DNA of 64,000 nucleotides from Candidatus Woesearchaeota archaeon. Its GTDB lineage: Archaea > Nanobdellota > Nanobdellia > Woesearchaeales > B29-G15. Of this stretch, positions 1 to 64,000 are shown piece by piece. Numbering within the stretch: the stretch's first letter is position 1; every line of letters starts with the position of its first letter. The stretch is from assembly GCA_017610005.1 (NCBI GenBank), contig JAFCCU010000001.1, positions 80,371 to 144,370 on the forward strand, in the 5' to 3' direction. The position numbers were made by a program, and so were the translations under genes. The notes under the pieces are model-generated. The model did no database searches. It saw only the letters and a list, made by a program, of their open reading frames with translations, and was not told where the DNA came from.

Positions 1-1
1 A

Positions 2-1234
2 TCCCATTTTGAGAAGATTGAAAAACATCATGAGGATTTATTAGGATACAGGGCAGAATTAACAGAAGGTGTAATAGACCTTAAGGCAAAAATATCTATG
101 CTTAAAGCAAGGGGAAATACTCTTGAAGATTTAGAAAGTGTTTTTAATACGTTTAAGGGATTGGTTTCGTCAAAAGCTCCTATTGAAACTGATTATTTTG
201 TAAATGAAGAATCAGCTTATAAGGCGGCACGAGGAGAGTTTGATGAAGCCCTTGCGTTGGTATTAACTAATGCAAAAGAATTAACAAGAGGAAAATATTC
301 AGAGATTTTAGCAGGTGACTTAAGGGCGAAAAATTTGGGAGAATTAAGAGAAATATTAACTCCTCTTGATGAACAGGTAGAAGAATTAGATGGACTTGCT
401 GCACATTTCTCCCTATTAGGAGATAAACTCTATTTAACGAAAACACAGAGTTTAAGAGGAAAAAAGCTTGATCAGTTAAGAGAAGTTGCAACTACTCTTG
501 ATCAAAAGAGAACCATTGACCTTTCGTATAACGCATCAACAGAAATTCTAGAAGATACAATAAAGTTAAGAGAGGATATTGATAAATATGGTATTTCAGC
601 TGAAAGGATGACCAGAATAATTGATTTAGCAAATACCACTGAAAATTTATCCGGAAGATTCAGAGATTCTAGAGGGAATAAATACTTAACAGCGTCTATT
701 GGAGATTATGAATCCCAAGTTAGACAAATCCAAGGTCAAATTGCAACTATTAAAAATATGGCCCTTGAAATCCTTGATGTAACTTCAGAATCCTTAGCTG
801 AAAAAATGGACATTCCAGGGCTTGAACAAGTAGTAAAATTTTATGAGTCATTTCCCGAGGAAGTTGAAGGGAGAGTTATTGCAACAAAAGCAACGATTAA
901 TGCATTATCCACACCAAAACCTTCTGAATTAAGTGCAGCAACTTACTTTTCAAATTTAAGGCCAAGAAATAGATTTCAAAGCAGGCTTAGTTATACTTTA
1001 GATGGGGGTACTGATAGAACTTATATTGGTAGGCTAAAAACATTTATTGGCCACTTAGGCAATATCCCTCCCCCAAGTGATGTTTATGAAGTTGAATTTG
1101 CACAGAAATTAAGAAAAGGGATTTTATTAATAGCTGCGTCTCCAATAATGAAACTTGAATTAAGAGAATGTCCTGAAAATGAACCAATTATTGCGAAAGC
1201 TTTAGAGAGAATAGATGCATATGCAACAAATTAA
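2..1234 (+). CDS. Hypothetical alpha-helical/coiled-coil protein, 5'-truncated at the window edge. The reading frame is open from nt 2, so the ATG at 98 is probably internal.
   Basis: Frame 2 has no stop from nt 2 to the TAA at 1232-1234. Composition is E/L/K-rich and helical, similar in style to the large members of the tagged family downstream. Confidence 0.5.
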   Translation, partial: SHFEKIEKHHEDLLGYRAELTEGVIDLKAKISMLKARGNTLEDLESVFNTFKGLVSSKAPIETDYFVNEESAYKAARGEFDEALALVLTNAKELTRGKYSEILAGDLRAKNLGELREILTPLDEQVEELDGLAAHFSLLGDKLYLTKTQSLRGKKLDQLREVATTLDQKRTIDLSYNASTEILEDTIKLREDIDKYGISAERMTRIIDLANTTENLSGRFRDSRGNKYLTASIGDYESQVRQIQGQIATIKNMALEILDVTSESLAEKMDIPGLEQVVKFYESFPEEVEGRVIATKATINALSTPKPSELSAATYFSNLRPRNRFQSRLSYTLDGGTDRTYIGRLKTFIGHLGNIPPPSDVYEVEFAQKLRKGILLIAASPIMKLELRECPENEPIIAKALERIDAYATN

Positions 1235-1957
1235 CTATTTTGCTATTTCCCACATCAAATCAAAATACTTTTTATAAGATTCTGCTAATCTCTCATTGAA
1301 TATTTGGATTACTAATGGAGGTTTACTATAAAAGAACATTGCAACTTCTTTCCCACAGGCATGGGTAGAAATATTAGAATTAAATTTTTCAGGTAAAAAT
1401 TTTGCAGCTGTGAAAGGCATTTTATTTAAGAGTTTGATTCTAGTTGTTGCATTTTCGTTGTAAATATGATTCATAACTACCTTTCTTTTTATTCTTTCTT
1501 TGTGAAAGTGAGGAATTTCAAATTTTATAAAATCATCAACTGCTTTTTTTGGAACGCCCCAGACTCTAATTTCATCATTATAATCTAAAAACCCATAAAG
1601 AACAGACATTAATGCTCTAACTCCTTCTCTAACAACCGCCTCTCCACGTTTTTCCCTACATTCAGAAAGTAAATTTAATTGAGGTAAATGTTTTTTGATT
1701 AATTGTTCTTTTTCTTGAATAAACCTTAATAGATTATTTGGTGAAGCTGCTTCAAAATATTTAGTTTCATATCTTGTAGTGTATGCAACAAGCCCTTTTT
1801 TTACAAGCCTTTCTAGAACTTCATAAACATTACTCCGATTAACTTTACTTTTTTTTGCAACCTCTCCTGCTGTTGCTAAACCTATTTCAAGCAAGGTTAA
1901 GTAAACTTTGCCTTCATTAGGTGAAAAACCAATTTCTTCGAAGAATCCTGGATCCAT
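1235..1957 (-). CDS. TrmB-family transcriptional regulator (N-terminal wHTH plus C-terminal effector-like domain)
   Basis: N-terminus EIGFSPNEGKVYLTLLEIGLATAGEVAKKSKVNRSNVYEVLERLVKKGLV matches the TrmB wHTH pattern. 240 aa. Divergent from the tagged-gene array. Confidence 0.65.
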   Translation of the reverse strand: MDPGFFEEIGFSPNEGKVYLTLLEIGLATAGEVAKKSKVNRSNVYEVLERLVKKGLVAYTTRYETKYFEAASPNNLLRFIQEKEQLIKKHLPQLNLLSECREKRGEAVVREGVRALMSVLYGFLDYNDEIRVWGVPKKAVDDFIKFEIPHFHKERIKRKVVMNHIYNENATTRIKLLNKMPFTAAKFLPEKFNSNISTHACGKEVAMFFYSKPPLVIQIFNERLAESYKKYFDLMWEIAK

Positions 1958-2047
1958 GGTAATTATATATGCAGCTGATTTATTAACTTTTCTTTAAATT
2001 TCAACGAAAAGTTTATTTATATCCTTCCTAATAATAATTTTAAGGAG

Positions 2048-2269
2048 GTGAAGCACTTGAAAAAACAAGTTTACGAAAAACTTGCTGCTCTAATAACTGC
2101 AGCATTTGGGCTTGTAGCTGCATTGGCTTGGAATGATACAATTAAGGCAATATTCAAGGCAGTATTTGGTAATTCTGATGGTATCTGGCCCATGTTAATT
2201 TATGCAGTTATTGTAACAATTATTGCGATATTTGTAACAATTTGGATTAGCAAGCTGGCTGACAAATAA
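2048..2269 (+). CDS. Small two-TM membrane protein (hypothetical). A TTG at 2057, nine nt after an AAGGAGGTG Shine-Dalgarno, is a likelier start.
   Basis: Two hydrophobic helices (LAALITAAFGLVAALAW and MLIYAVIVTIIAIFVTIWI). Strong SD sequence upstream. Confidence 0.5.
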   Translation: MKHLKKQVYEKLAALITAAFGLVAALAWNDTIKAIFKAVFGNSDGIWPMLIYAVIVTIIAIFVTIWISKLADK

Positions 2270-2271
2270 TT

Positions 2272-2292
2272 TTTTTCTTTTTGTTTCTCCGA
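2272..2292 (+). terminator. Oligo-T tract after the small membrane protein gene (archaeal-type terminator candidate)
   Basis: TAATTTTTTTCTTTTTGTTTCTCC immediately 3' of the stop codon. Confidence 0.25.
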
Positions 2293-2430
2293 CGCCAAAT
2301 GTGCAAAACCTTTATAAGGCATTGCTGGTTAGTACTTTGTGGTGGTACGGGGATTGAAATTGGGGATATTAAATTATATTACTAAAAGTGAATTTAGTGA
2401 TTTCTTAAATAAAGATTACGGGGCAACAAG

Positions 2431-3678
2431 ATGAGCGATTCCGTAAGACCAAGACTGGATGATTTATTAAGAGAACCAGAAGATTATGGATGGAGATCTG
2501 GACCCCTTGAAGAGATTACTTGGACGTATACAAGGACGTCGCCAGGTGGGGAAACTAAACAATTTAAGAAAACTGAACCAGTTTATTATGTTAGAAAACA
2601 TGAAGTAATTCCAGCAGGCGAACACAAAATTGATTTTGATATTATAATTGAAGAGGGAGGATTTTTACAGGTACGTGCAGGTGCACATTTATATGAGGGA
2701 GAGATGAAATCAATTTGTGTTAGGGGAGGGACTCTACAAATCGAAGGTACTCCTAAAAATAAAGTGATTATTGCACCGATGACGGGTGTAAGAAACTTTT
2801 TAGGACTATCTTTTGAAGATAAATCCAGGGATTCTATCATTAGAAATTGTGATATTTTTGGAGAAACATTTGGGAATCAATTTGTGGAAGAAAATCCTTC
2901 TGATAGGGAGTTTAATATGGCCATGATAAGGCTTAAGGATCATTCCTACGTATCTTTAGATGGTGTCAACATTTTTGTAGGGGATTTGGTTGCTGGAGCA
3001 GTTAAACTCAACGAGTCGGGGATGTCTCTTAGAAATTCACAACTTACTTCCACTTCAAGAAAAGAAAGAAAACCTTATGGAATTTTAGGAGAAGATTCAT
3101 CTGCAGAAATTTACAAAACTGGGTTTAAGGGATTTAGAGAAAGTCCAATTTCTGGAAAAATGAATTTAGTACTTGTTGGAAGCGTAGTAGAAGATTATGA
3201 AGGCCAAAGAAGTTTTATTCATATACAGAAATACAATGTTAAGGCAGAAGATAATACATTTAAGGATTGTATCGTTGATGGAAATTCTAGGCCTGGGGGG
3301 ATAACATTAGATCAAGTTCCTTTTTTTACCTTCCAGTGGAATAAGTACATAAATTGTCGTGCTAATCGGGGAGGAGGAGTAAGAACAAGATTCTCAAAAG
3401 GGACATTTAAAGATGAAGAATTTAGAAAATGTAAGGCTCAAAATGGTGGAGCAGTTCATGTATTAGAGGGGCATGTTAGATTTGAAGATTGTGAATTTCT
3501 TGAAGGATATGCCTCTGAAAGAGGGGGCGCATTATGGTTGCAGGCTGATTCAGAAGGACCCTTGCATGAGGTTGTGAATTGTACAGCTAAAGGGAATACA
3601 GGCAAACTTGCAGGTAGAAATTATTTCCACCATCCTGAGCGCAAACAAGCTACAATCATAGGAGGGATACAAGAATAA
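2431..3678 (+). CDS. Tagged family member 1: N-terminal MSDSVRPRLDDLLREP tag plus right-handed parallel beta-helix protein
   Basis: N-tag, then a WRS motif, IPAGEH-x-IDFDII, AGAHL, and repeated GGxV/GGAL beta-helix-like turns (GGGVRTRF, NGGAVHVLEG, RGGALWLQ). No signal peptide or TM segment. Confidence 0.7.
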   Translation: MSDSVRPRLDDLLREPEDYGWRSGPLEEITWTYTRTSPGGETKQFKKTEPVYYVRKHEVIPAGEHKIDFDIIIEEGGFLQVRAGAHLYEGEMKSICVRGGTLQIEGTPKNKVIIAPMTGVRNFLGLSFEDKSRDSIIRNCDIFGETFGNQFVEENPSDREFNMAMIRLKDHSYVSLDGVNIFVGDLVAGAVKLNESGMSLRNSQLTSTSRKERKPYGILGEDSSAEIYKTGFKGFRESPISGKMNLVLVGSVVEDYEGQRSFIHIQKYNVKAEDNTFKDCIVDGNSRPGGITLDQVPFFTFQWNKYINCRANRGGGVRTRFSKGTFKDEEFRKCKAQNGGAVHVLEGHVRFEDCEFLEGYASERGGALWLQADSEGPLHEVVNCTAKGNTGKLAGRNYFHHPERKQATIIGGIQE

Positions 3679-4664
3679 TGTCAAGTGATGATAGTATCAG
3701 GGGAAGGGTTGAAGATTTATTAAAAATTCCTGGTGAGGGGGTTTCTTCTGAAATGAGCCTCATTTTTGGAGATACCCCTCCCGAAGGGTTTTCAAGAGAA
3801 AATGGAGTAATCTCCTTACCTCATGGGAGTGCATTAGTTAAACCTATTGTTAAATCAAAAACAATTGAAGAGATTTTACTTGATGGTAAAAATTTGCCTA
3901 ATTCTGTAGATTTTGCAAAGAAAAGAAATATATTAAAATTATTACAAGCTGCAAGAGAACAAATTTGTTTAAACGTTCAGGCAAAATATCCTATTCTTGA
4001 ACTTCCAAAAGATAGTTTTGGAAATGATTTACAAGTCATTGATTCAAGTATTGGTCTCTTGCCTGCAATTTTAGAATTTCATCCAGTGAGCATTAAAAAG
4101 GTTTCTGGGAGAATTGAAGTGGTTGACCTTTATACACAAAAAAAGTATTCCTCAAGTCTAGGACATTCATATGAGAACGAAATATTAACCAAAAAAACTT
4201 GTTTTTCAGAAAGTATGGGATCATTGGCTATTGCAGGTGCAATGATGGACCAACTTTCTTTACTTTCAAACACAATAGAAGACAATGGGAGAATTGGATT
4301 TAGGCCAGGCGAAGGAATTGTTGTTTATTTTCCTTTTTGGAAATTCTTAGTAAAGCAAACACTTGACATAATGGGGGAGGATATTTTACAATTCAAGGTA
4401 ATGGGGAAGGGATCAATAGAAAGACATTTTTGGGAACATGAGGCAACTGTTAGTTTCTATCATGGAATTTCTTTTGATGGAATACTCGGGCATTATGAAG
4501 GTTATGATTTTGGATTATCTATGAGGGGTGTTGGTGTAAGTAATTTAATTAAATCTGATAAGGTAACTAATAAACAAATAAGAGCGCATCCCTCTCCTTT
4601 TTTCCCTCCAATCAAGGCCCCGGCGGAGTTAGTTTATTCCTTTACAGGGGGTAGAATAAATTGA
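3678..4664 (+). CDS. Tagged family member 2: N-tag (SIRGRVEDLLKIPGEG) plus unrelated 310-aa body
   Basis: Start overlaps the previous stop (TAATG). The tag is divergent but recognisable. Body has no beta-helix repeats and no TM segment. Confidence 0.55.
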   Translation: MSSDDSIRGRVEDLLKIPGEGVSSEMSLIFGDTPPEGFSRENGVISLPHGSALVKPIVKSKTIEEILLDGKNLPNSVDFAKKRNILKLLQAAREQICLNVQAKYPILELPKDSFGNDLQVIDSSIGLLPAILEFHPVSIKKVSGRIEVVDLYTQKKYSSSLGHSYENEILTKKTCFSESMGSLAIAGAMMDQLSLLSNTIEDNGRIGFRPGEGIVVYFPFWKFLVKQTLDIMGEDILQFKVMGKGSIERHFWEHEATVSFYHGISFDGILGHYEGYDFGLSMRGVGVSNLIKSDKVTNKQIRAHPSPFFPPIKAPAELVYSFTGGRIN

Positions 4665-5005
4665 CAGATTCAGGATCTATTAGACAGAGAATGGATGATC
4701 TTTTACGTATCCCAGAAGTATCTCAAATTGAACAAATTGCAAATACTCAACATGTTGCCCCATCCATTGTAAAACCTAATTGGCCCAACAGAGAATATTA
4801 TGCTATGTTAAATGATTATTGCAAACAGTTACAAACAGAGGCTGAAGAATCAAGAAAAGGGGAAGAGCAAGCACAAGCAATTGGTGCAATTGTTGTTAGC
4901 CTTTGGTATTACGGTGTAATTAAGCCAGCGGCTCCTTTTATTGCTTATGCTGCTAAAAGGATTTTTCATCCTACAAGAAAGGTTATAAAAAATGCCAGAA
5001 AATGA
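4661..5005 (+). CDS. Tagged family member 3: 114-aa protein, N-tag plus C-terminal TM helix (tail-anchored type)
   Basis: MTDSGSIRQRMDDLLRIPE tag. C-terminal hydrophobic AIGAIVVSLWYYGVIKPAAPFIAYAA followed by a basic tail. Start overlaps the previous gene by 4 nt. Confidence 0.5.
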   Translation: MTDSGSIRQRMDDLLRIPEVSQIEQIANTQHVAPSIVKPNWPNREYYAMLNDYCKQLQTEAEESRKGEEQAQAIGAIVVSLWYYGVIKPAAPFIAYAAKRIFHPTRKVIKNARK

Positions 5006-6224
5006 TTCAGTAAGGGATAAGTTGGATCACTTAGTTAGTAGTGCAAGTGATCTTTTATCTTCTCCAATTACAAAGGATATTACACTTCCAATTGATGAGT
5101 ATCATCTTGCAAATCCTATTAGGGTTGCACCTTCAGGATCATTAACAATTCTTGGAGGCACAGTAATTCACAGAGGCCTTAAATCTGGGATTATTGCAGA
5201 AGGCCCAATTTTTATAAAAGGAGAAGAGGAAAATGAAGTTCTCTTTCCCTCAAAAAATAATAAAACTGGGGCTCCTGGAATTTTAATTAGCGGAGAAGCT
5301 GCTAAAAGTTCAGAATTAAAACATTTAATCATAGGTGGGGGGAATGATCCAATTTTACATCGATATAGGATTAAAGGCTTAAATGGATTTATAGGAGATT
5401 CTGCGATTAATGTTGTTGATTCAAAAGCCAAATTGGAGGATGTGCAAATTGAAGACTGGAGAGGGGTTTCTTCCATCAGTTTTTTAAGATCAAAAGGAGA
5501 AATGACAAGAGTGCAAGTCCTGAGAGGAGGAGACATTTCAAATGCTCCAAAGTACAATGGTGCAGGGATTAGTATCCACCAATCTACTGTAAATATAGAA
5601 AATGGTTTAATTAGGTTGGTGGAAGGACAAGGGCTTATTGCAGTTGAAAGTGCAGTTTTTATAGAAAATATTGATGTTACAGAATGTCTAGGCGCAGGAA
5701 TTGTTTATTCAAGATCTTCTGGGGCAATTTTGGGTGGAAATTCCCGACAAAACGGAATAGGTATATTTGTCTATGAGGGGTTTGATTTTAATATTAAAAA
5801 TTTTGTTATCAAAAGAAACAAAAAATCTGGCGTAGTTCTTGTTTGCCCTCAAGAAGTCGTGTTGACTGAGTGTCCAATCAGATCAAATGGAAGAGCAAAA
5901 TATGGGGGAGGGGTTTATTTAGATTTAGGAAAAGAAGGCACAAGCAGAGCTGAAATTCTTGGATGTGAAATAATTGGAAACTCAGCAAAATGTGGTGGAG
6001 GAGTTGTAATAAAAGGAATTGGAAATGGTACTTATAGTTTTGAAGGGACAATCATTGATAGGAATACTGTAACAGAAAAAGTAGGAGGAGTGCTCTTTGA
6101 AGCAAGTAAGATTGGAAATTTAGAGGAATTATTTAATGGGACTATGGGCGAAGAGAACATCCCTACTAAGTTTGGAGTAGAAGTAGGAATTACTGGAGGA
6201 TTTGATTATGGGCCGTACAAATAA
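4992..6224 (+). CDS. Tagged family member 4: N-tag (DSVRDKLDHLVSS) plus parallel beta-helix protein
   Basis: Repeated GGGVYLD, CGGGVVIKG and VGGVLFEAS turns, Gly/Asn/Ile-rich. Overlaps member 3 by 14 nt. Confidence 0.65.
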   Translation: MPENDSVRDKLDHLVSSASDLLSSPITKDITLPIDEYHLANPIRVAPSGSLTILGGTVIHRGLKSGIIAEGPIFIKGEEENEVLFPSKNNKTGAPGILISGEAAKSSELKHLIIGGGNDPILHRYRIKGLNGFIGDSAINVVDSKAKLEDVQIEDWRGVSSISFLRSKGEMTRVQVLRGGDISNAPKYNGAGISIHQSTVNIENGLIRLVEGQGLIAVESAVFIENIDVTECLGAGIVYSRSSGAILGGNSRQNGIGIFVYEGFDFNIKNFVIKRNKKSGVVLVCPQEVVLTECPIRSNGRAKYGGGVYLDLGKEGTSRAEILGCEIIGNSAKCGGGVVIKGIGNGTYSFEGTIIDRNTVTEKVGGVLFEASKIGNLEELFNGTMGEENIPTKFGVEVGITGGFDYGPYK

Positions 6225-9087
6225 AGATTCAGTAAGAAAGGATTTAGATGATTTAGTTAGTCTCCCTCCTATTGCTCAACCTTCTAAAGATAATATAGCT
6301 AGTAGTCCTCATGTTACTCCACCATATCAAAAGAAAAATTTTTTTAAAAGATATCCAAAAATTTCTACAGCATTGGCAGTTGGGACAGTGGGATTATTGC
6401 TCTGGGGAACTTTTGGCATTATGAAAAGGTTAAGCCAAACTAATTTAATAAACCTCCCAGCAGAAACTTATGAGGTTGACCCATATGTAAGAACAGAAAA
6501 TGAATTACAGGACCTTACAACTCAAGTTCATAATTTTAAAACAGGAATTTTATCAGGAACAGTAACAGAGGCAAGTTATAATTCTCTTCTCAGCCAAATC
6601 AATTTCAAACCAGAATACCAAGAATTAACAAAGGGACTTGAAACTGCGTGGTTTGATGGAGTAACTCTACCTGGTTATCTTGCTGACCTACAAACTGCAA
6701 GAGACCATTTAGAAGCTGATGATATTAACGCTACAAATTTGGCTATTGATTCGCTTGAACAAAGATTGCAAGAAGATATTGGAGAACATCCAAATTTATT
6801 AACAATCCAATCTGAAATAACACAATTAAGAGAATTAACTATTCCATATTCTATTCTTGAAAATAGATTTGAAGCCCTAGATGAAATGGTTGATGATGAC
6901 AACCTCAAAAGTGCATTAGTTTTCTCATCAACATTACTTACAGATATTCAATTATTTATTAATCAAAAGGACTACCTCCCTGCTAAAGTTTTATTGCAAG
7001 AAGCACAATCTTACCAGTTAAATTCAATTGAGATTCCCATTGGGGAAGGGGGCCTAATTGCCTTAAAAAATCAAGCTGAAGGGGGGCGTTACGAAGATGT
7101 GCTTGAACAATTTGAATCCTTATATCAATTTTTATCAATGAGCGAATCCCCTGAGCTTGTTGCTCTTGCCCTAGAAACAGGTTCATTCTTTTTTGAGGGT
7201 TATCTTGTCCCCATGAATCGAGCAATAGTGGGATCAATATATCAAGACTTATTTCCAGCTAACAACTTTGATAGGGCAAGGGAAATGACTGATTCTATGG
7301 TGGAAGAAGTAAGGGCATTTAGACAAGAATATAATTTTGGAATATTAAACACTTTTGCTCAAGAACTGGACCAATTAGTTGATTCAATCAATTCCGCTGA
7401 AGAAGAATACTTGAGGGTCGAAGCATTAGGTGATGTTGTTCAAACTGTGGAAATGGTTTATGCATTATCTAATGCAGGGAATTATGATTTGGCTTATGAA
7501 CGATTTCAAGAGGCAGAAACAGAGTTACTTAAAATTAATACAATAGATGCAATCACCCTTAGAAAAAATATGAGAACTTTTGCAGAGGCAAATTTTTTAA
7601 GAGACGTTTTAACAAGGGCGCAGGGATCAATTGGTGAATTATTTGCTGAAGGGGAAGTCATTAATGCCTTGCAAGCAAATTATAATTTGGAGAAAGAATT
7701 GGGCAAAATAGAAGATGGCTCAGAGATAAGAAGTTTTAGGGATCAAATGGTGGAAGCAAGTGGTGCCCAAAGGGCTTCAATTATTAGCGCTTATTCAAGG
7801 AAAATATGGGCAGACACTGGAAATCATGATATTTCTCTTTCCATTAGACAAAGAAGTATGTGGACGAATGTGGACGGAGTTCCAAAAGCAGTATCTTTAT
7901 TCTTGCCCGGCATGGTTGCAGTTTCTCCTGGTGAGTCTCATGTTATTTTAGGTAATCTTCTATCTGAATCCTATTTATCAGATCCAAATAGATCTGGATA
8001 TATCTTTAACCCTTATATGTTTAAAAATTTTGTAATCGCTGATGCTGATGGGTCTCTTAGGAATAATGAGATAAATATTATTGCGTCTCTTTTTAGCAAT
8101 TTGGTTAAAAGAAGTATTGGTAGAGATGTTGTAACTTATTACAATTGGCAAGAAGGAGCCTTATTTGGTGACTTGGATATTCCTGAGATTTCCTGGGAAA
8201 GTGAAAATTCGTTTTGGATGGCAGCAGGACTTAATAGATATTTAATTACATTTAATCCTGAAAATAATTCTATTGTTGACATTGTGGAAGAACATTACGG
8301 TCGTGACTGGAATTATTTTGATTTGGGGGATAAAGATCACATTGAAGAGATTTTAACAGTTAACCCAGATAATTGGGATATTGATTTAGAAGATATTGAT
8401 GGTTCTAAAGAGATGATCGATCTGGGAAGGCAGTTTGGTGCTTCTTTGGCTATATTAAAATTTTATGATGCTAAGAGATTGGCTGAGGCAATTGTGGCCT
8501 ATGATGGCCAACCCGGCCTTAGTACTGCGGAAATAAACACAATAGAACGGGCTTCTTATGAATTAGAAAAAATAATAATGCCTAATCTTAGGTTCCTTAG
8601 CGCATTTAACCAAGGCACCATTTACCCAAACATTGAACAGAGACAAGATGGTCTTTATTCAATAATTGGTTCCAGAGAAATTGAGCTTTTTGATGGAACT
8701 CCTTGCAGGTATGGGGTTTCCCCTGATGCCTCAAGAGTTGCAATTGTAAGAATGACAAATGAGGGGTGGTATTTTTCTGATTTTATTGTTGTTGATATTG
8801 ATGGGAGGGACCGTGTTGATAACTCCGCAATTCTAAATATGATAAACCAAGTTGAGGATAGCAGGGAAGGGGAAGCTTCGTGTGATGTTATTCAATTTGT
8901 ACCATTTGAGTGGGTCGATAATGATACGATTAGGGCAAATTATCCAAGAAGTGTGTCAGATGTGTGTTTAATAGATGTTAATAGAGATAATCAAATTGTT
9001 TACTTTATAGACCCAGTTTATACAAATAAGGAGTGGACTGAAAGAGAGATAAGAGACGAAATGGGGGCCAATTACCCTGGGAATTAA
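6202..9087 (+). CDS. Tagged family member 5: 961-aa type-II membrane protein. Cytoplasmic N-tag, signal-anchor TM, large helical/mixed ectodomain.
   Basis: NKDSVRKDLDDLVSLPP tag. KKNFFKRYPK followed by hydrophobic ISTALAVGTVGLLLWGTFGIM, giving N-in topology. C-terminus ...EMGANYPGN. Confidence 0.7.
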   Translation: MIMGRTNKDSVRKDLDDLVSLPPIAQPSKDNIASSPHVTPPYQKKNFFKRYPKISTALAVGTVGLLLWGTFGIMKRLSQTNLINLPAETYEVDPYVRTENELQDLTTQVHNFKTGILSGTVTEASYNSLLSQINFKPEYQELTKGLETAWFDGVTLPGYLADLQTARDHLEADDINATNLAIDSLEQRLQEDIGEHPNLLTIQSEITQLRELTIPYSILENRFEALDEMVDDDNLKSALVFSSTLLTDIQLFINQKDYLPAKVLLQEAQSYQLNSIEIPIGEGGLIALKNQAEGGRYEDVLEQFESLYQFLSMSESPELVALALETGSFFFEGYLVPMNRAIVGSIYQDLFPANNFDRAREMTDSMVEEVRAFRQEYNFGILNTFAQELDQLVDSINSAEEEYLRVEALGDVVQTVEMVYALSNAGNYDLAYERFQEAETELLKINTIDAITLRKNMRTFAEANFLRDVLTRAQGSIGELFAEGEVINALQANYNLEKELGKIEDGSEIRSFRDQMVEASGAQRASIISAYSRKIWADTGNHDISLSIRQRSMWTNVDGVPKAVSLFLPGMVAVSPGESHVILGNLLSESYLSDPNRSGYIFNPYMFKNFVIADADGSLRNNEINIIASLFSNLVKRSIGRDVVTYYNWQEGALFGDLDIPEISWESENSFWMAAGLNRYLITFNPENNSIVDIVEEHYGRDWNYFDLGDKDHIEEILTVNPDNWDIDLEDIDGSKEMIDLGRQFGASLAILKFYDAKRLAEAIVAYDGQPGLSTAEINTIERASYELEKIIMPNLRFLSAFNQGTIYPNIEQRQDGLYSIIGSREIELFDGTPCRYGVSPDASRVAIVRMTNEGWYFSDFIVVDIDGRDRVDNSAILNMINQVEDSREGEASCDVIQFVPFEWVDNDTIRANYPRSVSDVCLIDVNRDNQIVYFIDPVYTNKEWTEREIRDEMGANYPGN

Positions 9088-9120
9088 AATGAGAATTATG
9101 GGGCAAATGAGGAATAAGAA

Positions 9121-10194
9121 ATGAGTGATTCAGTAAGAAAACAACTGGATGATCTATTAAGAGAATCAGCTAAAGAAGGAGTTCTTAGAGGTGAGAGGCC
9201 TTTAGAAAGGGAAAGACTCTTAGATGGTTCAAAACCAGCTACGCAATATATATCTCCAGGAGGACCATATGGTAAAAAGGAAGTAGGCAGAAGAATTCTT
9301 CTCCCAGGAGATCACATCTTTAATCATATTATAAATGTTAACGGAAACCTTGAACTACAAGCAGGGGCACATTTAATCCCTGGTCCAGAAGGAGGGTTAA
9401 ATGTTGAAGGAAAGTTAATCTTCCTGGGTACAGAAGATAATCCTGTTATAGTTGAACCAGCAATGGGATATTGCCAGGGCATTGTCGTTAGGGAAGGAGT
9501 TGTGCATTTTGAACATGCCCAGATTATTGGAATGAGTAAGCTTGATATTGTTAAAGGGGTAACAAGAATACTTGGCAAAACAGGATTAAAAATGATTGGT
9601 TCGTATGGGTCATTAAAAGACACCGAGTTTACAGAAAGTGCGTATATTTCAATGGATGGAGAAGGTTCAACTGTTAGGTTGATGAGAGTAAACGCACATA
9701 ATAATGGTGGATTTGTTGGTTGTCCAATCTTACAATTCTTCCGAGGTAGTCTTTTTGCTGAAGAGCTTGGTATGTACAACAATAGGTCAGAATATTCAGG
9801 GTTATCAATTGCGATGATGAAAGCTGAAATTGTTAGAGCTCATCTGAGATCTCAAAGAACAACCGCGTTGCGTGTGTATTCTAGTCAATTATTAATGGAG
9901 GACTCTATTATAGCGGAAAATAGTGCCCGTTATGGGGCTGGTTTATCTATTGAAGAAAATTCATTGGTTGAATTGTTGGACACTATTGTAAGAAGTAATG
10001 ATGCAAAAGTGGCTGCTGCAGGAACATATTTGCAAGAGTCAATATTAAGATTAAAAGGAACAACTAGATATGAGAAAAACAGGGCCCCTATTGCAGAAGC
10101 AATAGGTTTTGTAGGAAAACCTCCAAAGTTGGAAGATTCAGTACATATAGATGGTGAAATCTTAGCTATAGAAAGAATAACTGGGAGGTCCTAA
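9121..10194 (+). CDS. Tagged family member 6: MSDSVRKQLDDLLRES tag plus beta-helix-like protein
   Basis: The 5' 45 nt are near-identical to member 8. LLPGDHIFNHIINVNGNLELQAGAHLIPGP is shared with members 1 and 7-9. Confidence 0.7.
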   Translation: MSDSVRKQLDDLLRESAKEGVLRGERPLERERLLDGSKPATQYISPGGPYGKKEVGRRILLPGDHIFNHIINVNGNLELQAGAHLIPGPEGGLNVEGKLIFLGTEDNPVIVEPAMGYCQGIVVREGVVHFEHAQIIGMSKLDIVKGVTRILGKTGLKMIGSYGSLKDTEFTESAYISMDGEGSTVRLMRVNAHNNGGFVGCPILQFFRGSLFAEELGMYNNRSEYSGLSIAMMKAEIVRAHLRSQRTTALRVYSSQLLMEDSIIAENSARYGAGLSIEENSLVELLDTIVRSNDAKVAAAGTYLQESILRLKGTTRYEKNRAPIAEAIGFVGKPPKLEDSVHIDGEILAIERITGRS

Positions 10195-10245
10195 GAAAAA
10201 TCAAGTTAAAGACATTTATCACAGGATGTTGACTAAAAGAATATT

Positions 10246-10335
10246 GTGAGAAGAAATGGGAACCAATTACCCTGGGAATTAAAATGAGAATTATCAAGCA
10301 AATGGGGAAAACGAAATGAGTGATTCAGTAAGGGA
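10246..10335 (+). repeat. Duplicated gene-junction fragment: a copy of 9052-9140 (3' end of member 5, intergenic spacer, 5' end of the next gene)
   Basis: gaaatgggaaccaattaccctgggaattaaaatgagaattat... versus gaaatgggggccaattaccctgggaattaaaatgagaattat... A relic ...EEMGTNYPGN* reading frame is preceded by a stop. Confidence 0.8.
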
Positions 10336-11629
10336 GAAGTTGGATGACATTGTAAGGGCCCCAATTAGAAAAGGTTGGAGAAGTCATCCTTGTACTACTA
10401 GCTCGTGGGATGTTACAAAAGGTGGGAGAAAAGTTTATTCTTATAAGGCTGATACTTATACTGTAAGGGGAGAAGAGACAATTCCCGCAGGAGATCATTT
10501 TTTCGATTATAACATTAGTGTTCTAGAAGGCGCAGTATTAACAATTGATCCTGGCGCAAGGCTTTTTTTCGCATCTTTATGTGGGATACAAGTAGTTGAT
10601 GGGAAGCTTGTTAGTAGGGGTGAAAAGAATAATAAGGTCAAAATATATCGAATGAGGGGATCACTAAATGGTTCTGCAATAAAGTTTTTTGGAGAAAAAG
10701 AAACTTCTTTATTAAGACATACTGAGATTCATGGAGAAGAAATATCATTTGGGCCGGAAAATAACCTTGATCATATTTTGGAATATTCTCCTGAATTAAT
10801 CAAATTGAATGTTGCGCATGTAGACCTAGAAGAAACCACTCTATTTATGGGAGAGTATTGTAATGAAGCAATAAATTTAACCACAAGATCTGTTCTAAAA
10901 ATGAAAGGAGGAGGAATAGTAGGAGGCAAGACTCCACTTGGAGCTACAGTAAGAGGAATATCTGGTATTGGGTCAAGGTTACTAATTGATGGGGCGTCAT
11001 TTAAAGATATTAATGGAGATGTATTTGCAAATCTAATTGATTGTTCAACTACAGTAAGATCAAGCACATTTGAAAATTTAAGAGGAAATCTTTGGGGAGG
11101 AGTATTTCATGTAGGAAAGGGCACACTCACAGTTACTGATTCAACATTTGTTAAGGATGGATCTAATAGTATGGGGGGAGTTTATTATTTAGCTGGAGGA
11201 ACAATAAGATCAAGAGGGAATACTTATGAGGAGTGTTTTTCTAAACAAGGGGGAGTAATTTATGTTTTAAATGGGTCTGCATACTTTGGAGAGGACGATT
11301 TTCTTTCAAGTCGGGGAGAAAATGGAGGGGTTGTTTATGTATCGTATACTTCAAAAGAGCTTGATGGGGGAAGAGTAGAATTAATTTCTTGCAATGGAAA
11401 TAATAATCATGCAAAAATGGGAGCCATAGGGTATTTAGAAGGTGGCGGATTAATTGTTAAACAGGGGAAATATAGATGGAACTTAGCTAGTGAAGCAGGA
11501 AATTTAGCTTATTGGAGAGACCCAGCCTTTGTTGCTTTTGAAGATGTTAATTATTTGACTATCTCCCCAAATAATTTTGCCCACAGAAGAGGTTTTATTG
11601 GACCCATAGAAAAGAGGAGGAAAATTTGA
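10316..11629 (+). CDS. Tagged family member 7: MSDSVREKLDDIVRAP plus WRSH motif plus parallel beta-helix
   Basis: TIPAGDHFFDYNISVLEGAVLTIDPGARLFF; GGVFHV, GGVYYLAGG, GGVIYVLNG, GGVVYVSY repeats. C-terminus NNFAHRRGFIGPIEKRRKI. Confidence 0.75.
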   Translation: MSDSVREKLDDIVRAPIRKGWRSHPCTTSSWDVTKGGRKVYSYKADTYTVRGEETIPAGDHFFDYNISVLEGAVLTIDPGARLFFASLCGIQVVDGKLVSRGEKNNKVKIYRMRGSLNGSAIKFFGEKETSLLRHTEIHGEEISFGPENNLDHILEYSPELIKLNVAHVDLEETTLFMGEYCNEAINLTTRSVLKMKGGGIVGGKTPLGATVRGISGIGSRLLIDGASFKDINGDVFANLIDCSTTVRSSTFENLRGNLWGGVFHVGKGTLTVTDSTFVKDGSNSMGGVYYLAGGTIRSRGNTYEECFSKQGGVIYVLNGSAYFGEDDFLSSRGENGGVVYVSYTSKELDGGRVELISCNGNNNHAKMGAIGYLEGGGLIVKQGKYRWNLASEAGNLAYWRDPAFVAFEDVNYLTISPNNFAHRRGFIGPIEKRRKI

Positions 11630-11651
11630 CAATGAAAAGGAGGCATAACCA

Positions 11652-12977
11652 ATGAGTGATTCAGTAAGAAAACAACTGGATGATTTATTAAGAGAACCAG
11701 TTGGAAAAGATTGGAGAAGTCATGATAGCGCATTAAACACTTGGTCTCTTAAAAAAGGAGAAGAAGAATTTTTCTCGTGGCAAGCAAAAACCTACACAGT
11801 GAGAGGAAATGAAACAATTCCCGCAGGAGATCATTTTTTCGATTATAACATTAGTGTCCTAGAAGGCGCAGTATTAACAATTGATCCTGGAGCCAGAATT
11901 TTTTTCGCATCACTTTGTGGGATTGAAGTAAATAATGGAAAAATTGTTTCTAATGGAGAAGAAGATAATCCTGTTGAAATATACAGGATGCAAGGATCTA
12001 GACAAGGATCCTCAATCAAATTTTTTGGAAATCAGGAAACTTCTGTGTTGAGACATACTGAGATTCATGGTGAAGAGATTTCATTTGGCCCTGTAGATGA
12101 GCTTGAACATATAGTAGAGCATACTCCCCCTTTAGTTAAACTTAATGAGGCTCATGTGATATTTGAAGATTCAACTATTTTTTTAGGACAGTATTGTAGC
12201 AAGGGAATTGACTTCAGACAAGATTCTCATTTGGCTATCAAGGGAGGAGGGATAGTAGGAGGGCCAGCCCCCATAGGAGTTAATTTGATTGGAATGGCTG
12301 GAAAAGATTCTAGGCTTCAAATTGAAAGGGCATTATTTAGAGATCTTAAAGGGCAAGGGTTAGCAAGTTTGACTAACTGCACTTCTGAAGTAAAATCTAG
12401 CACTTTTAGGGATATTATTGCAAATTCATTAGGGAGAGGGTTCACCATAGGGCCTGGAACTCTCACAGCTACAGGTAACACCTTTCTTAGAGTTAGTTCT
12501 GATGACTATGGAGGGGTTTTTTATGTTTCAGATGGCAAATTAAAATCAAGAGGAAATAGGTATGAACAATGTTCTTCTAAAGAAGGGGGAGTGGTTTATG
12601 TTTCTAAAAATGGACATGCTTTCTTTGAAGAAGATGATTTTATTAAAAATCAAAGTGAATCTGGAGGCGTAGTTTACATTGGCTTTACTCCAAAAGAAAA
12701 ATTTGATGAGAGGGGCCATGCAAGATTAATTTCATGTACTGGAAGAGGCAATAATGCAACAAATGGAGGAATTGCATACTTGTTAAGTGGAGGATTAATT
12801 GTTGAAGGAGGAAAATACCGAGAAAATAAATCTAAGGAATCTGGAAATTTAGTGTTTTGGCAAGGGGATTGGACCCCTGTTTCGTTTAAAGATGTAAACT
12901 ATTTGGCAATTTCCTCAAATAATTTTGCACATAGAAAAGATTTTTTTGGAGCAATAGAAAAGAAGAGGAAAATTTGA
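11652..12977 (+). CDS. Tagged family member 8: tandem paralog of member 7
   Basis: About 80% identical to member 7 over the first ~150 aa and at the C-terminus (NNFAHRKDFFGAIEKKRKI), divergent in the middle. Same GGVxYV repeats. Confidence 0.75.
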   Translation: MSDSVRKQLDDLLREPVGKDWRSHDSALNTWSLKKGEEEFFSWQAKTYTVRGNETIPAGDHFFDYNISVLEGAVLTIDPGARIFFASLCGIEVNNGKIVSNGEEDNPVEIYRMQGSRQGSSIKFFGNQETSVLRHTEIHGEEISFGPVDELEHIVEHTPPLVKLNEAHVIFEDSTIFLGQYCSKGIDFRQDSHLAIKGGGIVGGPAPIGVNLIGMAGKDSRLQIERALFRDLKGQGLASLTNCTSEVKSSTFRDIIANSLGRGFTIGPGTLTATGNTFLRVSSDDYGGVFYVSDGKLKSRGNRYEQCSSKEGGVVYVSKNGHAFFEEDDFIKNQSESGGVVYIGFTPKEKFDERGHARLISCTGRGNNATNGGIAYLLSGGLIVEGGKYRENKSKESGNLVFWQGDWTPVSFKDVNYLAISSNNFAHRKDFFGAIEKKRKI

Positions 12978-12999
12978 CAATGAAAATGAGGAATAACCG

Positions 13000-14223
13000 A
13001 TGAGTAATTCAGTAAGAAAAACACTGGATGATCTATTAAGAGAACCAGTTAGAAATGATTGGAGGAGTCATGACCTAATCATACAAACATGGTCATTTAC
13101 TGAGCAGGTTTCAATAGATTCACAGATAGAACATACCCTTGATTTACCCACTTATGTTGTCACAGGTAATGAAACAATTCCTGCAGGAGATCATCCAATA
13201 GACTATAATATTGTAGTAGCAAGTTCAGGAAAATTAACAATTGAAGATGGAGCCAAGTTATTTTTTGATGATATGTTTAGTTTAACTTCAGATGGTGAAG
13301 TTCAAGTTTTAAGCTCTCCGGAAAGAAGAGTATTGTTTGCCCCGATGAAGGGTGTTAAGAACTTCAAGGGGGTTTGGTTAAATGGGCGCCAAAGAAAATA
13401 CCTCTTGCAGCATGTTGATTTTACTGATGATACTAGGTTTAGCCCATATACCGCAAAGAATGTTAGGAACTTTCAAATGCCTCAAAGGTTACTCCATATA
13501 GAAGATGCTGAAGTGGATTTAAGAGATGTGACATTTACGCTTGGAAGATTTTCGCAAGATGCATTAGCCATGTTTAATGCCACAGTAAATCTCTATGATC
13601 CTAAATTTTTCACAAAAGGTGAGGCATTAAAATGGATGACTAAAAATGGGGAAATGGAGGGACACGGGGGAATTTATGGACATGATTCAAAAGTTTTAGT
13701 AGAAAGAGGCTTATTTGATGGATGCGTTGGGCGAATTGGAGGAGCATTGAGGCTTGATGATTGTGATACTACCCTTAAAAATACTAAATTGATTAATAGT
13801 AGAAGTAGGCTTTGGGGTGGCGGTTTAAGTGCATCTGGGGGTTCATTAAATCTATTGGGATGCGAGTTATTGGATAATGAAGGAGCTATGATGGGAGGGG
13901 CGGTATCTGCTGAGAATTTAAGAATATTAGTAGAGGGAGGAGTTTATAGAAGAAATCATTCAGAGTTTGATGGAGGTGCATTTTGCCTTAGAAATGTAAA
14001 TGGAAAAATTGTAAAAGTAAGGGTTGAGAGAAATGGATCCTATCATGGTGCAGGGTATTTCTTAGATGATTGTAATCTTGTTTTTGAAGGGGGAGATATA
14101 GAATATAATGAAGGTCATTTTGGTGCAGGGATATATTGGGAGGGGAAAAAACCAAAAATTAGAGGAACAAAAGTTAGAAGTAATATTCCAAAAGAAGATC
14201 AGATTTATTGTGGGGATGTTTAA
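13000..14223 (+). CDS. Tagged family member 9: MSNSVRKTLDDLLREPVRNDWRSHD plus beta-helix-like protein
   Basis: Shares the tag, WRSHD and TGNETIPAGDHPIDYNIVV with members 7 and 8. GGALRLDD, WGGGLSASGG and GGAVSAENL turns. The 7/8 and 8/9 junctions are homologous at DNA level. Confidence 0.7.
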   Translation: MSNSVRKTLDDLLREPVRNDWRSHDLIIQTWSFTEQVSIDSQIEHTLDLPTYVVTGNETIPAGDHPIDYNIVVASSGKLTIEDGAKLFFDDMFSLTSDGEVQVLSSPERRVLFAPMKGVKNFKGVWLNGRQRKYLLQHVDFTDDTRFSPYTAKNVRNFQMPQRLLHIEDAEVDLRDVTFTLGRFSQDALAMFNATVNLYDPKFFTKGEALKWMTKNGEMEGHGGIYGHDSKVLVERGLFDGCVGRIGGALRLDDCDTTLKNTKLINSRSRLWGGGLSASGGSLNLLGCELLDNEGAMMGGAVSAENLRILVEGGVYRRNHSEFDGGAFCLRNVNGKIVKVRVERNGSYHGAGYFLDDCNLVFEGGDIEYNEGHFGAGIYWEGKKPKIRGTKVRSNIPKEDQIYCGDV

Positions 14224-14226
14224 AAA

Positions 14227-15591
14227 ATGATAGATGATCAAGTAAGAACAAAAATGGATGATTTATTGAGAATTCCAAAAAAACCATGGTGGAAATACCT
14301 AGGATTTTATGCAGGTATTCCTGCAGTTATTCTTGTTGCAGTTTCTGCCTGGTATTTTACAAGACCAGAAGAACCTGTTGTTCAAGATCCAGTTGTTATA
14401 ACTGCCCCTACTGAAGAAGCACCCCCTATAGATACATTGATTGGTCCAATTGCCACCCCTCAATTTAGCCCAATCGAATCTGGATATAGGGAGTTACTTT
14501 TATTATTTGAACAAGAGCATTATGATCTTATTAGGGAAAGCGGTCCGGAATTATTAGAATTGGCAAGAGATGAAGGCTCAGAGCTTTTAGGAAACATTGA
14601 AAAATTACTTTCAAATGCAAATTTAGAGTATTATCTTGTAGAAATTGAAAAGAGATCACAAAATCAATATACCTTACTTGGGATACAATCCCTTGATGTT
14701 ATTATTGGAGAAATCGATGAAAAAGCAGGCCTTCAGGATGCACTTTTAGAAGCTTACAGGGCAAAGTATGACCTAATTAAAGATTCATTATCTCAAGGTT
14801 ATATCGCTCTCACCAAGAGCCAGTTAGAGGGAATCTTGGAAGATGCTGCATATCTAAGGCAAAGGATTGGTGGGCCAGAGATTAGGTCTCTCCTAGGCGA
14901 AATACAGATAACTTATGACCATCAAATTTTACTTCCTGAACTTGAGGGAGAATTGTACGCCATTACTAAAAAATCTAATCCCGGTTACACAGATTTATCC
15001 TCTGCTCAAATTATCCTTGATTCACTAAAAGCAATTGATGACAATTCAACCTCTCGCTCATCAAGAGAGGCCATATCTGATGTTGAAGATTTTATTGAAA
15101 CATTTTCTCCAACTGTAGAAGTTAGAAATCTTTATTTAACACTGGCCTCCCAAGTATCAAACAGCAATTTTAGTGAAGCAGAAACCACTTATCAACAACT
15201 CTTAACAATCGCCAATTTAAATCCTTCAAGATCTATGGGGAATCTCATGGAAGGAATAGATTCTTATTATATTGAGAATTTAAAAATTCCAGAATTTAAA
15301 AGAAGACTTGAAGAATTATCCACTTCTGGACAAATGTTTTTAGATTCATTATTTTTAAATTGGGTTGGATCTAATGTGACTCCTGTTGCAGGGCCAGGAC
15401 TTAGAATATTATTTGTTGAAATAGATGAATTAAATGAGAAATATTCAGATCCAAGACTTCAAGATTTAAGTAAACAAACTCTTGATCAGATAGGTAGAGA
15501 TCAAATATCATTGATTGGATCGGTAGGAGTAATGTTGGGGTATGCTGTTTTAGGGGTCATGGTGGTAGGAAGTATTGTTAATGATTATTAG
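14227..15591 (+). CDS. Tagged family member 10: N-tag (QVRTKMDDLLRIPKKPWWKY) plus signal-anchor TM, large helical ectodomain and C-terminal TM
   Basis: Tag followed by KK, then GFYAGIPAVILVAVSAWYF (N-in TM). C-terminal IGSVGVMLGYAVLGVMVVGSIV hydrophobic segment. Confidence 0.65.
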   Translation: MIDDQVRTKMDDLLRIPKKPWWKYLGFYAGIPAVILVAVSAWYFTRPEEPVVQDPVVITAPTEEAPPIDTLIGPIATPQFSPIESGYRELLLLFEQEHYDLIRESGPELLELARDEGSELLGNIEKLLSNANLEYYLVEIEKRSQNQYTLLGIQSLDVIIGEIDEKAGLQDALLEAYRAKYDLIKDSLSQGYIALTKSQLEGILEDAAYLRQRIGGPEIRSLLGEIQITYDHQILLPELEGELYAITKKSNPGYTDLSSAQIILDSLKAIDDNSTSRSSREAISDVEDFIETFSPTVEVRNLYLTLASQVSNSNFSEAETTYQQLLTIANLNPSRSMGNLMEGIDSYYIENLKIPEFKRRLEELSTSGQMFLDSLFLNWVGSNVTPVAGPGLRILFVEIDELNEKYSDPRLQDLSKQTLDQIGRDQISLIGSVGVMLGYAVLGVMVVGSIVNDY

Positions 15592-15608
15592 AATTTATGT
15601 TTCCTTTA

Positions 15609-15797
15609 ATCTGCCACACATCACAGTCAACAACAATCCTTTCTTCCTTATGATGCTTCATGGTTCTAACAAGTTTCATTTTAAACTCTTCAACACTATT
15701 CAACCTTAAACCTAGAATCTTGTGAAAATTCGCTAATAAACTTCTTACTTGTAATTTTATGTATACTATATTATAGTAGATATAGAAAACGACTTTT
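15609..15797. repeat. Decayed copy (~88% identity) of the 3' end of the methyltransferase gene at 16629-16818. The pair forms direct repeats flanking the TrmB pseudogene.
   Basis: The two segments align over ~190 bp. Copy 1 carries a 2-nt deletion that breaks the methyltransferase reading frame, so it is a remnant. Confidence 0.8.
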
Positions 15798-15849
15798 CTT
15801 AAATTAATCGCTCATGATTCCGAACTCATTTTCCAACATAAATTAGAAA

Positions 15850-16580
15850 TCACTCAGGCACAACCACTTGCTCCCAAAGCACCTTAAAAAATTCTTTATA
15901 TGTTTGTGCAGCAATTTCACTTTTTATTTGAATAATGAGCGCTGTTTTGTGCCAGAAAGTTAAGATTATTTCATCTCCACAAATTGAAGTAGTCATATTT
16001 GGAGAAAATTTTCCTGGAATATATCCTGCGCTAGTATAATCCATTTTGTTTAGCATTTTAATTCTAGCAGTATTATCCTTAGTGTAAATATGAAGCATCT
16101 TTACTTTGGCTTCAATTCTCTTTTTATGCCATTTTGGAATTTCATACTTTAAAAATGCTGGATTATTTGCAGGAGGACCACCAAAAACATAAATTGGATC
16201 TTTTTTCTTAAGCCACCCAGAATTAATATTCATAAATGCTCTTGTCCCTTCGTAAACATGAGTATGCCCTTGTTTTTCAGCCATCCCAGATAAAACCTCC
16301 ATTTCAGGAAGTATTCTAGCTATTTTTCCTCTTTCTCTTTAACATACCTTAAGATATCTTTAGGGGGCGCCGCTTCATAATACTTTGTTTGATCTCTTTC
16401 AATATAATTTACAAGTCCTTTTTCAACAAGTCTTTGTAGTGAGTCGTAAGTATTAGTTCTATGAACATGACTTTTTTTTGCAATTTCTCCTGCAGTTGAA
16501 ATTCCTGCCTCAAGTAATGCCAGATAAAGTTTGCTTTCATTTGCAGAAAGACCAATTTCAGTAAGGATTGTTTCATCCAT
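15850..16580 (-). pseudogene. TrmB-family regulator paralog disrupted by a frameshift (two ORFs, 16320-16580 and 15850-16302, in different frames)
   Basis: The N-terminal wHTH ORF aligns with the intact TrmB at 1235-1957 and continues in another frame (…KEKEEK / IARILPEMEVLSG…). The shift is one missing A in an A-run near 16310. Confidence 0.55.
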
Positions 16581-16606
16581 ATTATGTTTTACGGACTAGT
16601 AACTTA

Positions 16607-17218
16607 TTAATTTTTCGCAATTGGCTTTATCCGCCACACACCACAATCAACAATTACTCGTCCTTTCTTGTGATGCTTCATGGTTCTAACAAGTTTCATT
16701 TTAAATTCTTCAACACTTTCAACCTTAAACCCAGAATCCGTTGCAAATTCGCTAATGAATTTCTTACTTGTAATTTTATGTATACTATATATTATTGTAG
16801 ATATAGAAAACGCTTTTTCCAAAAATAGTCTATCATGGTGTTTGACTTTGGTCCCAAAAGGAGGATTCATTAAGACAGTATCAACTTTTTTGGAAAAATC
16901 TTTGACATTACTTAACACAAGTTCTCCCTTAACTCCAACACCCCCCATATTCTCTTTAGTAATTTTTAGAGCAGAATCATCAACATCAACAAAATACACT
17001 TTCTTAGCACCAAGTAGCGCTGCTCCAATTCCAAATACTCCAGGCCCACATCCTAAATCTGCAACTGTTTTTCCTTCAATATCTCCTTGCATGTAAGAGG
17101 ACCATAAAACTTGCGCTGCAATTTCTGGATCAGTAGAATATTGTTCAAGTACAACTTTGGGATTATCAAACTGTTTAAGTTTTGATAATACTATTGCAAG
17201 CTCTGATTTTGAAGGCAT
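16607..17218 (-). CDS. Class I SAM-dependent methyltransferase of the METTL5 / MJ0882-like N6-adenine or N2-guanine type. The probable start is an internal Met (MPSKSE...); the maximal ORF extends to 17281.
   Basis: DLGCGPG SAM-binding motif I and LMNPPFG catalytic motif. Confidence 0.7.
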   Translation of the reverse strand: MPSKSELAIVLSKLKQFDNPKVVLEQYSTDPEIAAQVLWSSYMQGDIEGKTVADLGCGPGVFGIGAALLGAKKVYFVDVDDSALKITKENMGGVGVKGELVLSNVKDFSKKVDTVLMNPPFGTKVKHHDRLFLEKAFSISTIIYSIHKITSKKFISEFATDSGFKVESVEEFKMKLVRTMKHHKKGRVIVDCGVWRIKPIAKN

Positions 17219-17274
17219 ATTATTAATAATATAATTGGTATTAATAAACATTAGCCTAAAATAATATAAACTAA

Positions 17275-18009
17275 TTGACAAAGAATATTGTAATGATTGG
17301 TGAAATTGGATTTATTCTTTTGGCAATGTTTTCAAGTTTAGTTTCTTCAACAGTGGGCTTTGGGGGGGCAATGTTTCTTATTCCCTTATCCACATTTTTT
17401 ATTCCAATTAAAAATGCAATAGCAATTTCAACATTATTCTTCTTAGCAGACTCTTGTGTTAAAGTAATAATTTACAGAAAAAAAATTGATTGGAAAATAA
17501 CTGGATGGATGTTACTTGGGGGCTTACCTTTCTTACTATTAGGCGCATTTTTAATGGTTGTTGCTCCTGAGCTTTTATTAAGAAGGCTGCTTGGAGTAGT
17601 AGTTTTAGTTTACGTTATTAATTCAATTTTCAACTTAACAAAAAATGTTAAATTAAAAGGCTGGCTCATAGCATTGATTTCAACTGCTTATGGGTTTTTC
17701 TCTGGAATCATTGGTACGGGAGGAGTAATAAAAGCTGCAATGCTTCATCATGTAGGGTTAAAGAAAGAAAGATTTGTAGGCACATTTGCAGTTTCTGCTT
17801 TTATCTTCTTAACTATTAAAGCAGTAATTTATTCAAGATTCGAGCTTGTAACAAAAGCCCACATCCCCATATTAATCCCATTAATAATAATTGGCGTAAC
17901 TGGCCCATTTGTAGGGCGAAGGATATTAAGAAAAGTTAAAGGTAAAACCTTTAAAAAAGCAATTCTAATTATGCTTGCTCTAGTTGCAATTAATTTAATC
18001 TTCTTTTAA
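17275..18009 (+). CDS. TauE/SafE (TSUP, DUF81) family membrane transporter
   Basis: Polytopic, ~8 TM. GFGGAMFLIPL and GTGGVIKAAML Gly-rich repeats typical of the TSUP family. Confidence 0.55.
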   Translation: MTKNIVMIGEIGFILLAMFSSLVSSTVGFGGAMFLIPLSTFFIPIKNAIAISTLFFLADSCVKVIIYRKKIDWKITGWMLLGGLPFLLLGAFLMVVAPELLLRRLLGVVVLVYVINSIFNLTKNVKLKGWLIALISTAYGFFSGIIGTGGVIKAAMLHHVGLKKERFVGTFAVSAFIFLTIKAVIYSRFELVTKAHIPILIPLIIIGVTGPFVGRRILRKVKGKTFKKAILIMLALVAINLIFF

Positions 18010-18049
18010 CGAAAGGTATTTATACAATCTCAACTTCCATTTTAACAGG

Positions 18050-18577
18050 TTGGCAATTAAAAATCCATTTAAAAGTTCTGTTACAAAAGAAGACTTTGAT
18101 AAGATTAAAGTCGCCTTTAATAAGATTAAAGATCAGATGGATGAGCATTTAGAAGGAATTAATGAAAATACTAATGAAATCCAATCAAATTACGAATATT
18201 TCCACCATTTAGAATCAAAGCTTGACAAATTAACTGAAAAAATTGAAACATTAATGTTAAGATTTAATGAACTTGACCCAGGAGACAAAGCAGAAGGTAA
18301 AATTGAATTATCTTACGATGAAAAGAAAGTCTTCTTAGCAATATACAAATATTCAACCACTGAAAAGTTCATCACATATAGTGACATTTCAAAAAAACTA
18401 AATTTGCCTTTATCATTAGTGAGATTTTATGTAACAAACCTAATTGAGAAAGGAGTCCCCATTGTTAAAAAATACCAGCATAGAGAAATTCTAGTTTCAT
18501 TAGACCCTGCATTTAGAGAAGCTCAGACAAAAGAGAACCTTGTAAATATTAACGAGTCAATTACCAGATATATTTAG
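18050..18577 (+). CDS. Hypothetical protein with an N-terminal coiled coil and a C-terminal winged-helix-like DNA-binding segment
   Basis: KKVFLAIYKYSTTEKFITYSDISKKLNLPLSLVRFYVTNLIEKGVPIV resembles a MarR/TrmB-type wHTH. Confidence 0.4.
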   Translation: MAIKNPFKSSVTKEDFDKIKVAFNKIKDQMDEHLEGINENTNEIQSNYEYFHHLESKLDKLTEKIETLMLRFNELDPGDKAEGKIELSYDEKKVFLAIYKYSTTEKFITYSDISKKLNLPLSLVRFYVTNLIEKGVPIVKKYQHREILVSLDPAFREAQTKENLVNINESITRYI

Positions 18578-18614
18578 GGTTAGCTTTATTAATCATTTCT
18601 TATTATTATTCAAC

Positions 18615-19202
18615 ATGGATGAAATAGCTTTTAAGGGAGGTTTAATTGCCCTAGTTGCAGAACAAGTAGGGCTAGCACCAGTCTCTGCTCAAGAAAAAAA
18701 ACTTTCTGAATTATTCCCCTTACCAGAAGCTAAGGAATATTTAGATGGTTCCCTTGTTAACATGGCTGTTCATACATTGGAAGATGGAGAACCTCTAAAT
18801 GTGAGTAAGGCTTATAACCACATTTTTGAAATTACAAAAGGATTTTTAGAAACTGAATTTTATGAGAGGATCGGTAAAGAAGCAAGAGCCGGTTCAGAAT
18901 ATTATATGGGATATGTTATTGGAGGGGGGGAGGAGTCAGAACTTTATTTGGAATTTGGATTAAACGTTCTTCGTCAAAACCCTCTTATCTCATCTACTTT
19001 CTCAAATTTAGTAACCCTTGGATTTGATCCACAATTTGATGATGTTTCCCTTTCTGATTTTGTAAGAATAGTGCATGAAAGGTTTGAATTGCTGTGGGAT
19101 GTGGCTTCAGTTAGACTAAGAGATTTAGGTCTATTAGGAGTGGGTGGTTATTCAGTGAATCGATTAGAGAATGACGATACACCCCTGTATCTTTTTAAAT
19201 GA
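18615..19202 (+). CDS. Hypothetical protein
   Basis: Clean 195-aa ORF in the same orientation as its neighbours. No recognisable motif. Confidence 0.4.
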   Translation: MDEIAFKGGLIALVAEQVGLAPVSAQEKKLSELFPLPEAKEYLDGSLVNMAVHTLEDGEPLNVSKAYNHIFEITKGFLETEFYERIGKEARAGSEYYMGYVIGGGEESELYLEFGLNVLRQNPLISSTFSNLVTLGFDPQFDDVSLSDFVRIVHERFELLWDVASVRLRDLGLLGVGGYSVNRLENDDTPLYLFK

Positions 19203-20056
19203 TCATTTCTTCGCAATTTTTAATGGAAGTTATTGAACGTTTAGAATTATTAGCCACATGTGAAAGGCCAATGAGCTTAAGGTCAATTGGAGAAGAGCTT
19301 TCCATAAGTGATGAGTGGGCAAGAAATCTAATAGATGACAATGGGTGGGGGAAAACTTACAGGCGAAATAGGCAGCTATTACGAAGAGAAAAGGGCACAT
19401 TGGCAAAAGAAGCCAAAAAAAAGAGGAGTTTAAAAGCAAAAAAGGCAGTTATTGTTGCATTTGAAAATGCAGAGCCTGCAATGCAACTTACAATATTGCG
19501 CTGTTTAAAGCACCCGCATAAAAACGCAAAACATAATATTGGTACTTTAACTACAATTTACTCAAGACATCTTGATGCAGTGGCGAATAATAGATTACCT
19601 ACATTATCTGAACTGGGGAAGGGTCTTGAAGTAACAGTTCAATATGTTTCAAGGGTTATGAGGGATGTAGCAGGTAGGAGACATGCTCCGGCAAGAAGAT
19701 TTAAACCTTATGAAATTAAATATATAAGAGGAATCAACCAAATTCCTTCTCCACTATCTCTTGCAGATAGGGCGCACTTTACTGGATATGAAAGCCACCA
19801 CTTAACAAATCAAAAAGGCCATGGAGTTGTAGTTTTACCAAGAACTAGTATGATTAGCAAGATATCTTATAAAAAAGCCAATGATTTTTTAGTAAAATTA
19901 GTTGCTTGTGATTTTGTACCTAAGGTAATGAGAGATACTAACATTAGATACAATACGCAAGCAAACTATATATTAGAAAACCAAGGGTGGATATTAAGAG
20001 ATATTGCACAGTTTGAAGTTGCAGCTGAAGGATTAAGGGACAAATACTTCCCTTAA
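19199..20056 (+). CDS. Hypothetical basic protein with two HTH-like segments
   Basis: MSLRSIGEELSISDEWARNLI and LSELGKGLEVTVQYVSRVMRDV. Lys/Arg-rich. Overlaps the previous stop by 4 nt. Confidence 0.4.
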   Translation: MIISSQFLMEVIERLELLATCERPMSLRSIGEELSISDEWARNLIDDNGWGKTYRRNRQLLRREKGTLAKEAKKKRSLKAKKAVIVAFENAEPAMQLTILRCLKHPHKNAKHNIGTLTTIYSRHLDAVANNRLPTLSELGKGLEVTVQYVSRVMRDVAGRRHAPARRFKPYEIKYIRGINQIPSPLSLADRAHFTGYESHHLTNQKGHGVVVLPRTSMISKISYKKANDFLVKLVACDFVPKVMRDTNIRYNTQANYILENQGWILRDIAQFEVAAEGLRDKYFP

Positions 20057-20096
20057 AACAGTTCCATTTTTAAATTATTAGTTTTACCATTCTTTT

Positions 20097-21467
20097 ATGG
20101 GAGTGAACTCAGCATTATTAAATGTTTTAAGGGGAGGTAGAATCAACTCGTCATTTACAGCAGCCGAAAAACTTTATCAAAGAGTTTTATGGGCAATTGA
20201 AGATTCTTTATCTGCTGGCGCTAAAAATGCATTGGAAGTTCATAAGATGCTTCCTTATCTTAAACGAGTTTCTCCTTTAACAATTGATATTATTGGTGAA
20301 AAACACCCTGATTTTGAATTTGACGGCAGAATAATTGATCCAAAATTAACCTTTGATATGAATTACTTGATGGTAATTGATGAAATAGAAGGAGAAACAT
20401 TTAATCATTATGGTAATTGGCAAGAGGTTGTCGATGAGCTTGGATATTCAAGGAATATTACCCTTGCTTTAGCTTGGGCAGCACAGATTCATCATCCTGA
20501 AGAAGGGGCAATTTCAAAACAAGAATTATTTGCAAGTTTGGGGAGTCAAAGAAGAGCAAAGCTTCTTCTTGGTGATTTAAACCTTCAAATATTATTATCT
20601 GAAGATATTGATCCTTATTTTGGAATTGAGCAGATGGTTGATTATAATTTAAATTTAGGGGAAATGGAGTTACTTTTGGGACTAAAATCCCAAAATATTC
20701 ATCATGAGTTAAGAAGAAGAAAGCTCATTAATAAATGGCAAGAAATAAGGAGAGCTGAAAAACAACCTCCAAGAAGTGTTTTTAAACACAATCTCTTAAC
20801 TTCATTTGGAAAAGATTTGTGGGCATATACAAGGCATAAGGCAGAAGAAGGGAGTGTTGTTGCAAAAGCTATGGGTGCATATTCTACTCGGGGGAGGAAT
20901 TCTGGGATTAATTTATCCTTGGGGATGATCCTTATAACTAGGGTGAAAGAAGCCCAGAATCAAATAAAACCTAATGGGAGACCTCCAGGATTAAGGGACT
21001 TAGTAGAAGGGTTAAGTGTTACAGTTCACTCTGCTGAAGATTATTATGTAAAGGTGAATGAAGATCTTCCTTCTGGGAGGAGATTATTAAGACAAGTTCC
21101 AAAATCAGTTGATTGGTTTATCAGAGATGCTTTAGCATTTAATTCAAACTTATCTATTAAAGATAGAGCGTGGTACATGGACCTTCCTTTCCATGTTGTT
21201 AAAAGAAGGGCAGTTAAGCATGGGTTTGGAACAATGGGAGGATATGCAACTCATGGGCGAATAAATTACAGATCAGCGGATTTATTTTACCTTGCAATGG
21301 ATGATTCTACTTTAACTAAGGCTGATGCAATTGAACTTGGAGGGGTTAGGGGAGAACGCGCTTTTTTGGAGTTATTAGATAGAAAAACTGAGTTAAGAAG
21401 AGAGATTGGAAGTTTCAAAGGCCATGTTACAAAACTCAAAAAGAAGTATGGGCTAACCATTTCTTAA
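20097..21467 (+). CDS. Hypothetical protein (456 aa)
   Basis: Long clean ORF. No motif recognised. Confidence 0.4.
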   Translation: MGVNSALLNVLRGGRINSSFTAAEKLYQRVLWAIEDSLSAGAKNALEVHKMLPYLKRVSPLTIDIIGEKHPDFEFDGRIIDPKLTFDMNYLMVIDEIEGETFNHYGNWQEVVDELGYSRNITLALAWAAQIHHPEEGAISKQELFASLGSQRRAKLLLGDLNLQILLSEDIDPYFGIEQMVDYNLNLGEMELLLGLKSQNIHHELRRRKLINKWQEIRRAEKQPPRSVFKHNLLTSFGKDLWAYTRHKAEEGSVVAKAMGAYSTRGRNSGINLSLGMILITRVKEAQNQIKPNGRPPGLRDLVEGLSVTVHSAEDYYVKVNEDLPSGRRLLRQVPKSVDWFIRDALAFNSNLSIKDRAWYMDLPFHVVKRRAVKHGFGTMGGYATHGRINYRSADLFYLAMDDSTLTKADAIELGGVRGERAFLELLDRKTELRREIGSFKGHVTKLKKKYGLTIS

Positions 21468-22227
21468 TATCTTCAATCTTTTTTTCAATTTCTATTTCAC
21501 CTGCCTTTACATAATGCTTCCAGTCGTGAAATTTGGGAGATTCAGAAAAATCCTTATCAAATTTAGGTTTTATTACAAAAACTTTTTTTTGATCAAATTC
21601 AGGCAATTGTGCATTTATTACAATTGCAAAAACAGTTGCAATAGAATTAAACAAGTTTTGTGAAGAGAGTGGTTGATCAATATCCATTAGATCAATTGCA
21701 ATAACTTTATCCATCCCCTTTTCTAATAAGTAGTTGACTGGAAGGGGTTCAAGGAGACATCCATCCATATATTGATTATTTTGAAATTTATAGGCTGGCA
21801 AAAATCCAGGGATTGCAGATGATGCCATTACTGCATCAATTAATTTCCCAGATTCAAAATGAACTGTTTTTCTTTGGTTGAGGGATGTTGCAGAAATAAT
21901 GATTGGAATGATAGTATCATCAAATTTTTTATCACCGAAATAATATTTTGTTAAAAATTTCTTTATTTTTGAGCCTTTTAACACAGATTTTACAGGGAGC
22001 CTTAAATCAGCCAGTTTCATATACAATTGCATTTCACTAAATTTAGAAATAACATCTACCATTGGGTGTAATGTTCCATTTAATCCGTAAATCCCTGCAG
22101 CTAAGGCTCCAATTGAAGTTCCTGCAACCATATCAAAAGAAATCCCCTCTTTTGAAAGTCTTTCTAATATTGGTACAAACGCAAAACCCCGGGCAGAGCC
22201 TGAGCCAAGAGCAAGTCCTAGCTTCAT
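21436..22227 (-). CDS. Patatin-like phospholipase
   Basis: LALGSGSARG oxyanion motif, a GTSIG nucleophile elbow (GxSxG), and DGG near the C-terminus. Confidence 0.7.
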   Translation of the reverse strand: MKLGLALGSGSARGFAFVPILERLSKEGISFDMVAGTSIGALAAGIYGLNGTLHPMVDVISKFSEMQLYMKLADLRLPVKSVLKGSKIKKFLTKYYFGDKKFDDTIIPIIISATSLNQRKTVHFESGKLIDAVMASSAIPGFLPAYKFQNNQYMDGCLLEPLPVNYLLEKGMDKVIAIDLMDIDQPLSSQNLFNSIATVFAIVINAQLPEFDQKKVFVIKPKFDKDFSESPKFHDWKHYVKAGEIEIEKKIEDIKKWLAHTSF

Positions 22228-22298
22228 AGAGGGTAAAGACGTAGATTTACTATATAAATTTTGCTAAGGTTTATTAATATAGGTATATTCAAAGTTTT

Positions 22299-22730
22299 AT
22301 GCAAGATCAATTAAAATCAAGATTAATTGAAGCAATTACTACCTTGGCAGAGGTATCTCCGGTCTCTCAAAATACTCCTTTAAATGAAGCCTTTTTATCA
22401 AAAACAACAGGATATGTGGGGCATGGTGTGCAGGATTTTTATGCAACACCAAATAGACTTTGTTCAAGATTATTAAATGAAAATTTGCATCATACCCTTA
22501 GTGATATTACTTCTTTTATCCAGGTTGGATTTGGAATAGAATTAGGTATGGCTAAATCTCATTTATTTGTTGTCTTGTCTAAATCTACTGAAGGAAGGAT
22601 GCATAAAAACTTTTGTAGCATAGGAGTAGATTCTACTAGTGATTCACCAACAATTGCAGATTATGTTGATTATGTTGTAGATTCTTATGATAGCCTTTTG
22701 ACAACTTATATTTTTAATAACCTCCCCTAA
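22299..22730 (+). CDS. Hypothetical protein
   Basis: 143-aa ORF. No motif recognised. Confidence 0.35.
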   Translation: MQDQLKSRLIEAITTLAEVSPVSQNTPLNEAFLSKTTGYVGHGVQDFYATPNRLCSRLLNENLHHTLSDITSFIQVGFGIELGMAKSHLFVVLSKSTEGRMHKNFCSIGVDSTSDSPTIADYVDYVVDSYDSLLTTYIFNNLP

Positions 22731-22760
22731 GTTTTTAAACTTCAAAAGTAATTAAGGCTT

Positions 22761-23636
22761 GTGAAAGAAGCACTGTTCTATAAAAAATTAAAAAACAAAT
22801 TAGTTCAGTGTGAGCTTTGCCCCCATAATTGTGTAATTAAGCCAGGAGAAAGAGGCAAGTGCAGAGTAAGGGAAAATCAAGAAGGCAAATTAATTGCCTT
22901 AACATATGGGAAGTTAGCGACAGCGGCAATAGACCCAATTGAGAAAAAACCCTTATATCATTTTCATCCAGGCGAAAAAGCCTTTTCAATTGCAACAGAA
23001 GGCTGTAATTTAGCTTGCCCATTTTGTCAAAATCACACATTATCTCAAAAACCAGAAGAAGGTTTTCCTGTATTTGGAGAAATAGTTACCCCAAGGGATA
23101 TAGTTGATAAAGCAGAAGAAACAGGCTGCAAAATTATAGCTTACACATATTCAGAACCAACAATAGCTTATGAATTCTGGCTCGATACAATGAAAGAAGC
23201 TAAGAAGAGAGGATTGCTTAATGTCTGGGTCACAAATGGCTTCATAAACCCTAAACCCTTAACCTTACTTCTCCCTTATTTGGATGCAGCAAATATTGAT
23301 TTAAAGGGTTTTTCTGAAGAGGCATACTCAATGATGGGTGGAAAGCTTAAACCAGTTTTAGAAACAATTAAACTCATTCATGACAAAGTTCATATTGAAA
23401 TAACCACGCTTATAATACCTGAATTTAATGAGCAAGATGTACAAGACATAGGCAAATTTATTGCTAACCTTAATCCTAAAATACCCTGGCATATTTCTCG
23501 CTTCTTCCCCCATTATAAACTGAAAAGGAAAGACCCAACACCTTTAGAAATAATGAGAAAAGTTGAAAAGACAGCGCATGCAACTGGGGTTAAACATATT
23601 TACCTTGGGAATATGGGAATAAACCATAAATCTTAA
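22761..23636 (+). CDS. Radical SAM enzyme (AmmeMemoRadiSam-type / PFL-activase-like), GTG start
   Basis: CNLACPFCQN CxxxCxxC motif and an upstream CELCPHNC. The size and the MEMO1 homolog elsewhere in the window fit the AmmeMemoRadiSam family. Confidence 0.6.
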   Translation: MKEALFYKKLKNKLVQCELCPHNCVIKPGERGKCRVRENQEGKLIALTYGKLATAAIDPIEKKPLYHFHPGEKAFSIATEGCNLACPFCQNHTLSQKPEEGFPVFGEIVTPRDIVDKAEETGCKIIAYTYSEPTIAYEFWLDTMKEAKKRGLLNVWVTNGFINPKPLTLLLPYLDAANIDLKGFSEEAYSMMGGKLKPVLETIKLIHDKVHIEITTLIIPEFNEQDVQDIGKFIANLNPKIPWHISRFFPHYKLKRKDPTPLEIMRKVEKTAHATGVKHIYLGNMGINHKS

Positions 23637-23661
23637 ATACTATTTTCTTATGAATAAATAA

Positions 23662-24708
23662 ATGGTAACCCTGCAATCAGTCTATTTCGGAAATTCACTT
23701 CAAACTTATCTTTTTGCAACACTAGCATTTATCGGAGTATTATTTATTTTAAGATTCATTAAATTTGTAGTTGTAAAGCAACTACTGCGATTATCTGGAA
23801 AAACAAAAACAGAGTTAGATGATTTAATTATAGGAATAATCGATAGTATCGGGTGGCCAGTTTACTTTTTAATTGGAGTTTATATGGGATTATTTTTCAC
23901 AATTGAACCTCCAATTGTTTATACAGTGTTAAGTTACTTAGGTTTAGTCATATTGATCTTCTATGCTACAAAAATTGCAACTTCTGTAGTTGCTTGGGGA
24001 TCAGGCAAAATTTTACATAAACAACAGGAAGCAGGGCCAGTTGACCCTACAATGATTAATTTTATTAAAAATATTATTAAAGGATTATTATGGCTTGTAG
24101 CTCTTTTAATATTGCTTCAAAATCTGGGAGTTAATGTAACTTCTGTTATTGCAGGGTTAGGTATTGGAGGACTTGCTATTGCATTTGCATTGCAGGGAAT
24201 CTTAAGTGATATCTTTGCAAGTGTTTCAATTTATTTTGATAAACCATTTGAAGTAGGAGACTATATTGTAATTGGTGGAGACTCTGGAACAGTTGAACAC
24301 ATTGGCATAAAATCAACAAGAATTAAGACTTTAAAGGGTCAGGAGTTAATTGTAAGCAATCAAGAATTAACAAGCACTCGAGTTAATAATTACAAAAAGA
24401 TGGATAGGAGACGTGTTGTATTCTCAATAGGGCTTACTTATGATACCACTGCAGAAACTTTAGCAAAAGTTCCATTAATGATAAAAGGAATTATTCAAAA
24501 AGTTAAGCACACTGAACTTGAGCGAGTGCATTTTGCTAGTATGGGGGATTATTCATTAAATTTTGAAATAGTCTACTATGTTGACACAAAAGAATATGCA
24601 GTTTATATGGATATTCACCAGGAAATAATCTTAAAACTTAAGGGAGACTTTGATAAGAAGAAAATCGAATTTGCTTATCCAACGCAGACGGTTTTCTTGG
24701 AAAAATAG
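23662..24708 (+). CDS. MscS-family mechanosensitive channel
   Basis: N-terminal TM helices, then DKPFEVGDYIVIGGDSGTVEHIGIKSTRIKTLKGQELIVSNQEL, the conserved MscS beta-domain signature. Confidence 0.75.
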   Translation: MVTLQSVYFGNSLQTYLFATLAFIGVLFILRFIKFVVVKQLLRLSGKTKTELDDLIIGIIDSIGWPVYFLIGVYMGLFFTIEPPIVYTVLSYLGLVILIFYATKIATSVVAWGSGKILHKQQEAGPVDPTMINFIKNIIKGLLWLVALLILLQNLGVNVTSVIAGLGIGGLAIAFALQGILSDIFASVSIYFDKPFEVGDYIVIGGDSGTVEHIGIKSTRIKTLKGQELIVSNQELTSTRVNNYKKMDRRRVVFSIGLTYDTTAETLAKVPLMIKGIIQKVKHTELERVHFASMGDYSLNFEIVYYVDTKEYAVYMDIHQEIILKLKGDFDKKKIEFAYPTQTVFLEK

Positions 24709-24710
24709 GA

Positions 24711-24730
24711 CCACTAATTAGTGGTTCTAT
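24711..24730 (+). terminator. Perfect 9-bp-stem hairpin immediately after the mscS stop
   Basis: GACCACTAATTAGTGGTTC. Confidence 0.3.
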
Positions 24731-24758
24731 ATCCAAACCTTTTTAAAATAATCTGTAT

Positions 24759-26282
24759 TTGTATTATTTTATGACGCTAAATGTAATCTTCAACACCCAA
24801 ATAAAAGGGGGTTCAGGTAAGACTTCTACACTAGTTGAACTTCTATTTGCATTATCTCAAAGATATAAAACAGGAGTAATTGATATGGACGCTCAAGGAG
24901 CTATGGGATCAACTCTCCTAGGGAGGGAAATCAAATGCTTAAGACCATCTGAATACTTGGCTCCTGAAAAAGTAACAATGGCTGACCCTCAAGTATTTAG
25001 ACTTGTATCAAAAGGGCAAAGAATTACGTTTCAAGTTCCTAAGGTTGAGACAAGCGTTGCCTTGTTCCCATTAGGCCATTTTAGAGATCATGAAGATAGG
25101 ATTTGCGAGTTAGGGGAAGCATTAGACCAAATGGATGATCCTGATTTCTTAATAATTGATTCTTCAGGTATGGATGATATTGAAAATACATTAGCAAATT
25201 CAATAGATCCTCTTAGGGCAGTTTATGGAGGGGATATTAATTTATTTCCATTAAATGTCTCGACTCCATTTTCAAACATTACTTCAATGGGTTTTACTAG
25301 AACAACTCAGGCAATTGAAGAACTTATAGCAAGGGGATTTTCACCGAATAGAATTTTCCCAATTTCAGTATTGAATAAAACCCCTATCAGAGATAGGTCT
25401 ACTTATGATTTAGTATCTTCAGAATTTGTAGATAAGTTAATTGATCAAGGTTTTTTAAGCAAATATCCTGAAGATGATTGTACAGGAAATTCCCCAAGAA
25501 AAGTTACTCTTGAAGGCCAAAGCGCATTATCCATTTTATTCCCAGAGATTGCAAATTTGCAAGACGGAGATTTTTCTCTATTTTTAAGAGATGGACCAAA
25601 GTATTACTTTTACCCCCATCTATTGGATGCATTAAAAATTAGAGGTATTGAGATCCCAATAAAAGATGAAAAAATTCAGATGTTTTCGTCAGGAATAACA
25701 AGATTTATTGGATATGTTTCTGGATGTAGTCAGGTGAGGGGAAAAAATTCCCATAATATTCATTTGGAATCTTTTGATCTTGATGCAATATCAGAAGATC
25801 CACAATTGGGGTATTTACTTGAAAGATATAAGGGAGCATATTCTGGTATATCCTTTCCAAGTATTCACTCTGAAAGACAAGAGTTCGGTTCGCGTTTTAC
25901 TGCTCCAAGCATGGATTTTATTTCAATTAAAGCACCTCTTAATCAAAATAAATTTAGAAGACTGTGCCATTTTGTAGAGGCAACCCTCGCACCAGGAGAA
26001 ATAGCAACTTTTGAGGGGCCCAACCATCCAAATCGGTTTATAATTAGCTTAGATCGTGAGCAATTTGACTCTTACATCCATTGTGAAGGGGGTGAATATT
26101 CAAGAGGAATACAAGGGATCCCCTTCTGCGCAATAGCATATTCTGAAACTACTCCGGGCAGGTTGCACGTTGGATTCTTGAATCAGACGTCACTAAGAAT
26201 AGATTATAATATGGAATGCCAACCATTTTATAGAAATGTTATTGAGCCTGTTTTAAAGACAATTGCAGGCTTGTTGCCCTAA
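24759..26282 (+). CDS. ParA/MinD-like P-loop ATPase fused to a ~250-aa C-terminal domain of unknown function
   Basis: Deviant Walker A NTQIKGGSGKTST and a hydrophobic-D Walker B FLIIDSSG. The C-terminal half has no recognised motif. Confidence 0.5.
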   Translation: MYYFMTLNVIFNTQIKGGSGKTSTLVELLFALSQRYKTGVIDMDAQGAMGSTLLGREIKCLRPSEYLAPEKVTMADPQVFRLVSKGQRITFQVPKVETSVALFPLGHFRDHEDRICELGEALDQMDDPDFLIIDSSGMDDIENTLANSIDPLRAVYGGDINLFPLNVSTPFSNITSMGFTRTTQAIEELIARGFSPNRIFPISVLNKTPIRDRSTYDLVSSEFVDKLIDQGFLSKYPEDDCTGNSPRKVTLEGQSALSILFPEIANLQDGDFSLFLRDGPKYYFYPHLLDALKIRGIEIPIKDEKIQMFSSGITRFIGYVSGCSQVRGKNSHNIHLESFDLDAISEDPQLGYLLERYKGAYSGISFPSIHSERQEFGSRFTAPSMDFISIKAPLNQNKFRRLCHFVEATLAPGEIATFEGPNHPNRFIISLDREQFDSYIHCEGGEYSRGIQGIPFCAIAYSETTPGRLHVGFLNQTSLRIDYNMECQPFYRNVIEPVLKTIAGLLP

Positions 26283-26327
26283 GCACCGCAGCACATCAAT
26301 ATATACTAAAAACCCTTATTTCTCTCT

Positions 26328-26675
26328 ATGAAAGAGCATTACCAAGTATTTGCAGACTCAGTTGACAGCAGGCTGGACAATGATTTTATTGGAAAACTAG
26401 AAAAAACCGTAAATAAAGGCATGTATATGATGGCTGCAGCACCTGCAGTTGCTGAAGAAGCAGGTTTTTCATGGCCTGCTCCAAATAAAATTACTTGGAT
26501 TGCTGGAGCTGTTTTTTTAGGTTCTTTAGCTCTTGCTGGCCTTAGTGATGGGAGACCAAGGTTTAGGGTATATTCGCGGCTTACAGAAAAAGTAATCTAT
26601 GGTTCAGCTTTTATTGGTGGAGGAGCATATATTCTTCAAGTACTTGGTCAAGAAGTTGGTAAGTTGTTTAAATAA
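26328..26675 (+). CDS. Hypothetical small membrane protein
   Basis: Hydrophobic AAPAVAEEAGF…WIAGAVFLGSLALAGL and SAFIGGGAYILQVLG segments. Confidence 0.35.
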   Translation: MKEHYQVFADSVDSRLDNDFIGKLEKTVNKGMYMMAAAPAVAEEAGFSWPAPNKITWIAGAVFLGSLALAGLSDGRPRFRVYSRLTEKVIYGSAFIGGGAYILQVLGQEVGKLFK

Positions 26676-26736
26676 AGATTTTGTCTAGTAAATATAAAAG
26701 TTAATTCCATTTCTAAGCATATTTTTAATATTGCTC

Positions 26737-26937
26737 TTATTTAGGAAATTTTATAATTTTTACAGGAGGCATTGGGCGATATGCGTTGATGCCTATATCA
26801 TATCCACCTTGTGAAGGCCACATAGGTCCTTCTCGATTTCCAGGAGTTCTTGAAGCGTCCCTTTTTCCATCAAGATAATTCCACATTTCCATTGCTCCAT
26901 GATCAATAAATCCTCGTTTATCTCTTAGTAATTCCAT
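26737..26937 (-). CDS. Hypothetical small protein
   Basis: 66-aa ORF. Weak evidence only. Confidence 0.25.
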   Translation of the reverse strand: MELLRDKRGFIDHGAMEMWNYLDGKRDASRTPGNREGPMWPSQGGYDIGINAYRPMPPVKIIKFPK

Positions 26938-27055
26938 TTTTATCTCCTAATTTCTTTTATTCCCATACATTATACCCGTTTAATTGTAAAGGTAACTTTC
27001 CTTAAGATTGTTTAAGGCTAAGATCGTATATAAAGCTATTGGAGGGCCTCTTGAA

Positions 27056-27448
27056 TTAATCGAGTTTATAAGGGCTCATAGCGTCAAGTTTTTCTGTTAA
27101 GCTTTTTTGTCCAAGTGTAGGCGTTAGATCAATTTCTGGTACTTTTAATGGATTTCTTGTAATTGCTGCAATTTGTATGTTTAATTGAGTTTCTCTTTGT
27201 TCAGTGAAGATTTCTTGTTGAGCTAGATTTGCATTTCTTTTCCTTTCACTTTCTTCTAATTGTGTAGCTGTCTCGAAATAAGATTGCCGATATGCCTCCT
27301 TTGCCATAAATGAGCCAAAAGTGCGTGGACCAGGACACCCATACAATGCATCAGATATTCCCAATTCAATTGCTTGTTCTTCCATTCTATTGTCTTGTTC
27401 TATTCTAATACCTCTTGGATCAAGTGGTAGATACGGATTGAATTCCAT
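27056..27448 (-). CDS. Hypothetical protein
   Basis: 130-aa ORF. No motif. Confidence 0.3.
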   Translation of the reverse strand: MEFNPYLPLDPRGIRIEQDNRMEEQAIELGISDALYGCPGPRTFGSFMAKEAYRQSYFETATQLEESERKRNANLAQQEIFTEQRETQLNIQIAAITRNPLKVPEIDLTPTLGQKSLTEKLDAMSPYKLD

Positions 27449-27716
27449 AGTTAAGGATAAAGTGAATATAGTATATAAGAAAATGCTGTTGTGACAAGGG
27501 CAACACTCACTTTAAAGTCTTTTTTCAAGAGAAAGCGGTTTGTCTTTTCTGGTTTGATCTTTGTTTCTTAATAAATTTAATATTTCATCTTCACAATGTG
27601 GGCAGGAGTGTGAAAATTATGTGAAATATGCCTGTAAAAATCTTTTTGGCGACTGTATCCGTAGCCTCTTTGCCCCATATATAATCCCATAAATTTAAAG
27701 AAAAATTTAATTCTTT

Positions 27717-28244
27717 TTAATTCTTAGCATTTACAATAGGGGATGCAACACTTCTGTACCATCTAATTAATCTTTGTAAGGGTTTAAAATTATTAACTAA
27801 GATTCCATTTAAATGGTCAAACTCATGCTGCACAAATTGGGCTAATCTCCCTTTCATCTCAGCTTGAAACTCATTTCCGTCAATATCTTGGAAAGTTACA
27901 TTGACTTTATATGCTCTTAATTTAAATCCACTATATCCTATTTGACAGCTTTCATAGATTGGATACCTAACGCCCTGAAGTCTCACTTCTGGATTTACCA
28001 TAGTGATAGTGTCTTCGAGGGTAGGTGCTTCAGAAAACCAGGTAATATTCGCAGGTTTATCATTAACAACAACAAATAATCGCTTTAAATACCCTATTTC
28101 AGGCCCAGAAGCACCCCCTAAATCATATTTTCTAATTAATTCCTTAAGATAATCTACTTTTCCATATACCTTATCTGTTTCGAAATCTACTTCTTCGCAG
28201 ATTGTATGTAATTGTTCTAGTGTTGCTAATCCCATATTTCTCAA
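27717..28244 (-). CDS. def: Peptide deformylase homolog
   Basis: Motif 3 QHEFDHLNG, an EGCLS-like ESCQIGYSG, and a GΦGΦAAPQ-like GASGPEIGY. Confidence 0.65.
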   Translation of the reverse strand: MRNMGLATLEQLHTICEEVDFETDKVYGKVDYLKELIRKYDLGGASGPEIGYLKRLFVVVNDKPANITWFSEAPTLEDTITMVNPEVRLQGVRYPIYESCQIGYSGFKLRAYKVNVTFQDIDGNEFQAEMKGRLAQFVQHEFDHLNGILVNNFKPLQRLIRWYRSVASPIVNAKN

Positions 28245-28439
28245 ATTTTTAATTGAATCCTCACTTTTAAACTTTTTTATTGATTTTTTTAATTCTTGTG
28301 TATATTGAAAAGAATTACCTAGACTTATATTCTTTAAAATATATATTAAAATAGACTATAGTGTTCTAAAATATATAATATAAAACTATCTTTCTAGACA
28401 TTATTTTTAATAATATTGTTTTTTATAATATAATAAAAC

Positions 28440-28500
28440 CTTTAATAAATAATTAAAAATATTAGCCTTAATTATAATTAAAAGATTTAATTAAAAATTA
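28440..28500. repeat. Extremely AT-rich tract 3' of the integrase containing the palindrome TAATTAAAAGATTTAATTA
   Basis: Same palindrome class as the array at 29780-29995. Confidence 0.5.
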
Positions 28501-28546
28501 ATAATATTAACCATTCCTCAAAAACTAGTTTCTCGTCTAAAAACTA

Positions 28547-29353
28547 TCATAAATCATCAAGTGGACTTCTTAATTTTTTTAGCTCACTAGTACTTACTTG
28601 AGTATAAATTTGGGTAGTCTGGAGGTTAGAATGGCCCAATAATTCCTGTATTTTACGGATATCTGTACCGTTTTCAAGCATGTGGGTAGCAAAAGAATGG
28701 CGCATTGTATGGGGTGTTACATGCTTCATAATACCTGCTTTTCTAGCAGTTCTGGCAATTATTTCTTGGATATTTCTAGGGCTTATTGGCCCGTTGTGGC
28801 CAGGAAATAGATAAATTGATTTATTTTCTTTCAAATACTCTTCAATTTCGGTGCGAAGACATTCTGAGAGCAGTATTAGGCGATCTTTAGCACCCTTACC
28901 ACTACGAACCCATCCAATACCTTCTGATAATTCAAGTTCATTTACCTTAAAATTGCATAATTCAGATACTCTTATGCCTGTTGAATAAAGAAATTTGATT
29001 ATTAATTTGGTTTTAAGATAATTTGCAGCTTTTATTAAATTTTTAATTTCTTGTTTAGATAAGACAGTTGGGAGTTTTTTTGGGGCTTTTGGAGTTTTTA
29101 ATGTAACAACATTTTTTTTTAAAATTTCATCAAAATAGAATTTCAATGCAGCTTTAACTAATGCGATAGTTCTTACACTTGAATTTTTTTCATGCATTAA
29201 GTAAGCAATGTAATTTTTAACATCAGTTTCAGAAATCTCATTTTCAGTTTTTTTAATAAAATGCAGAAATTTTACATTATGATAAAAATAGGATTTTATT
29301 GTTTCTTTAGAAAAACCCCTTAATTTTAATTCTGTTATTAAATTTTCAAGCAT
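28547..29353 (-). CDS. Tyrosine recombinase/integrase (XerA/XerC-like)
   Basis: C-terminal HTMRHSFATHMLENGTDIRKIQELLGHSNLQTTQIYTQV carries the R…HxxR…Y catalytic signature. N-terminal SAM-like core-binding domain. Confidence 0.8.
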   Translation of the reverse strand: MLENLITELKLRGFSKETIKSYFYHNVKFLHFIKKTENEISETDVKNYIAYLMHEKNSSVRTIALVKAALKFYFDEILKKNVVTLKTPKAPKKLPTVLSKQEIKNLIKAANYLKTKLIIKFLYSTGIRVSELCNFKVNELELSEGIGWVRSGKGAKDRLILLSECLRTEIEEYLKENKSIYLFPGHNGPISPRNIQEIIARTARKAGIMKHVTPHTMRHSFATHMLENGTDIRKIQELLGHSNLQTTQIYTQVSTSELKKLRSPLDDL

Positions 29354-29779
29354 TTTTCACCTCTTTTATAGCTCCAAGCGTGATAACACGCGTGTAACAG
29401 TCATTATACGAACGTTTAGTATTTAATACTTTCGTTTGTCGTCGGAGAAGCCATTCTAGCCCCATATTTACGCTAAAAAGGTTAGGGTAATGGAATAAAA
29501 GAAGGGTTGAAAAGATGTGTTGTTTTGAAAAATAATCAAAATTGTAAGAAACCAAAAAAAGTGGGTTTTTTGATAATTTCATTAAAAAGTAGAATTTCTT
29601 AATTATCATCAAATTTTAACAAAATTGGAAAAAATAAAAATAAAACAACAAACTTCTGTATTTCGAACTTTTGTATAAAACAACAAAAAGTGAGATCTTT
29701 GGAAAAAAAGTATTAAAACAAGTATATAATTCTTTTCAATATTGTAAAAAATATAATTGCTTTCTAAATACCTATGATC

Positions 29780-29995
29780 AAAAGATTTAACCAAAAGCTA
29801 AAGCTTTTAATAATAAGTTCATTGTAGAAAGTTTTAAGAAATAATCAAAGGTTTTGATTATTAAATTATTTATAAAAATAATCAAAAGATTTGATTAAAA
29901 GTTAAATATTTTCATACTATAAACTTTTAAAAAATAATCAAAGGTTTTGATTAAAATAAAAAGCTAAATAATTAAAGGTTTTTGTTAAAAGTTAA
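29780..29995. promoter_or_regulatory. Array of at least five copies of the palindrome (A)TAATCAAARRTTTTGATTA(A), spaced ~40-50 bp apart in AT-rich DNA upstream of the integrase
   Basis: aataatcaaaggttttgattattaaa, aataatcaaaagatttgattaaaag, aataatcaaaggttttgattaaaat, plus degenerate copies gatcaaaagatttaacc and aattaaaggtttttgtt. Confidence 0.6.
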
Positions 29996-30211
29996 TAATT
30001 ATTTAAAATTTCTTCCGAAATTTTACTGGGGTTTAATACCCTAGACTTCAGTCCGAAATTTTTAATCCCAAAAATCCATCACTCGGACCTATCCCCAACT
30101 TAAAAGTTGGGTTATTGCGGCCCCCGAAAAAAGATGGATTTTTGTTATAACTATTAAAAATATTTGATTCTAATCTACTAATATTTTAAAAAAGAATCTT
30201 CTTAAAAACAT

Positions 30212-31156
30212 TTACATAACTAAAACAGGTTCAGGAACTGTGTATTTAGATTTATTAGGAGTTTCTGCTTGCAATTCCTCAAGAATTGGCACTAAGTGAT
30301 TCTGAACAGCATTGTCAATGTATCTCCTGCTCAAAGAAATATTTCCTGCAGCAATTGGGGCCATAGTTTTCTTAATTTGTTTGCAATAAGCATCTTGATT
30401 ACGAGGATCTTGAGTTATTGTAATTAGTCTTTGGAGATTTTCTACTGTAATAAAGTCTGATTCTCCCTTTAGGGCCGCTTTCTCTCGTAATTCAGTTAAA
30501 CCCCCTGTTGCACCTTGTTTAGCAAGATATTCTAGATCAAATAAATCTGTTCCTTTAATTACACCATCCCACTCAATCATTCGTGAGACACATGCACTAA
30601 GTTTGTCTGCATACAATTCGTCAATAGGGGTTACTAGTAAACTTCCATATTCTCCTTCAATTCGTTCTGAGTCTCCTACAGCCACATTTTTTATTTCAAC
30701 AACAACTCGAGAAGCCCCTAAATGAGATTCTCCATGATCTTTAACAAGAAGATCATCTAGACCATATTCCCGCAAAGGCATATGGTCTAAGTCGCTTCCC
30801 TGTAAATCTTGCTCTGCAAGAGCAAATGAAACTCTAAGAAAATCAGGTTCATTTTTTTGTACTTCAATCTTCAGTGGCCAAAAAACTGGCCCAGCATCTG
30901 GTTTATGTGATTGTACGATATCTATTGGTTTAGTAGTTTCATCAATAATTGATTGAGCAATTGTATCAAAATCTGCACAAGCATAATCTAGATCAGCTGA
31001 ATACCTTGGAGAACCGTGAACAAAATGCATCGCTCCTCCACCACGAAGGACAAGGGCTTCAGAGAGTATGGGATCAGTCGCAAATTTACTTAAGATTGTT
31101 TCTAAAATTCTATCCCTTGATTCAAGCTTTATCCGATGGATTTCTTGCTGTTTCAT
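30212..31156 (-). CDS. Nucleotidyltransferase of the AbiEii / DUF1814 family
   Basis: LVLRGGGAMHFVHGSPRYSADLDY matches the GGTAL…RxSxDID NTase signature of AbiEii toxins. 314 aa. Confidence 0.55.
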   Translation of the reverse strand: MKQQEIHRIKLESRDRILETILSKFATDPILSEALVLRGGGAMHFVHGSPRYSADLDYACADFDTIAQSIIDETTKPIDIVQSHKPDAGPVFWPLKIEVQKNEPDFLRVSFALAEQDLQGSDLDHMPLREYGLDDLLVKDHGESHLGASRVVVEIKNVAVGDSERIEGEYGSLLVTPIDELYADKLSACVSRMIEWDGVIKGTDLFDLEYLAKQGATGGLTELREKAALKGESDFITVENLQRLITITQDPRNQDAYCKQIKKTMAPIAAGNISLSRRYIDNAVQNHLVPILEELQAETPNKSKYTVPEPVLVM

Positions 31157-31230
31157 TAAGAAAAACTTAGGATTTCATCATTTATAAGTCTTTTGGTTTG
31201 TTTGTTACTAATCAGTAATAACAGATCAAT

Positions 31231-33660
31231 TTAATCCTCTCCAAGGTAAAGAACTTGGCTCATTTCTTTTATTATTGCTCCCGTATCCCTGCTCTCCTGG
31301 TCAACTATCTCTAATACATTTCCCCTTTGGTGGACTACTTTTAAGCCATTACTTGATAACTGTTCTTTTAAAAGTGAATACCCTTGTTCAATCATTGGTC
31401 CAAATTCCTGTGTTAAAATGCCTGTTTGCCAAAAAAAAGCTTTGGCATTTCGTTGAAGATGCTGCCTCTGTGAACTTAAGAATAAAAAGTCTTCAGTGGA
31501 CAAGTTTTGGGCATTAATTAACTCTTTAATATCCTCCGGTATCCTCTTGTCTAACCTGGCTATTGCTTGTTCATATCTAGTTGTTTCAAACCCTTCAACT
31601 TCTTCTGCAGCAACAGCCAGCACTGGGTTGCCATGATAAGCAAGAGCGAATTCTTTTTGAAAAAATGTACCTTCGTCTCTTTTAACAATTGTTAATAAGT
31701 CTCTTTTAATCTTGCGTTTAAGTTCAGGTTTTGTTAAGAGTAATTCTTCTACTCCCTCTTCTGCCAATAAAACAATCTCTTTTAATGCAACCCTATACTG
31801 ATTAATAATCTTTCTTCTTTGATCCCAATCCTTGCTAAATTCTTCATGTAAACCTCTAAATTCATCTCGAGAAACACCTGTATAATTAAATAAGTCTGAA
31901 TAATCATGATTGAGTTTTTCAGTGTATAAAAAACCAATAAGTAAGTTTTCTGCAATTGGTTCTAAATATCTAATAAATGTGAGCGAGTCATTTCCCCTAT
32001 CTAATGAGGTTCTGTAAGCCTCAAAAAGAGCTTTTGTTTCAGGGACTCTTTTAACAATAACATCTTCAATAAAAAGTGGCCAAGGAACGTAAGCAAGGTG
32101 GCGTGAGCCTGCAGATTCTTCTGTTGGAAGTTGCCTTAATTTTTTCCCGTCTTCTTTTAATTTTTTCTTTTTAGGATTTAAGATAATATCAGGAATTCTA
32201 TGCCTTCCATATCGTTTATAAAACCTCTTATCAATAAGTTCTGTAAGTGCTTCTCTTCTTAGTGTGAGATTTTTCAAGGGAATGCCAGTTAGATTTGCTA
32301 TTTCTTGGAGGCTTTGTTTTTGAGGTTCAATCTTATTATCTACTGCAATCATGATTGCAGTATCTTCTATAGCGTATTGGCCGATAAGATTTATTGTTTC
32401 AGTATCACCAAGCTCAGCAAGAAGACTTAGATAGTTTAGAAAGTCTCTAGGTAAACCTTTTTTAAAAGTGATGTCCAGTTGTTTGCAAATAGCTTCAAGA
32501 TTTCTGCGTTTAAATTGAGGAATACAATTAAATGCAATATAAAGTGGATCAATAATAATTGCATCAGCAAATCTTTCTTTGACAAAAAATTCACTATCTC
32601 CATTTTTTATTGAAGACTTTCTTGGCCCTCTATTGTGCAAATCTGCCCAAGAATTATCTTTTTGCAATTTTGTTTGTATTTTTTTTAATTCCTCAAAGTC
32701 GTAGCCATGGTAATGAAGAATAAATGAAAAAGGTGCTTCTTTATGCCAAATGTCTCTGGCCCAATCCCTCATTTCCATAGTAGAAATTACAGCCTTTAGA
32801 TTTTGTTTTTGGCGTTCATGGTGGGTTGCAAATATCAATGAGAGTGCAGGGAAAATTGAGGGAGAATATGTACTAATATTTTCCCCTAAACTTTCAATAG
32901 CTTGGGAAAATTCATCATATATGGTGCCAAACCTTTCATAAACTCGATCTTTTTTTGCACCTTTTCTTTTTAGGGCTTTTTGAAATTCAATAAATCTTGC
33001 TTCAACTGCTTCATCAGTTGCTAAGAATTGGTGCACTTGAAACTCTACTCCTTCTGCTTTAAGAATTCCTTCTAAAGGGGTTGTTGTTCCAAGATGGCCT
33101 TCATATTTTCCATCTCTTTTAATTATCAATGCATTATGGCTCATATGGCCTTTTGAATGTTGCAACATAACATTTGCCCATTCAAATATTTCTTTTTCTG
33201 TGGCCCCTTCAAGCTCTGGAGTCAATAAAATGGCTTTAGGTATAAAATACTCATTAAACCATTCTTTAAAAACAGGATTTTCTAAAGAAGGAGGAGAATC
33301 ATCACTAAAGAAAGCAAATTCAGTATCCATATAAATTCGATTTTTAGATAAGAGGTTTACATCCTCTTCAAGTACAGATATTGTGTTTGGGGCAAAATTT
33401 ATACCTGTCCTGCTCCATTCTAGGATATTTTGGCTGGGATTTTCAGCTACTTTTTTTAATAGTTCTGGATTAATTTGAACATATCTTTCAAGGCTTCCTA
33501 ATTCCCAGGATAACACTTTAGCAGCACTCTTTAAGTTTGGAGGAATTGAGCTTCTTAACGTGCAAACCGGGCCAGTTTCATCTCTAAATGTAAAAAGAGC
33601 CTCTCTTCTGTCTTCTCCTTTCACTTTATGCACAGTGATGGAGTCATTAATAATTGGCAT
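31231..33660 (-). CDS. Large hypothetical protein (809 aa) with possible DEDD-type exonuclease-like motifs
   Basis: RIYMDTEF (DxE-like) and GQYAIEDTA (YxxxD-like), but the spacing is atypical. Otherwise no recognised domain. Confidence 0.4.
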   Translation of the reverse strand: MPIINDSITVHKVKGEDRREALFTFRDETGPVCTLRSSIPPNLKSAAKVLSWELGSLERYVQINPELLKKVAENPSQNILEWSRTGINFAPNTISVLEEDVNLLSKNRIYMDTEFAFFSDDSPPSLENPVFKEWFNEYFIPKAILLTPELEGATEKEIFEWANVMLQHSKGHMSHNALIIKRDGKYEGHLGTTTPLEGILKAEGVEFQVHQFLATDEAVEARFIEFQKALKRKGAKKDRVYERFGTIYDEFSQAIESLGENISTYSPSIFPALSLIFATHHERQKQNLKAVISTMEMRDWARDIWHKEAPFSFILHYHGYDFEELKKIQTKLQKDNSWADLHNRGPRKSSIKNGDSEFFVKERFADAIIIDPLYIAFNCIPQFKRRNLEAICKQLDITFKKGLPRDFLNYLSLLAELGDTETINLIGQYAIEDTAIMIAVDNKIEPQKQSLQEIANLTGIPLKNLTLRREALTELIDKRFYKRYGRHRIPDIILNPKKKKLKEDGKKLRQLPTEESAGSRHLAYVPWPLFIEDVIVKRVPETKALFEAYRTSLDRGNDSLTFIRYLEPIAENLLIGFLYTEKLNHDYSDLFNYTGVSRDEFRGLHEEFSKDWDQRRKIINQYRVALKEIVLLAEEGVEELLLTKPELKRKIKRDLLTIVKRDEGTFFQKEFALAYHGNPVLAVAAEEVEGFETTRYEQAIARLDKRIPEDIKELINAQNLSTEDFLFLSSQRQHLQRNAKAFFWQTGILTQEFGPMIEQGYSLLKEQLSSNGLKVVHQRGNVLEIVDQESRDTGAIIKEMSQVLYLGED

Positions 33661-33745
33661 TATCTGCAGAGAGTACCGGCAGGTTTTTAAAGTTTTTTAT
33701 TTTATTTACTAATTAGTAGTCAATATTTAGAAAAATGGTTAAAAA

Positions 33746-35350
33746 ATGGCAAATGTTGTAAATTATTTCCCATTTCCTGTATTAAGGCCTCATCAAGCAG
33801 AGTTTTTAGAGGCTATTGTTCAAGCTTTTGATTCTGGGTATAAATATGTCCCTCTTGAAGCACCAACTGGTTTTGGAAAATCTCCCTTAGCAGTGGCTTT
33901 GGGGAATTATTACGGAGATCAAGGGAATGGGACCCATATCTTAACCTCTACAAAACAGCTTCAAACACAATATCTTTCAACTTTTCCTAATGATGTTAGA
34001 ACAGTCAAGGGGAGGGCAAATTTTACTTGCAATGCAGTAAATGTTTTAATTGATCAAGCAAAGGTTCCTACTTCTAGGGCCCCTTGTATTACTGATCCTA
34101 AATATGATTGCTCTTTAAAGCCAGGACTTGCAGGAGAGGATTTAGCAGCAATTTCAGCTAACCGTGGGCCTTTATTTTGGAAATCAAAAGAACACTGTAC
34201 CTATTGGGCTCAAAAAACTGGCGCTATGAATTCCAAAATTGCACTCCACAATTATCCTTACTTTATTGGTGAAACAGAACATGTTGGAGATTTTGGAAAA
34301 CGTGACTTACTAATTTGTGATGAGGCTCATAACATTGAATCTGAGATTATGAAATATGTGGGGTTAAAAGTTGATGCACGCACACTTAAACAATGTGGAC
34401 TTAGAATTGAGGGTGATGTTGAAGAGGCAGTTAGGTATAGAACTGTCTTAGATACTCTTGCTGATAATTTAAGGCAATTAGTTGATATTGAAGTTGATCC
34501 AGAAAGAGCTAATGAACTGGAACAACTTTTAGGTAAAACCCAAATGGTTGCTGATGGGATTGATTGCAATCCTAAAAATTGGGTTGTGCTTCATACTAAT
34601 GGAGGAATTGAATTTAAACCTTTACAAATTTCTAATTATACTAAAGACCTTTTGTTTAACAAAGGAGAGCGTGTTTTGCTTATGTCTGCAACAATACTTA
34701 ACATAAATATGCTCCAGAGGTATCTAGGACTTGACCCTAGAGAGGTTGCACCTATTCTTAAGGTGCCTGCTCAGATATCCCCTGACCAGCGAAAATTTCA
34801 TTTAAGATATGTTGGGAGTATGAGTAGAGAATCTAGAACTGAAACAATGCCAAGATTAATTGAAGAAGTAGATAAAATAATTACAGAACATCCTCATGAA
34901 AAAGGAATAATTCATTCAGTTTCTTACCAAAATGCAAAAGAAATTTATTCTGGAGTTTCGAGTCATTCAAGAAGCAGACTCTTGTTTCCAACCTCTTCGC
35001 AACAGATACCTCGCAATATGGAGATCCACACAACTTCATCTGATCCAACTGTTCTTCTTTCTCCAAGTATGAAAGAAGGAGTAGACTTAGTAGAAGCTCT
35101 ATCGAGGTTTCAAGTGATGGTAAAAGTTCCCTATCCTTTCTTGGGAGATCCCCAAATTATGAGGAGGATGAAAAATGATAGATCTTGGTACGAATGGATG
35201 ACTCTTGTAAGTTTGATTCAAACAGCTGGTCGTTCTGTGAGGTCTACTGAGGATTGGGCAGAAACCTTTATTTTAGATTCTGCTTTTGATAATCTAAAAA
35301 ATTCTAGGTTAATTCCTAAGTGGTTTAAGGAAGCTTATGTTTCTGGTTAG
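33746..35350 (+). CDS. XPD/Rad3-family SF2 DNA helicase with an FeS-cluster domain
   Basis: Motif I EAPTGFGKS, DEAH box LICDEAHN, four Cys (FTCNAV, APCITDPKYDCS, HCTYW) in the FeS-domain position, motif VI QTAGRSVR. 534 aa, like the short archaeal XPDs. Confidence 0.75.
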   Translation: MANVVNYFPFPVLRPHQAEFLEAIVQAFDSGYKYVPLEAPTGFGKSPLAVALGNYYGDQGNGTHILTSTKQLQTQYLSTFPNDVRTVKGRANFTCNAVNVLIDQAKVPTSRAPCITDPKYDCSLKPGLAGEDLAAISANRGPLFWKSKEHCTYWAQKTGAMNSKIALHNYPYFIGETEHVGDFGKRDLLICDEAHNIESEIMKYVGLKVDARTLKQCGLRIEGDVEEAVRYRTVLDTLADNLRQLVDIEVDPERANELEQLLGKTQMVADGIDCNPKNWVVLHTNGGIEFKPLQISNYTKDLLFNKGERVLLMSATILNINMLQRYLGLDPREVAPILKVPAQISPDQRKFHLRYVGSMSRESRTETMPRLIEEVDKIITEHPHEKGIIHSVSYQNAKEIYSGVSSHSRSRLLFPTSSQQIPRNMEIHTTSSDPTVLLSPSMKEGVDLVEALSRFQVMVKVPYPFLGDPQIMRRMKNDRSWYEWMTLVSLIQTAGRSVRSTEDWAETFILDSAFDNLKNSRLIPKWFKEAYVSG

Positions 35351-35586
35351 GATTTTTATTTGGTATAAGAGTGATCTAACTGAGTTTCTATTAGCGTTTG
35401 CACCCCCTATATGAAACGTTCCCAGGCACTGCCCTTTCTTCATTATAGTTTACAAGCCCAACAGTGCCCTTGATCTTTAATACTCTTATTAAAAAAACAT
35501 TTAGGTAATATTAACCAAAAAGAACAGCCACGTAAATGGCAACCCCTTTTCTTAATCCATAAAGAAAAAAGATTTAGCCAAAAGTA

Positions 35587-36063
35587 TTACTCTTTCTTTT
35601 GATATTCAAGCAAGAAAATCTCCTCTTTTTTCTTAGTCCAATGAGGAAGTGTATCCACAAGTTCAAATCCCAATTTTTCCCAGAATAAGGATAATTGGGC
35701 GTAATCTGAATCAGTTTTTACAGTTATTTTGGCTTTTGGAAACTTTTCTAGAATTAAATTAGTAGCAAATTCAATTAAGAATTTACCTCCTCCCCTTCTT
35801 TGATAGTTTCTTCTTACAACTAAATGGTTAAGTCTAAATTCTTTAGGCGTTACTTTTCTAATGCAGACTCCACCGACAATTTCTCTATCAATTCCAACAA
35901 ATACTCCACCAGTTTTACCATGCTTTTTTTCATAATCTTTAAGATAGGTAAGTACTTCTGGTGTTTCTTGTGAAAAAACTCCATGGCCATCAGGAAAAGA
36001 ACTTTTCCCTAATTGATCATAGATGGGATATTCTTCAGGTTTGGCTTTTCTTATTTCTATCAT
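35587..36063 (-). CDS. GNAT-family N-acetyltransferase
   Basis: Motif A NYQRRGGGKFLIEFA (Q/RxxGxG/A). Confidence 0.65.
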   Translation of the reverse strand: MIEIRKAKPEEYPIYDQLGKSSFPDGHGVFSQETPEVLTYLKDYEKKHGKTGGVFVGIDREIVGGVCIRKVTPKEFRLNHLVVRRNYQRRGGGKFLIEFATNLILEKFPKAKITVKTDSDYAQLSLFWEKLGFELVDTLPHWTKKKEEIFLLEYQKKE

Positions 36064-36785
36064 CCTAAATAGTCCAGCTTTTTCTTTTCATGAATTTCAG
36101 ATGCCATCTTGCCTTTCATTAGAATATTTTTTAATTTATCTTCAAATTCTTGAGCTTGTTTTAATAATGGTTCATAATCAACTGCAAGCCCTAGATATTT
36201 ATCTAATGCCATAATAATTCCCGCAGCAGCTTTACTGTCAGGGAGTTTTGTATGAGTTTTTGCAAAGAAGCATGTTAATGGGATTTTGCCACTTTTTAAA
36301 ATTAAAGCAGAGGTTAAACCCATAATAATTCCATCTTGAAGTTTATTCAATGCAAGATGTTTCATTTTTAATTCAATTGCGTGGGTGTTTGTATAGTAAA
36401 AAACAGATCCATCTTTTACACTTTCGTCAATTTCTTGTTCTTGAGCACCAACACCTTCAATACTTATTACTTCTCTTGCATTAAGTTTAGTATAAAGTTC
36501 TAAAATTGCAATAGATAATTCCCATTCATTCCCATACATCATATTTAGGCCATGAACAATCACCATATTTTTTTCTTTATTATAATAAATTCCAAGAGGC
36601 TCAATAATCTTACCTTTATGAATGGCAACAATAGCAGGAGCATCATCAAAAATAATTTTACCAATCTGTTCAAACTTCATATGTTCCATCAAAAATTCAG
36701 TAGAAATTGTCCCTATCAGTCCAATACCTGGAAATCCTTCAATGAGAGTTACGTTTTTTGGTTTTTTATTAAGCCTTACTTCCAT
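36060..36785 (-). CDS. PAC2-family proteasome assembly chaperone (PbaA/PbaB-like)
   Basis: N-terminal LIEGFPGIGLIGTISTEFL typical of the PAC2/COG1938 family. Adjacent to lonB. Confidence 0.6.
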   Translation of the reverse strand: MEVRLNKKPKNVTLIEGFPGIGLIGTISTEFLMEHMKFEQIGKIIFDDAPAIVAIHKGKIIEPLGIYYNKEKNMVIVHGLNMMYGNEWELSIAILELYTKLNAREVISIEGVGAQEQEIDESVKDGSVFYYTNTHAIELKMKHLALNKLQDGIIMGLTSALILKSGKIPLTCFFAKTHTKLPDSKAAAGIIMALDKYLGLAVDYEPLLKQAQEFEDKLKNILMKGKMASEIHEKKKLDYLG

Positions 36786-36797
36786 TTTGCCACCTCT

Positions 36798-38690
36798 TTA
36801 ATTTCTGTTTTGTTTTAGAGCTTTTAAAACTTTCTCTTGCCCTTTCCAATTTAGGGCGTGTTCAAGCACTTCACTTATGTGGGTTACAGGTATTATTTTT
36901 ATCTTATTTTCCTTATCTTTTGATATAACAATATCTTCAATATTAGATTTTGGTACAATTGCTACTTTTATTCCTGTTTCAATAGCAGCTTCTATTTTTG
37001 GAGTAATTCCTCCAACTGGTAAAACATCTCCTCTCACAGATAATGAACCAGTCATACAAACACCTTGTTTAACAGGTAGCCCCTTTAATGCAGAGATAAT
37101 TGCAGTTGCAACAGCAATACTTGCTGAATCACCTTCTAAGCCATCATAGCTTTGCAAGAATTGTACAAAAACATCATATTTATCCTTTAGATCCTCTCCA
37201 AAGTTCTTCCTAATAATTGCAGTAACATTGATTATTGCTTCTTTAGCAATTTCTCCCAATTTACCTGTAGCAACAATTCGTTTCTCCTTGCCCCCTGGAG
37301 TAACTTCAGCTTCAATTGGCTGGATTATCCCAGAATAAGCTTGGTCAGAACCAAAGACTGCAAGCCCGTTGACCCTTCCTACTTTTTCACCGCTAGTCCT
37401 AATTACTTCATATTCTTTTCTTCTATCTATATATTCATCTGCCATCTGTTGTTCAACTGGCCTTGCAGTTTTTCTAGCTGAGATTACGTGATTTACAGTA
37501 ACAAACTTTGCTTTCTCTTTTACTGCAATATCTCCTGCAGCTCTAATCAGTCCACCAAGTCCTCTTAACATTAAAGTAAAATGGCCTTTTCGAGGAGATC
37601 TCCTTTTAGCTTCTTTGATTATTTCTTCAACAGCTGATTTATCAAAATGAGGAATTTTTTTGTCCTTAATAACTTCTTGAGCAACAAATCTTACTAGTTT
37701 GTCTTTATTTTTTTGAGTGTTTTTCATTGATTCATTCATAAAGACTTCATAACCGTATCCTCTTATTCTGGATCTTAACGCTGGATGCATTTCTCTTAAG
37801 GTTTCAACATTTCCAGCAGCAACTAATACAAAGTCACAAGGTACTGGTTCAGTTTTAACCATAGCACCTGCTGATCTTTCAGATTGGCCAGTAATTGAAA
37901 ATTCTTTATTTTGTATGGCTGAAAGTAATTCTTGTTGGGTTGTTGGTGTAAGGGTTGCAATTTCATCAAAAAATAAAACTCCTTTATGGGCTTTGTGAAT
38001 CATTCCTGCCATAACTCTCATATTTGCAGGTGTGCCTAGGCCTCCTGACTGAAATGGATCGTGAAGTACGTCGCCAAGAAGAGCTCCTGCATGAGCACCA
38101 GTTGCATCATGAAATGGCGCTTGTTTTTTCTTATGATTGTCAACAATTAACTTTGGTGGGACTGATTTAGTTTGAAACATGCGCTTTCCAAACGATAAAA
38201 ACATCATAAATGCACCTAAAAAGACCATACTTCCTAAAAAAATACCTACAAACATTATTCCTCCTAGAAGCATTGAACCTCCTTCAATATCTGAATAATA
38301 ATTAAATGAGTACCAAGGAGCAATCATTGCAATTATTAATATCGCAAATAGAATAACATTTTGAAATTTAAAAATATTGTTTCCCTGAGCTTTTGCTTGC
38401 CCAATTAAAGTTCTTCCTTGGCCAGCCTTAACTTCTCTAATCAATGGTGCAAATTCATCATTAGGGTTTGCAAAAGATAACACATCCTTAAGTTTTTCTT
38501 TGGGCAAAAGTTCAGCTAGAGCCATTCCAAGCATACTTTTCCCTGTTCCTGGCTTACCTAGAAGTAAAACATGTCTTCGTTGTAATGCTGCTTCTTTAAT
38601 AATTTCAACAGCCCCTTCTTGACCAATGATTTGGTCAACTATTCGCTTCTTTACAGTTATATCCTTTGTAGTTTTATATTTCATCCCCAA
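36798..38690 (-). CDS. lonB: Archaeal membrane-bound Lon protease (LonB)
   Basis: Walker A GKPGTGKS; two TM helices inserted in the AAA+ domain; C-terminal protease domain with the [16 protein letters not shown] Ser-Lys dyad motif. Confidence 0.9.
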
Positions 38691-38743
38691 TATCGGGATA
38701 AATCAAGGGTTTAAAAAGGTTGTGAAAAAAGTACTTAGATTTT

Positions 38744-39187
38744 TTAGCTATACCATTCCGGCGCAACATTATTTAATGCTTTAATAAGAACACTTGAAAC
38801 AACATTAATTGCTGGTACAGGAGAATTGGCTACTTCTACTTTCTTTTCATAGTTATCTGTTTTCACATACATTCCTGTACACATCCCTCCAATAACATAC
38901 TTGTTTATGTAGGAATCTTCTAAAGAAGTAAAATTATATTCATCTAATAATCCAATAATTTCCCTTACTTTTTGTCTTGAAATTGAGGCATTTTTAATAA
39001 GCTTCTCACTGCCATGGGATACTAAGATATCTATATCCCCGCGGCCATTTAATGTAATTTGAGTCCAGCCCCAGGATTGGTTACAGGAACCAAACCCATA
39101 TTGAAGATTAATATTTTGAGGGGCACAGCTAATTAATATAATTACTAAAAAGAAAATTAAAAATTTACATCTCTTCAACGACATCAA
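38744..39187 (-). CDS. Hypothetical secreted/lipoprotein-like protein
   Basis: N-terminal hydrophobic signal FLIFFLVIILISCAPQ with a Cys after the hydrophobic core. Confidence 0.4.
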   Translation of the reverse strand: MMSLKRCKFLIFFLVIILISCAPQNINLQYGFGSCNQSWGWTQITLNGRGDIDILVSHGSEKLIKNASISRQKVREIIGLLDEYNFTSLEDSYINKYVIGGMCTGMYVKTDNYEKKVEVANSPVPAINVVSSVLIKALNNVAPEWYS

Positions 39188-40826
39188 TCCCCAATAAGTT
39201 TAATCCCCTCTTTATAGTTTTTGCAACATTCTCAATTAGTTTTAACCGTGAATTAGTTAGGTTTTCACCTTGGCCCAAAACCTTTGTTGAGACATAATAA
39301 GAATTAAATGCTTGTGCTAAATCAAGTAAATATCGTGGCAACATATTTATCTTGTAATTTTCCCCAATTTCACTAATTAAAGAATCAAATTCTAAAATGT
39401 ACTTTGCAAGCTCAAATTCCGCTTGTGTTGTTAATACTTTTGCATCAAATGCTTTTATTTCTTTGACTTTTGCTTTCTTAAAAATTGATTTAATCCTTGT
39501 ATATACATATTGTAAATAAGGGCCTGATTCTCCTTCAAATGAAAGTGATTCATTCACATTAAATACAATGACTCGTTTTCGTTCTTTACAAAGCATAGTA
39601 AATTTAAGGGCGGCCATTGAAATTTTTAATGCAGTATCTTTGATTTTTCTTTTGCTCCAATCTTTATGCCGTTTTTTAACTTCACTTATGGCTTCTTTTA
39701 ATACTTGATTTTTAAGTTCATCATAACTTATGACATTTCCAAGCCTTGAAGACATTTTTCCTGAAGATAATTGAACAAGGCCATAACTATGATGATAGCA
39801 TTTCTTTGCTTGGGGAAAGCCCATTAATTCTAATGTTTTAAAGAGTTGTTTAAAGTAAAGCTCTTGTTCTGAACCAACAACATAAATGTTTCGATCAATA
39901 TTATACTTCTTAAATTTCCTTTTAGCTAGTTCTAAATCCTTTGTTGAATAAAGAGAGGTTCCATCTGATTTTAATACCAAGTATTTACCTAATTTATATT
40001 TATCTAAATCCACAAGTAAACTGCCTTGATCTTTTCTTGCAATCCCTTTCTTTTGTAAGTCTAATGCAATTTTCTTACCTTCATGAGAAACTTCACTTTC
40101 AAAAAAGTAAATGTCAAAATTAACATCTAGTTCTTTATAGATTGCATAAAATGTATCCATAGACCATTTGTAGGTTTTTTTCCATAGCGCAGTGAAATGT
40201 TTATCTCCCTTTTCAAATTTCTGCAAAACTTGACTTATCTCTTCTTTTAATCGTTCATTCTCACTAACCTTTTTTGTTGCTTTTACATACACATCTGCTA
40301 GCCAATTTCCATAGTCTTTATCTGGGAGCTTTTTACAATACTTATCAATATACCATAATGACTTAGCAACATGGGTGCCAATATCACCAATGTAATTAGC
40401 TGCAATTACCTTGTAACCACTTGCTCTTAATATTCTAACAATTGCATCTCCTAAAACCACATTTCTTAAGTGTCCAATATGAAAAGCCTTATGGGTGTTT
40501 GGTTGAGAGTATTCAACCATTACTTTTTCATTTTTTTTTGGTTTAATCTCTTTATATTCTAAAGCAGATTTAATAATCTCGGTTTTATCATAGAAAAAAT
40601 TCAAATAAGGCCCTTTTGTAATTACTTTGTCAAAGCCTTTAGGAAGTTTAATTTTAGCTAGTTTTTTGGCAGCATCAACCGGATTTTTACCAAATTTAAA
40701 GCAAGGCAAGGATAAATCGCCGAGGCTTGAATCAGGAGGAATTGAAAACAAATCGATAATTCCTTTTTGATTGGTAGCTTTTTGTATAACCCTTGCTAGA
40801 GTTAATTTTAGTTGATCCATAGGCAA
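39165..40826 (-). CDS. argS: Arginyl-tRNA synthetase
   Basis: HIGH motif PNTHKAFHIGHLRN; anticodon-binding DALR-like C-terminus; 553 aa. Confidence 0.85.
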   Translation of the reverse strand: MPMDQLKLTLARVIQKATNQKGIIDLFSIPPDSSLGDLSLPCFKFGKNPVDAAKKLAKIKLPKGFDKVITKGPYLNFFYDKTEIIKSALEYKEIKPKKNEKVMVEYSQPNTHKAFHIGHLRNVVLGDAIVRILRASGYKVIAANYIGDIGTHVAKSLWYIDKYCKKLPDKDYGNWLADVYVKATKKVSENERLKEEISQVLQKFEKGDKHFTALWKKTYKWSMDTFYAIYKELDVNFDIYFFESEVSHEGKKIALDLQKKGIARKDQGSLLVDLDKYKLGKYLVLKSDGTSLYSTKDLELAKRKFKKYNIDRNIYVVGSEQELYFKQLFKTLELMGFPQAKKCYHHSYGLVQLSSGKMSSRLGNVISYDELKNQVLKEAISEVKKRHKDWSKRKIKDTALKISMAALKFTMLCKERKRVIVFNVNESLSFEGESGPYLQYVYTRIKSIFKKAKVKEIKAFDAKVLTTQAEFELAKYILEFDSLISEIGENYKINMLPRYLLDLAQAFNSYYVSTKVLGQGENLTNSRLKLIENVAKTIKRGLNLLGIDVVEEM

Positions 40827-40856
40827 ACAATTAATTAACCACTATAAATATTTTTT

Positions 40857-41963
40857 CTAATTAATTTTAGGTCTTTTACCTGAGAGATCTAACTTTCTTT
40901 CTGGCCCAGGTTTGGGCATTCCTGGAGTTAATAATGGGGCTTTATCTTCTTTTATTGGGGTCATTGGTTTCGCAACCGGTGCTTTAAGGCCCTTTATTGA
41001 AGCGTCGTCTGAAGTAACTAAAGTTCTCTTTTCTTTAACTTGCAAAGGTTGGGATTTTCTATTAATTATCTGTGCCCCATTTCCACTTAGTTTTTTTAAC
41101 ATGGCAGCATCAGATAATTTCCTCTCAGAAAGACCTTTTTGAGCATCCCAAGTGCCTTGTACTCCCGACTCAAGATTTGGAAGAGGTCCTGAATCTAGCA
41201 GTGCGCTTCTTTCCTCAATTTTTTCTTTTCCATATAAACCTAGAATAAATCTGTCAAGCATTAATCCCTGGTTCCTAAAGACATTTCCAAGTCCCCCTGG
41301 TTTCATAACATAAGACCTTAGAAAGTTAATCAATCCACCAATGACATGATCATCATCAAATTTTTCTTCAACATGAGTTCTTAGGATTTTTAATGCGTCG
41401 GAATGTTTATTGAATCTGTAAGCTAGACTTAAAAGAGACATGCTTGCAACTGTTTCTAAATCATTTAATCCATCATAAATCTCATGACTGGGCTTGTCAA
41501 ATTCTGTTGGCATCGCTTCTTGATCAATGAGTCCATATCTTATATTTACATAAATGGGAGTTCTTTCTCCTTCTCTTTGATAAGTGCCTTTTACTCTATG
41601 CTCCGGGTCGTCTTGGCAATGCTTGCCGAGTAGTTTTTTAATTCCTGTAAAATAATCTTGATTTCCATCAGCAATATTTTTTAATTCCGATTCTTGGTGT
41701 GAACTCGCTAAAACCTTTGCAACTATATCATCTCCACTATAACCTCTTCCGTTAGGTGTAACAACTGAACCATAAGCAATTTTACTTGCAGAAGTGGTAA
41801 TTCTGGCCTTTATTTCTTTCATGGAAACATGAAATGCAATCATTTCAAGTAAAGCTATTTTGCCTGGAAAATTAAATCCTTCAATATCGGTGTCAAATTC
41901 ATTCGCATCAATACCATAAAGAGAATCAGGAACATATTCTGTATATCCAAATGGGTTTGACAT
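40857..41963 (-). CDS. Hypothetical protein with a Pro/Lys-rich C-terminal tail
   Basis: 368-aa ORF. Tail KAPVAKPMTPIKEDKAPLLTPGMPKPGPERK. Confidence 0.4.
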   Translation of the reverse strand: MSNPFGYTEYVPDSLYGIDANEFDTDIEGFNFPGKIALLEMIAFHVSMKEIKARITTSASKIAYGSVVTPNGRGYSGDDIVAKVLASSHQESELKNIADGNQDYFTGIKKLLGKHCQDDPEHRVKGTYQREGERTPIYVNIRYGLIDQEAMPTEFDKPSHEIYDGLNDLETVASMSLLSLAYRFNKHSDALKILRTHVEEKFDDDHVIGGLINFLRSYVMKPGGLGNVFRNQGLMLDRFILGLYGKEKIEERSALLDSGPLPNLESGVQGTWDAQKGLSERKLSDAAMLKKLSGNGAQIINRKSQPLQVKEKRTLVTSDDASIKGLKAPVAKPMTPIKEDKAPLLTPGMPKPGPERKLDLSGKRPKIN

Positions 41964-42121
41964 AATTGCCAGAGGAATTCATTATTTATAAACGTTTTGG
42001 TGTTTTACTACTAACAAGGAACAATCTTTTATTGCTTAAATTTAGTGAAAATCGAAGAGTTTAAATACTAGTTATACGAAAAGTATTACGTTATCATACT
42101 ATGGAAAAAAGGTGATTTTTC

Positions 42122-43195
42122 ATGAAAGCAATAGTAATGACCCCAAATGGGTTAAAATTAAGTGATGTACAAAAACCAACACCTGGTCCAGATGAAGTAT
42201 TAGTCCGAATTGAATGGGCAAGCGTATGTGGTTCTGATTATCCATTTCTAAACGGAGTTGTTGATAATTCTCATTTAATAGGGAAGGTTATGGGCCATGA
42301 GGGCGCAGGCCAAATTGTTGAAATCGGTAATGATGTAAAAGGTTTTCATACTGGAGAGAAAGTTGCTTTTGAATCTCATCGGGCTAGAAAAGAATGGCTT
42401 AAAGATGGTAACGATGCTTATAAAGATAAACATTTTGCAATAATAGGATACAGGGGATTTCCAAAAGGAAAACCACCTCAAGGTACATGGGCCGAATATA
42501 TTTCTGTTCCAGCGGTATATGCCCATAAAATCCCTAATGAATTAGCTTACCATTATCCTGGAAGCTTATGGGAACCACTGGGAAATTCAATAAGGTTAGC
42601 AACAGCTGTTAAAGAAAGATTTCCAGACAAAAACAAAGAAATTGTATTTAGTGGGTGTGGCCCTCAGGGAATGCTTGCTATGTTGATTTTAAATAAATAT
42701 TACGGGTACAAAAAAATTATTGCACTTGAAGTTTCTGATAAGCGTATAGAACTTATGAATAAGCTTGGGATTGCCAAAGTTTACAAACCTAGTGAAATGC
42801 CAAAAATTTCCCCTGAGATGTGGGTTGAAGTTTCTGGAGCATATCCCGCATATAAACAAGCAATTGAGACAACAAAAAAAGGAGGCACAATAATTCTCTT
42901 CGGTTTAATCAAGAAAGATATTGAAATTGAGGGCTTGCCTTATAACACCTTTGTGCTTGACCTTCATGAAACCAAACAAGATGGGTTAAATTTAATTGGA
43001 ATTTCAGGAAGACTTAATGAAGATTGGGTTAAATGTCCTGAAGTGATAAAGGAGCTTGCAGGAACAGTTGACTTAAATGAATTGTATTCTTATTATGGGC
43101 CACTGCAAAACATGCCCCATATTGAACAGTCAATTGGGCTTCCTCCAAAAGATCCTGAGTTTGTAAAAGCGGTGTTTTCAGGGTTTTTGTTGTAA
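42122..43195 (+). CDS. Zinc-dependent alcohol dehydrogenase family protein (threonine/sorbitol dehydrogenase-like)
   Basis: Zn-ADH signature GHEGAGQIVEIGNDVKG; catalytic-zinc Cys CGSD; Rossmann motif GCGPQG. Confidence 0.75.
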   Translation: MKAIVMTPNGLKLSDVQKPTPGPDEVLVRIEWASVCGSDYPFLNGVVDNSHLIGKVMGHEGAGQIVEIGNDVKGFHTGEKVAFESHRARKEWLKDGNDAYKDKHFAIIGYRGFPKGKPPQGTWAEYISVPAVYAHKIPNELAYHYPGSLWEPLGNSIRLATAVKERFPDKNKEIVFSGCGPQGMLAMLILNKYYGYKKIIALEVSDKRIELMNKLGIAKVYKPSEMPKISPEMWVEVSGAYPAYKQAIETTKKGGTIILFGLIKKDIEIEGLPYNTFVLDLHETKQDGLNLIGISGRLNEDWVKCPEVIKELAGTVDLNELYSYYGPLQNMPHIEQSIGLPPKDPEFVKAVFSGFLL

Positions 43196-43253
43196 ATCTT
43201 CCGGTTTTTTTGACAACACTTTCTTTTAAGCTAGTTTTTTCTTTAGGCTTGAG

Positions 43254-44195
43254 GTGGTTACCATGCCAACTAAAGAAGAAATGTACGCAATTATTCAATC
43301 TGCAGCCCCATCTCCAAGGGTGGAGCTAATGCCTGCAGAAGAAATTGACTTAACTAAGATTCCAAAAGCTGCAATTAAAATTGCTAAAAATCAAAATCGA
43401 ATTAGAGATTTAGTAATTTCAAAAGCAGCCAGTGGAGAGTATCCCCTTGAATCAGGGGTTAGAAAAGGGTTTGAGGATTTAGGTGCAATGCAAGTTTTTG
43501 GTGCAAGATTCCGCGTTTTTATATCTCCTGGAAGTCATAACCTAGAGACTTTGATGAATGCACAAGCAGGCCATATGGGTTATATTAGCCAAGGGCTTTC
43601 AACGGTTCTAGCGGATATTCAGGATGCAAGAGCATTTGCTGAAACCTACTGGGGAGAATTAAGTGAAGCACCATTAGAAATGGACGCTGTTGAGCGGGAA
43701 TCTTTAATTACTGCTTCAGCTGCAGCTGAGAAGGTGTTAAAACTTACTGCAGAAGTTTATAGTGATAGTGAGCAACCAGTAGAATACTTTGATAATATGA
43801 TGCAGACAATTGAAGCGGAGCGAGAGAGGATAAATAGCACTAGCACAGCTGTAAGAGCAAAAGAGAACTTAATTGGGCATAAAGAAAGAGTAGAATTTGG
43901 AAGTACCATCTTGAGTCATTTAGACTACGCTGAACAAAGAATTCTTGATTGGCAAACTTCTATTAAAAACTCTGAAGAAAAATTAAAGTTGACAAGAGAT
44001 GTTTTGCCAGCTCTTGCAGATGGAAGTGCTTCATTAAATGAATTTGTAAGACTTAGCGGTGAAGTGATCCAAAACACCCTTGGACTAGTTGTAGGGGAAC
44101 TTTCACAAAGTTATAAGTCAGTTAAGACTCTTGGGAAACCAAGAGATCTTCAATTGCCTAGGGGGAAGAGTTATAGGATGATTCGGGGAGGCTAA
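43254..44195 (+). CDS. Hypothetical protein
   Basis: 313-aa helical ORF. No motif. Confidence 0.4.
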   Translation: MVTMPTKEEMYAIIQSAAPSPRVELMPAEEIDLTKIPKAAIKIAKNQNRIRDLVISKAASGEYPLESGVRKGFEDLGAMQVFGARFRVFISPGSHNLETLMNAQAGHMGYISQGLSTVLADIQDARAFAETYWGELSEAPLEMDAVERESLITASAAAEKVLKLTAEVYSDSEQPVEYFDNMMQTIEAERERINSTSTAVRAKENLIGHKERVEFGSTILSHLDYAEQRILDWQTSIKNSEEKLKLTRDVLPALADGSASLNEFVRLSGEVIQNTLGLVVGELSQSYKSVKTLGKPRDLQLPRGKSYRMIRGG

Positions 44196-44302
44196 AATGA
44201 ATCTTGTGGAAATAGTTACTAAAGCTCTTGGCTTATTTACAAGACCGCCAGGAGTTTCAAAAATGGAATGTAATAATTACATTTTACCACAGAAGGAATA
44301 TT

Positions 44303-45400
44303 TTAAATGAATTCAACTTCAATAAGAAAGGAATCATCTGTGGGGTATTCCTCGACAATCGCAGGAATGGCTCCAAGCAGTTTAACATTTTTTTTCTTTA
44401 ATTCTTTTAAGGGCACAATCGCCCTTTTAAGTTTCTTATCAAGTTTAAAAGTAGAAAATCTAGCACCACCACAAATTTCTATTAATTGATGATAAATAAC
44501 TGTGCTGTTAGCTTTTGCAATTCTTTCTTTATACTTGGCACCTGGTTCTAAGCCTGGCAAATAAACAACCCCCCTAATTAATGTGCCATCTTTTGAAACT
44601 TTATCGTATTTTTCTTTAACTACTTTAGCTTGATTTTTTAATCTGTTTTTAAGTTGCACTTTATCTTTTAGTTTTACAGTGCAATAATGGATTTTTAGCT
44701 TACCCTTGTAGCCTTTAAGCACCTTAAGGGCAGTTTCTTGTGAACCTTTAGCTGCATAAGATTTATCTGATTTAGTAAAAAATCCTTTTTTATTAATTGT
44801 ATTAAAAGAATTATCAGCAATTTCAAGTTCATTTAAATTTAAAAAAGTAATCCAATTTTTTGCATACTCAATTAATTCAAATATTTTTATATCATACCTT
44901 GGGATTGCAGGAATTTCCAGCCCATAATCCCAGTTAAATTCATTAGGCAATTTTAATTTTGGCCAATTTTTCTTTTCATCAAGATCTGGGTGCAGTCTTA
45001 TTTCATCAAGACCAGCATCAAATAATTGTTTAAGTTTGGCTTTAGTAATTCCTTCTGGAATAGTATAAAGATGGATATGAAACTTTTCGCCAAATTCTTC
45101 TTTTAAAGTTTTAATGTATTTTACAGTCCTTTTAATTTTACATAAACTGTCTCCTCCAGTAAATCCTGCCCCTTGAGCACCGCTTGCATTAACTTCTTTG
45201 ATAATATCTTTTACATCATTTACTGGCCGTTCATTTGCAAAGGTAACATCTTTGTGAAATTTATAATCGGAAATTGAGCAGTAAAAACAATTTCTTTGGC
45301 AAATGCCAGTTACAAATAAAACCAACTTTCTACCCTTAACACACTGTTTGCAGCCAATAGGGAGCCCATTGATACTCCAAGAGTGAAAACGCGTTTTCAT
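44303..45400 (-). CDS. Radical SAM domain protein (uncharacterised subfamily)
   Basis: CQRNCFYC CxxxCxxC near the N-terminus, plus an extra upstream CKQC. Confidence 0.6.
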   Translation of the reverse strand: MKTRFHSWSINGLPIGCKQCVKGRKLVLFVTGICQRNCFYCSISDYKFHKDVTFANERPVNDVKDIIKEVNASGAQGAGFTGGDSLCKIKRTVKYIKTLKEEFGEKFHIHLYTIPEGITKAKLKQLFDAGLDEIRLHPDLDEKKNWPKLKLPNEFNWDYGLEIPAIPRYDIKIFELIEYAKNWITFLNLNELEIADNSFNTINKKGFFTKSDKSYAAKGSQETALKVLKGYKGKLKIHYCTVKLKDKVQLKNRLKNQAKVVKEKYDKVSKDGTLIRGVVYLPGLEPGAKYKERIAKANSTVIYHQLIEICGGARFSTFKLDKKLKRAIVPLKELKKKNVKLLGAIPAIVEEYPTDDSFLIEVEFI

Positions 45401-45481
45401 TTAATTTAAAAACAAGAGGTGTTTTAAAAGGCTTTAGTTTACTACGAAACAGTTATAAATAATGAGTTATTCATTATATTT

Positions 45482-46363
45482 ATGATTGTTTTAAAAATAA
45501 TTGAGACTTGGTTAGAATATTATGATATATCTCTTCCACAAGAGGGTATGGGAGCATTGGCTGATAGGGTTGTTAAACTTTCAGAAGAGACAAGAACTCC
45601 CTCTGAAGCAATAGGTTTAATCACCAATTCATCTGAAGAAGGATTGCTCCCTTTACTAATTCATATAAGAAATATTCAAAAAACTGATACGTTTTCGCCT
45701 TCAAGGCGAAATGTGGAAATTGGACTTTCAGATGTTGAGTTTCTTGTTGCAACAAGATATCCGGGAATTTCTAGTTCTTCAAGAACAGAATTATTAAAAG
45801 ATTCTTTTTTTAGATTTTATGAAAATATATTTTTCGATAAAGCTGGAAGAAATTTGCCTCCCAGTGCAATTTTTCCGAGAAACGCTTATCATTTAGGATT
45901 AATTTGTTCTGAATTATATCAAGAGAGTGAAAATGTAATGGATGGTCTCTTGAGAAAAGAAGTTCTTGAACGGGCAAGAGTATTTGTTAATATGGCAAGG
46001 CAAAACGGCTATGTCCATTCTGATAGAATTAAAGATTCCGAAGTAAGGATGGGAGTAACCAAAACTGATGTTTTGGATGCAAATCTTTTAATTTTAGAAG
46101 CAGGTTTAATTGAAGAAAGCGAAAGAATGCCAATTTATAAAGATGCAATTAGATTGCTTGAAATAGCAGATAAAGAACAATTGACTAACCATTGTACTGC
46201 AAGACTTCATAGGACATTTGCAAAATCTTTACTTGGTATTAACCCTTCGCCTGAACAATATAATCGAGCCGGTGTCCATTATGAAGTAGGGATTACAATT
46301 CTTAATCCCGAAGATCATTTAAGGCAAACAATGGAACAGGAATTTAAGAAGTGGGACTTATAA
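45482..46363 (+). CDS. Hypothetical protein
   Basis: 293-aa ORF. No motif. Confidence 0.4.
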   Translation: MIVLKIIETWLEYYDISLPQEGMGALADRVVKLSEETRTPSEAIGLITNSSEEGLLPLLIHIRNIQKTDTFSPSRRNVEIGLSDVEFLVATRYPGISSSSRTELLKDSFFRFYENIFFDKAGRNLPPSAIFPRNAYHLGLICSELYQESENVMDGLLRKEVLERARVFVNMARQNGYVHSDRIKDSEVRMGVTKTDVLDANLLILEAGLIEESERMPIYKDAIRLLEIADKEQLTNHCTARLHRTFAKSLLGINPSPEQYNRAGVHYEVGITILNPEDHLRQTMEQEFKKWDL

Positions 46364-47098
46364 AAATAATCGCTGATAATTCATAAAAATAATTCTTTTA
46401 ACTTCAATAGGGTCTAATCCTTTAAGTTCTGCAATTTTATTAACTGTTACTTGTACATTTGCAGGATTATTTATTGCGCCTCTTTTGGGTGCAAGATACG
46501 GAGAATCAGTTTCGGTTAGAAGCAAGTTATTTGGAACTAATTTAACCATCTCTTGAAATCCTTCATTAAACACAAGAATTGGGGGGATTGAAAAATGGTA
46601 TTTTAATTTAATTGCTTCTTTTACAAGCTCTAAGTCTCCAGTAAAACAATGCAAGACTACTTTTGGCGCATTATGTTTTTTAAGAAGGGAAATAACTTCT
46701 TTTTCTTTCTGCCTTGTATGCACAACTACCGGCACATCAAGTTTTTTTGCTAGTTTAATAAACATACTAAAAACTTCTTTTTGTTTCTTAAAATCCTTAC
46801 CATACTTTCCATCCAGCCCAATTTCACTAATTGCAATCGGATTTTTAGTCTTAATCCACTCAATTTCTTTTTCTATTTGTTTAATGGTCATATCTTCAGC
46901 TTCAGTAGGGTAGATCCCATAAGCAGCCTTTACAATATGATAAGTATCAGCCAAAACTTTAGTTGCCCTATTAGTTTCAATATTAATACCACAATTGATA
47001 ATTGCAGTAACACCTGCTCTAGCAGCATTTGCTACCATCTTTTCTACTGATTCTTTAAATCCATCTGAGTCAAGATGGCAGTGGACATCTACGAGCAT
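46358..47098 (-). CDS. TatD-family metal-dependent hydrolase (DNase)
   Basis: N-terminal MLVDVHCHLD motif and a HCFTG-type downstream His/Asp ligand pattern. Confidence 0.8.
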   Translation of the reverse strand: MLVDVHCHLDSDGFKESVEKMVANAARAGVTAIINCGINIETNRATKVLADTYHIVKAAYGIYPTEAEDMTIKQIEKEIEWIKTKNPIAISEIGLDGKYGKDFKKQKEVFSMFIKLAKKLDVPVVVHTRQKEKEVISLLKKHNAPKVVLHCFTGDLELVKEAIKLKYHFSIPPILVFNEGFQEMVKLVPNNLLLTETDSPYLAPKRGAINNPANVQVTVNKIAELKGLDPIEVKRIIFMNYQRLFL

Positions 47099-47131
47099 AT
47101 TTTAATTGTAGAACAAGTGGTATATAAATTT

Positions 47132-47251
47132 TTACAATAAAGTTTTACACTTATTACAAACATGAGTATTTTTCTTTTCATCAAATGTGGTTGATACTCC
47201 ATACTCTATTAATGTGCCACATTTTGGACACTTTGGCTCTAAAAATTCCAT
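47132..47251 (-). CDS. 39-aa zinc-ribbon mini-protein (MEFLEPKCPKCGTLIEYGVSTTFDEKKNTHVCNKCKTLL). It is below the 60-aa cutoff of the ORF track.
   Basis: Two CxxC pairs (CPKC … CNKC) separated by ~20 aa. Confidence 0.35.
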   Translation of the reverse strand: MEFLEPKCPKCGTLIEYGVSTTFDEKKNTHVCNKCKTLL

Positions 47252-47446
47252 AGAATCATAATTATTAAACAATTTCCCCTCAGCTATTATTCTTAGGTAA
47301 AAGAACTTTATATACTTTACTGTAAAGAAGGTGTAAGGTATAGGGTTTAGGATATAGGGTTTGAGGTTTGTTGGATAATATCTTTCACTTCAGAACCTTA
47401 AAGTGTAGGGTAATATGGTTTATGTGAAGGTATTCTTCATTTCCCA

Positions 47447-47580
47447 CTTCAGACTTCAAACTTCTTACTTCAAACTTCTTACTTCAAACTTCTAACTTCA
47501 AACTTCTAACTTCAAACTTCTTACTTCAGACTTCTTACTTCAAACTTCTAACTTCAGACTTCTAACTTCAGACTTCCGAC
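47447..47580. repeat. Tandem heptamer array (~19 units) ACTTCAR/ACTTCTW, i.e. (TTCAGAC/TTCTTAC)n, preceded by degenerate (T)AGGGTTT units
   Basis: acttcagacttcaaacttcttacttcaaacttcttacttcaaacttctaacttc… read directly from the sequence. Confidence 0.9.
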
Positions 47581-47636
47581 TGGGCAAAAGTTTATATATC
47601 TTCTCTTATTTGTGTGTTGTCTAGATATATACAACA

Positions 47637-48077
47637 ATGAAAACCTTAGTTATTTTTTATTCAAGGACAGGCACTACTAGGAAAGTTGCAAAAGCAATTT
47701 CTAAAGCATTAAAAAGTGACATTAAAGAGATTTTTCCTAAACGAGAATTTAAGGGATTCTTTGGTTTTTTTCGAGGGGGATTTGAAGCAGTAATGCGTAA
47801 AACCCCTAAGATTAAGCCTTTAAAGAAATTGGAATACGATTTAGTTGTTATTGGTTCCCCTGTATGGGCAGGTAATATGGCAAGCCCAGTGAGAACTTTT
47901 TTAACAAAACAAAAACCAAAGAAAGTAGCATTCTTTGCAACATCTGGTGGAGACATTGGAAAAACTTTTAGTGAAATGCAAAAAATAAGCAAAAAACCAA
48001 TTGCAATATTTAATTTGAAAACAACGCAGGTAAAGAAGGGTTTTACAATAACTCCCTTTATCAAAAAACTGAAGTGA
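47637..48077 (+). CDS. Flavodoxin-like fold protein
   Basis: N-terminal MKTLVIFYSRTGTTRKVAKAI and a later GSPVWAGNM, typical of flavodoxin-family FMN binding. Confidence 0.55.
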   Translation: MKTLVIFYSRTGTTRKVAKAISKALKSDIKEIFPKREFKGFFGFFRGGFEAVMRKTPKIKPLKKLEYDLVVIGSPVWAGNMASPVRTFLTKQKPKKVAFFATSGGDIGKTFSEMQKISKKPIAIFNLKTTQVKKGFTITPFIKKLK

Positions 48078-48089
48078 AGGTGTTAAATA

Positions 48090-48629
48090 ATGGAAGATGT
48101 ATTAGAAGTTATGATTGGAGATGAATTAACAGCAAATGAAGTTGAAACTTTAAAACCTTACTTTAATGCCCAAGGCTTAGCATTTGGTGTTGAATCCTGG
48201 ATGGGTAGAAGAGCAGATTTTTGGACACATAAAAGAGTTAAATATAATGATGAAGGTGTGCCTCAATTCCCTTCTGTTGAAATTTATGGTGAGAATTTTA
48301 TTGACCTTGGTTTGGATCATCTGGTTACAAAAGGGGCAGTTACCTTGCTTGTGGGTAGGATTGATGAAAAGGAAAAACCCATTTTCCCTGATATTCAAAG
48401 AGCTTTGAGAAGCGCTGCAAGGGATTGGTTAAAAGAATCTAGAAAAGATCATAATCATCCAAGTTATGCTTCAGCTCATAAAATAGCAGTTTTTGATAAA
48501 AAGGGACCAGGAAGGGTATATGCTTCAGCGGCAAACCTTCCACTGCCTTCAACGAAGGTAATTAACAGGCGCGGTTTAATTCCTATATCTGAAGGATTAC
48601 AGTTAGCTTACTCAGGAGCCCCACAATAA
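48090..48629 (+). CDS. Hypothetical protein
   Basis: 179-aa ORF. No motif. Confidence 0.4.
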   Translation: MEDVLEVMIGDELTANEVETLKPYFNAQGLAFGVESWMGRRADFWTHKRVKYNDEGVPQFPSVEIYGENFIDLGLDHLVTKGAVTLLVGRIDEKEKPIFPDIQRALRSAARDWLKESRKDHNHPSYASAHKIAVFDKKGPGRVYASAANLPLPSTKVINRRGLIPISEGLQLAYSGAPQ

Positions 48630-48660
48630 CTTTTTAAACTTCTTTTAATTTTATTTTTAA

Positions 48661-49542
48661 ATGCAGAAGGAACACTGGATGATGGTTGTGGCTGGCTTGC
48701 TCGCTGGTTTTATCATTTTTGGTGCTAAAATCTTTGGCAATGCAGGGCTTTCTGTTTATGAAATTATGATTGGAACTTCCTTAATAGCAACAATTGGCTT
48801 GGCACCCCTAGTAATTTTTAAGAAATCTTGGAGAATGCCAGTAGGATTTTTAAAATACATACCTTTTTTTGGTTTTATTGGATTTATCATTAGTTTTTCT
48901 CAATATGGGGCAGTCAATTTAGGGGTTCCTGTATCAATTTCAGTCCTCTTGCTTTACACTATGCCCTTATGGGTAATTATTTTTGATAAGGTTTTTTTAA
49001 AAGAGATTATTACCAAGGAGAAAATATTTGCCGTAATAACAGTGCTTATTGGTGTATTATTATTGATTAATCCATTTACTGAAACTGATTTTGGAAGCAT
49101 CCCTGGAGTAATTTTAGCACTTTTAGGGGGAGTGGCTCTTGCATTTTGGGTAATTCTTGGAAGAGTTGTTGGAAGAAAGTTATACCATCCTGTTGCAATT
49201 AGATTTGGGTATTCTATATCAACATTATTCTTTTTAGTAGTTTCATATCCAATTGTTAAGAATTATGTAAATATGCCAGAATTCATGTCGCTTTCCTTTT
49301 CTTTTCCTATAATAATTTGGGTTTACTTAACGTTATATGTGTTTATTACTAATGTTGCAGGAAATTTACTATTCTATAAAGCAGTTCAAAAAATTTCAGC
49401 TACAGATGCTGGGGTAATATTACTTATTGAACCCCTTTCAGGAACATTACTTGCTGCAGTCTTCTTGTCTCAACCAGTTACTTGGTTAATAGGCCTTGGT
49501 GGAATATTAATTCTCACTGGCAATTATCTGGTTGTCAAGTAA
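48661..49542 (+). CDS. EamA/DMT-superfamily transporter
   Basis: ~10 TM helices in two halves. 293 aa. Confidence 0.55.
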   Translation: MQKEHWMMVVAGLLAGFIIFGAKIFGNAGLSVYEIMIGTSLIATIGLAPLVIFKKSWRMPVGFLKYIPFFGFIGFIISFSQYGAVNLGVPVSISVLLLYTMPLWVIIFDKVFLKEIITKEKIFAVITVLIGVLLLINPFTETDFGSIPGVILALLGGVALAFWVILGRVVGRKLYHPVAIRFGYSISTLFFLVVSYPIVKNYVNMPEFMSLSFSFPIIIWVYLTLYVFITNVAGNLLFYKAVQKISATDAGVILLIEPLSGTLLAAVFLSQPVTWLIGLGGILILTGNYLVVK

Positions 49543-49574
49543 ACCTTAAATACATCTTGCTATTTTAATTTCTT

Positions 49575-50351
49575 ATGAAAATTTTAGTCACAAATGATGA
49601 TGGTTACAAATCAACTGGCATAAGAGCAGCGTTAGCTGCGGTAAAACCTTTTGCTTCAGAAATATATTTGTTCGCACCGTATGAACAACAAAGCGGTGTT
49701 GGAGGAAAAGTAACATTTTCTGAGGAGATTAAATTTACAGAATATGAATTAGATGGCATTAAAGGCTACGCAGTACATGGTACTCCTGCTGATGTTATTC
49801 GAATGGCTTTAATTGTTAAAGGATTAAAACCTGATTTAATTGTTTCTGGAATAAATTTTGGAGAACAAATTGGAAGTGTTGCAGTGCATATGTCTGGTAC
49901 AATGGCCGCGTTAGTTTATGGGGCTGCCTTTGGTATTCCAGGGATTGGATTATCTATGGTACCTCAAGATGAAGCCCATAAGTTTCATAACCACAATGAA
50001 TCAGAACTTCATTCAATGGAAGATTACCCTGGAAAAATTGCAACAAAAATTGTGGGATACGCAATAAAAAATGGTTTGTCTGGTGCCGAATTTTGGAATG
50101 TTAACTTTCCTAAAGAACCCTCTGAAGAAGTGATTGTTGTTCCTATGGAAAGAAGCTGGCATTGGCAAAATGAAGAAATAACTCTAAAAGAAGATTCTTT
50201 TATTGAGTGGGGAAAAATGCTGCCCCCAAAAGAACCAAAAGGAAATGATTTAGAACATATCTGTGATAAAATAACAATCACTCCCTGTAAGGCCGATTTT
50301 ACAGATTTTGAAGCAATAAAAAGATTGAAAGAGGGTATTAAGAGAATCTAA
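49575..50351 (+). CDS. surE: 5'/3'-nucleotidase SurE
   Basis: N-terminal MKILVTNDDGYKSTGI matches the conserved SurE DDG motif. 258 aa. Confidence 0.8.
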   Translation: MKILVTNDDGYKSTGIRAALAAVKPFASEIYLFAPYEQQSGVGGKVTFSEEIKFTEYELDGIKGYAVHGTPADVIRMALIVKGLKPDLIVSGINFGEQIGSVAVHMSGTMAALVYGAAFGIPGIGLSMVPQDEAHKFHNHNESELHSMEDYPGKIATKIVGYAIKNGLSGAEFWNVNFPKEPSEEVIVVPMERSWHWQNEEITLKEDSFIEWGKMLPPKEPKGNDLEHICDKITITPCKADFTDFEAIKRLKEGIKRI

Positions 50352-50485
50352 CATATTTCTTTTCTCTAAACTCATAAAGCATCGCCGGCCGGTGCACTCT
50401 TTCTATTTCGCCTGTTTCTTTTAAGAAATCCTGTTACAAAGCAAAAATAATAAAAGTAAGAGACGTTTTCTAAATTTCGTTAAAA

Positions 50486-51850
50486 ATGATAACTAGAGCT
50501 GAAATAGACCCTAAAACTGTAGTTAAGGAAATTGGGCAGTTTATTGTAGAAACTGTTATTTCTTCTGGATTAAAAGGAGCAGTTATTGGACTTTCTGGCG
50601 GTGTTGATTCTGCAGTTGTTTCAGCTATAACAAAACGAGCTTTTGATGAACATGGAGGTTTAACTTTAAGAGGTTACTCTATGCCTACATCTACCAATGC
50701 AGAATCAGATAAGGATGATGCAAAAGAATTAGCTGAATTTTTAGATATTCCCTATGAAAATATTCCAATCCAGGAGATTATGGAGGCATTTGTAAAAAGC
50801 AATGAGACTTTTAAAAATTCATTTCATGGGGGGAATGCAGCAGCTGCTGTAAGATTGACGCAACTCAGTGGTGAAGCAGGGGAACACAGAGGGATTGTAC
50901 TTGGAACAGGCAACCGAGATGAATATTTTTTAGGTTACTTTACAAAACGAGGAGATGGTGCAGCAGACATCCAACCAATACTGCAATTAACAAAAAGAAT
51001 GGTTTATCAGGTTGGAAAGTATCTAAACTTGCCAGAATCAATCTTGACAAGGGCTCCAACAGCAGGACTTGAACCCGGGCAGACTGATGAAGCTGATTTA
51101 GGTTTTAGCTATGATGAAGCAGAATTAATCATAAACGGTTTTTTAAACGGTTATAATCCTAATGAGATCAATAAAATTACAGGAATTGCACTTGAAAAGA
51201 TAGAAAAGGCAAAGAGATTGCATGAAACAACTGCTCACAAGAGAGCCGCTGCACCTTTTCCCCAAGTCACAATGGATTATGGAAATGGTAAGGCGCATTT
51301 GACTGAAGCTGATTCAGCCTTGGTTATTGGTAGATTCCAAATGGTTGCGAGAGGCCATGAAGATATGTTTTGGCAAATAACAGAGCATCCTGGTATAAAG
51401 AAGATTTATGTTGGAATTGGGTCAAGGGGGAATACTGAAGATCCCCAGCATCGCTATCTATTCTCATTTGAAGAAGTTAGAGAATTAATGGTCCCCTTAC
51501 TTGAGCAAATTAAAGCAGAAAAAGGGATTGATTATCAAATTGAAGATGTACCTGATATTAATAATAATTTAGAATATTCAAGTCATGTTGAAGGTATTTT
51601 CCCAGATATAACTGGGAAAACTGCAATTGTAACTGGGGATCCAGCAACTGTGCTTTGTTTTGATGCAAAATACCCAATTTTTAAACCAGAATTCCGAGTA
51701 AGTATTCATTCATCCACTATTCGGGATTTAATTCGGGACAACAAGCCGTACGCTCATCTAGTACATGACATTGGAGCAATGAATAGGATCAACTATGAAG
51801 GTCGTTTACGCCAGTACTGGACGGAGCATGGTAATGTGCGACTCGGTTGA
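50486..51850 (+). CDS. nadE: NAD+ synthetase (NadE, PP-loop) fused to a C-terminal nucleotidyltransferase (NMNAT/NadM-like) domain
   Basis: N-terminal GLSGGVDSAV PP-loop. C-terminal ALVIGRFQMVARGHEDMF resembles the (H/T)xGH cytidylyltransferase motif of archaeal NadM. Confidence 0.65.
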   Translation: MITRAEIDPKTVVKEIGQFIVETVISSGLKGAVIGLSGGVDSAVVSAITKRAFDEHGGLTLRGYSMPTSTNAESDKDDAKELAEFLDIPYENIPIQEIMEAFVKSNETFKNSFHGGNAAAAVRLTQLSGEAGEHRGIVLGTGNRDEYFLGYFTKRGDGAADIQPILQLTKRMVYQVGKYLNLPESILTRAPTAGLEPGQTDEADLGFSYDEAELIINGFLNGYNPNEINKITGIALEKIEKAKRLHETTAHKRAAAPFPQVTMDYGNGKAHLTEADSALVIGRFQMVARGHEDMFWQITEHPGIKKIYVGIGSRGNTEDPQHRYLFSFEEVRELMVPLLEQIKAEKGIDYQIEDVPDINNNLEYSSHVEGIFPDITGKTAIVTGDPATVLCFDAKYPIFKPEFRVSIHSSTIRDLIRDNKPYAHLVHDIGAMNRINYEGRLRQYWTEHGNVRLG

Positions 51851-51990
51851 TATTCTATCTCAATTAACAAAATATATTTTGGATAATGATTATATCTTAA
51901 GGTGATTTTACTAGAAATGGTACTTATACATAATAAACACTAGGAACACTTATAAATAAAGCTTAATCATGCTTGAAAAGGTGAATCATT

Positions 51991-52482
51991 ATGGCTGAGG
52001 ATTTAGATAAACTTGTAGGAATAGACAAAGAAAAGAAAAAAAGCAAAAAAAAAGGCCCTGTTAAAAAAGATGATATGATCAGTGTAGAATATGAAGGAAA
52101 GTTTACAGACGGTAAGGTTTTTGATTCTTCAGAAAAAGCAGGCAAACTATTAGAATTCCAAGTGGGTGCAGGCATGGTCATTAAAGGCTTTGATGCAGCA
52201 TTAATTGGTATGAAACCTGGTGAAGAAAAAGATGTTACAATTAAACCTGAGGATGGTTATGGGGTTATTAATCCTGAGATGGTAAGAGATGTACCAAAGC
52301 CAAGTATGCCTGAAGAACAAGAATTAAAAAAGGGTATGACCTTAATGCTTGGCTTACCAAATGGCCAAAAGTTTCCTGCAAAAGTAATGGATGTTGGGAA
52401 AGACACAATCAAACTTGATTTAAACCATCCTTTAGCTGGGAAAACTTTGAAGTTTCATATAAAACTTGTTGAAATTATTTAA
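51991..52482 (+). CDS. FKBP-type peptidyl-prolyl cis-trans isomerase with a Lys-rich N-terminal tail
   Basis: DMISVEYEGKFTDGKVFDSS…LEFQVGAGMVIKGFDAALIGMKPGE, the FKBP core. Confidence 0.8.
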   Translation: MAEDLDKLVGIDKEKKKSKKKGPVKKDDMISVEYEGKFTDGKVFDSSEKAGKLLEFQVGAGMVIKGFDAALIGMKPGEEKDVTIKPEDGYGVINPEMVRDVPKPSMPEEQELKKGMTLMLGLPNGQKFPAKVMDVGKDTIKLDLNHPLAGKTLKFHIKLVEII

Positions 52483-52487
52483 CTTTT

Positions 52488-52871
52488 TTATTTGAACTCC
52501 CTAACTATTTTTATTTCTCCAGATTTATTAAATATTCCTAACCCTATAGTATCATTTCCAGAAATAACCTTTTTGCCCGCACAAAGTTTCTCAATATTTA
52601 ACATCCCTGCGTCACATGCAAGCACAACTACTTGCTCACCCCTAGGCATTTGCATTCTTTCCTTTAAATCCCTAGAACACACAGGTACAATACTTTTATC
52701 ATCAAGCACGCTAAATCCTTCTTCTTCTAGCGCAGTTTTAATTTCAATTGCTCCTCTTAGCCCCCCGGTTTTACAAATAGAAGCGCACACAGAACAACTT
52801 ACAATAGAAATTGGCTTTTTTTCTAACTCTTCTTTAATTTCTGCGAGGGGCCTCTTTTTTGTGACTATCAT
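52488..52871 (-). CDS. Hypothetical Cys-containing protein
   Basis: 127 aa. SCSVCASICKTGG. Preferred over the overlapping low-complexity ORF on the + strand. Confidence 0.35.
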   Translation of the reverse strand: MIVTKKRPLAEIKEELEKKPISIVSCSVCASICKTGGLRGAIEIKTALEEEGFSVLDDKSIVPVCSRDLKERMQMPRGEQVVVLACDAGMLNIEKLCAGKKVISGNDTIGLGIFNKSGEIKIVREFK

Positions 52872-52907
52872 GTTAGTTTTGATAATGGGTTGTATTTAAA
52901 ATTTTCT

Positions 52908-55355
52908 TTAAAAGAACTTACTCAAAGCGCTTTGATCTTTCTTTGCCAATATCTCATCAGGTTTTATCCCAAGTTCTAAGAAAATCGAATCAACAGCAGG
53001 GATTATCTGTTTGTTTACATAATAATCAGTATCATAATCAGGTTTTTCTACCATATCAGCTTCAATTGCCCTTTCTCCCACTTTTCCAGAACCAGTTTGA
53101 ACTATCCAGTGGATAATGTCTCCTACTTGAACAGTTTGCCCTCCTGCAATCATCTTTTTTGCAACAGCTACATGAGGAGAAATTGAATTATACTCTTTAA
53201 TTGATTTTGTTAGCTGGGTTTTAATAATCATTTTTTTCTTTTCTATTTCATTTTTCCTTACTTTTGCTACAAGATCAATAATGTACTTTTGTGCTTTTTT
53301 AACATCATTATCCTTTAGTATTATCTCTAAAACATGTTTTTGAGCTTCGCGTGCTAGTAAACTCCAGTTTCTCCGCACATACTCAAAACCAGTAATCTTC
53401 ATCTTGCCTTCTTTAGAAATCATAGCATATTTCTTCTTTGCACCAGTTGTAGAGGTTTTTGTGCTGACAAATAAAGCACTTGGAAAGGTCCCTTCAAACT
53501 GCAATTCCATAATATCTGGAAGGGTATCGTTAATATTTATTGCAAAATCCTTTGCTTCATCTAATGTTTTCCCATTTAAATCAAGAAAAATACTATCTGT
53601 ATCTCCGTAAATTACCTTAAATCCAGCTTTCTCTGCGCTTTTAATAACCTCTGTCAAATAATGCCTGCCATAGGCCGTAATACTAAGTGCAGCGTCAAAC
53701 GCATACCATCTTGAGCCAAAGTACCCCATATAGCCCCACATTGCGTTAGCAAGGGTTTTTAGAGCGTGAGAGCGAGCTTCCATTACAGCACTTGTCTCCT
53801 GCTGTTTAATTATTTCTTTTAAGCGTACTCTCCGAGTAATAAGTTCTTTAATTACTCCTGGAATAAATCCCACTTTTTTTGTACAAAACCAAATATCATC
53901 TCGTCCTGGTACTTTTTCTGCAGTATCTTTACAGCATTTACATTGTAATGTTTCAGGCGAAATATTGTGGGCGGAGATTATGCTAGGATATAGAGAACGG
54001 TAATCAAAGACAGCGACATTTTTGTAAAGACCAGGTGTTGGTTCATATACATAAGCACCTTGAAAAGAGCTTCTGCGCCTTTCAGCAATTGATTTATGGC
54101 CTGGTAAATTTGGAATTATAATATTATCATTGTATGCTTTTGTTATTAAATATCCTTCAACAAGTTTTGAAAATCTTGACCTTGACATATCAAAAGGCAT
54201 TAATCTTGTTAATTTCACAAACTCCACAATATCTGGTAATATTTTTTGACAAAGTTTGTAGGTTACTTCAGTATCACGAAGATTATATTCTGCAAATTTT
54301 CCTAGTTCTTTGTCCCCACTTCCCCAGATTTTACCTAAGCGTGAAATATCTACTTCAATTTTCCCTATACCTAAGATTTCTTTTGCAACACTGTCAAGAT
54401 CATATGAAGTAGTGCTTAGCCCTTGAGCCCATATATATCTAATAAATTTAAAGACATCAACATGAATTAATCCTTCAATGTATGCCTTTTTAACTTTAGT
54501 CCCAGTAAGTCGCACAGCTGAATTATTAAGGCCTGGTTTAAATTCTACACCTAAATGATCCGCACGTTTTTTTATATAAGGCCAGTCAAAGCCATCAGAA
54601 TAATATCCACAGATTATATCTGGGTCGTCTTTTCTAATAATCTCTGCAAATCTTTTATACATGTCTTCTTCAGTTGGTAAAAATTCAACAAAATCTCCTT
54701 TTACTGGAAATTTATTCCAGGTTAAAACCCGCTTAATGCCCTGTGAATAAACTGCAATCATCAAAATTGGATATTTTTTAGGATCAATATCCTTTGAAGG
54801 AGTTTCAATGTCAATTGCCATTATAGATAAGTTTGAGTAGGTTTCATCAGATGCAAGCTCAATCTTATCTGCTTTGAAGATTTTTGCACGGTTTTTGCCA
54901 GGGATAAATTCTCCACTAGCTGTGTGTTTTTCTAGTGGAATAATATTATTATCAACTAAAAACCTTTGAATAAAATGTATATCTTTTTCATATACATGTT
55001 CAATTAACTCATTTTCTTTTATTTCATAAGCTAATTTAGGAATATCTTTAGGAATGGGGGTTTCACATTTGAAACATGTGACTTCTACTGTGCCAAGTAT
55101 CTTTTTTATCTTTTCAACCTTTCCAATACCAGTTTTACGCTCTTCAAGCTGAAGCGTTAAATTCTTTAGATATTTTTCAACTACATCTTCCTGCCCTTTT
55201 TTAGGAATGACGAGAAAATAAGGAATAAAACTACTGTAACGAACACACACTCTCTCATCTTTAGATTTCCCATAGATATAGATCACAGCGGAATCACCTT
55301 CGAGCTTTTGCACTGCATCTAGAGGATAAAAGTCAATACTTACCATAGTGAACAA
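52908..55355 (-). CDS. polB: Family-B DNA polymerase (replicative PolB)
   Basis: Exo I MAIDIET, Exo II YYSDGFDWPYI, Pol A DYRSLYPSII, KTLANAMWGYMG, Pol C VIYGDTDSIF. 815 aa, no inteins. Confidence 0.9.
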   Translation of the reverse strand: MFTMVSIDFYPLDAVQKLEGDSAVIYIYGKSKDERVCVRYSSFIPYFLVIPKKGQEDVVEKYLKNLTLQLEERKTGIGKVEKIKKILGTVEVTCFKCETPIPKDIPKLAYEIKENELIEHVYEKDIHFIQRFLVDNNIIPLEKHTASGEFIPGKNRAKIFKADKIELASDETYSNLSIMAIDIETPSKDIDPKKYPILMIAVYSQGIKRVLTWNKFPVKGDFVEFLPTEEDMYKRFAEIIRKDDPDIICGYYSDGFDWPYIKKRADHLGVEFKPGLNNSAVRLTGTKVKKAYIEGLIHVDVFKFIRYIWAQGLSTTSYDLDSVAKEILGIGKIEVDISRLGKIWGSGDKELGKFAEYNLRDTEVTYKLCQKILPDIVEFVKLTRLMPFDMSRSRFSKLVEGYLITKAYNDNIIIPNLPGHKSIAERRRSSFQGAYVYEPTPGLYKNVAVFDYRSLYPSIISAHNISPETLQCKCCKDTAEKVPGRDDIWFCTKKVGFIPGVIKELITRRVRLKEIIKQQETSAVMEARSHALKTLANAMWGYMGYFGSRWYAFDAALSITAYGRHYLTEVIKSAEKAGFKVIYGDTDSIFLDLNGKTLDEAKDFAININDTLPDIMELQFEGTFPSALFVSTKTSTTGAKKKYAMISKEGKMKITGFEYVRRNWSLLAREAQKHVLEIILKDNDVKKAQKYIIDLVAKVRKNEIEKKKMIIKTQLTKSIKEYNSISPHVAVAKKMIAGGQTVQVGDIIHWIVQTGSGKVGERAIEADMVEKPDYDTDYYVNKQIIPAVDSIFLELGIKPDEILAKKDQSALSKFF

Positions 55356-55378
55356 AAGGGCGAAGATTGCTTATATAT

Positions 55379-55846
55379 TTATCCCTTAAAGCGCACAGCG
55401 TGAGGCAAAACTTTCAGAAGATCAATTGATCTCATCTTTATTGTCATTGTATGACTTCCTGGGTTAAAGTATAAAAACTCATTTTCAAAAAGTATATCAT
55501 TCACATATGTCTTAATCTCACTTTTATATCCAAAAGGTGCAACGCATCCAATCTCAACACTCGTTATTCTCTTAACTTCATCGGGTGAAGCTAATTTTAA
55601 TGATTTAACGCCTTCAAGCTTAGAAATCTTCTTAGAATCTACCCTTTCAGTTCCTGGTCCAAGCACAAGCAAAAATCCTCTTTTATTAGTTTTAAAAAGC
55701 ATAGCTTTTATTCCTTCTTTCTCACTTTTTAACCCTCGGATATTAGCAGCTTCTTTGCATGTATAAACTGCGTCATGTGAGAATTTAGAGAATTCAAGCT
55801 GGTTTTCTTTAAGAACTTTAATAATTCTATTAGTTAAATCACCCAT
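55379..55846 (-). CDS. YbaK/ProX-family aminoacyl-tRNA deacylase
   Basis: GCVAPFGY near the C-terminus and overall YbaK-like size (155 aa). Confidence 0.55.
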   Translation of the reverse strand: MGDLTNRIIKVLKENQLEFSKFSHDAVYTCKEAANIRGLKSEKEGIKAMLFKTNKRGFLLVLGPGTERVDSKKISKLEGVKSLKLASPDEVKRITSVEIGCVAPFGYKSEIKTYVNDILFENEFLYFNPGSHTMTIKMRSIDLLKVLPHAVRFKG

Positions 55847-55902
55847 AAAACTTATTTCGTGATTACCCTATAAATATCTTTCTTGAAAATCTCACTGGAC
55901 AT

Positions 55903-56773
55903 TTGCGCAGAGAGTTTTTAAAGTTAGAAAACATAATCAATTTTATGGAGGAAAAAAATAAACTTGTGGTTTTTCAAGATATGGAAATAAGGAGAGTTTG
56001 GTTTAAGGAAGAATGGTATTTTTCTGTTGTTGATATTATTTCGGCACTTACAGATAGCCCCACTCCGAGACAGTATTGGGGAAGGTTAAAGATAGAGAGT
56101 TTAAAAGCCTTGAGTTGTCCCCAATTTGGGTACAACTGAAACTGGCAGCTTCTGACGGAAAATTTTATCTGACAGATTGTGCTAACACAAAATCTCTGTT
56201 TAGGATAATCCAATCAGTCCCTTCCAAAAAAGCAGAGCCTTTCAAACAGTGGCTCGCGCAAGTAGGATATGATAGAATAGAAGAAATTGAAAATCCAGAA
56301 CTTGCTCAGGATAGCGTAAAGAGATATTACGAACTAAAAGGTTATCCAAAAGGCTGGATCGATAAGAGATTGAGAGGAATAGTAATCAGACAAGATCTAA
56401 CTGGCGAATGGAAAAACAGAGAAATTGAAGCCAAAAATGAATTTGCAATTCTAATAAATGAGATATCTAAGGCAACTTTTGGAAAAACAGTAGGTGAATA
56501 TAAAGAATTTAAACAATTAAAAAAGAAAAATCAAAACTTAAGAGATAACATGAGTGATTTTGAGTTAATTTTTACAATGCTGGGTGAAAAAACACCACAG
56601 AAATAACAAAAGATCGTGATTCTCAAGGTTTTGTTGAATGTAAGGATTCAGCCAAAAATGGTGGAGATGCTACAGGAGATGCAAGAAAAGTAGTTGAAAA
56701 TAAATTAGGAAAATCGACAATTTTTAATGAGAATTTTCTGCCTCAACAAAAGAAACGAAAAATGCTAAAGTAA
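55903..56773 (+). pseudogene. Bro-N / DinD-like gene in three successive frames (55903-56139, 56076-56606, 56600-56773), disrupted at two poly-A runs
   Basis: VVFQDMEIRRVWFKEEWYFSVVDIISALTD (Bro-N start), then …LTDCANTKSLFRIIQSVPSKKAEPFKQWLAQVGY… in another frame, then …ITKDRDSQGFVEC…NENFLPQQKKRK in a third. Each shift equals one missing A in an A-run. Confidence 0.6.
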
Positions 56774-56875
56774 CTTCAGAACAGTCTAAAGTAAAAAGCT
56801 CAAACCCCAAACCTCTCCGCTTTTGAGTCACAAGTTTTAAAAACACCATACTATTTTCCCATATCGTGATTTAAA

Positions 56876-57946
56876 ATGTTATTAAGAAAGAAAACCAAAA
56901 AAAAGGAGGAGCCTAAAGCTTCAAAAAAGGCTGTAGCAAAGAAAGCTGCACCTAAAAAGGCCGTAAAAAAGGTTGCAAAGATAACTGCAACTAAAAATGC
57001 TGCACCTAAGAAAGTTACTGCAAAGAAAGCTGCACCTAAGGCCAAGAAAGTTGTGGATTCTCCCCTAGATTTTGAAAACGAAGTATCTGCTGCAGATCAG
57101 TTCACTGACTCTTTTGCAGAGATAAGAAAAATAGATGAGAGTAAAAAACCACAAGAAAGGCGAACTTTTACTCCCAGACAAGATTATAGAAGAAATGACA
57201 GAAGACCAACTAGCAGACCTGATTCTAGAAGTCCAGATAGCAGAAGACCAGCTTCCAGATCAGATAACAGAAATCCTGCTAATTTTAGGCCACCCAGAGC
57301 AGTAAATGTTAGACCTATTCTTGCGCATGCCCCTTCTCCACCTAAACCTACAGGAGATACAAGGCGATTGCAAGTTACAAGGAAAGAAACTACTGCTGCT
57401 AATGAAGGAAGAAGTGCTTTTGGATCCAGTAGAATTCCAAAAGCTAATAAGAAGCTACTTTCTCTTCCTGGACAAAGAGTTGGAGTTTTTGTTGACGTAC
57501 AAAATATGTATTATTCAGCAAAACACTTGTTTAATTCCAAGGTTAACTTCAAACAAGTATTAGAAGATGCTGTTAATGGCAGACAATTAATCAGAGCAAT
57601 TGCTTATGGAATTAAAGCAGATATTAAAGAGGAAGAAAACTTCTTTGAAGCTCTAGAAAAAATTGGATTTGAAGTTAAAACAAAGGATCTTCAGATATTT
57701 GTTGATGGTTCCAAGAAAGGCGATTGGGATGTTGGAATTGCAATGGATGCTATGAGGCTAGGACCAAAATTAGATGTAGTGGTACTTGTTTCAGGTGATG
57801 GAGATTTTAGAGATCTTGTTGAGTATCTAAAAAGCTCAGGATGCAGAGTTGAAGCATTAGCTTTTAAGAAAACTGCTTCAGCAAGATTGACCTCAGTTGT
57901 CGACCATTTCACTGATCTTGTAGGTAATAAATACTTGATCAAATAA
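56876..57946 (+). CDS. NYN/LabA-like (PIN-fold) domain protein with an N-terminal AKP-rich histone-H1-like tail and an RS/RD-rich linker
   Basis: KKAVAKKAAPKKAVKKVAKITATKNAAPKK repeats; RRPTSRPDSRSPDSRRPASRSDNRNP; C-terminal RVGVFVDVQNMYY…VVLVSGDGDF NYN core. Confidence 0.6.
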   Translation: MLLRKKTKKKEEPKASKKAVAKKAAPKKAVKKVAKITATKNAAPKKVTAKKAAPKAKKVVDSPLDFENEVSAADQFTDSFAEIRKIDESKKPQERRTFTPRQDYRRNDRRPTSRPDSRSPDSRRPASRSDNRNPANFRPPRAVNVRPILAHAPSPPKPTGDTRRLQVTRKETTAANEGRSAFGSSRIPKANKKLLSLPGQRVGVFVDVQNMYYSAKHLFNSKVNFKQVLEDAVNGRQLIRAIAYGIKADIKEEENFFEALEKIGFEVKTKDLQIFVDGSKKGDWDVGIAMDAMRLGPKLDVVVLVSGDGDFRDLVEYLKSSGCRVEALAFKKTASARLTSVVDHFTDLVGNKYLIK

Positions 57947-57980
57947 AAATCCCCACAGCAACAAGCTGAGGGAATTTTTA

Positions 57981-58901
57981 ATGTTCAAGATCCCAGGAGG
58001 GTATCTTAAACAAATGAATGAACTGTTAAAAGTATTAGAAGACATGAAGAAAAGCGAACCTGAAAGGGGAGCTAAGCAGAGTACCCTTGATAAAACTGAT
58101 TTTTCAAGGGTACAAAGCCCTTCTTCAACTAATACTTACTTCGAATGTCCTCGAAGATATTTCTATAAGTACATTAAAGACATACCAACTTTACCCAGCA
58201 TTTATCTAATTAGGGGAAAAATGGTGCATGCAGTCTTAGAAGATTTCTTTGAACTTGATCCAAGCAAATTATCTCCAGAAGGATTTGTTATGGAGATGAA
58301 AATGATCATGATGAAGGATTTTCAAGAGAAATGGTTAAAAGATAGACAAAATATAATAGATTTAGGAATGGGTAAAGATGAACGCTTAGGCTTTTTTCAA
58401 AGTTCTAAAGTGATGATATTAAAATTTGCAGAAGTATTTGCAGATAAAGTAAAACATCTTCTGCCTAAGATGCAGTTTGTTGAAGCTTTTAATGCAGCAA
58501 AACCTAAAACTGAACTTTATTTTAAGAGTGAAGAATACAAAGTGCAAGGATATGTAGACGCAATATTTGATTCTGATAAAGTTAAAATTATTGACTATAA
58601 AACAAGTTCAAGGGATATAATGCGTGAAGGCTATAAAAGACAATTGGCAATATACGCCCTAATGTATGAAGAGAAATATGGGAAATTACCTGATGAAGTG
58701 GGCATTCATTTTCTATTATTTGGAGAAACCATACTTCCTGCAACAATGGAAATGGTGGAAGATGCTAAAAAAGACTTAGCTTATGTTCATTCAAAGACAA
58801 AAACTGGCAGTATGGATGATTATCCTAAGGGAGTAAGACCTTTGTGTAAATGGAGCCGAGGCCAGTGTGATTATTATGATATTTGTGGTGGGACAGATTA
58901 A
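57981..58901 (+). CDS. Cas4/RecB-like PD-(D/E)XK nuclease with a Cys cluster (stand-alone)
   Basis: N-terminal Cys in YFECPRRYFYKY, YVDAIFD…IIDYKTS nuclease motifs, C-terminal CKWSRGQCDYYDICGG (C-x6-C-x5-C). Confidence 0.6.
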   Translation: MFKIPGGYLKQMNELLKVLEDMKKSEPERGAKQSTLDKTDFSRVQSPSSTNTYFECPRRYFYKYIKDIPTLPSIYLIRGKMVHAVLEDFFELDPSKLSPEGFVMEMKMIMMKDFQEKWLKDRQNIIDLGMGKDERLGFFQSSKVMILKFAEVFADKVKHLLPKMQFVEAFNAAKPKTELYFKSEEYKVQGYVDAIFDSDKVKIIDYKTSSRDIMREGYKRQLAIYALMYEEKYGKLPDEVGIHFLLFGETILPATMEMVEDAKKDLAYVHSKTKTGSMDDYPKGVRPLCKWSRGQCDYYDICGGTD

Positions 58902-59698
58902 TTCTTCTTAACATGCACATCCATCTGATTAAATGGAATGTTAATACTTGACTTGGCTAGCTTTTCTTTAATTATTTTAATTAGATCAAACCTTGTATGC
59001 CAATAATCTGATTTCTTGGTCCATCCTCTTACAGAAATTACCATCGCTGAATCACTCATTTTATACACAATTGCTTTATATTCGGGTTCATCTAAGACTC
59101 TTTTATCTTTTTTTAGAATCTCTAAAATGATTTTAATGGCCTTATCAAGCGAAGCTTTATAAGGGATATTTACTTCAAATTTAATCATTCGAGTGGAATA
59201 AGCTGTAAAATTTACTATCGCATTTCCCCAGACAGAAGAATTGGGAACAACTATCTTTTCGTTTGTAAAAGTTTTAATTTCTAGAGCTGAAATTCCAATA
59301 TCTCTAACAGTTCCTTTAATTTCTTTTCCTACTTGAATGTAATCTCCTACATGAAATGGTTTGTACACCATTATCATTATTCCAGAGGCAAAATTAGAAA
59401 ATACATCTTTTAACGCTAAACCAATAATCGCACCTGCAATACCCAAAGATGCTAGAAATGGGGCTAAGTTAATTTCAAATACACTTAGAATAACAACAGC
59501 AACAACAAACCATTCAACAATTTTAAGGATCCTGAAAACAAAATTAGCTGTTCCGGTATCAAATTTTCTCCAATCTCTTACTTTTTCAAGCACAAAATTA
59601 TTTAGAATAACTATGAATATGTACCCACCTGCAAATACTAAAAAAGCTTTTAAGATCTTGATAAACAGATCCATATTCTGCTCAATAAATTGCATCAT
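58898..59698 (-). CDS. MscS-family mechanosensitive channel (small paralog)
   Basis: TM helices plus PFHVGDYIQVGKEIKGTVRDIGISALEIKTFTNEKIVVPNS. Confidence 0.7.
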   Translation of the reverse strand: MMQFIEQNMDLFIKILKAFLVFAGGYIFIVILNNFVLEKVRDWRKFDTGTANFVFRILKIVEWFVVAVVILSVFEINLAPFLASLGIAGAIIGLALKDVFSNFASGIMIMVYKPFHVGDYIQVGKEIKGTVRDIGISALEIKTFTNEKIVVPNSSVWGNAIVNFTAYSTRMIKFEVNIPYKASLDKAIKIILEILKKDKRVLDEPEYKAIVYKMSDSAMVISVRGWTKKSDYWHTRFDLIKIIKEKLAKSSINIPFNQMDVHVKKN

Positions 59699-59787
59699 TC
59701 ACCTCTTAAGACCGAAGATGAGTTATTTAGTATATAAAACTTTTCACCCTTAGCTTTATAAGTGATTATTTAACAGTAACTAATTCA

Positions 59788-60168
59788 ATGGTCATTTACC
59801 AATTTAATGGGGTAACGTATGACCAAATTTCTGCAACACTAATTGATCGTGGTATTACTTTTAAAGAGATCGCTGAACCCAAGAAAGTGACAGATAGATT
59901 CTATCGTTGTCATTGGATTGATTTATCCTCGGAAACAGATAGGAATCAATTCCGATTAGCCTTAGAAAGGCAACCCTTGCATGTGAGGGTGCGGGGAAAT
60001 GCGAGGAAAGGATTCACTTTATATTATTACGCAGGGTATAAGATAGAAAAAGTTGAAGATTTAGATGGGATTACTGGGGAACTTAAAGATGGCCTTATTC
60101 GTGAAAGAACAATTGTTACCCTCAATGCACAGATTCCAAGCGACCTTGAAATAAAAATTCATAAATAA
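59788..60168 (+). CDS. Hypothetical protein
   Basis: 126-aa ORF. Confidence 0.35.
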   Translation: MVIYQFNGVTYDQISATLIDRGITFKEIAEPKKVTDRFYRCHWIDLSSETDRNQFRLALERQPLHVRVRGNARKGFTLYYYAGYKIEKVEDLDGITGELKDGLIRERTIVTLNAQIPSDLEIKIHK

Positions 60169-60174
60169 AAAAGT

Positions 60175-60480
60175 TTATGCCATTAATTGATGATTATAGG
60201 CTATTTCTAATAATCTCGCAATATTTGTTGCAGAGGTAATATTAACTTTAAACAACATATGCTTTTCATCTTGCACAAGTTCTGCTAAAGTTTCTCTTCC
60301 ACCAACAACTCTCCTTTGCACAAGCAAATTATTGCCTTGGCCCACTAAATACCATCTTTTTAAGGGAAGTTCATCATTAAAAACAACTTCTCCTAACTCA
60401 GATATTAGCTCTTCACGTTCACTTGGTTCGATACAAAATATTGTTTCTTGCATTTTTTTCACCTTTATTCCAATTAGCAA
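60175..60480 (-). CDS. Hypothetical protein
   Basis: 101-aa ORF. Confidence 0.3.
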   Translation of the reverse strand: MLIGIKVKKMQETIFCIEPSEREELISELGEVVFNDELPLKRWYLVGQGNNLLVQRRVVGGRETLAELVQDEKHMLFKVNITSATNIARLLEIAYNHQLMA

Positions 60481-60586
60481 GTTGCATCTTTAAATTGTTT
60501 CACGAGAATATTAGACTATGCCTATTTATGATGAGAAAAATTAGATTATTTCTTTAGTTTAAGAGAGTAAATACAATTCTGATAAA

Positions 60587-61438
60587 TTACTTAAAAACCA
60601 TCGCAGCATATCCTACTGCATTCTTATAATCCTTAGAAATATCTCCAGAAGTATAGTAATTTAATAATCTAATATCACATTTTGGGAGTAAAACAAGTAA
60701 AATTGCAATGCCCATCATCCCACAGATTGTAGCTCCAGTTTCTTCAATGTAGTCAACAAATTTATTCATATCTTGCGCTTTAATAAGCTTAATTGCTCCA
60801 GCATCAAGATCATACATTTTTTGTGCTTTATCAAGTTCAAAAGGTATAAAACCATAAGCTGGCCCATAATGGGTAAAATCACTGCTAACAATGACTACAA
60901 CTCTTTTTCTTGATTCTAAAATCGTTTCTTTTAAGTCGAGAGCAAATTTAGTAATGCTTAAATCATTAGATAGTAAAACTGGAACTATTTTAATATCATT
61001 TAGATGGTCTTTACAAGCATATTGTAAAAAAGGTAGCTGCACTTCAATTGAATGTTCCCCTGGCATATTACTTAATTCTAAATCACTCTTTTCAACTAAT
61101 AATCTAACAAAATCCTTATCAGTTCTAACAAGCCCTAGAGGAGTTTTCCAATCATCCATCATTGTAGAAGATTTTCCAACACTTGAATGGTTGGGCCCTA
61201 GAATAATATAAATATCTGCAAACTCAGCTTCTGCAAGTTCTTTATATGCCCATGCAGCGCAAGCACCAGAATAGATATATCCTGCGTGAGGTGCAATAAT
61301 GCCTTTAATCTCTCCTTTTCTTGGCCCAGGCAAGACTCCAGGCCCCCTCTTCCCGACAAAACAGTTCTTTAGTTGAACATCTAGCTCTTCAAAGTTTCCA
61401 GCATAAAATTGCCCAGCAACAACTGGTGTGCGAACCAT
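60587..61438 (-). CDS. MEMO1-family protein (AmmeMemoRadiSam system protein B)
   Basis: N-terminal MVRTPVVAGQFYAG…IIAPHAGYIYSG and overall MEMO1 architecture. 283 aa. Confidence 0.7.
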   Translation of the reverse strand: MVRTPVVAGQFYAGNFEELDVQLKNCFVGKRGPGVLPGPRKGEIKGIIAPHAGYIYSGACAAWAYKELAEAEFADIYIILGPNHSSVGKSSTMMDDWKTPLGLVRTDKDFVRLLVEKSDLELSNMPGEHSIEVQLPFLQYACKDHLNDIKIVPVLLSNDLSITKFALDLKETILESRKRVVVIVSSDFTHYGPAYGFIPFELDKAQKMYDLDAGAIKLIKAQDMNKFVDYIEETGATICGMMGIAILLVLLPKCDIRLLNYYTSGDISKDYKNAVGYAAMVFK

Positions 61439-61537
61439 AAAATAGAAGGTGTATATTTTATTAATATAATTTATGGTTTAGCTTAAATTATAAAATTAAT
61501 CAAAAACTATTTAAAAAGCCTACAATAATTAATTCAA

Positions 61538-62068
61538 ATGTCTAAAAAATTAGCTATGGGATTATTTGCAAAAGAAAGAGTCTTATTACAAGATTCTGAT
61601 GAAACGAGAGAACTTTTAAATAAATCTGGTTTTGGGAAAAAAATAGCTTCAGGACAAATCCAAATTTCACTTCTAGAAGCATTATATCTAATCCAAGCTG
61701 AAAAAATCGCAATAAAAGATGGGAGAAAGGTTCTTGATTATGAAAAACTTTTAAAAATTGTTACAAAGAAAGATGATAGATTCTATATTAGATTCTGCGT
61801 ATTTAAAGATATTAGGGATAGAGGGTATATTTGTAAAACAGCACTTAAATTTGGCGCTGACTTTAGAGTCTATGATCGTGGTGTAAAACCAGGAGAAGAC
61901 CATGCTAAATGGGTGTTATATGCAGTTCATGAATCTGAAAAACTAACATGGCATGAGTTTGCAGCAAAAAATAGAGTTGCTCATTCTACTAAGAAAAAAC
62001 TTGTTATTGGCATAGTAGATGATGAAAGTGATGTAACATATTATGAATGTGCATGGCTTAGACCTTAA
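61538..62068 (+). CDS. endA: tRNA-splicing endonuclease (EndA, catalytic subunit)
   Basis: ISLLEALYLI, FKDIRDRGYI, GADFRVYDRG and HAKW match the archaeal EndA catalytic-domain motifs. 176 aa. Confidence 0.75.
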   Translation: MSKKLAMGLFAKERVLLQDSDETRELLNKSGFGKKIASGQIQISLLEALYLIQAEKIAIKDGRKVLDYEKLLKIVTKKDDRFYIRFCVFKDIRDRGYICKTALKFGADFRVYDRGVKPGEDHAKWVLYAVHESEKLTWHEFAAKNRVAHSTKKKLVIGIVDDESDVTYYECAWLRP

Positions 62069-62070
62069 TA

Positions 62071-62240
62071 GTCTGAAGTAAGAAGTCTGAAGTCTGAAGT
62101 CTGAAGTCTGAAGTAAGAAGTCTGAAGTCTGAAGTCTGAAGTCTGAAGTCTGAAGTAAGAAGTCTGAAGTCTGAAGTCTGAAGTAAGAAGTCTGAAGTCA
62201 GAAGTTGGGAGTCGGGAGTCAGGAGGTCAAAGTTCGAGAA
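62071..62240. repeat. Tandem heptamer array (GTCTGAA/GTAAGAA)n, the reverse complement of the 47447-47580 array, with a degenerate tail
   Basis: gtctgaagtaagaagtctgaagtctgaagtctgaag… then gtcagaagttgggagtcgggagtcaggaggtcaaagttcgag. Confidence 0.9.
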
Positions 62241-62318
62241 GTTATATTTTTGTTGTATTAATTGCACACTTCCAAAAAGTTTAAATAGAGATTGTCTTAC
62301 TAAATTGCGGGAAAAGAG

Positions 62319-62873
62319 ATGATAGAGATAAAGTTTATAGGAAGAGGGGGGCAAGGTGGTAAGACTGCGGCTTATTTGGCTGCTGAAGCTGCTTTTGCAG
62401 CTGGCAAACAGGTTCAGGCATTCCCTGAATTTGGACCTGAAAGAGAAGGAGCACCAGTATTTGCTTTTACACGAATTTCTGATTCATCGATAAAAATTCA
62501 TTCTGGTGTAACTAACCCTGATATTGTAATTTTGATTGATGAATCACTTTGTGATGAATTGGATGTTATGGCTGGAGTAAAAAAAGGGTCGCCAGTTATT
62601 GTTAATGCTCCAAAAATAAGTTCAAAATTAAAAAGAAAATTAAAAGGAGCTAGCATTCATTATGTTGATGCTACCAAAATTGCTTTAGCACATTTAGGCA
62701 GAAATATTCCAAATCTTGCTATGCTTGGAGCATTAGCAACTGTAAGTGATTTATTTTCTTTAGATTCCTTAGAAAAAGCATTTAAAAAAGAATTGGGGCA
62801 CAAATTAAAGCCTGAAGTAATTAACAAGAATATTTTAGCTATGGAAGAAGCAGCAAAACAGGTAAAAGAATGA
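62319..62873 (+). CDS. porG: Pyruvate (2-oxoacid):ferredoxin oxidoreductase gamma subunit
   Basis: MIEIKFIGRGGQGGKTAAYLAAEAAFAAGKQVQAFPEFGPEREGAP is the canonical POR-gamma N-terminus. Confidence 0.85.
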   Translation: MIEIKFIGRGGQGGKTAAYLAAEAAFAAGKQVQAFPEFGPEREGAPVFAFTRISDSSIKIHSGVTNPDIVILIDESLCDELDVMAGVKKGSPVIVNAPKISSKLKRKLKGASIHYVDATKIALAHLGRNIPNLAMLGALATVSDLFSLDSLEKAFKKELGHKLKPEVINKNILAMEEAAKQVKE

Positions 62874-63142
62874 AAAAATCTTGGAAAAACATGCCAGAAG
62901 GGGGCTTAATAGTTGAAGCTGGAAACTCTATTGAATTTAAAACTGGTGCTTGGGCCTCAGTTAAACCTGTTCATGATAAGAATAAGTGTGTAAATTGTTT
63001 AAAATGTCATTTTATTTGCCCGGAAGGCGCAATTTCAGTTAAGGATGGTAAAATAGACAAATTTGATCTTGATTTTTGTAAAGGTTGTGGAGTATGTGCA
63101 GAAGAATGCCCTGTAAAAGCAATAAAAATGGTGAAAAAATGA
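62870..63142 (+). CDS. porD: POR delta subunit (2x[4Fe-4S] ferredoxin-like)
   Basis: CVNCLKCHFICP and CKGCGVCAEECP. Overlaps the porG stop. Confidence 0.85.
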   Translation: MKKSWKNMPEGGLIVEAGNSIEFKTGAWASVKPVHDKNKCVNCLKCHFICPEGAISVKDGKIDKFDLDFCKGCGVCAEECPVKAIKMVKK

Positions 63143-64000
63143 TTAAGAAAAAAGCAATGACTGGAGCAGAAGCAGCTGCTGAAGCAATGCGTCAGATAAA
63201 CCCTGAAGTAGTTGCAGCATATCCTATTACTCCTCAAACACCAATTATGCATAAATTCTCTCAATTTGTTGCTGAAGGGGATGTTGATACTGAATATATC
63301 AATGTGGAATCTGAACATTCTGCAATGAGTGCATGTGTTGGTGCAAGTGCAGCTGGTGGAAGAGTAATGACTGCAACGTCTGCTAATGGGCTTGCATTAA
63401 TGTTTGAAATCGTTTATATTGCAGCTTCTAGTCGTTTGCCTATTGTTATGAATGTAGTTAATAGGGCGCTTTCAGGGCCAATTAATATTCACTGTGACCA
63501 TTCTGATACAATGGCCTGTAGAGATACTTCTTGGATTCAATTATACTCAGAAAATGCTGAAGAAGTTTATGAAAACAATTTAATTGCATTAAAATTAGCT
63601 GAAAAAGTAAATCTTCCTGTAATGGTTTGCCAAGATGGTTTTATCACAAGTCATGCTGTTGAAAGTATGAAGGTTTTAGATGATAAAACAGTAAAAGATT
63701 ATATAGGGGTTTATAAACCAAAATATTATTTATTAAATATAGATAAGCCAATAACTTCAGGACCTCTGGACTTTTTTGACTATTACTTCGAGCATAAAAG
63801 ACAACAAATTGAAGCAATGACTAAGGTTATTCCTGAGTTTCATAAAATAGTAAAGGATCTAAGCAAACTACTTGGAAAAGACTATGATGTTCTTGAAGAG
63901 TACCACCTTGATGATGCAGAGTATGTAATAATCTCTCTTAATTCAACTGCAGGAACTGTAAAACATACTATAGATAAATTAAGAAAAGAGGGCAAGAAAG
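63139..64000 (+). CDS. porA: POR alpha subunit, 3'-truncated by the window end (not in the ORF track because it has no stop)
   Basis: The ATG overlaps the porD stop (ATGA). MIKKKAMTGAEAAAEAMRQINPEVVAAYPITPQTPI… The frame is open to nt 64000. Confidence 0.8.
   Translation, partial: MIKKKAMTGAEAAAEAMRQINPEVVAAYPITPQTPIMHKFSQFVAEGDVDTEYINVESEHSAMSACVGASAAGGRVMTATSANGLALMFEIVYIAASSRLPIVMNVVNRALSGPINIHCDHSDTMACRDTSWIQLYSENAEEVYENNLIALKLAEKVNLPVMVCQDGFITSHAVESMKVLDDKTVKDYIGVYKPKYYLLNIDKPITSGPLDFFDYYFEHKRQQIEAMTKVIPEFHKIVKDLSKLLGKDYDVLEEYHLDDAEYVIISLNSTAGTVKHTIDKLRKEGKK

Follow-up and report, generated by a model that had tools for sequence, protein, structure and literature searches.

The closest described counterparts of the locus reported here are the archaeal XerA/dif systems of Pyrococcus abyssi, Thermoplasma and Sulfolobus (PMC2958812, PMC3646895, PMC8371274), in which a single recombinase of ~270-290 aa, composed of a SAM-like N-terminal domain and a catalytic domain, is paired with dif, a site of two 11-nt inverted repeats and a 6-nt spacer (PMC8371274), 28 bp in an 11-6-11 arrangement, with the inner sequence ATAA-N6-TTA(T/C) as in bacterial dif. 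In Thermococcales, dif has conserved AT-rich flanks (PMC2958812) and does not adjoin xerA. Recombinase genes that adjoin their own site as one unit are represented by XerS/difSL of streptococci and lactococci, XerH/difH of epsilon-proteobacteria and the archaeal xerA/dif module, a single copy of which is present in some archaea (PMC5357621). In Thermococcus kodakarensis, dif is bracketed by two AT-rich, A-tract-rich sites that are bound by TrmBL2 and stall SMC, and dif-proximal boundaries have been reported for several euryarchaea (PMC11840125).

The window, i.e. the whole stretch of 64,000 nt that was analysed (Candidatus Woesearchaeota archaeon, assembly GCA_017610005.1, contig JAFCCU010000001.1, positions 80,371-144,370 of the forward strand; mean GC 34.3%), contains a recombinase gene and a dif-like site of the same general design, and was compared with a small set of L-numbered relatives (n = 11 genomes/loci). 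It differs from the archaeal systems above in that the right arm of the site is degenerate in the window, the lineage is DPANN and, unlike in Thermococcales, the dif-like DNA lies inside the xerA promoter region. The central region of difSL is 11 bp, whereas that of the site in the window is the canonical 6 bp, and neither the placement between TATA box and gene start nor palindrome arrays appear in the descriptions of the linked recombinase-site modules; conserved palindromes flanking xerA/dif are previously undescribed. The features considered are as follows.

28245-28546: AT-rich spacer downstream of xerA, 15.2% GC
28475-28493: sister palindrome TAATTAAAAGATTTAATTA, 54 nt after the xerA stop codon
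28547-29353, minus strand: xerA, XerA-type tyrosine recombinase of 268 aa (Pfam PF13495 and PF00589)
29357-29363, minus strand: Shine-Dalgarno-like GAGGTGA before the xerA ATG, read from the sequence
29387-29414, minus strand: dif-like site of 28 bp (11-6-11), CGTTCGTATAA-TGACTG-TTACACGCGTG, from a consensus scan and relatives
29420-29428, minus strand: TATA-like box TATTAAATA of the putative xerA promoter, 5 nt upstream of the dif-like left arm
29500-30010: AT-rich spacer upstream of xerA, 18.2% GC
29729-29745, minus strand: conserved CAAT box ACAATATTGAAAAGAAT in the upstream AT-rich spacer
29775-29987: five 19-nt palindromes, TAATCAAA-N3-TTTGATTA, from a pattern scan
30020-30143: GC-richer structured element (about 41% GC) at the distal end of the upstream spacer
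30212-31156, minus strand: AbiEii, cargo of the variable slot
31231-33660, minus strand: PolB-fold protein, cargo of the variable slot
33746-35350, plus strand: phage-type DinG/XPD helicase, cargo of the variable slot

The two Pfam matches bore out the tyrosine recombinase that a sequence-only reading had recognised at 28547-29353, and its description there as an integrase had to be replaced by that of a chromosomal XerA. The predicted protein matched the NCBIfam equivalog NF040815 (recomb_XerA_Arch) over its full length with 271.4 bits against a cut-off of 220, residues 4-260 aligning with profile positions 2-261 of 263, and scored under each model's cut-off with the XerC, XerD, XerS and integron-integrase models. 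Its closest solved structures were the XerA proteins of P. abyssi (4a8e, E 1.5e-58) and T. acidophilum (5hxy). By-eye reading of the translation, as distinct from a structural alignment, located the catalytic R-K-H-R-H/W-Y set in the motifs GIRVSEL (R), GKGAKDR (K), HTMRHSF (H..R), LGHSN (H) and QIYTQV (Y), and the Pfam domains were SAM-like and catalytic only, with no arm-binding domain. Full-length homologues number in the thousands in Woesearchaeota/Nanoarchaeota, whose genomes include full-length homologues of 57-74% identity, and the ArgRS-Lon-PAC2...xerA backbone was kept in the relatives, where identity to XerA (62-66%) was near that of its neighbours Lon (65-69%) and PAC2 (51-66%). A scan of genome contigs with XerA returned mostly bacteria and Thermococcus at no more than 52% identity, with generic recombinase motifs dominating, and so told nothing about synteny. 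In view of its conservation and synteny in Woesearchaeota/Nanoarchaeota, xerA is no mobile-element integrase; the gene is a housekeeping chromosomal archaeal xerA, vertically inherited and not element-borne. An 88-aa ORF before it (29346-29612) was rejected as a gene, being of low complexity, overlapping dif and the promoter, and dissimilar to the 83-aa ORF that precedes xerA in L002.

With the consensus GTTCGYATAA-N6-TTATRCGAAC and a threshold of at least 16 of 20 positions, the site before xerA was the sole dif-like site in the 64 kb; no second dif-like or att copy was found in the whole window, where the runners-up scored 14 of 20, a background level. Its arms are symmetric at 7 of 11 positions, the right arm being imperfect. 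The palindrome ACACGCGTGT, noted earlier at 29365-29385 near the integrase start, is present, lies at 29386-29395 (33-42 nt before the ATG) instead, and falls mostly inside the dif-like site as the outer part of the right arm. Fully symmetric versions occur in L001, L006, L097 and L087, the first three carrying a perfect or near-perfect palindromic site (9-6-9 or 11-6-11) at the matching position before xerA. The left arm was found ahead of xerA in 10 of the 11 related genomes: in nine it reads (G)TTCG[CT]ATAA behind a TATA-like box, 13-66 nt before the ATG, and in the tenth the distance is 304 nt. In L087, L091, L086 and L093, the full site was located 1-3.6 kb upstream and the promoter has a half-site only. 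Alignment of the window with 8 relatives placed a TATA-like element 1-12 nt (mostly 1-6 nt) upstream of the left arm, and the spacing of this element in L091 and L095 puts the ATG near +1; the box at 29420-29428 is a putative xerA promoter element. A scan for sigma-70 promoters and terminators gave nothing useful, the models not being meant for archaea. The site at 29387-29414 is likely the recombination site of XerA, and the genome may have a better dif beyond these 64 kb. Thus, the earlier suggestion of a recombination region holds insofar as a recombinase is accompanied by a probable recombination site, with the dif-like site, not the palindromes, as the candidate for crossover.

That the recombinase is surrounded by the most AT-rich DNA of the window was confirmed, as the two lowest-GC stretches of 200 nt, 28308-28507 (11.5%) and 29805-30004 (13.5%), flank xerA. 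At 858 nt (29354-30211), the gap that includes the upstream spacer is the longest non-coding one in the window, and four of the eight most A-tract-dense 200-nt stretches fall in 29.07-30.07 kb. The equivalent spacers have 13.2% GC in L001 and 7.8% in L097 downstream of xerA, and 17.8% and 15.9%, respectively, upstream. The CAAT box is identical at 16 of 17 positions to L001 5719-5735 and has one mismatch against L097 1428-1444; in the window and both relatives it lies 208-333 nt upstream of dif, its order relative to the palindromes and dif being kept. The structured element at 30020-30143 folds stably on either strand (z = -4.5 and -4.7, a stability reached by 0 of 200 shuffles), and neither the rest of the window nor any relative locus compared contains a copy of it. 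Searches for tRNA and Rfam families in the window and in 28.2-30.25 kb returned only sub-threshold CRISPR-repeat noise, and the element was rejected as a box C/D sRNA or an intron-containing tRNA on account of lacking D'/C' boxes and acceptor pairing, ARAGORN and Rfam being empty.

Each palindrome consists of two invariant 8-nt arms, 11 bp apart from centre to centre, and a 3-nt centre (AGA or GGT). Three copies are perfect (29842-29860, 29879-29897 and 29935-29953) and two are degenerate (29775-29793 and 29969-29987), with centre-to-centre spacings of 67, 37, 56 and 34 nt; the array is ~420-620 nt before the xerA ATG and 390-600 nt from the TATA box. At least five copies including two degenerate ones had been recognised before, with three near-perfect ones among them and a spacing of ~40-50 bp; the 18-nt pattern TAATCAAARRTTTGATTA under which the array had been described is one base short and matches no copy, and the sister palindrome on the 3' side exists but not at 28450-28470, where it had been placed. 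A second, degenerate downstream copy was observed at ~28430-28448. Allowing up to 3 mismatches, there were 10 matches in the window against 3.3 expected, a number reached by 0 of 100 shuffles, and 7 of them fall in 28.4-30.2 kb, around xerA. A local duplication that has since diverged (29812-29860 versus 29905-29953, 86% identity) contains copies 1 and 3; the 28 flanking bases account for all 7 of its mismatches, the 21-nt palindrome being free of them (Fisher p = 0.014). Neither the motif nor its sub-words were common upstream of the window's genes, as a ubiquitous promoter motif would be. An 8-mer enrichment of the flanks against other intergenic DNA was uninformative. The two-copy pattern matched once in the JGI metagenome collection and not at all in viral contigs; the matching contig, L089, was set aside as GC-rich, phage-like and unrelated, with 48-nt tandem repeats of its own, and the BLAST similarity of the array to L087 10669-10727 was discarded as AT-rich noise.

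A related palindrome with up to 2 mismatches follows the xerA stop codon at 31-85 nt in 6 of the 11 loci (the window, L085, L086, L091, L095 and L097); 500 dinucleotide-preserving shuffles gave 0.39 such loci on average and never more than 3. This test was applied only after the palindrome had been spotted in the relatives by eye. In the remaining 5 of 11, the first 150 nt after xerA contain no such copy, and L001 lacks one upstream; the element is therefore not universal. The gene next downstream varies among the genomes while the palindrome stays with xerA, and in L086, L091 and L095 the palindrome-bearing spacer sits between convergent genes, so that the element is not a promoter operator there. 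Upstream, related palindromes precede dif in L097 collinearly with the window, both having the order palindromes, CAAT box, TATA, dif and xerA, and L001 has the same order minus the palindromes. Judged by this positional conservation, the palindromes are conserved flanking elements of the predicted xerA-dif module.

The locus would represent the chromosome dimer-resolution module of a Woesearchaeota-type (DPANN) archaeon. Within the putative xerA promoter, the dif-like site appears to fill the region between the TATA box and the gene start, a placement that would make it a substrate for XerA recombination and probably also an autoregulatory operator, giving XerA direct feedback on its own synthesis. 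Extremely AT-rich DNA on both sides cradles the proposed module and bears conserved palindromes of the form TAATYAAA-N3-TTTRATTA, probably amplified to five upstream by local duplication, with one or two more downstream of xerA. The arm geometry fits a homodimeric helix-turn-helix protein, and we lean towards regarding the palindromes as conserved protein-binding elements in the AT-rich cradle of this module. Protein binding, autoregulation and an architectural function are all inferred for this locus; an architectural or accessory role for the dif region is the most likely one for the palindromes, either as part of a protein-DNA roadblock or boundary around dif, as with TrmBL2 and SMC in T. 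kodakarensis, or as accessory sites that condition XerA recombination or expression.

The T. kodakarensis boundary (TrmBL2, Smc-ScpAB; PMC11840125) resembles the locus in its very AT-rich, A-tract-rich DNA on both sides of dif. In T. kodakarensis this DNA is bound by a winged-helix-turn-helix protein of the TrmB family with an architectural, not a promoter, role; the window encodes two TrmB-family DNA-binding proteins (240 aa and 86 aa), the larger with a DNA-binding domain related to that of TrmBL2. However, TrmBL2 sites are AT-rich motifs, not sharp 19-nt palindromes, and here xerA itself lies between the two flanks. The likeness is a functional analogy only. The TrmB-type motif TGM is TATCAC-N5-GTGATA (PMC4158304), and resemblance to it (ATCA-N7-TGAT) is limited to the C/G variant of the window, to which the three perfect copies conform, while most copies in relatives read ATTA...TAAT. 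The sites cer (ArgR/PepA) and psi (ArcA/PepA) provide another parallel, in that arrays of accessory sites beside a Xer core could impose resolution selectivity without control by FtsK; their accessory DNA abuts the core over about 180 bp on one side, whereas here the copies are located 360-580 nt upstream and about 900 nt downstream of dif. A narrower proposal, which we put forward tentatively and with more doubt than belief, is that the palindromes and AT-rich flanks are sites for a dimeric protein organising the dif region in an FtsK-less archaeon. Such a protein might act as a topological filter in the manner of cer/psi, so that XerA resolves dimers rather than making them, or alternatively form a roadblock or boundary comparable to that of TrmBL2 and SMC at the dif of Thermococcus.

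It seems unlikely, by comparison, that the palindromes are ordinary operators of a TrmB-, PadR- or Lrp-type regulator without any role in recombination or architecture. The possible targets would be xerA, the deformylase gene downstream of it or a small RNA, missing from the annotation, with its start near 30027. Dimeric geometry, conserved arms and five clustered copies are typical of cooperative regulators, and the array stops just before a TATA-like stretch and the structured element; PadR or TrmB genes also occur near xerA in L002 and L093, and the window contains TrmB-family genes. On the other hand, the distance of the array from the xerA TATA is beyond the usual range of archaeal operators, the conserved copy in L086, L091 and L095 has no promoter between its convergent genes, the motif stays with xerA while the downstream neighbour changes, and neither homologues nor Rfam matches were found for the putative small RNA.

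That the palindromes are replication-termination or partition elements around dif, i.e. a fork barrier or a centromere-like site for the ParA-like ATPase encoded at 24759-26282, is considered very improbable. Copies on both sides of dif would recall the way Ter sites surround dif in bacteria, palindrome arrays set in repeat units are reminiscent of plasmid centromeres, and the ParA-like gene is 2.3 kb from xerA. Genes converge on 26.7-29.4 kb (22 of 27 on the plus strand to the left, 11 of 12 on the minus strand to the right up to 42 kb), and most relatives have xerA converging with the gene next to it, but gene orientation is mixed again past 42 kb. Archaea are not known to have a terminator protein, perfect palindromes would give no polar arrest, and motif-bearing relatives lack the ParA-like gene.

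Still less probable is a replication origin, either the chromosomal oriC or that of an integrated replicon bringing the PolB-like protein and the helicase. The earlier likening of the region to ORB/mini-ORB architecture captures its AT-rich non-coding DNA with repeated dyad-symmetric boxes, the 13.5-18% GC and five palindromes being, however, not specific to origins, and the helicase and PolB-fold genes adjoin it. There is no adjacent orc1/cdc6, ORB-like core or G-string, the motif being tied instead to the flanks of xerA in several genomes. No Orc1/Cdc6-type P-loop protein is encoded in the window, where Lon is the only ORF with a classical GxxGxGK[ST] P-loop; the Pfam tables, which covered window ORFs over about 1-47 kb, listed no Cdc6/AAA initiator, and no Orc1/Cdc6 was found in ~8 kb on either side of xerA in L001, L086, L087, L091, L093 and L095. 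The ORB core is of the TTCCA-N-TGGAAA type; with up to 2 mismatches, it was absent from 26.4-30.4 kb, hence from the 28.2-30.2 kb around xerA, and not enriched in the window (40 matches against 48.7 expected). The upstream spacer, with its CAAT box and the positions of its palindromes, is collinear with that of relatives lacking the helicase/PolB cargo, which assigns the array to the xerA module rather than the cargo; relatives also carry palindromes downstream of xerA, and the PolB-like family has no invariant acidic residue in its C-terminal (polymerase) half. Cumulative GC skew over the 64 kb, suggested earlier as a check, does have a broad extremum at ~26-30 kb, but this is a maximum that follows gene orientation, with the trend reversing past 42 kb, and is uninformative at such a scale.

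The interval between PAC2 and xerA varies in content. In the window it holds a GNAT gene and the genes for the phage-type helicase (phrog_2488 at E 9e-104; about 30% identity to helicases of large phages), the PolB-like protein and AbiEii. The PolB-like protein, of 809 aa, has about 10 relatives only, and an AF2 model based on a 2-sequence alignment (pLDDT 33) being unusable, a 10-sequence alignment was then used. The AbiEii, PolB-fold and helicase genes are absent from the relatives, whose slot holds other cargo, namely a 298-aa gene or PIN, ParE, MazE, PemK and DUF4258/DUF2283 toxin-antitoxin genes. An integrated element or hotspot at 28250-33700, as proposed by the sequence-only reading, is thus accurate in that a variable slot lies by xerA and inaccurate in its limits, the variable segment being ~29.4-35.6 kb. 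Variable cargo beside dif, here of toxin-antitoxin or defence type, is shared with IMEX such as CTXphi, TLCphi and the gonococcal genetic island. Bracketing by perfect and degenerate dif-like sites as in IMEX was observed in relatives, not in the window: in L087 and L088 a perfect site (6525-6548) lies 1.45 kb upstream of the xerA half-site (~7979-8004), the two enclosing three small ORFs, and L002 has a second dif-like site after PadR. In contrast to IMEX, the window has one dif-like site and cargo without a recognisable att site, and the orientation of the conserved arm in relatives is unlike that expected from simple insertion into a perfect dif. A distal att candidate in the window (35361-35385) was rejected as sub-threshold and at chance level, its conserved arm facing the wrong way for simple insertion, and an exact 9-mer of the left arm at 42059-42080 was likewise at chance level. 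With a centre of 3 nt and arms that do not resemble those of dif, the palindromes do not fit a tyrosine-recombinase core site; they bracket xerA, not the cargo, and are kept in relatives with different cargo, and the GC of the cargo (35-37%) is in line with that of the window's other genes. The least probable of the alternatives, that the palindromes are att or arm-type sites, as first suggested, of an element at 28.25-35.6 kb integrated by the recombinase, e.g. IMEX-like at dif, has in its favour the varying slot, the phage-type helicase, the rarity of the PolB-like family and the paired sites in L087, L088 and L002, and has against it the centre and arms of the palindromes, the lack of an arm-binding domain in XerA and the absence of a second att copy or boundary in the 64 kb. 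The palindromes are neither att core or arm sites nor a replication origin.

These findings caution against annotating genes of this kind as phage integrases, or labelling their surroundings as prophage, and identify the PAC2-xerA interval as a variable slot for toxin-antitoxin and defence cargo in Woesearchaeota. For the confinement of archaeal XerA to dimer resolution without FtsK, the protein-bound, AT-rich dif boundary of Thermococcus has so far provided the sole architectural clue. In less than 2 kb, the locus combines a recombinase gene, a promoter-embedded dif-like site, a conserved AT-rich cradle and positionally conserved palindromes on both sides; the host belongs to a compact, uncultured DPANN lineage, and the fragment is small and synthesisable and offers a concrete motif. 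If the proposed role of the palindromes and cradle is correct, this compact cis-architecture would be the DPANN answer to the control of XerA recombination.

The tyrosine recombinase gene and the sites around it lie in the window as follows, L001 being, like the other L-numbered loci except L089, a region around xerA in a related genome.

28547-29353, - strand: tyrosine recombinase gene xerA, 268 aa, SAM-like N-terminal domain and tyrosine-recombinase catalytic domain
29387-29414, xerA strand: dif-like site CGTTCGTATAA-TGACTG-TTACACGCGTG, 59 nt before the ATG
29729-29745: conserved CAAT box ACAATATTGAAAAGAAT, 16/17 bases identical to L001
starts at 29842, 29879 and 29935: perfect palindrome copies
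starts at 29775 and 29969: degenerate palindrome copies
28475-28493: sister palindrome TAATTAAAAGATTTAATTA, on the opposite side of xerA from the array

The xerA product scored 271 bits against the NCBIfam archaeal XerA equivalog model, above the curated cut-off of 220; the XerC, XerD, XerS and integron-integrase models all stayed under their cut-offs. Its closest solved structures were XerA of P. abyssi and of T. acidophilum, and thousands of full-length XerA homologues, from Woesearchaeota/Nanoarchaeota assemblies, shared 57-74% identity with it. In the relatives, the backbone ArgRS-Lon-(MscS)-PAC2 ... xerA ... methyltransferase was conserved, and the identity of xerA to its counterparts was about that of the adjoining housekeeping genes. 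The equivalog score, structures, homologues and conserved backbone therefore indicate that the recombinase is not a mobile-element integrase, a possibility raised by the sequence-only reading; judged by these comparisons, it is a housekeeping XerA. Directly downstream, 27717-28244(-) encoded, in an otherwise archaeal-type genome, a homologue of peptide deformylase (PF01327, E 1e-19), whose scores lay under the NCBIfam equivalog cut-offs. The product of 24759-26282(+), 507 aa long, combined an ATPase domain of ParA/MinD type at its N-terminus with a long, uncharacterised C-terminal part; a membrane protein of 115 aa was encoded next. The two genes were missing from the xerA neighbourhoods of the relatives.

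A dif site consists of two 11-nt inverted repeats and a 6-nt spacer (PMC8371274). The site in the xerA promoter had this 11-6-11 arrangement, with inner positions ATAA-N6-TTA typical of dif, and was the sole one in the 64 kb to reach at least 16/20 against the family consensus; ACACGCGTGT, previously regarded as a palindrome of its own, proved to form the outer end of the right arm of this site. Dif-like sites occupied the same place in L001 (a perfect TTCGTATAA-GATACA-TTATACGAA), L097 (TTCGTATAA-GGTACA-TTATACGAA) and L006 (CTGCGTATAA-GATATA-TTATACGCAG). In 9 of the 11 genomes a left arm (G)TTCG[CT]ATAA, with a TATA-like box ahead of it, preceded the ATG by 13-66 nt; in L002 the distance was 304 nt. 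By spacing, the ATG of L091 and L095 falls at about +1, which puts the conserved arm after the TATA box and ahead of the start. The dif-like site is thus probably the recombination site of the window, and the position of the arm suggests that XerA binding may also control its own promoter. In Thermococcales dif does not adjoin xerA (PMC2958812), and some archaea possess a single xerA/dif module (PMC5357621), to which XerS/difSL forms a parallel.

Between PAC2/GNAT and xerA, the window carried AbiEii, an 809-aa protein and a divergently transcribed helicase, the latter two being:

31231-33660, - strand: 809-aa PolB-like ORF
33746-35350, + strand: DinG/XPD-type helicase, matching phage family phrog_2488 over its full length (E 9e-104)

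The helicase shared about 30% identity with large-phage helicases and matched the PADLOC type-IV-associated DinG (E 2e-68). The 809-aa protein had no match in Pfam, NCBIfam, PHROG or PADLOC; a word search of 5.8 billion proteins returned one homologue, and a profile search of 1.84 billion cluster representatives returned 10 besides itself (family n=11). Its confident AF2 model (pLDDT 84.7) matched family B DNA polymerases over the whole length. The invariant residues of the family were those of the DEDDy exonuclease motifs, and no invariant acidic residue was found in the C-terminal (polymerase) half. The protein is possibly an exonuclease derived from PolB and belonging to a defence or mobile module. 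With the helicase divergent from the PolB-like gene and AbiEii downstream of the latter, the three may form a defence or replication module.

None of the three was found in the relatives, where the interval held a 298-306-aa ORF or PIN, ParE, MazE, PemK and DUF4258/DUF2283 genes. Its content differed in every genome among L091, L093 and L095, the flanking housekeeping genes being conserved; the intervals at 2031-7915, 6177-7900 and 2572-7920, respectively, contained toxin-antitoxin and small ORFan genes. Pairs of dif-like sites, arranged in direct order close to xerA, were observed in three relatives:

L087, 6525-6548 and about 7979-8004: dif-like pair, the same in L088
L002, 5697-5720 and about 7263-7290: two dif-like sites bracketing an 83-aa ORF, xerA and PadR

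The L087 and L088 pairs enclosed three small ORFs, with a perfect dif-like palindrome, 1.45 kb upstream, on one side and a half-site, at xerA, on the other; in L002, the second site followed PadR. The pairs look like traces of Xer-mediated, IMEX-like cassette capture. The differing cargo and the paired sites thus mark the interval next to xerA-dif as a variable slot, possibly fed by such capture; the window has no second dif-like site.

The earlier observation that the recombinase sits in the most AT-rich DNA of the window was borne out. In this compact genome (window GC about 34%), the two lowest-GC 200-nt stretches bracketed xerA (28308-28507 at 11.5% and 29805-30004 at 13.5%), and the upstream non-coding gap (29354-30211, 858 nt) was the window's longest. 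Extreme AT-richness on both sides of the module was shared with L001 (17.8% and 13.2% GC) and L097 (15.9% and 7.8%). The same three genomes shared the CAAT-box element, (A/T)CAATATTGAAA(A/T)(A/G)AAT, 208-333 nt upstream of dif (window 29729-29745, L001 5719-5735, L097 1428-1444). On the downstream side of xerA, TCAATAT-like words also recurred, both in the window and in L085, L091 and L095. Another word, AAAGTGAG(G/A), at about 28254-28262(-), recurred 200-300 nt past xerA in several genomes (e.g. L001, L085, L091); in the window it preceded the deformylase gene and also the 27056-27448 gene, and is conceivably a leader or ribosome-binding variant. Within the AT-rich spacer, a GC-richer element (30020-30143, about 41%), which includes a stem of 12 bp and two copies of the repeat AAAATTTCGGA, folded far more stably than its shuffled versions, whichever strand was taken (z about -4.5). 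It matched no tRNA and no Rfam family, did not recur elsewhere, and could be a small RNA starting on the + strand after a TATA-like stretch near 29995.

The repeat unit, TAATCAAA-NNN-TTTGATTA, was palindromic and 19 nt long; its 8-nt arms were invariant, and the 3-nt centre between them read AGA or GGT. Ten matches with at most 3 mismatches were observed in the window against 3.3 expected, a number reached in 0 of 100 shuffles, and seven of them fell within 28.4-30.2 kb, a clustering far beyond chance. The array first described near the recombinase was therefore real, although the 18-nt consensus proposed for it was one base short and matched nothing, and two of the coordinates were off by 10-25 nt. 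Copies 1 and 3 lay within a diverged local duplication having 7 mismatches in 28 flanking bases and none in the 21-nt palindrome (p = 0.014). Scans of sequence collections with the palindrome returned nothing related. The single match to its two-copy pattern in the JGI metagenome collection (L089, contig Ga0114950_10112458, 1-360) was GC-rich, phage-like and of no relation to the window; it started with 24-nt and 48-nt tandem repeats, each holding TTTAATCAAATGATTTGATTAAACC, followed by more repeat families, which probably serve the phage as iterons of its origin or packaging site, and the palindrome is common to both by coincidence only.

The exact ATCA...TGAT form was not present in the relatives. 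That the array was unique to this genome was dropped once Y/R was allowed at the C/G positions, copies then being found in relatives. A related palindrome (at most 2 mismatches to TAATYAAANNNTTTRATTA) was located 31-85 nt past the xerA stop in the window and in L085, L086, L091, L095 and L097. Of a small set of 11 genomes, 6 loci had such a copy; when these spacers were shuffled 500 times with dinucleotides preserved, the number of loci averaged 0.39 and never exceeded 3. L097 had copies upstream of dif too. The upstream spacers of the window, L097 and L001 were collinear. In the first two the order was palindromes, CAAT box, TATA, dif, xerA; L001 lacked palindrome copies and agreed with this order from its CAAT box to xerA. 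By these comparisons, the palindromes are part of the xerA-dif module and not of an element or origin.

That they are ordinary transcriptional operators is unlikely. In L086, L091 and L095 the copy lies between convergent genes and therefore cannot be a promoter operator there; nor were the motif and its sub-words general promoter words within the window, contrary to a generic promoter motif. A role in termination or partition is improbable. Slightly less probable still is a replication origin: no Orc1/Cdc6-like gene was found in the window or in the roughly 8 kb around xerA in six relatives, no ORB-like core was found between 26.4 and 30.4 kb, and the skew pattern tracked gene orientation. 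Least probable are att or arm-type sites, given the 3-nt centre, arms unrelated to dif, a XerA without an arm-binding domain and the absence of a second dif-like site from the window.

We somewhat favour, at a little over even chances, that the palindromes are conserved sites to which a protein binds, with an architectural or accessory role in the xerA-dif module. Their arms are 11 bp apart centre to centre, one helical turn; this spacing, the arms kept in diverged duplicates and the fixed positions suggest that a protein binds them as a homodimer. In function, the nearest precedent for the AT-rich palindrome flanks is the dif region of Thermococcus kodakarensis, where TrmBL2, a protein of the TrmB family, binds two AT-rich, A-tract-rich sites bracketing dif; these sites stall SMC and form a chromosomal boundary; dif-proximal boundaries were found in other euryarchaea too (PMC11840125). 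By analogy, the palindromes might act architecturally at dif or, alternatively, have an accessory role as for cer or psi. The window encoded two TrmB-family DNA-binding proteins, at 1235-1957(-) (240 aa) and 16320-16580(-) (86 aa); the former, near the size of TrmBL2 (264 aa), had a DNA-binding domain related to that of TrmBL2 and no detectable sugar-binding domain. L002 and L093 had similar genes no more than 6-8 kb away from xerA. In its ATCA-N7-TGAT geometry the window palindrome agrees with the TrmB-type TGM (PMC4158304), but a TrmB-family binder is only a lead, because the relatives mostly read ATTA...TAAT.

The initial observation was thus real, with corrected details, and its interpretation as an integrated element, att site or origin was mostly wrong. 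The locus is a linked xerA-dif module of a DPANN archaeon, lying in an AT-rich cradle, in which a dif-like site resides in the promoter and conserved palindromes flank the gene.
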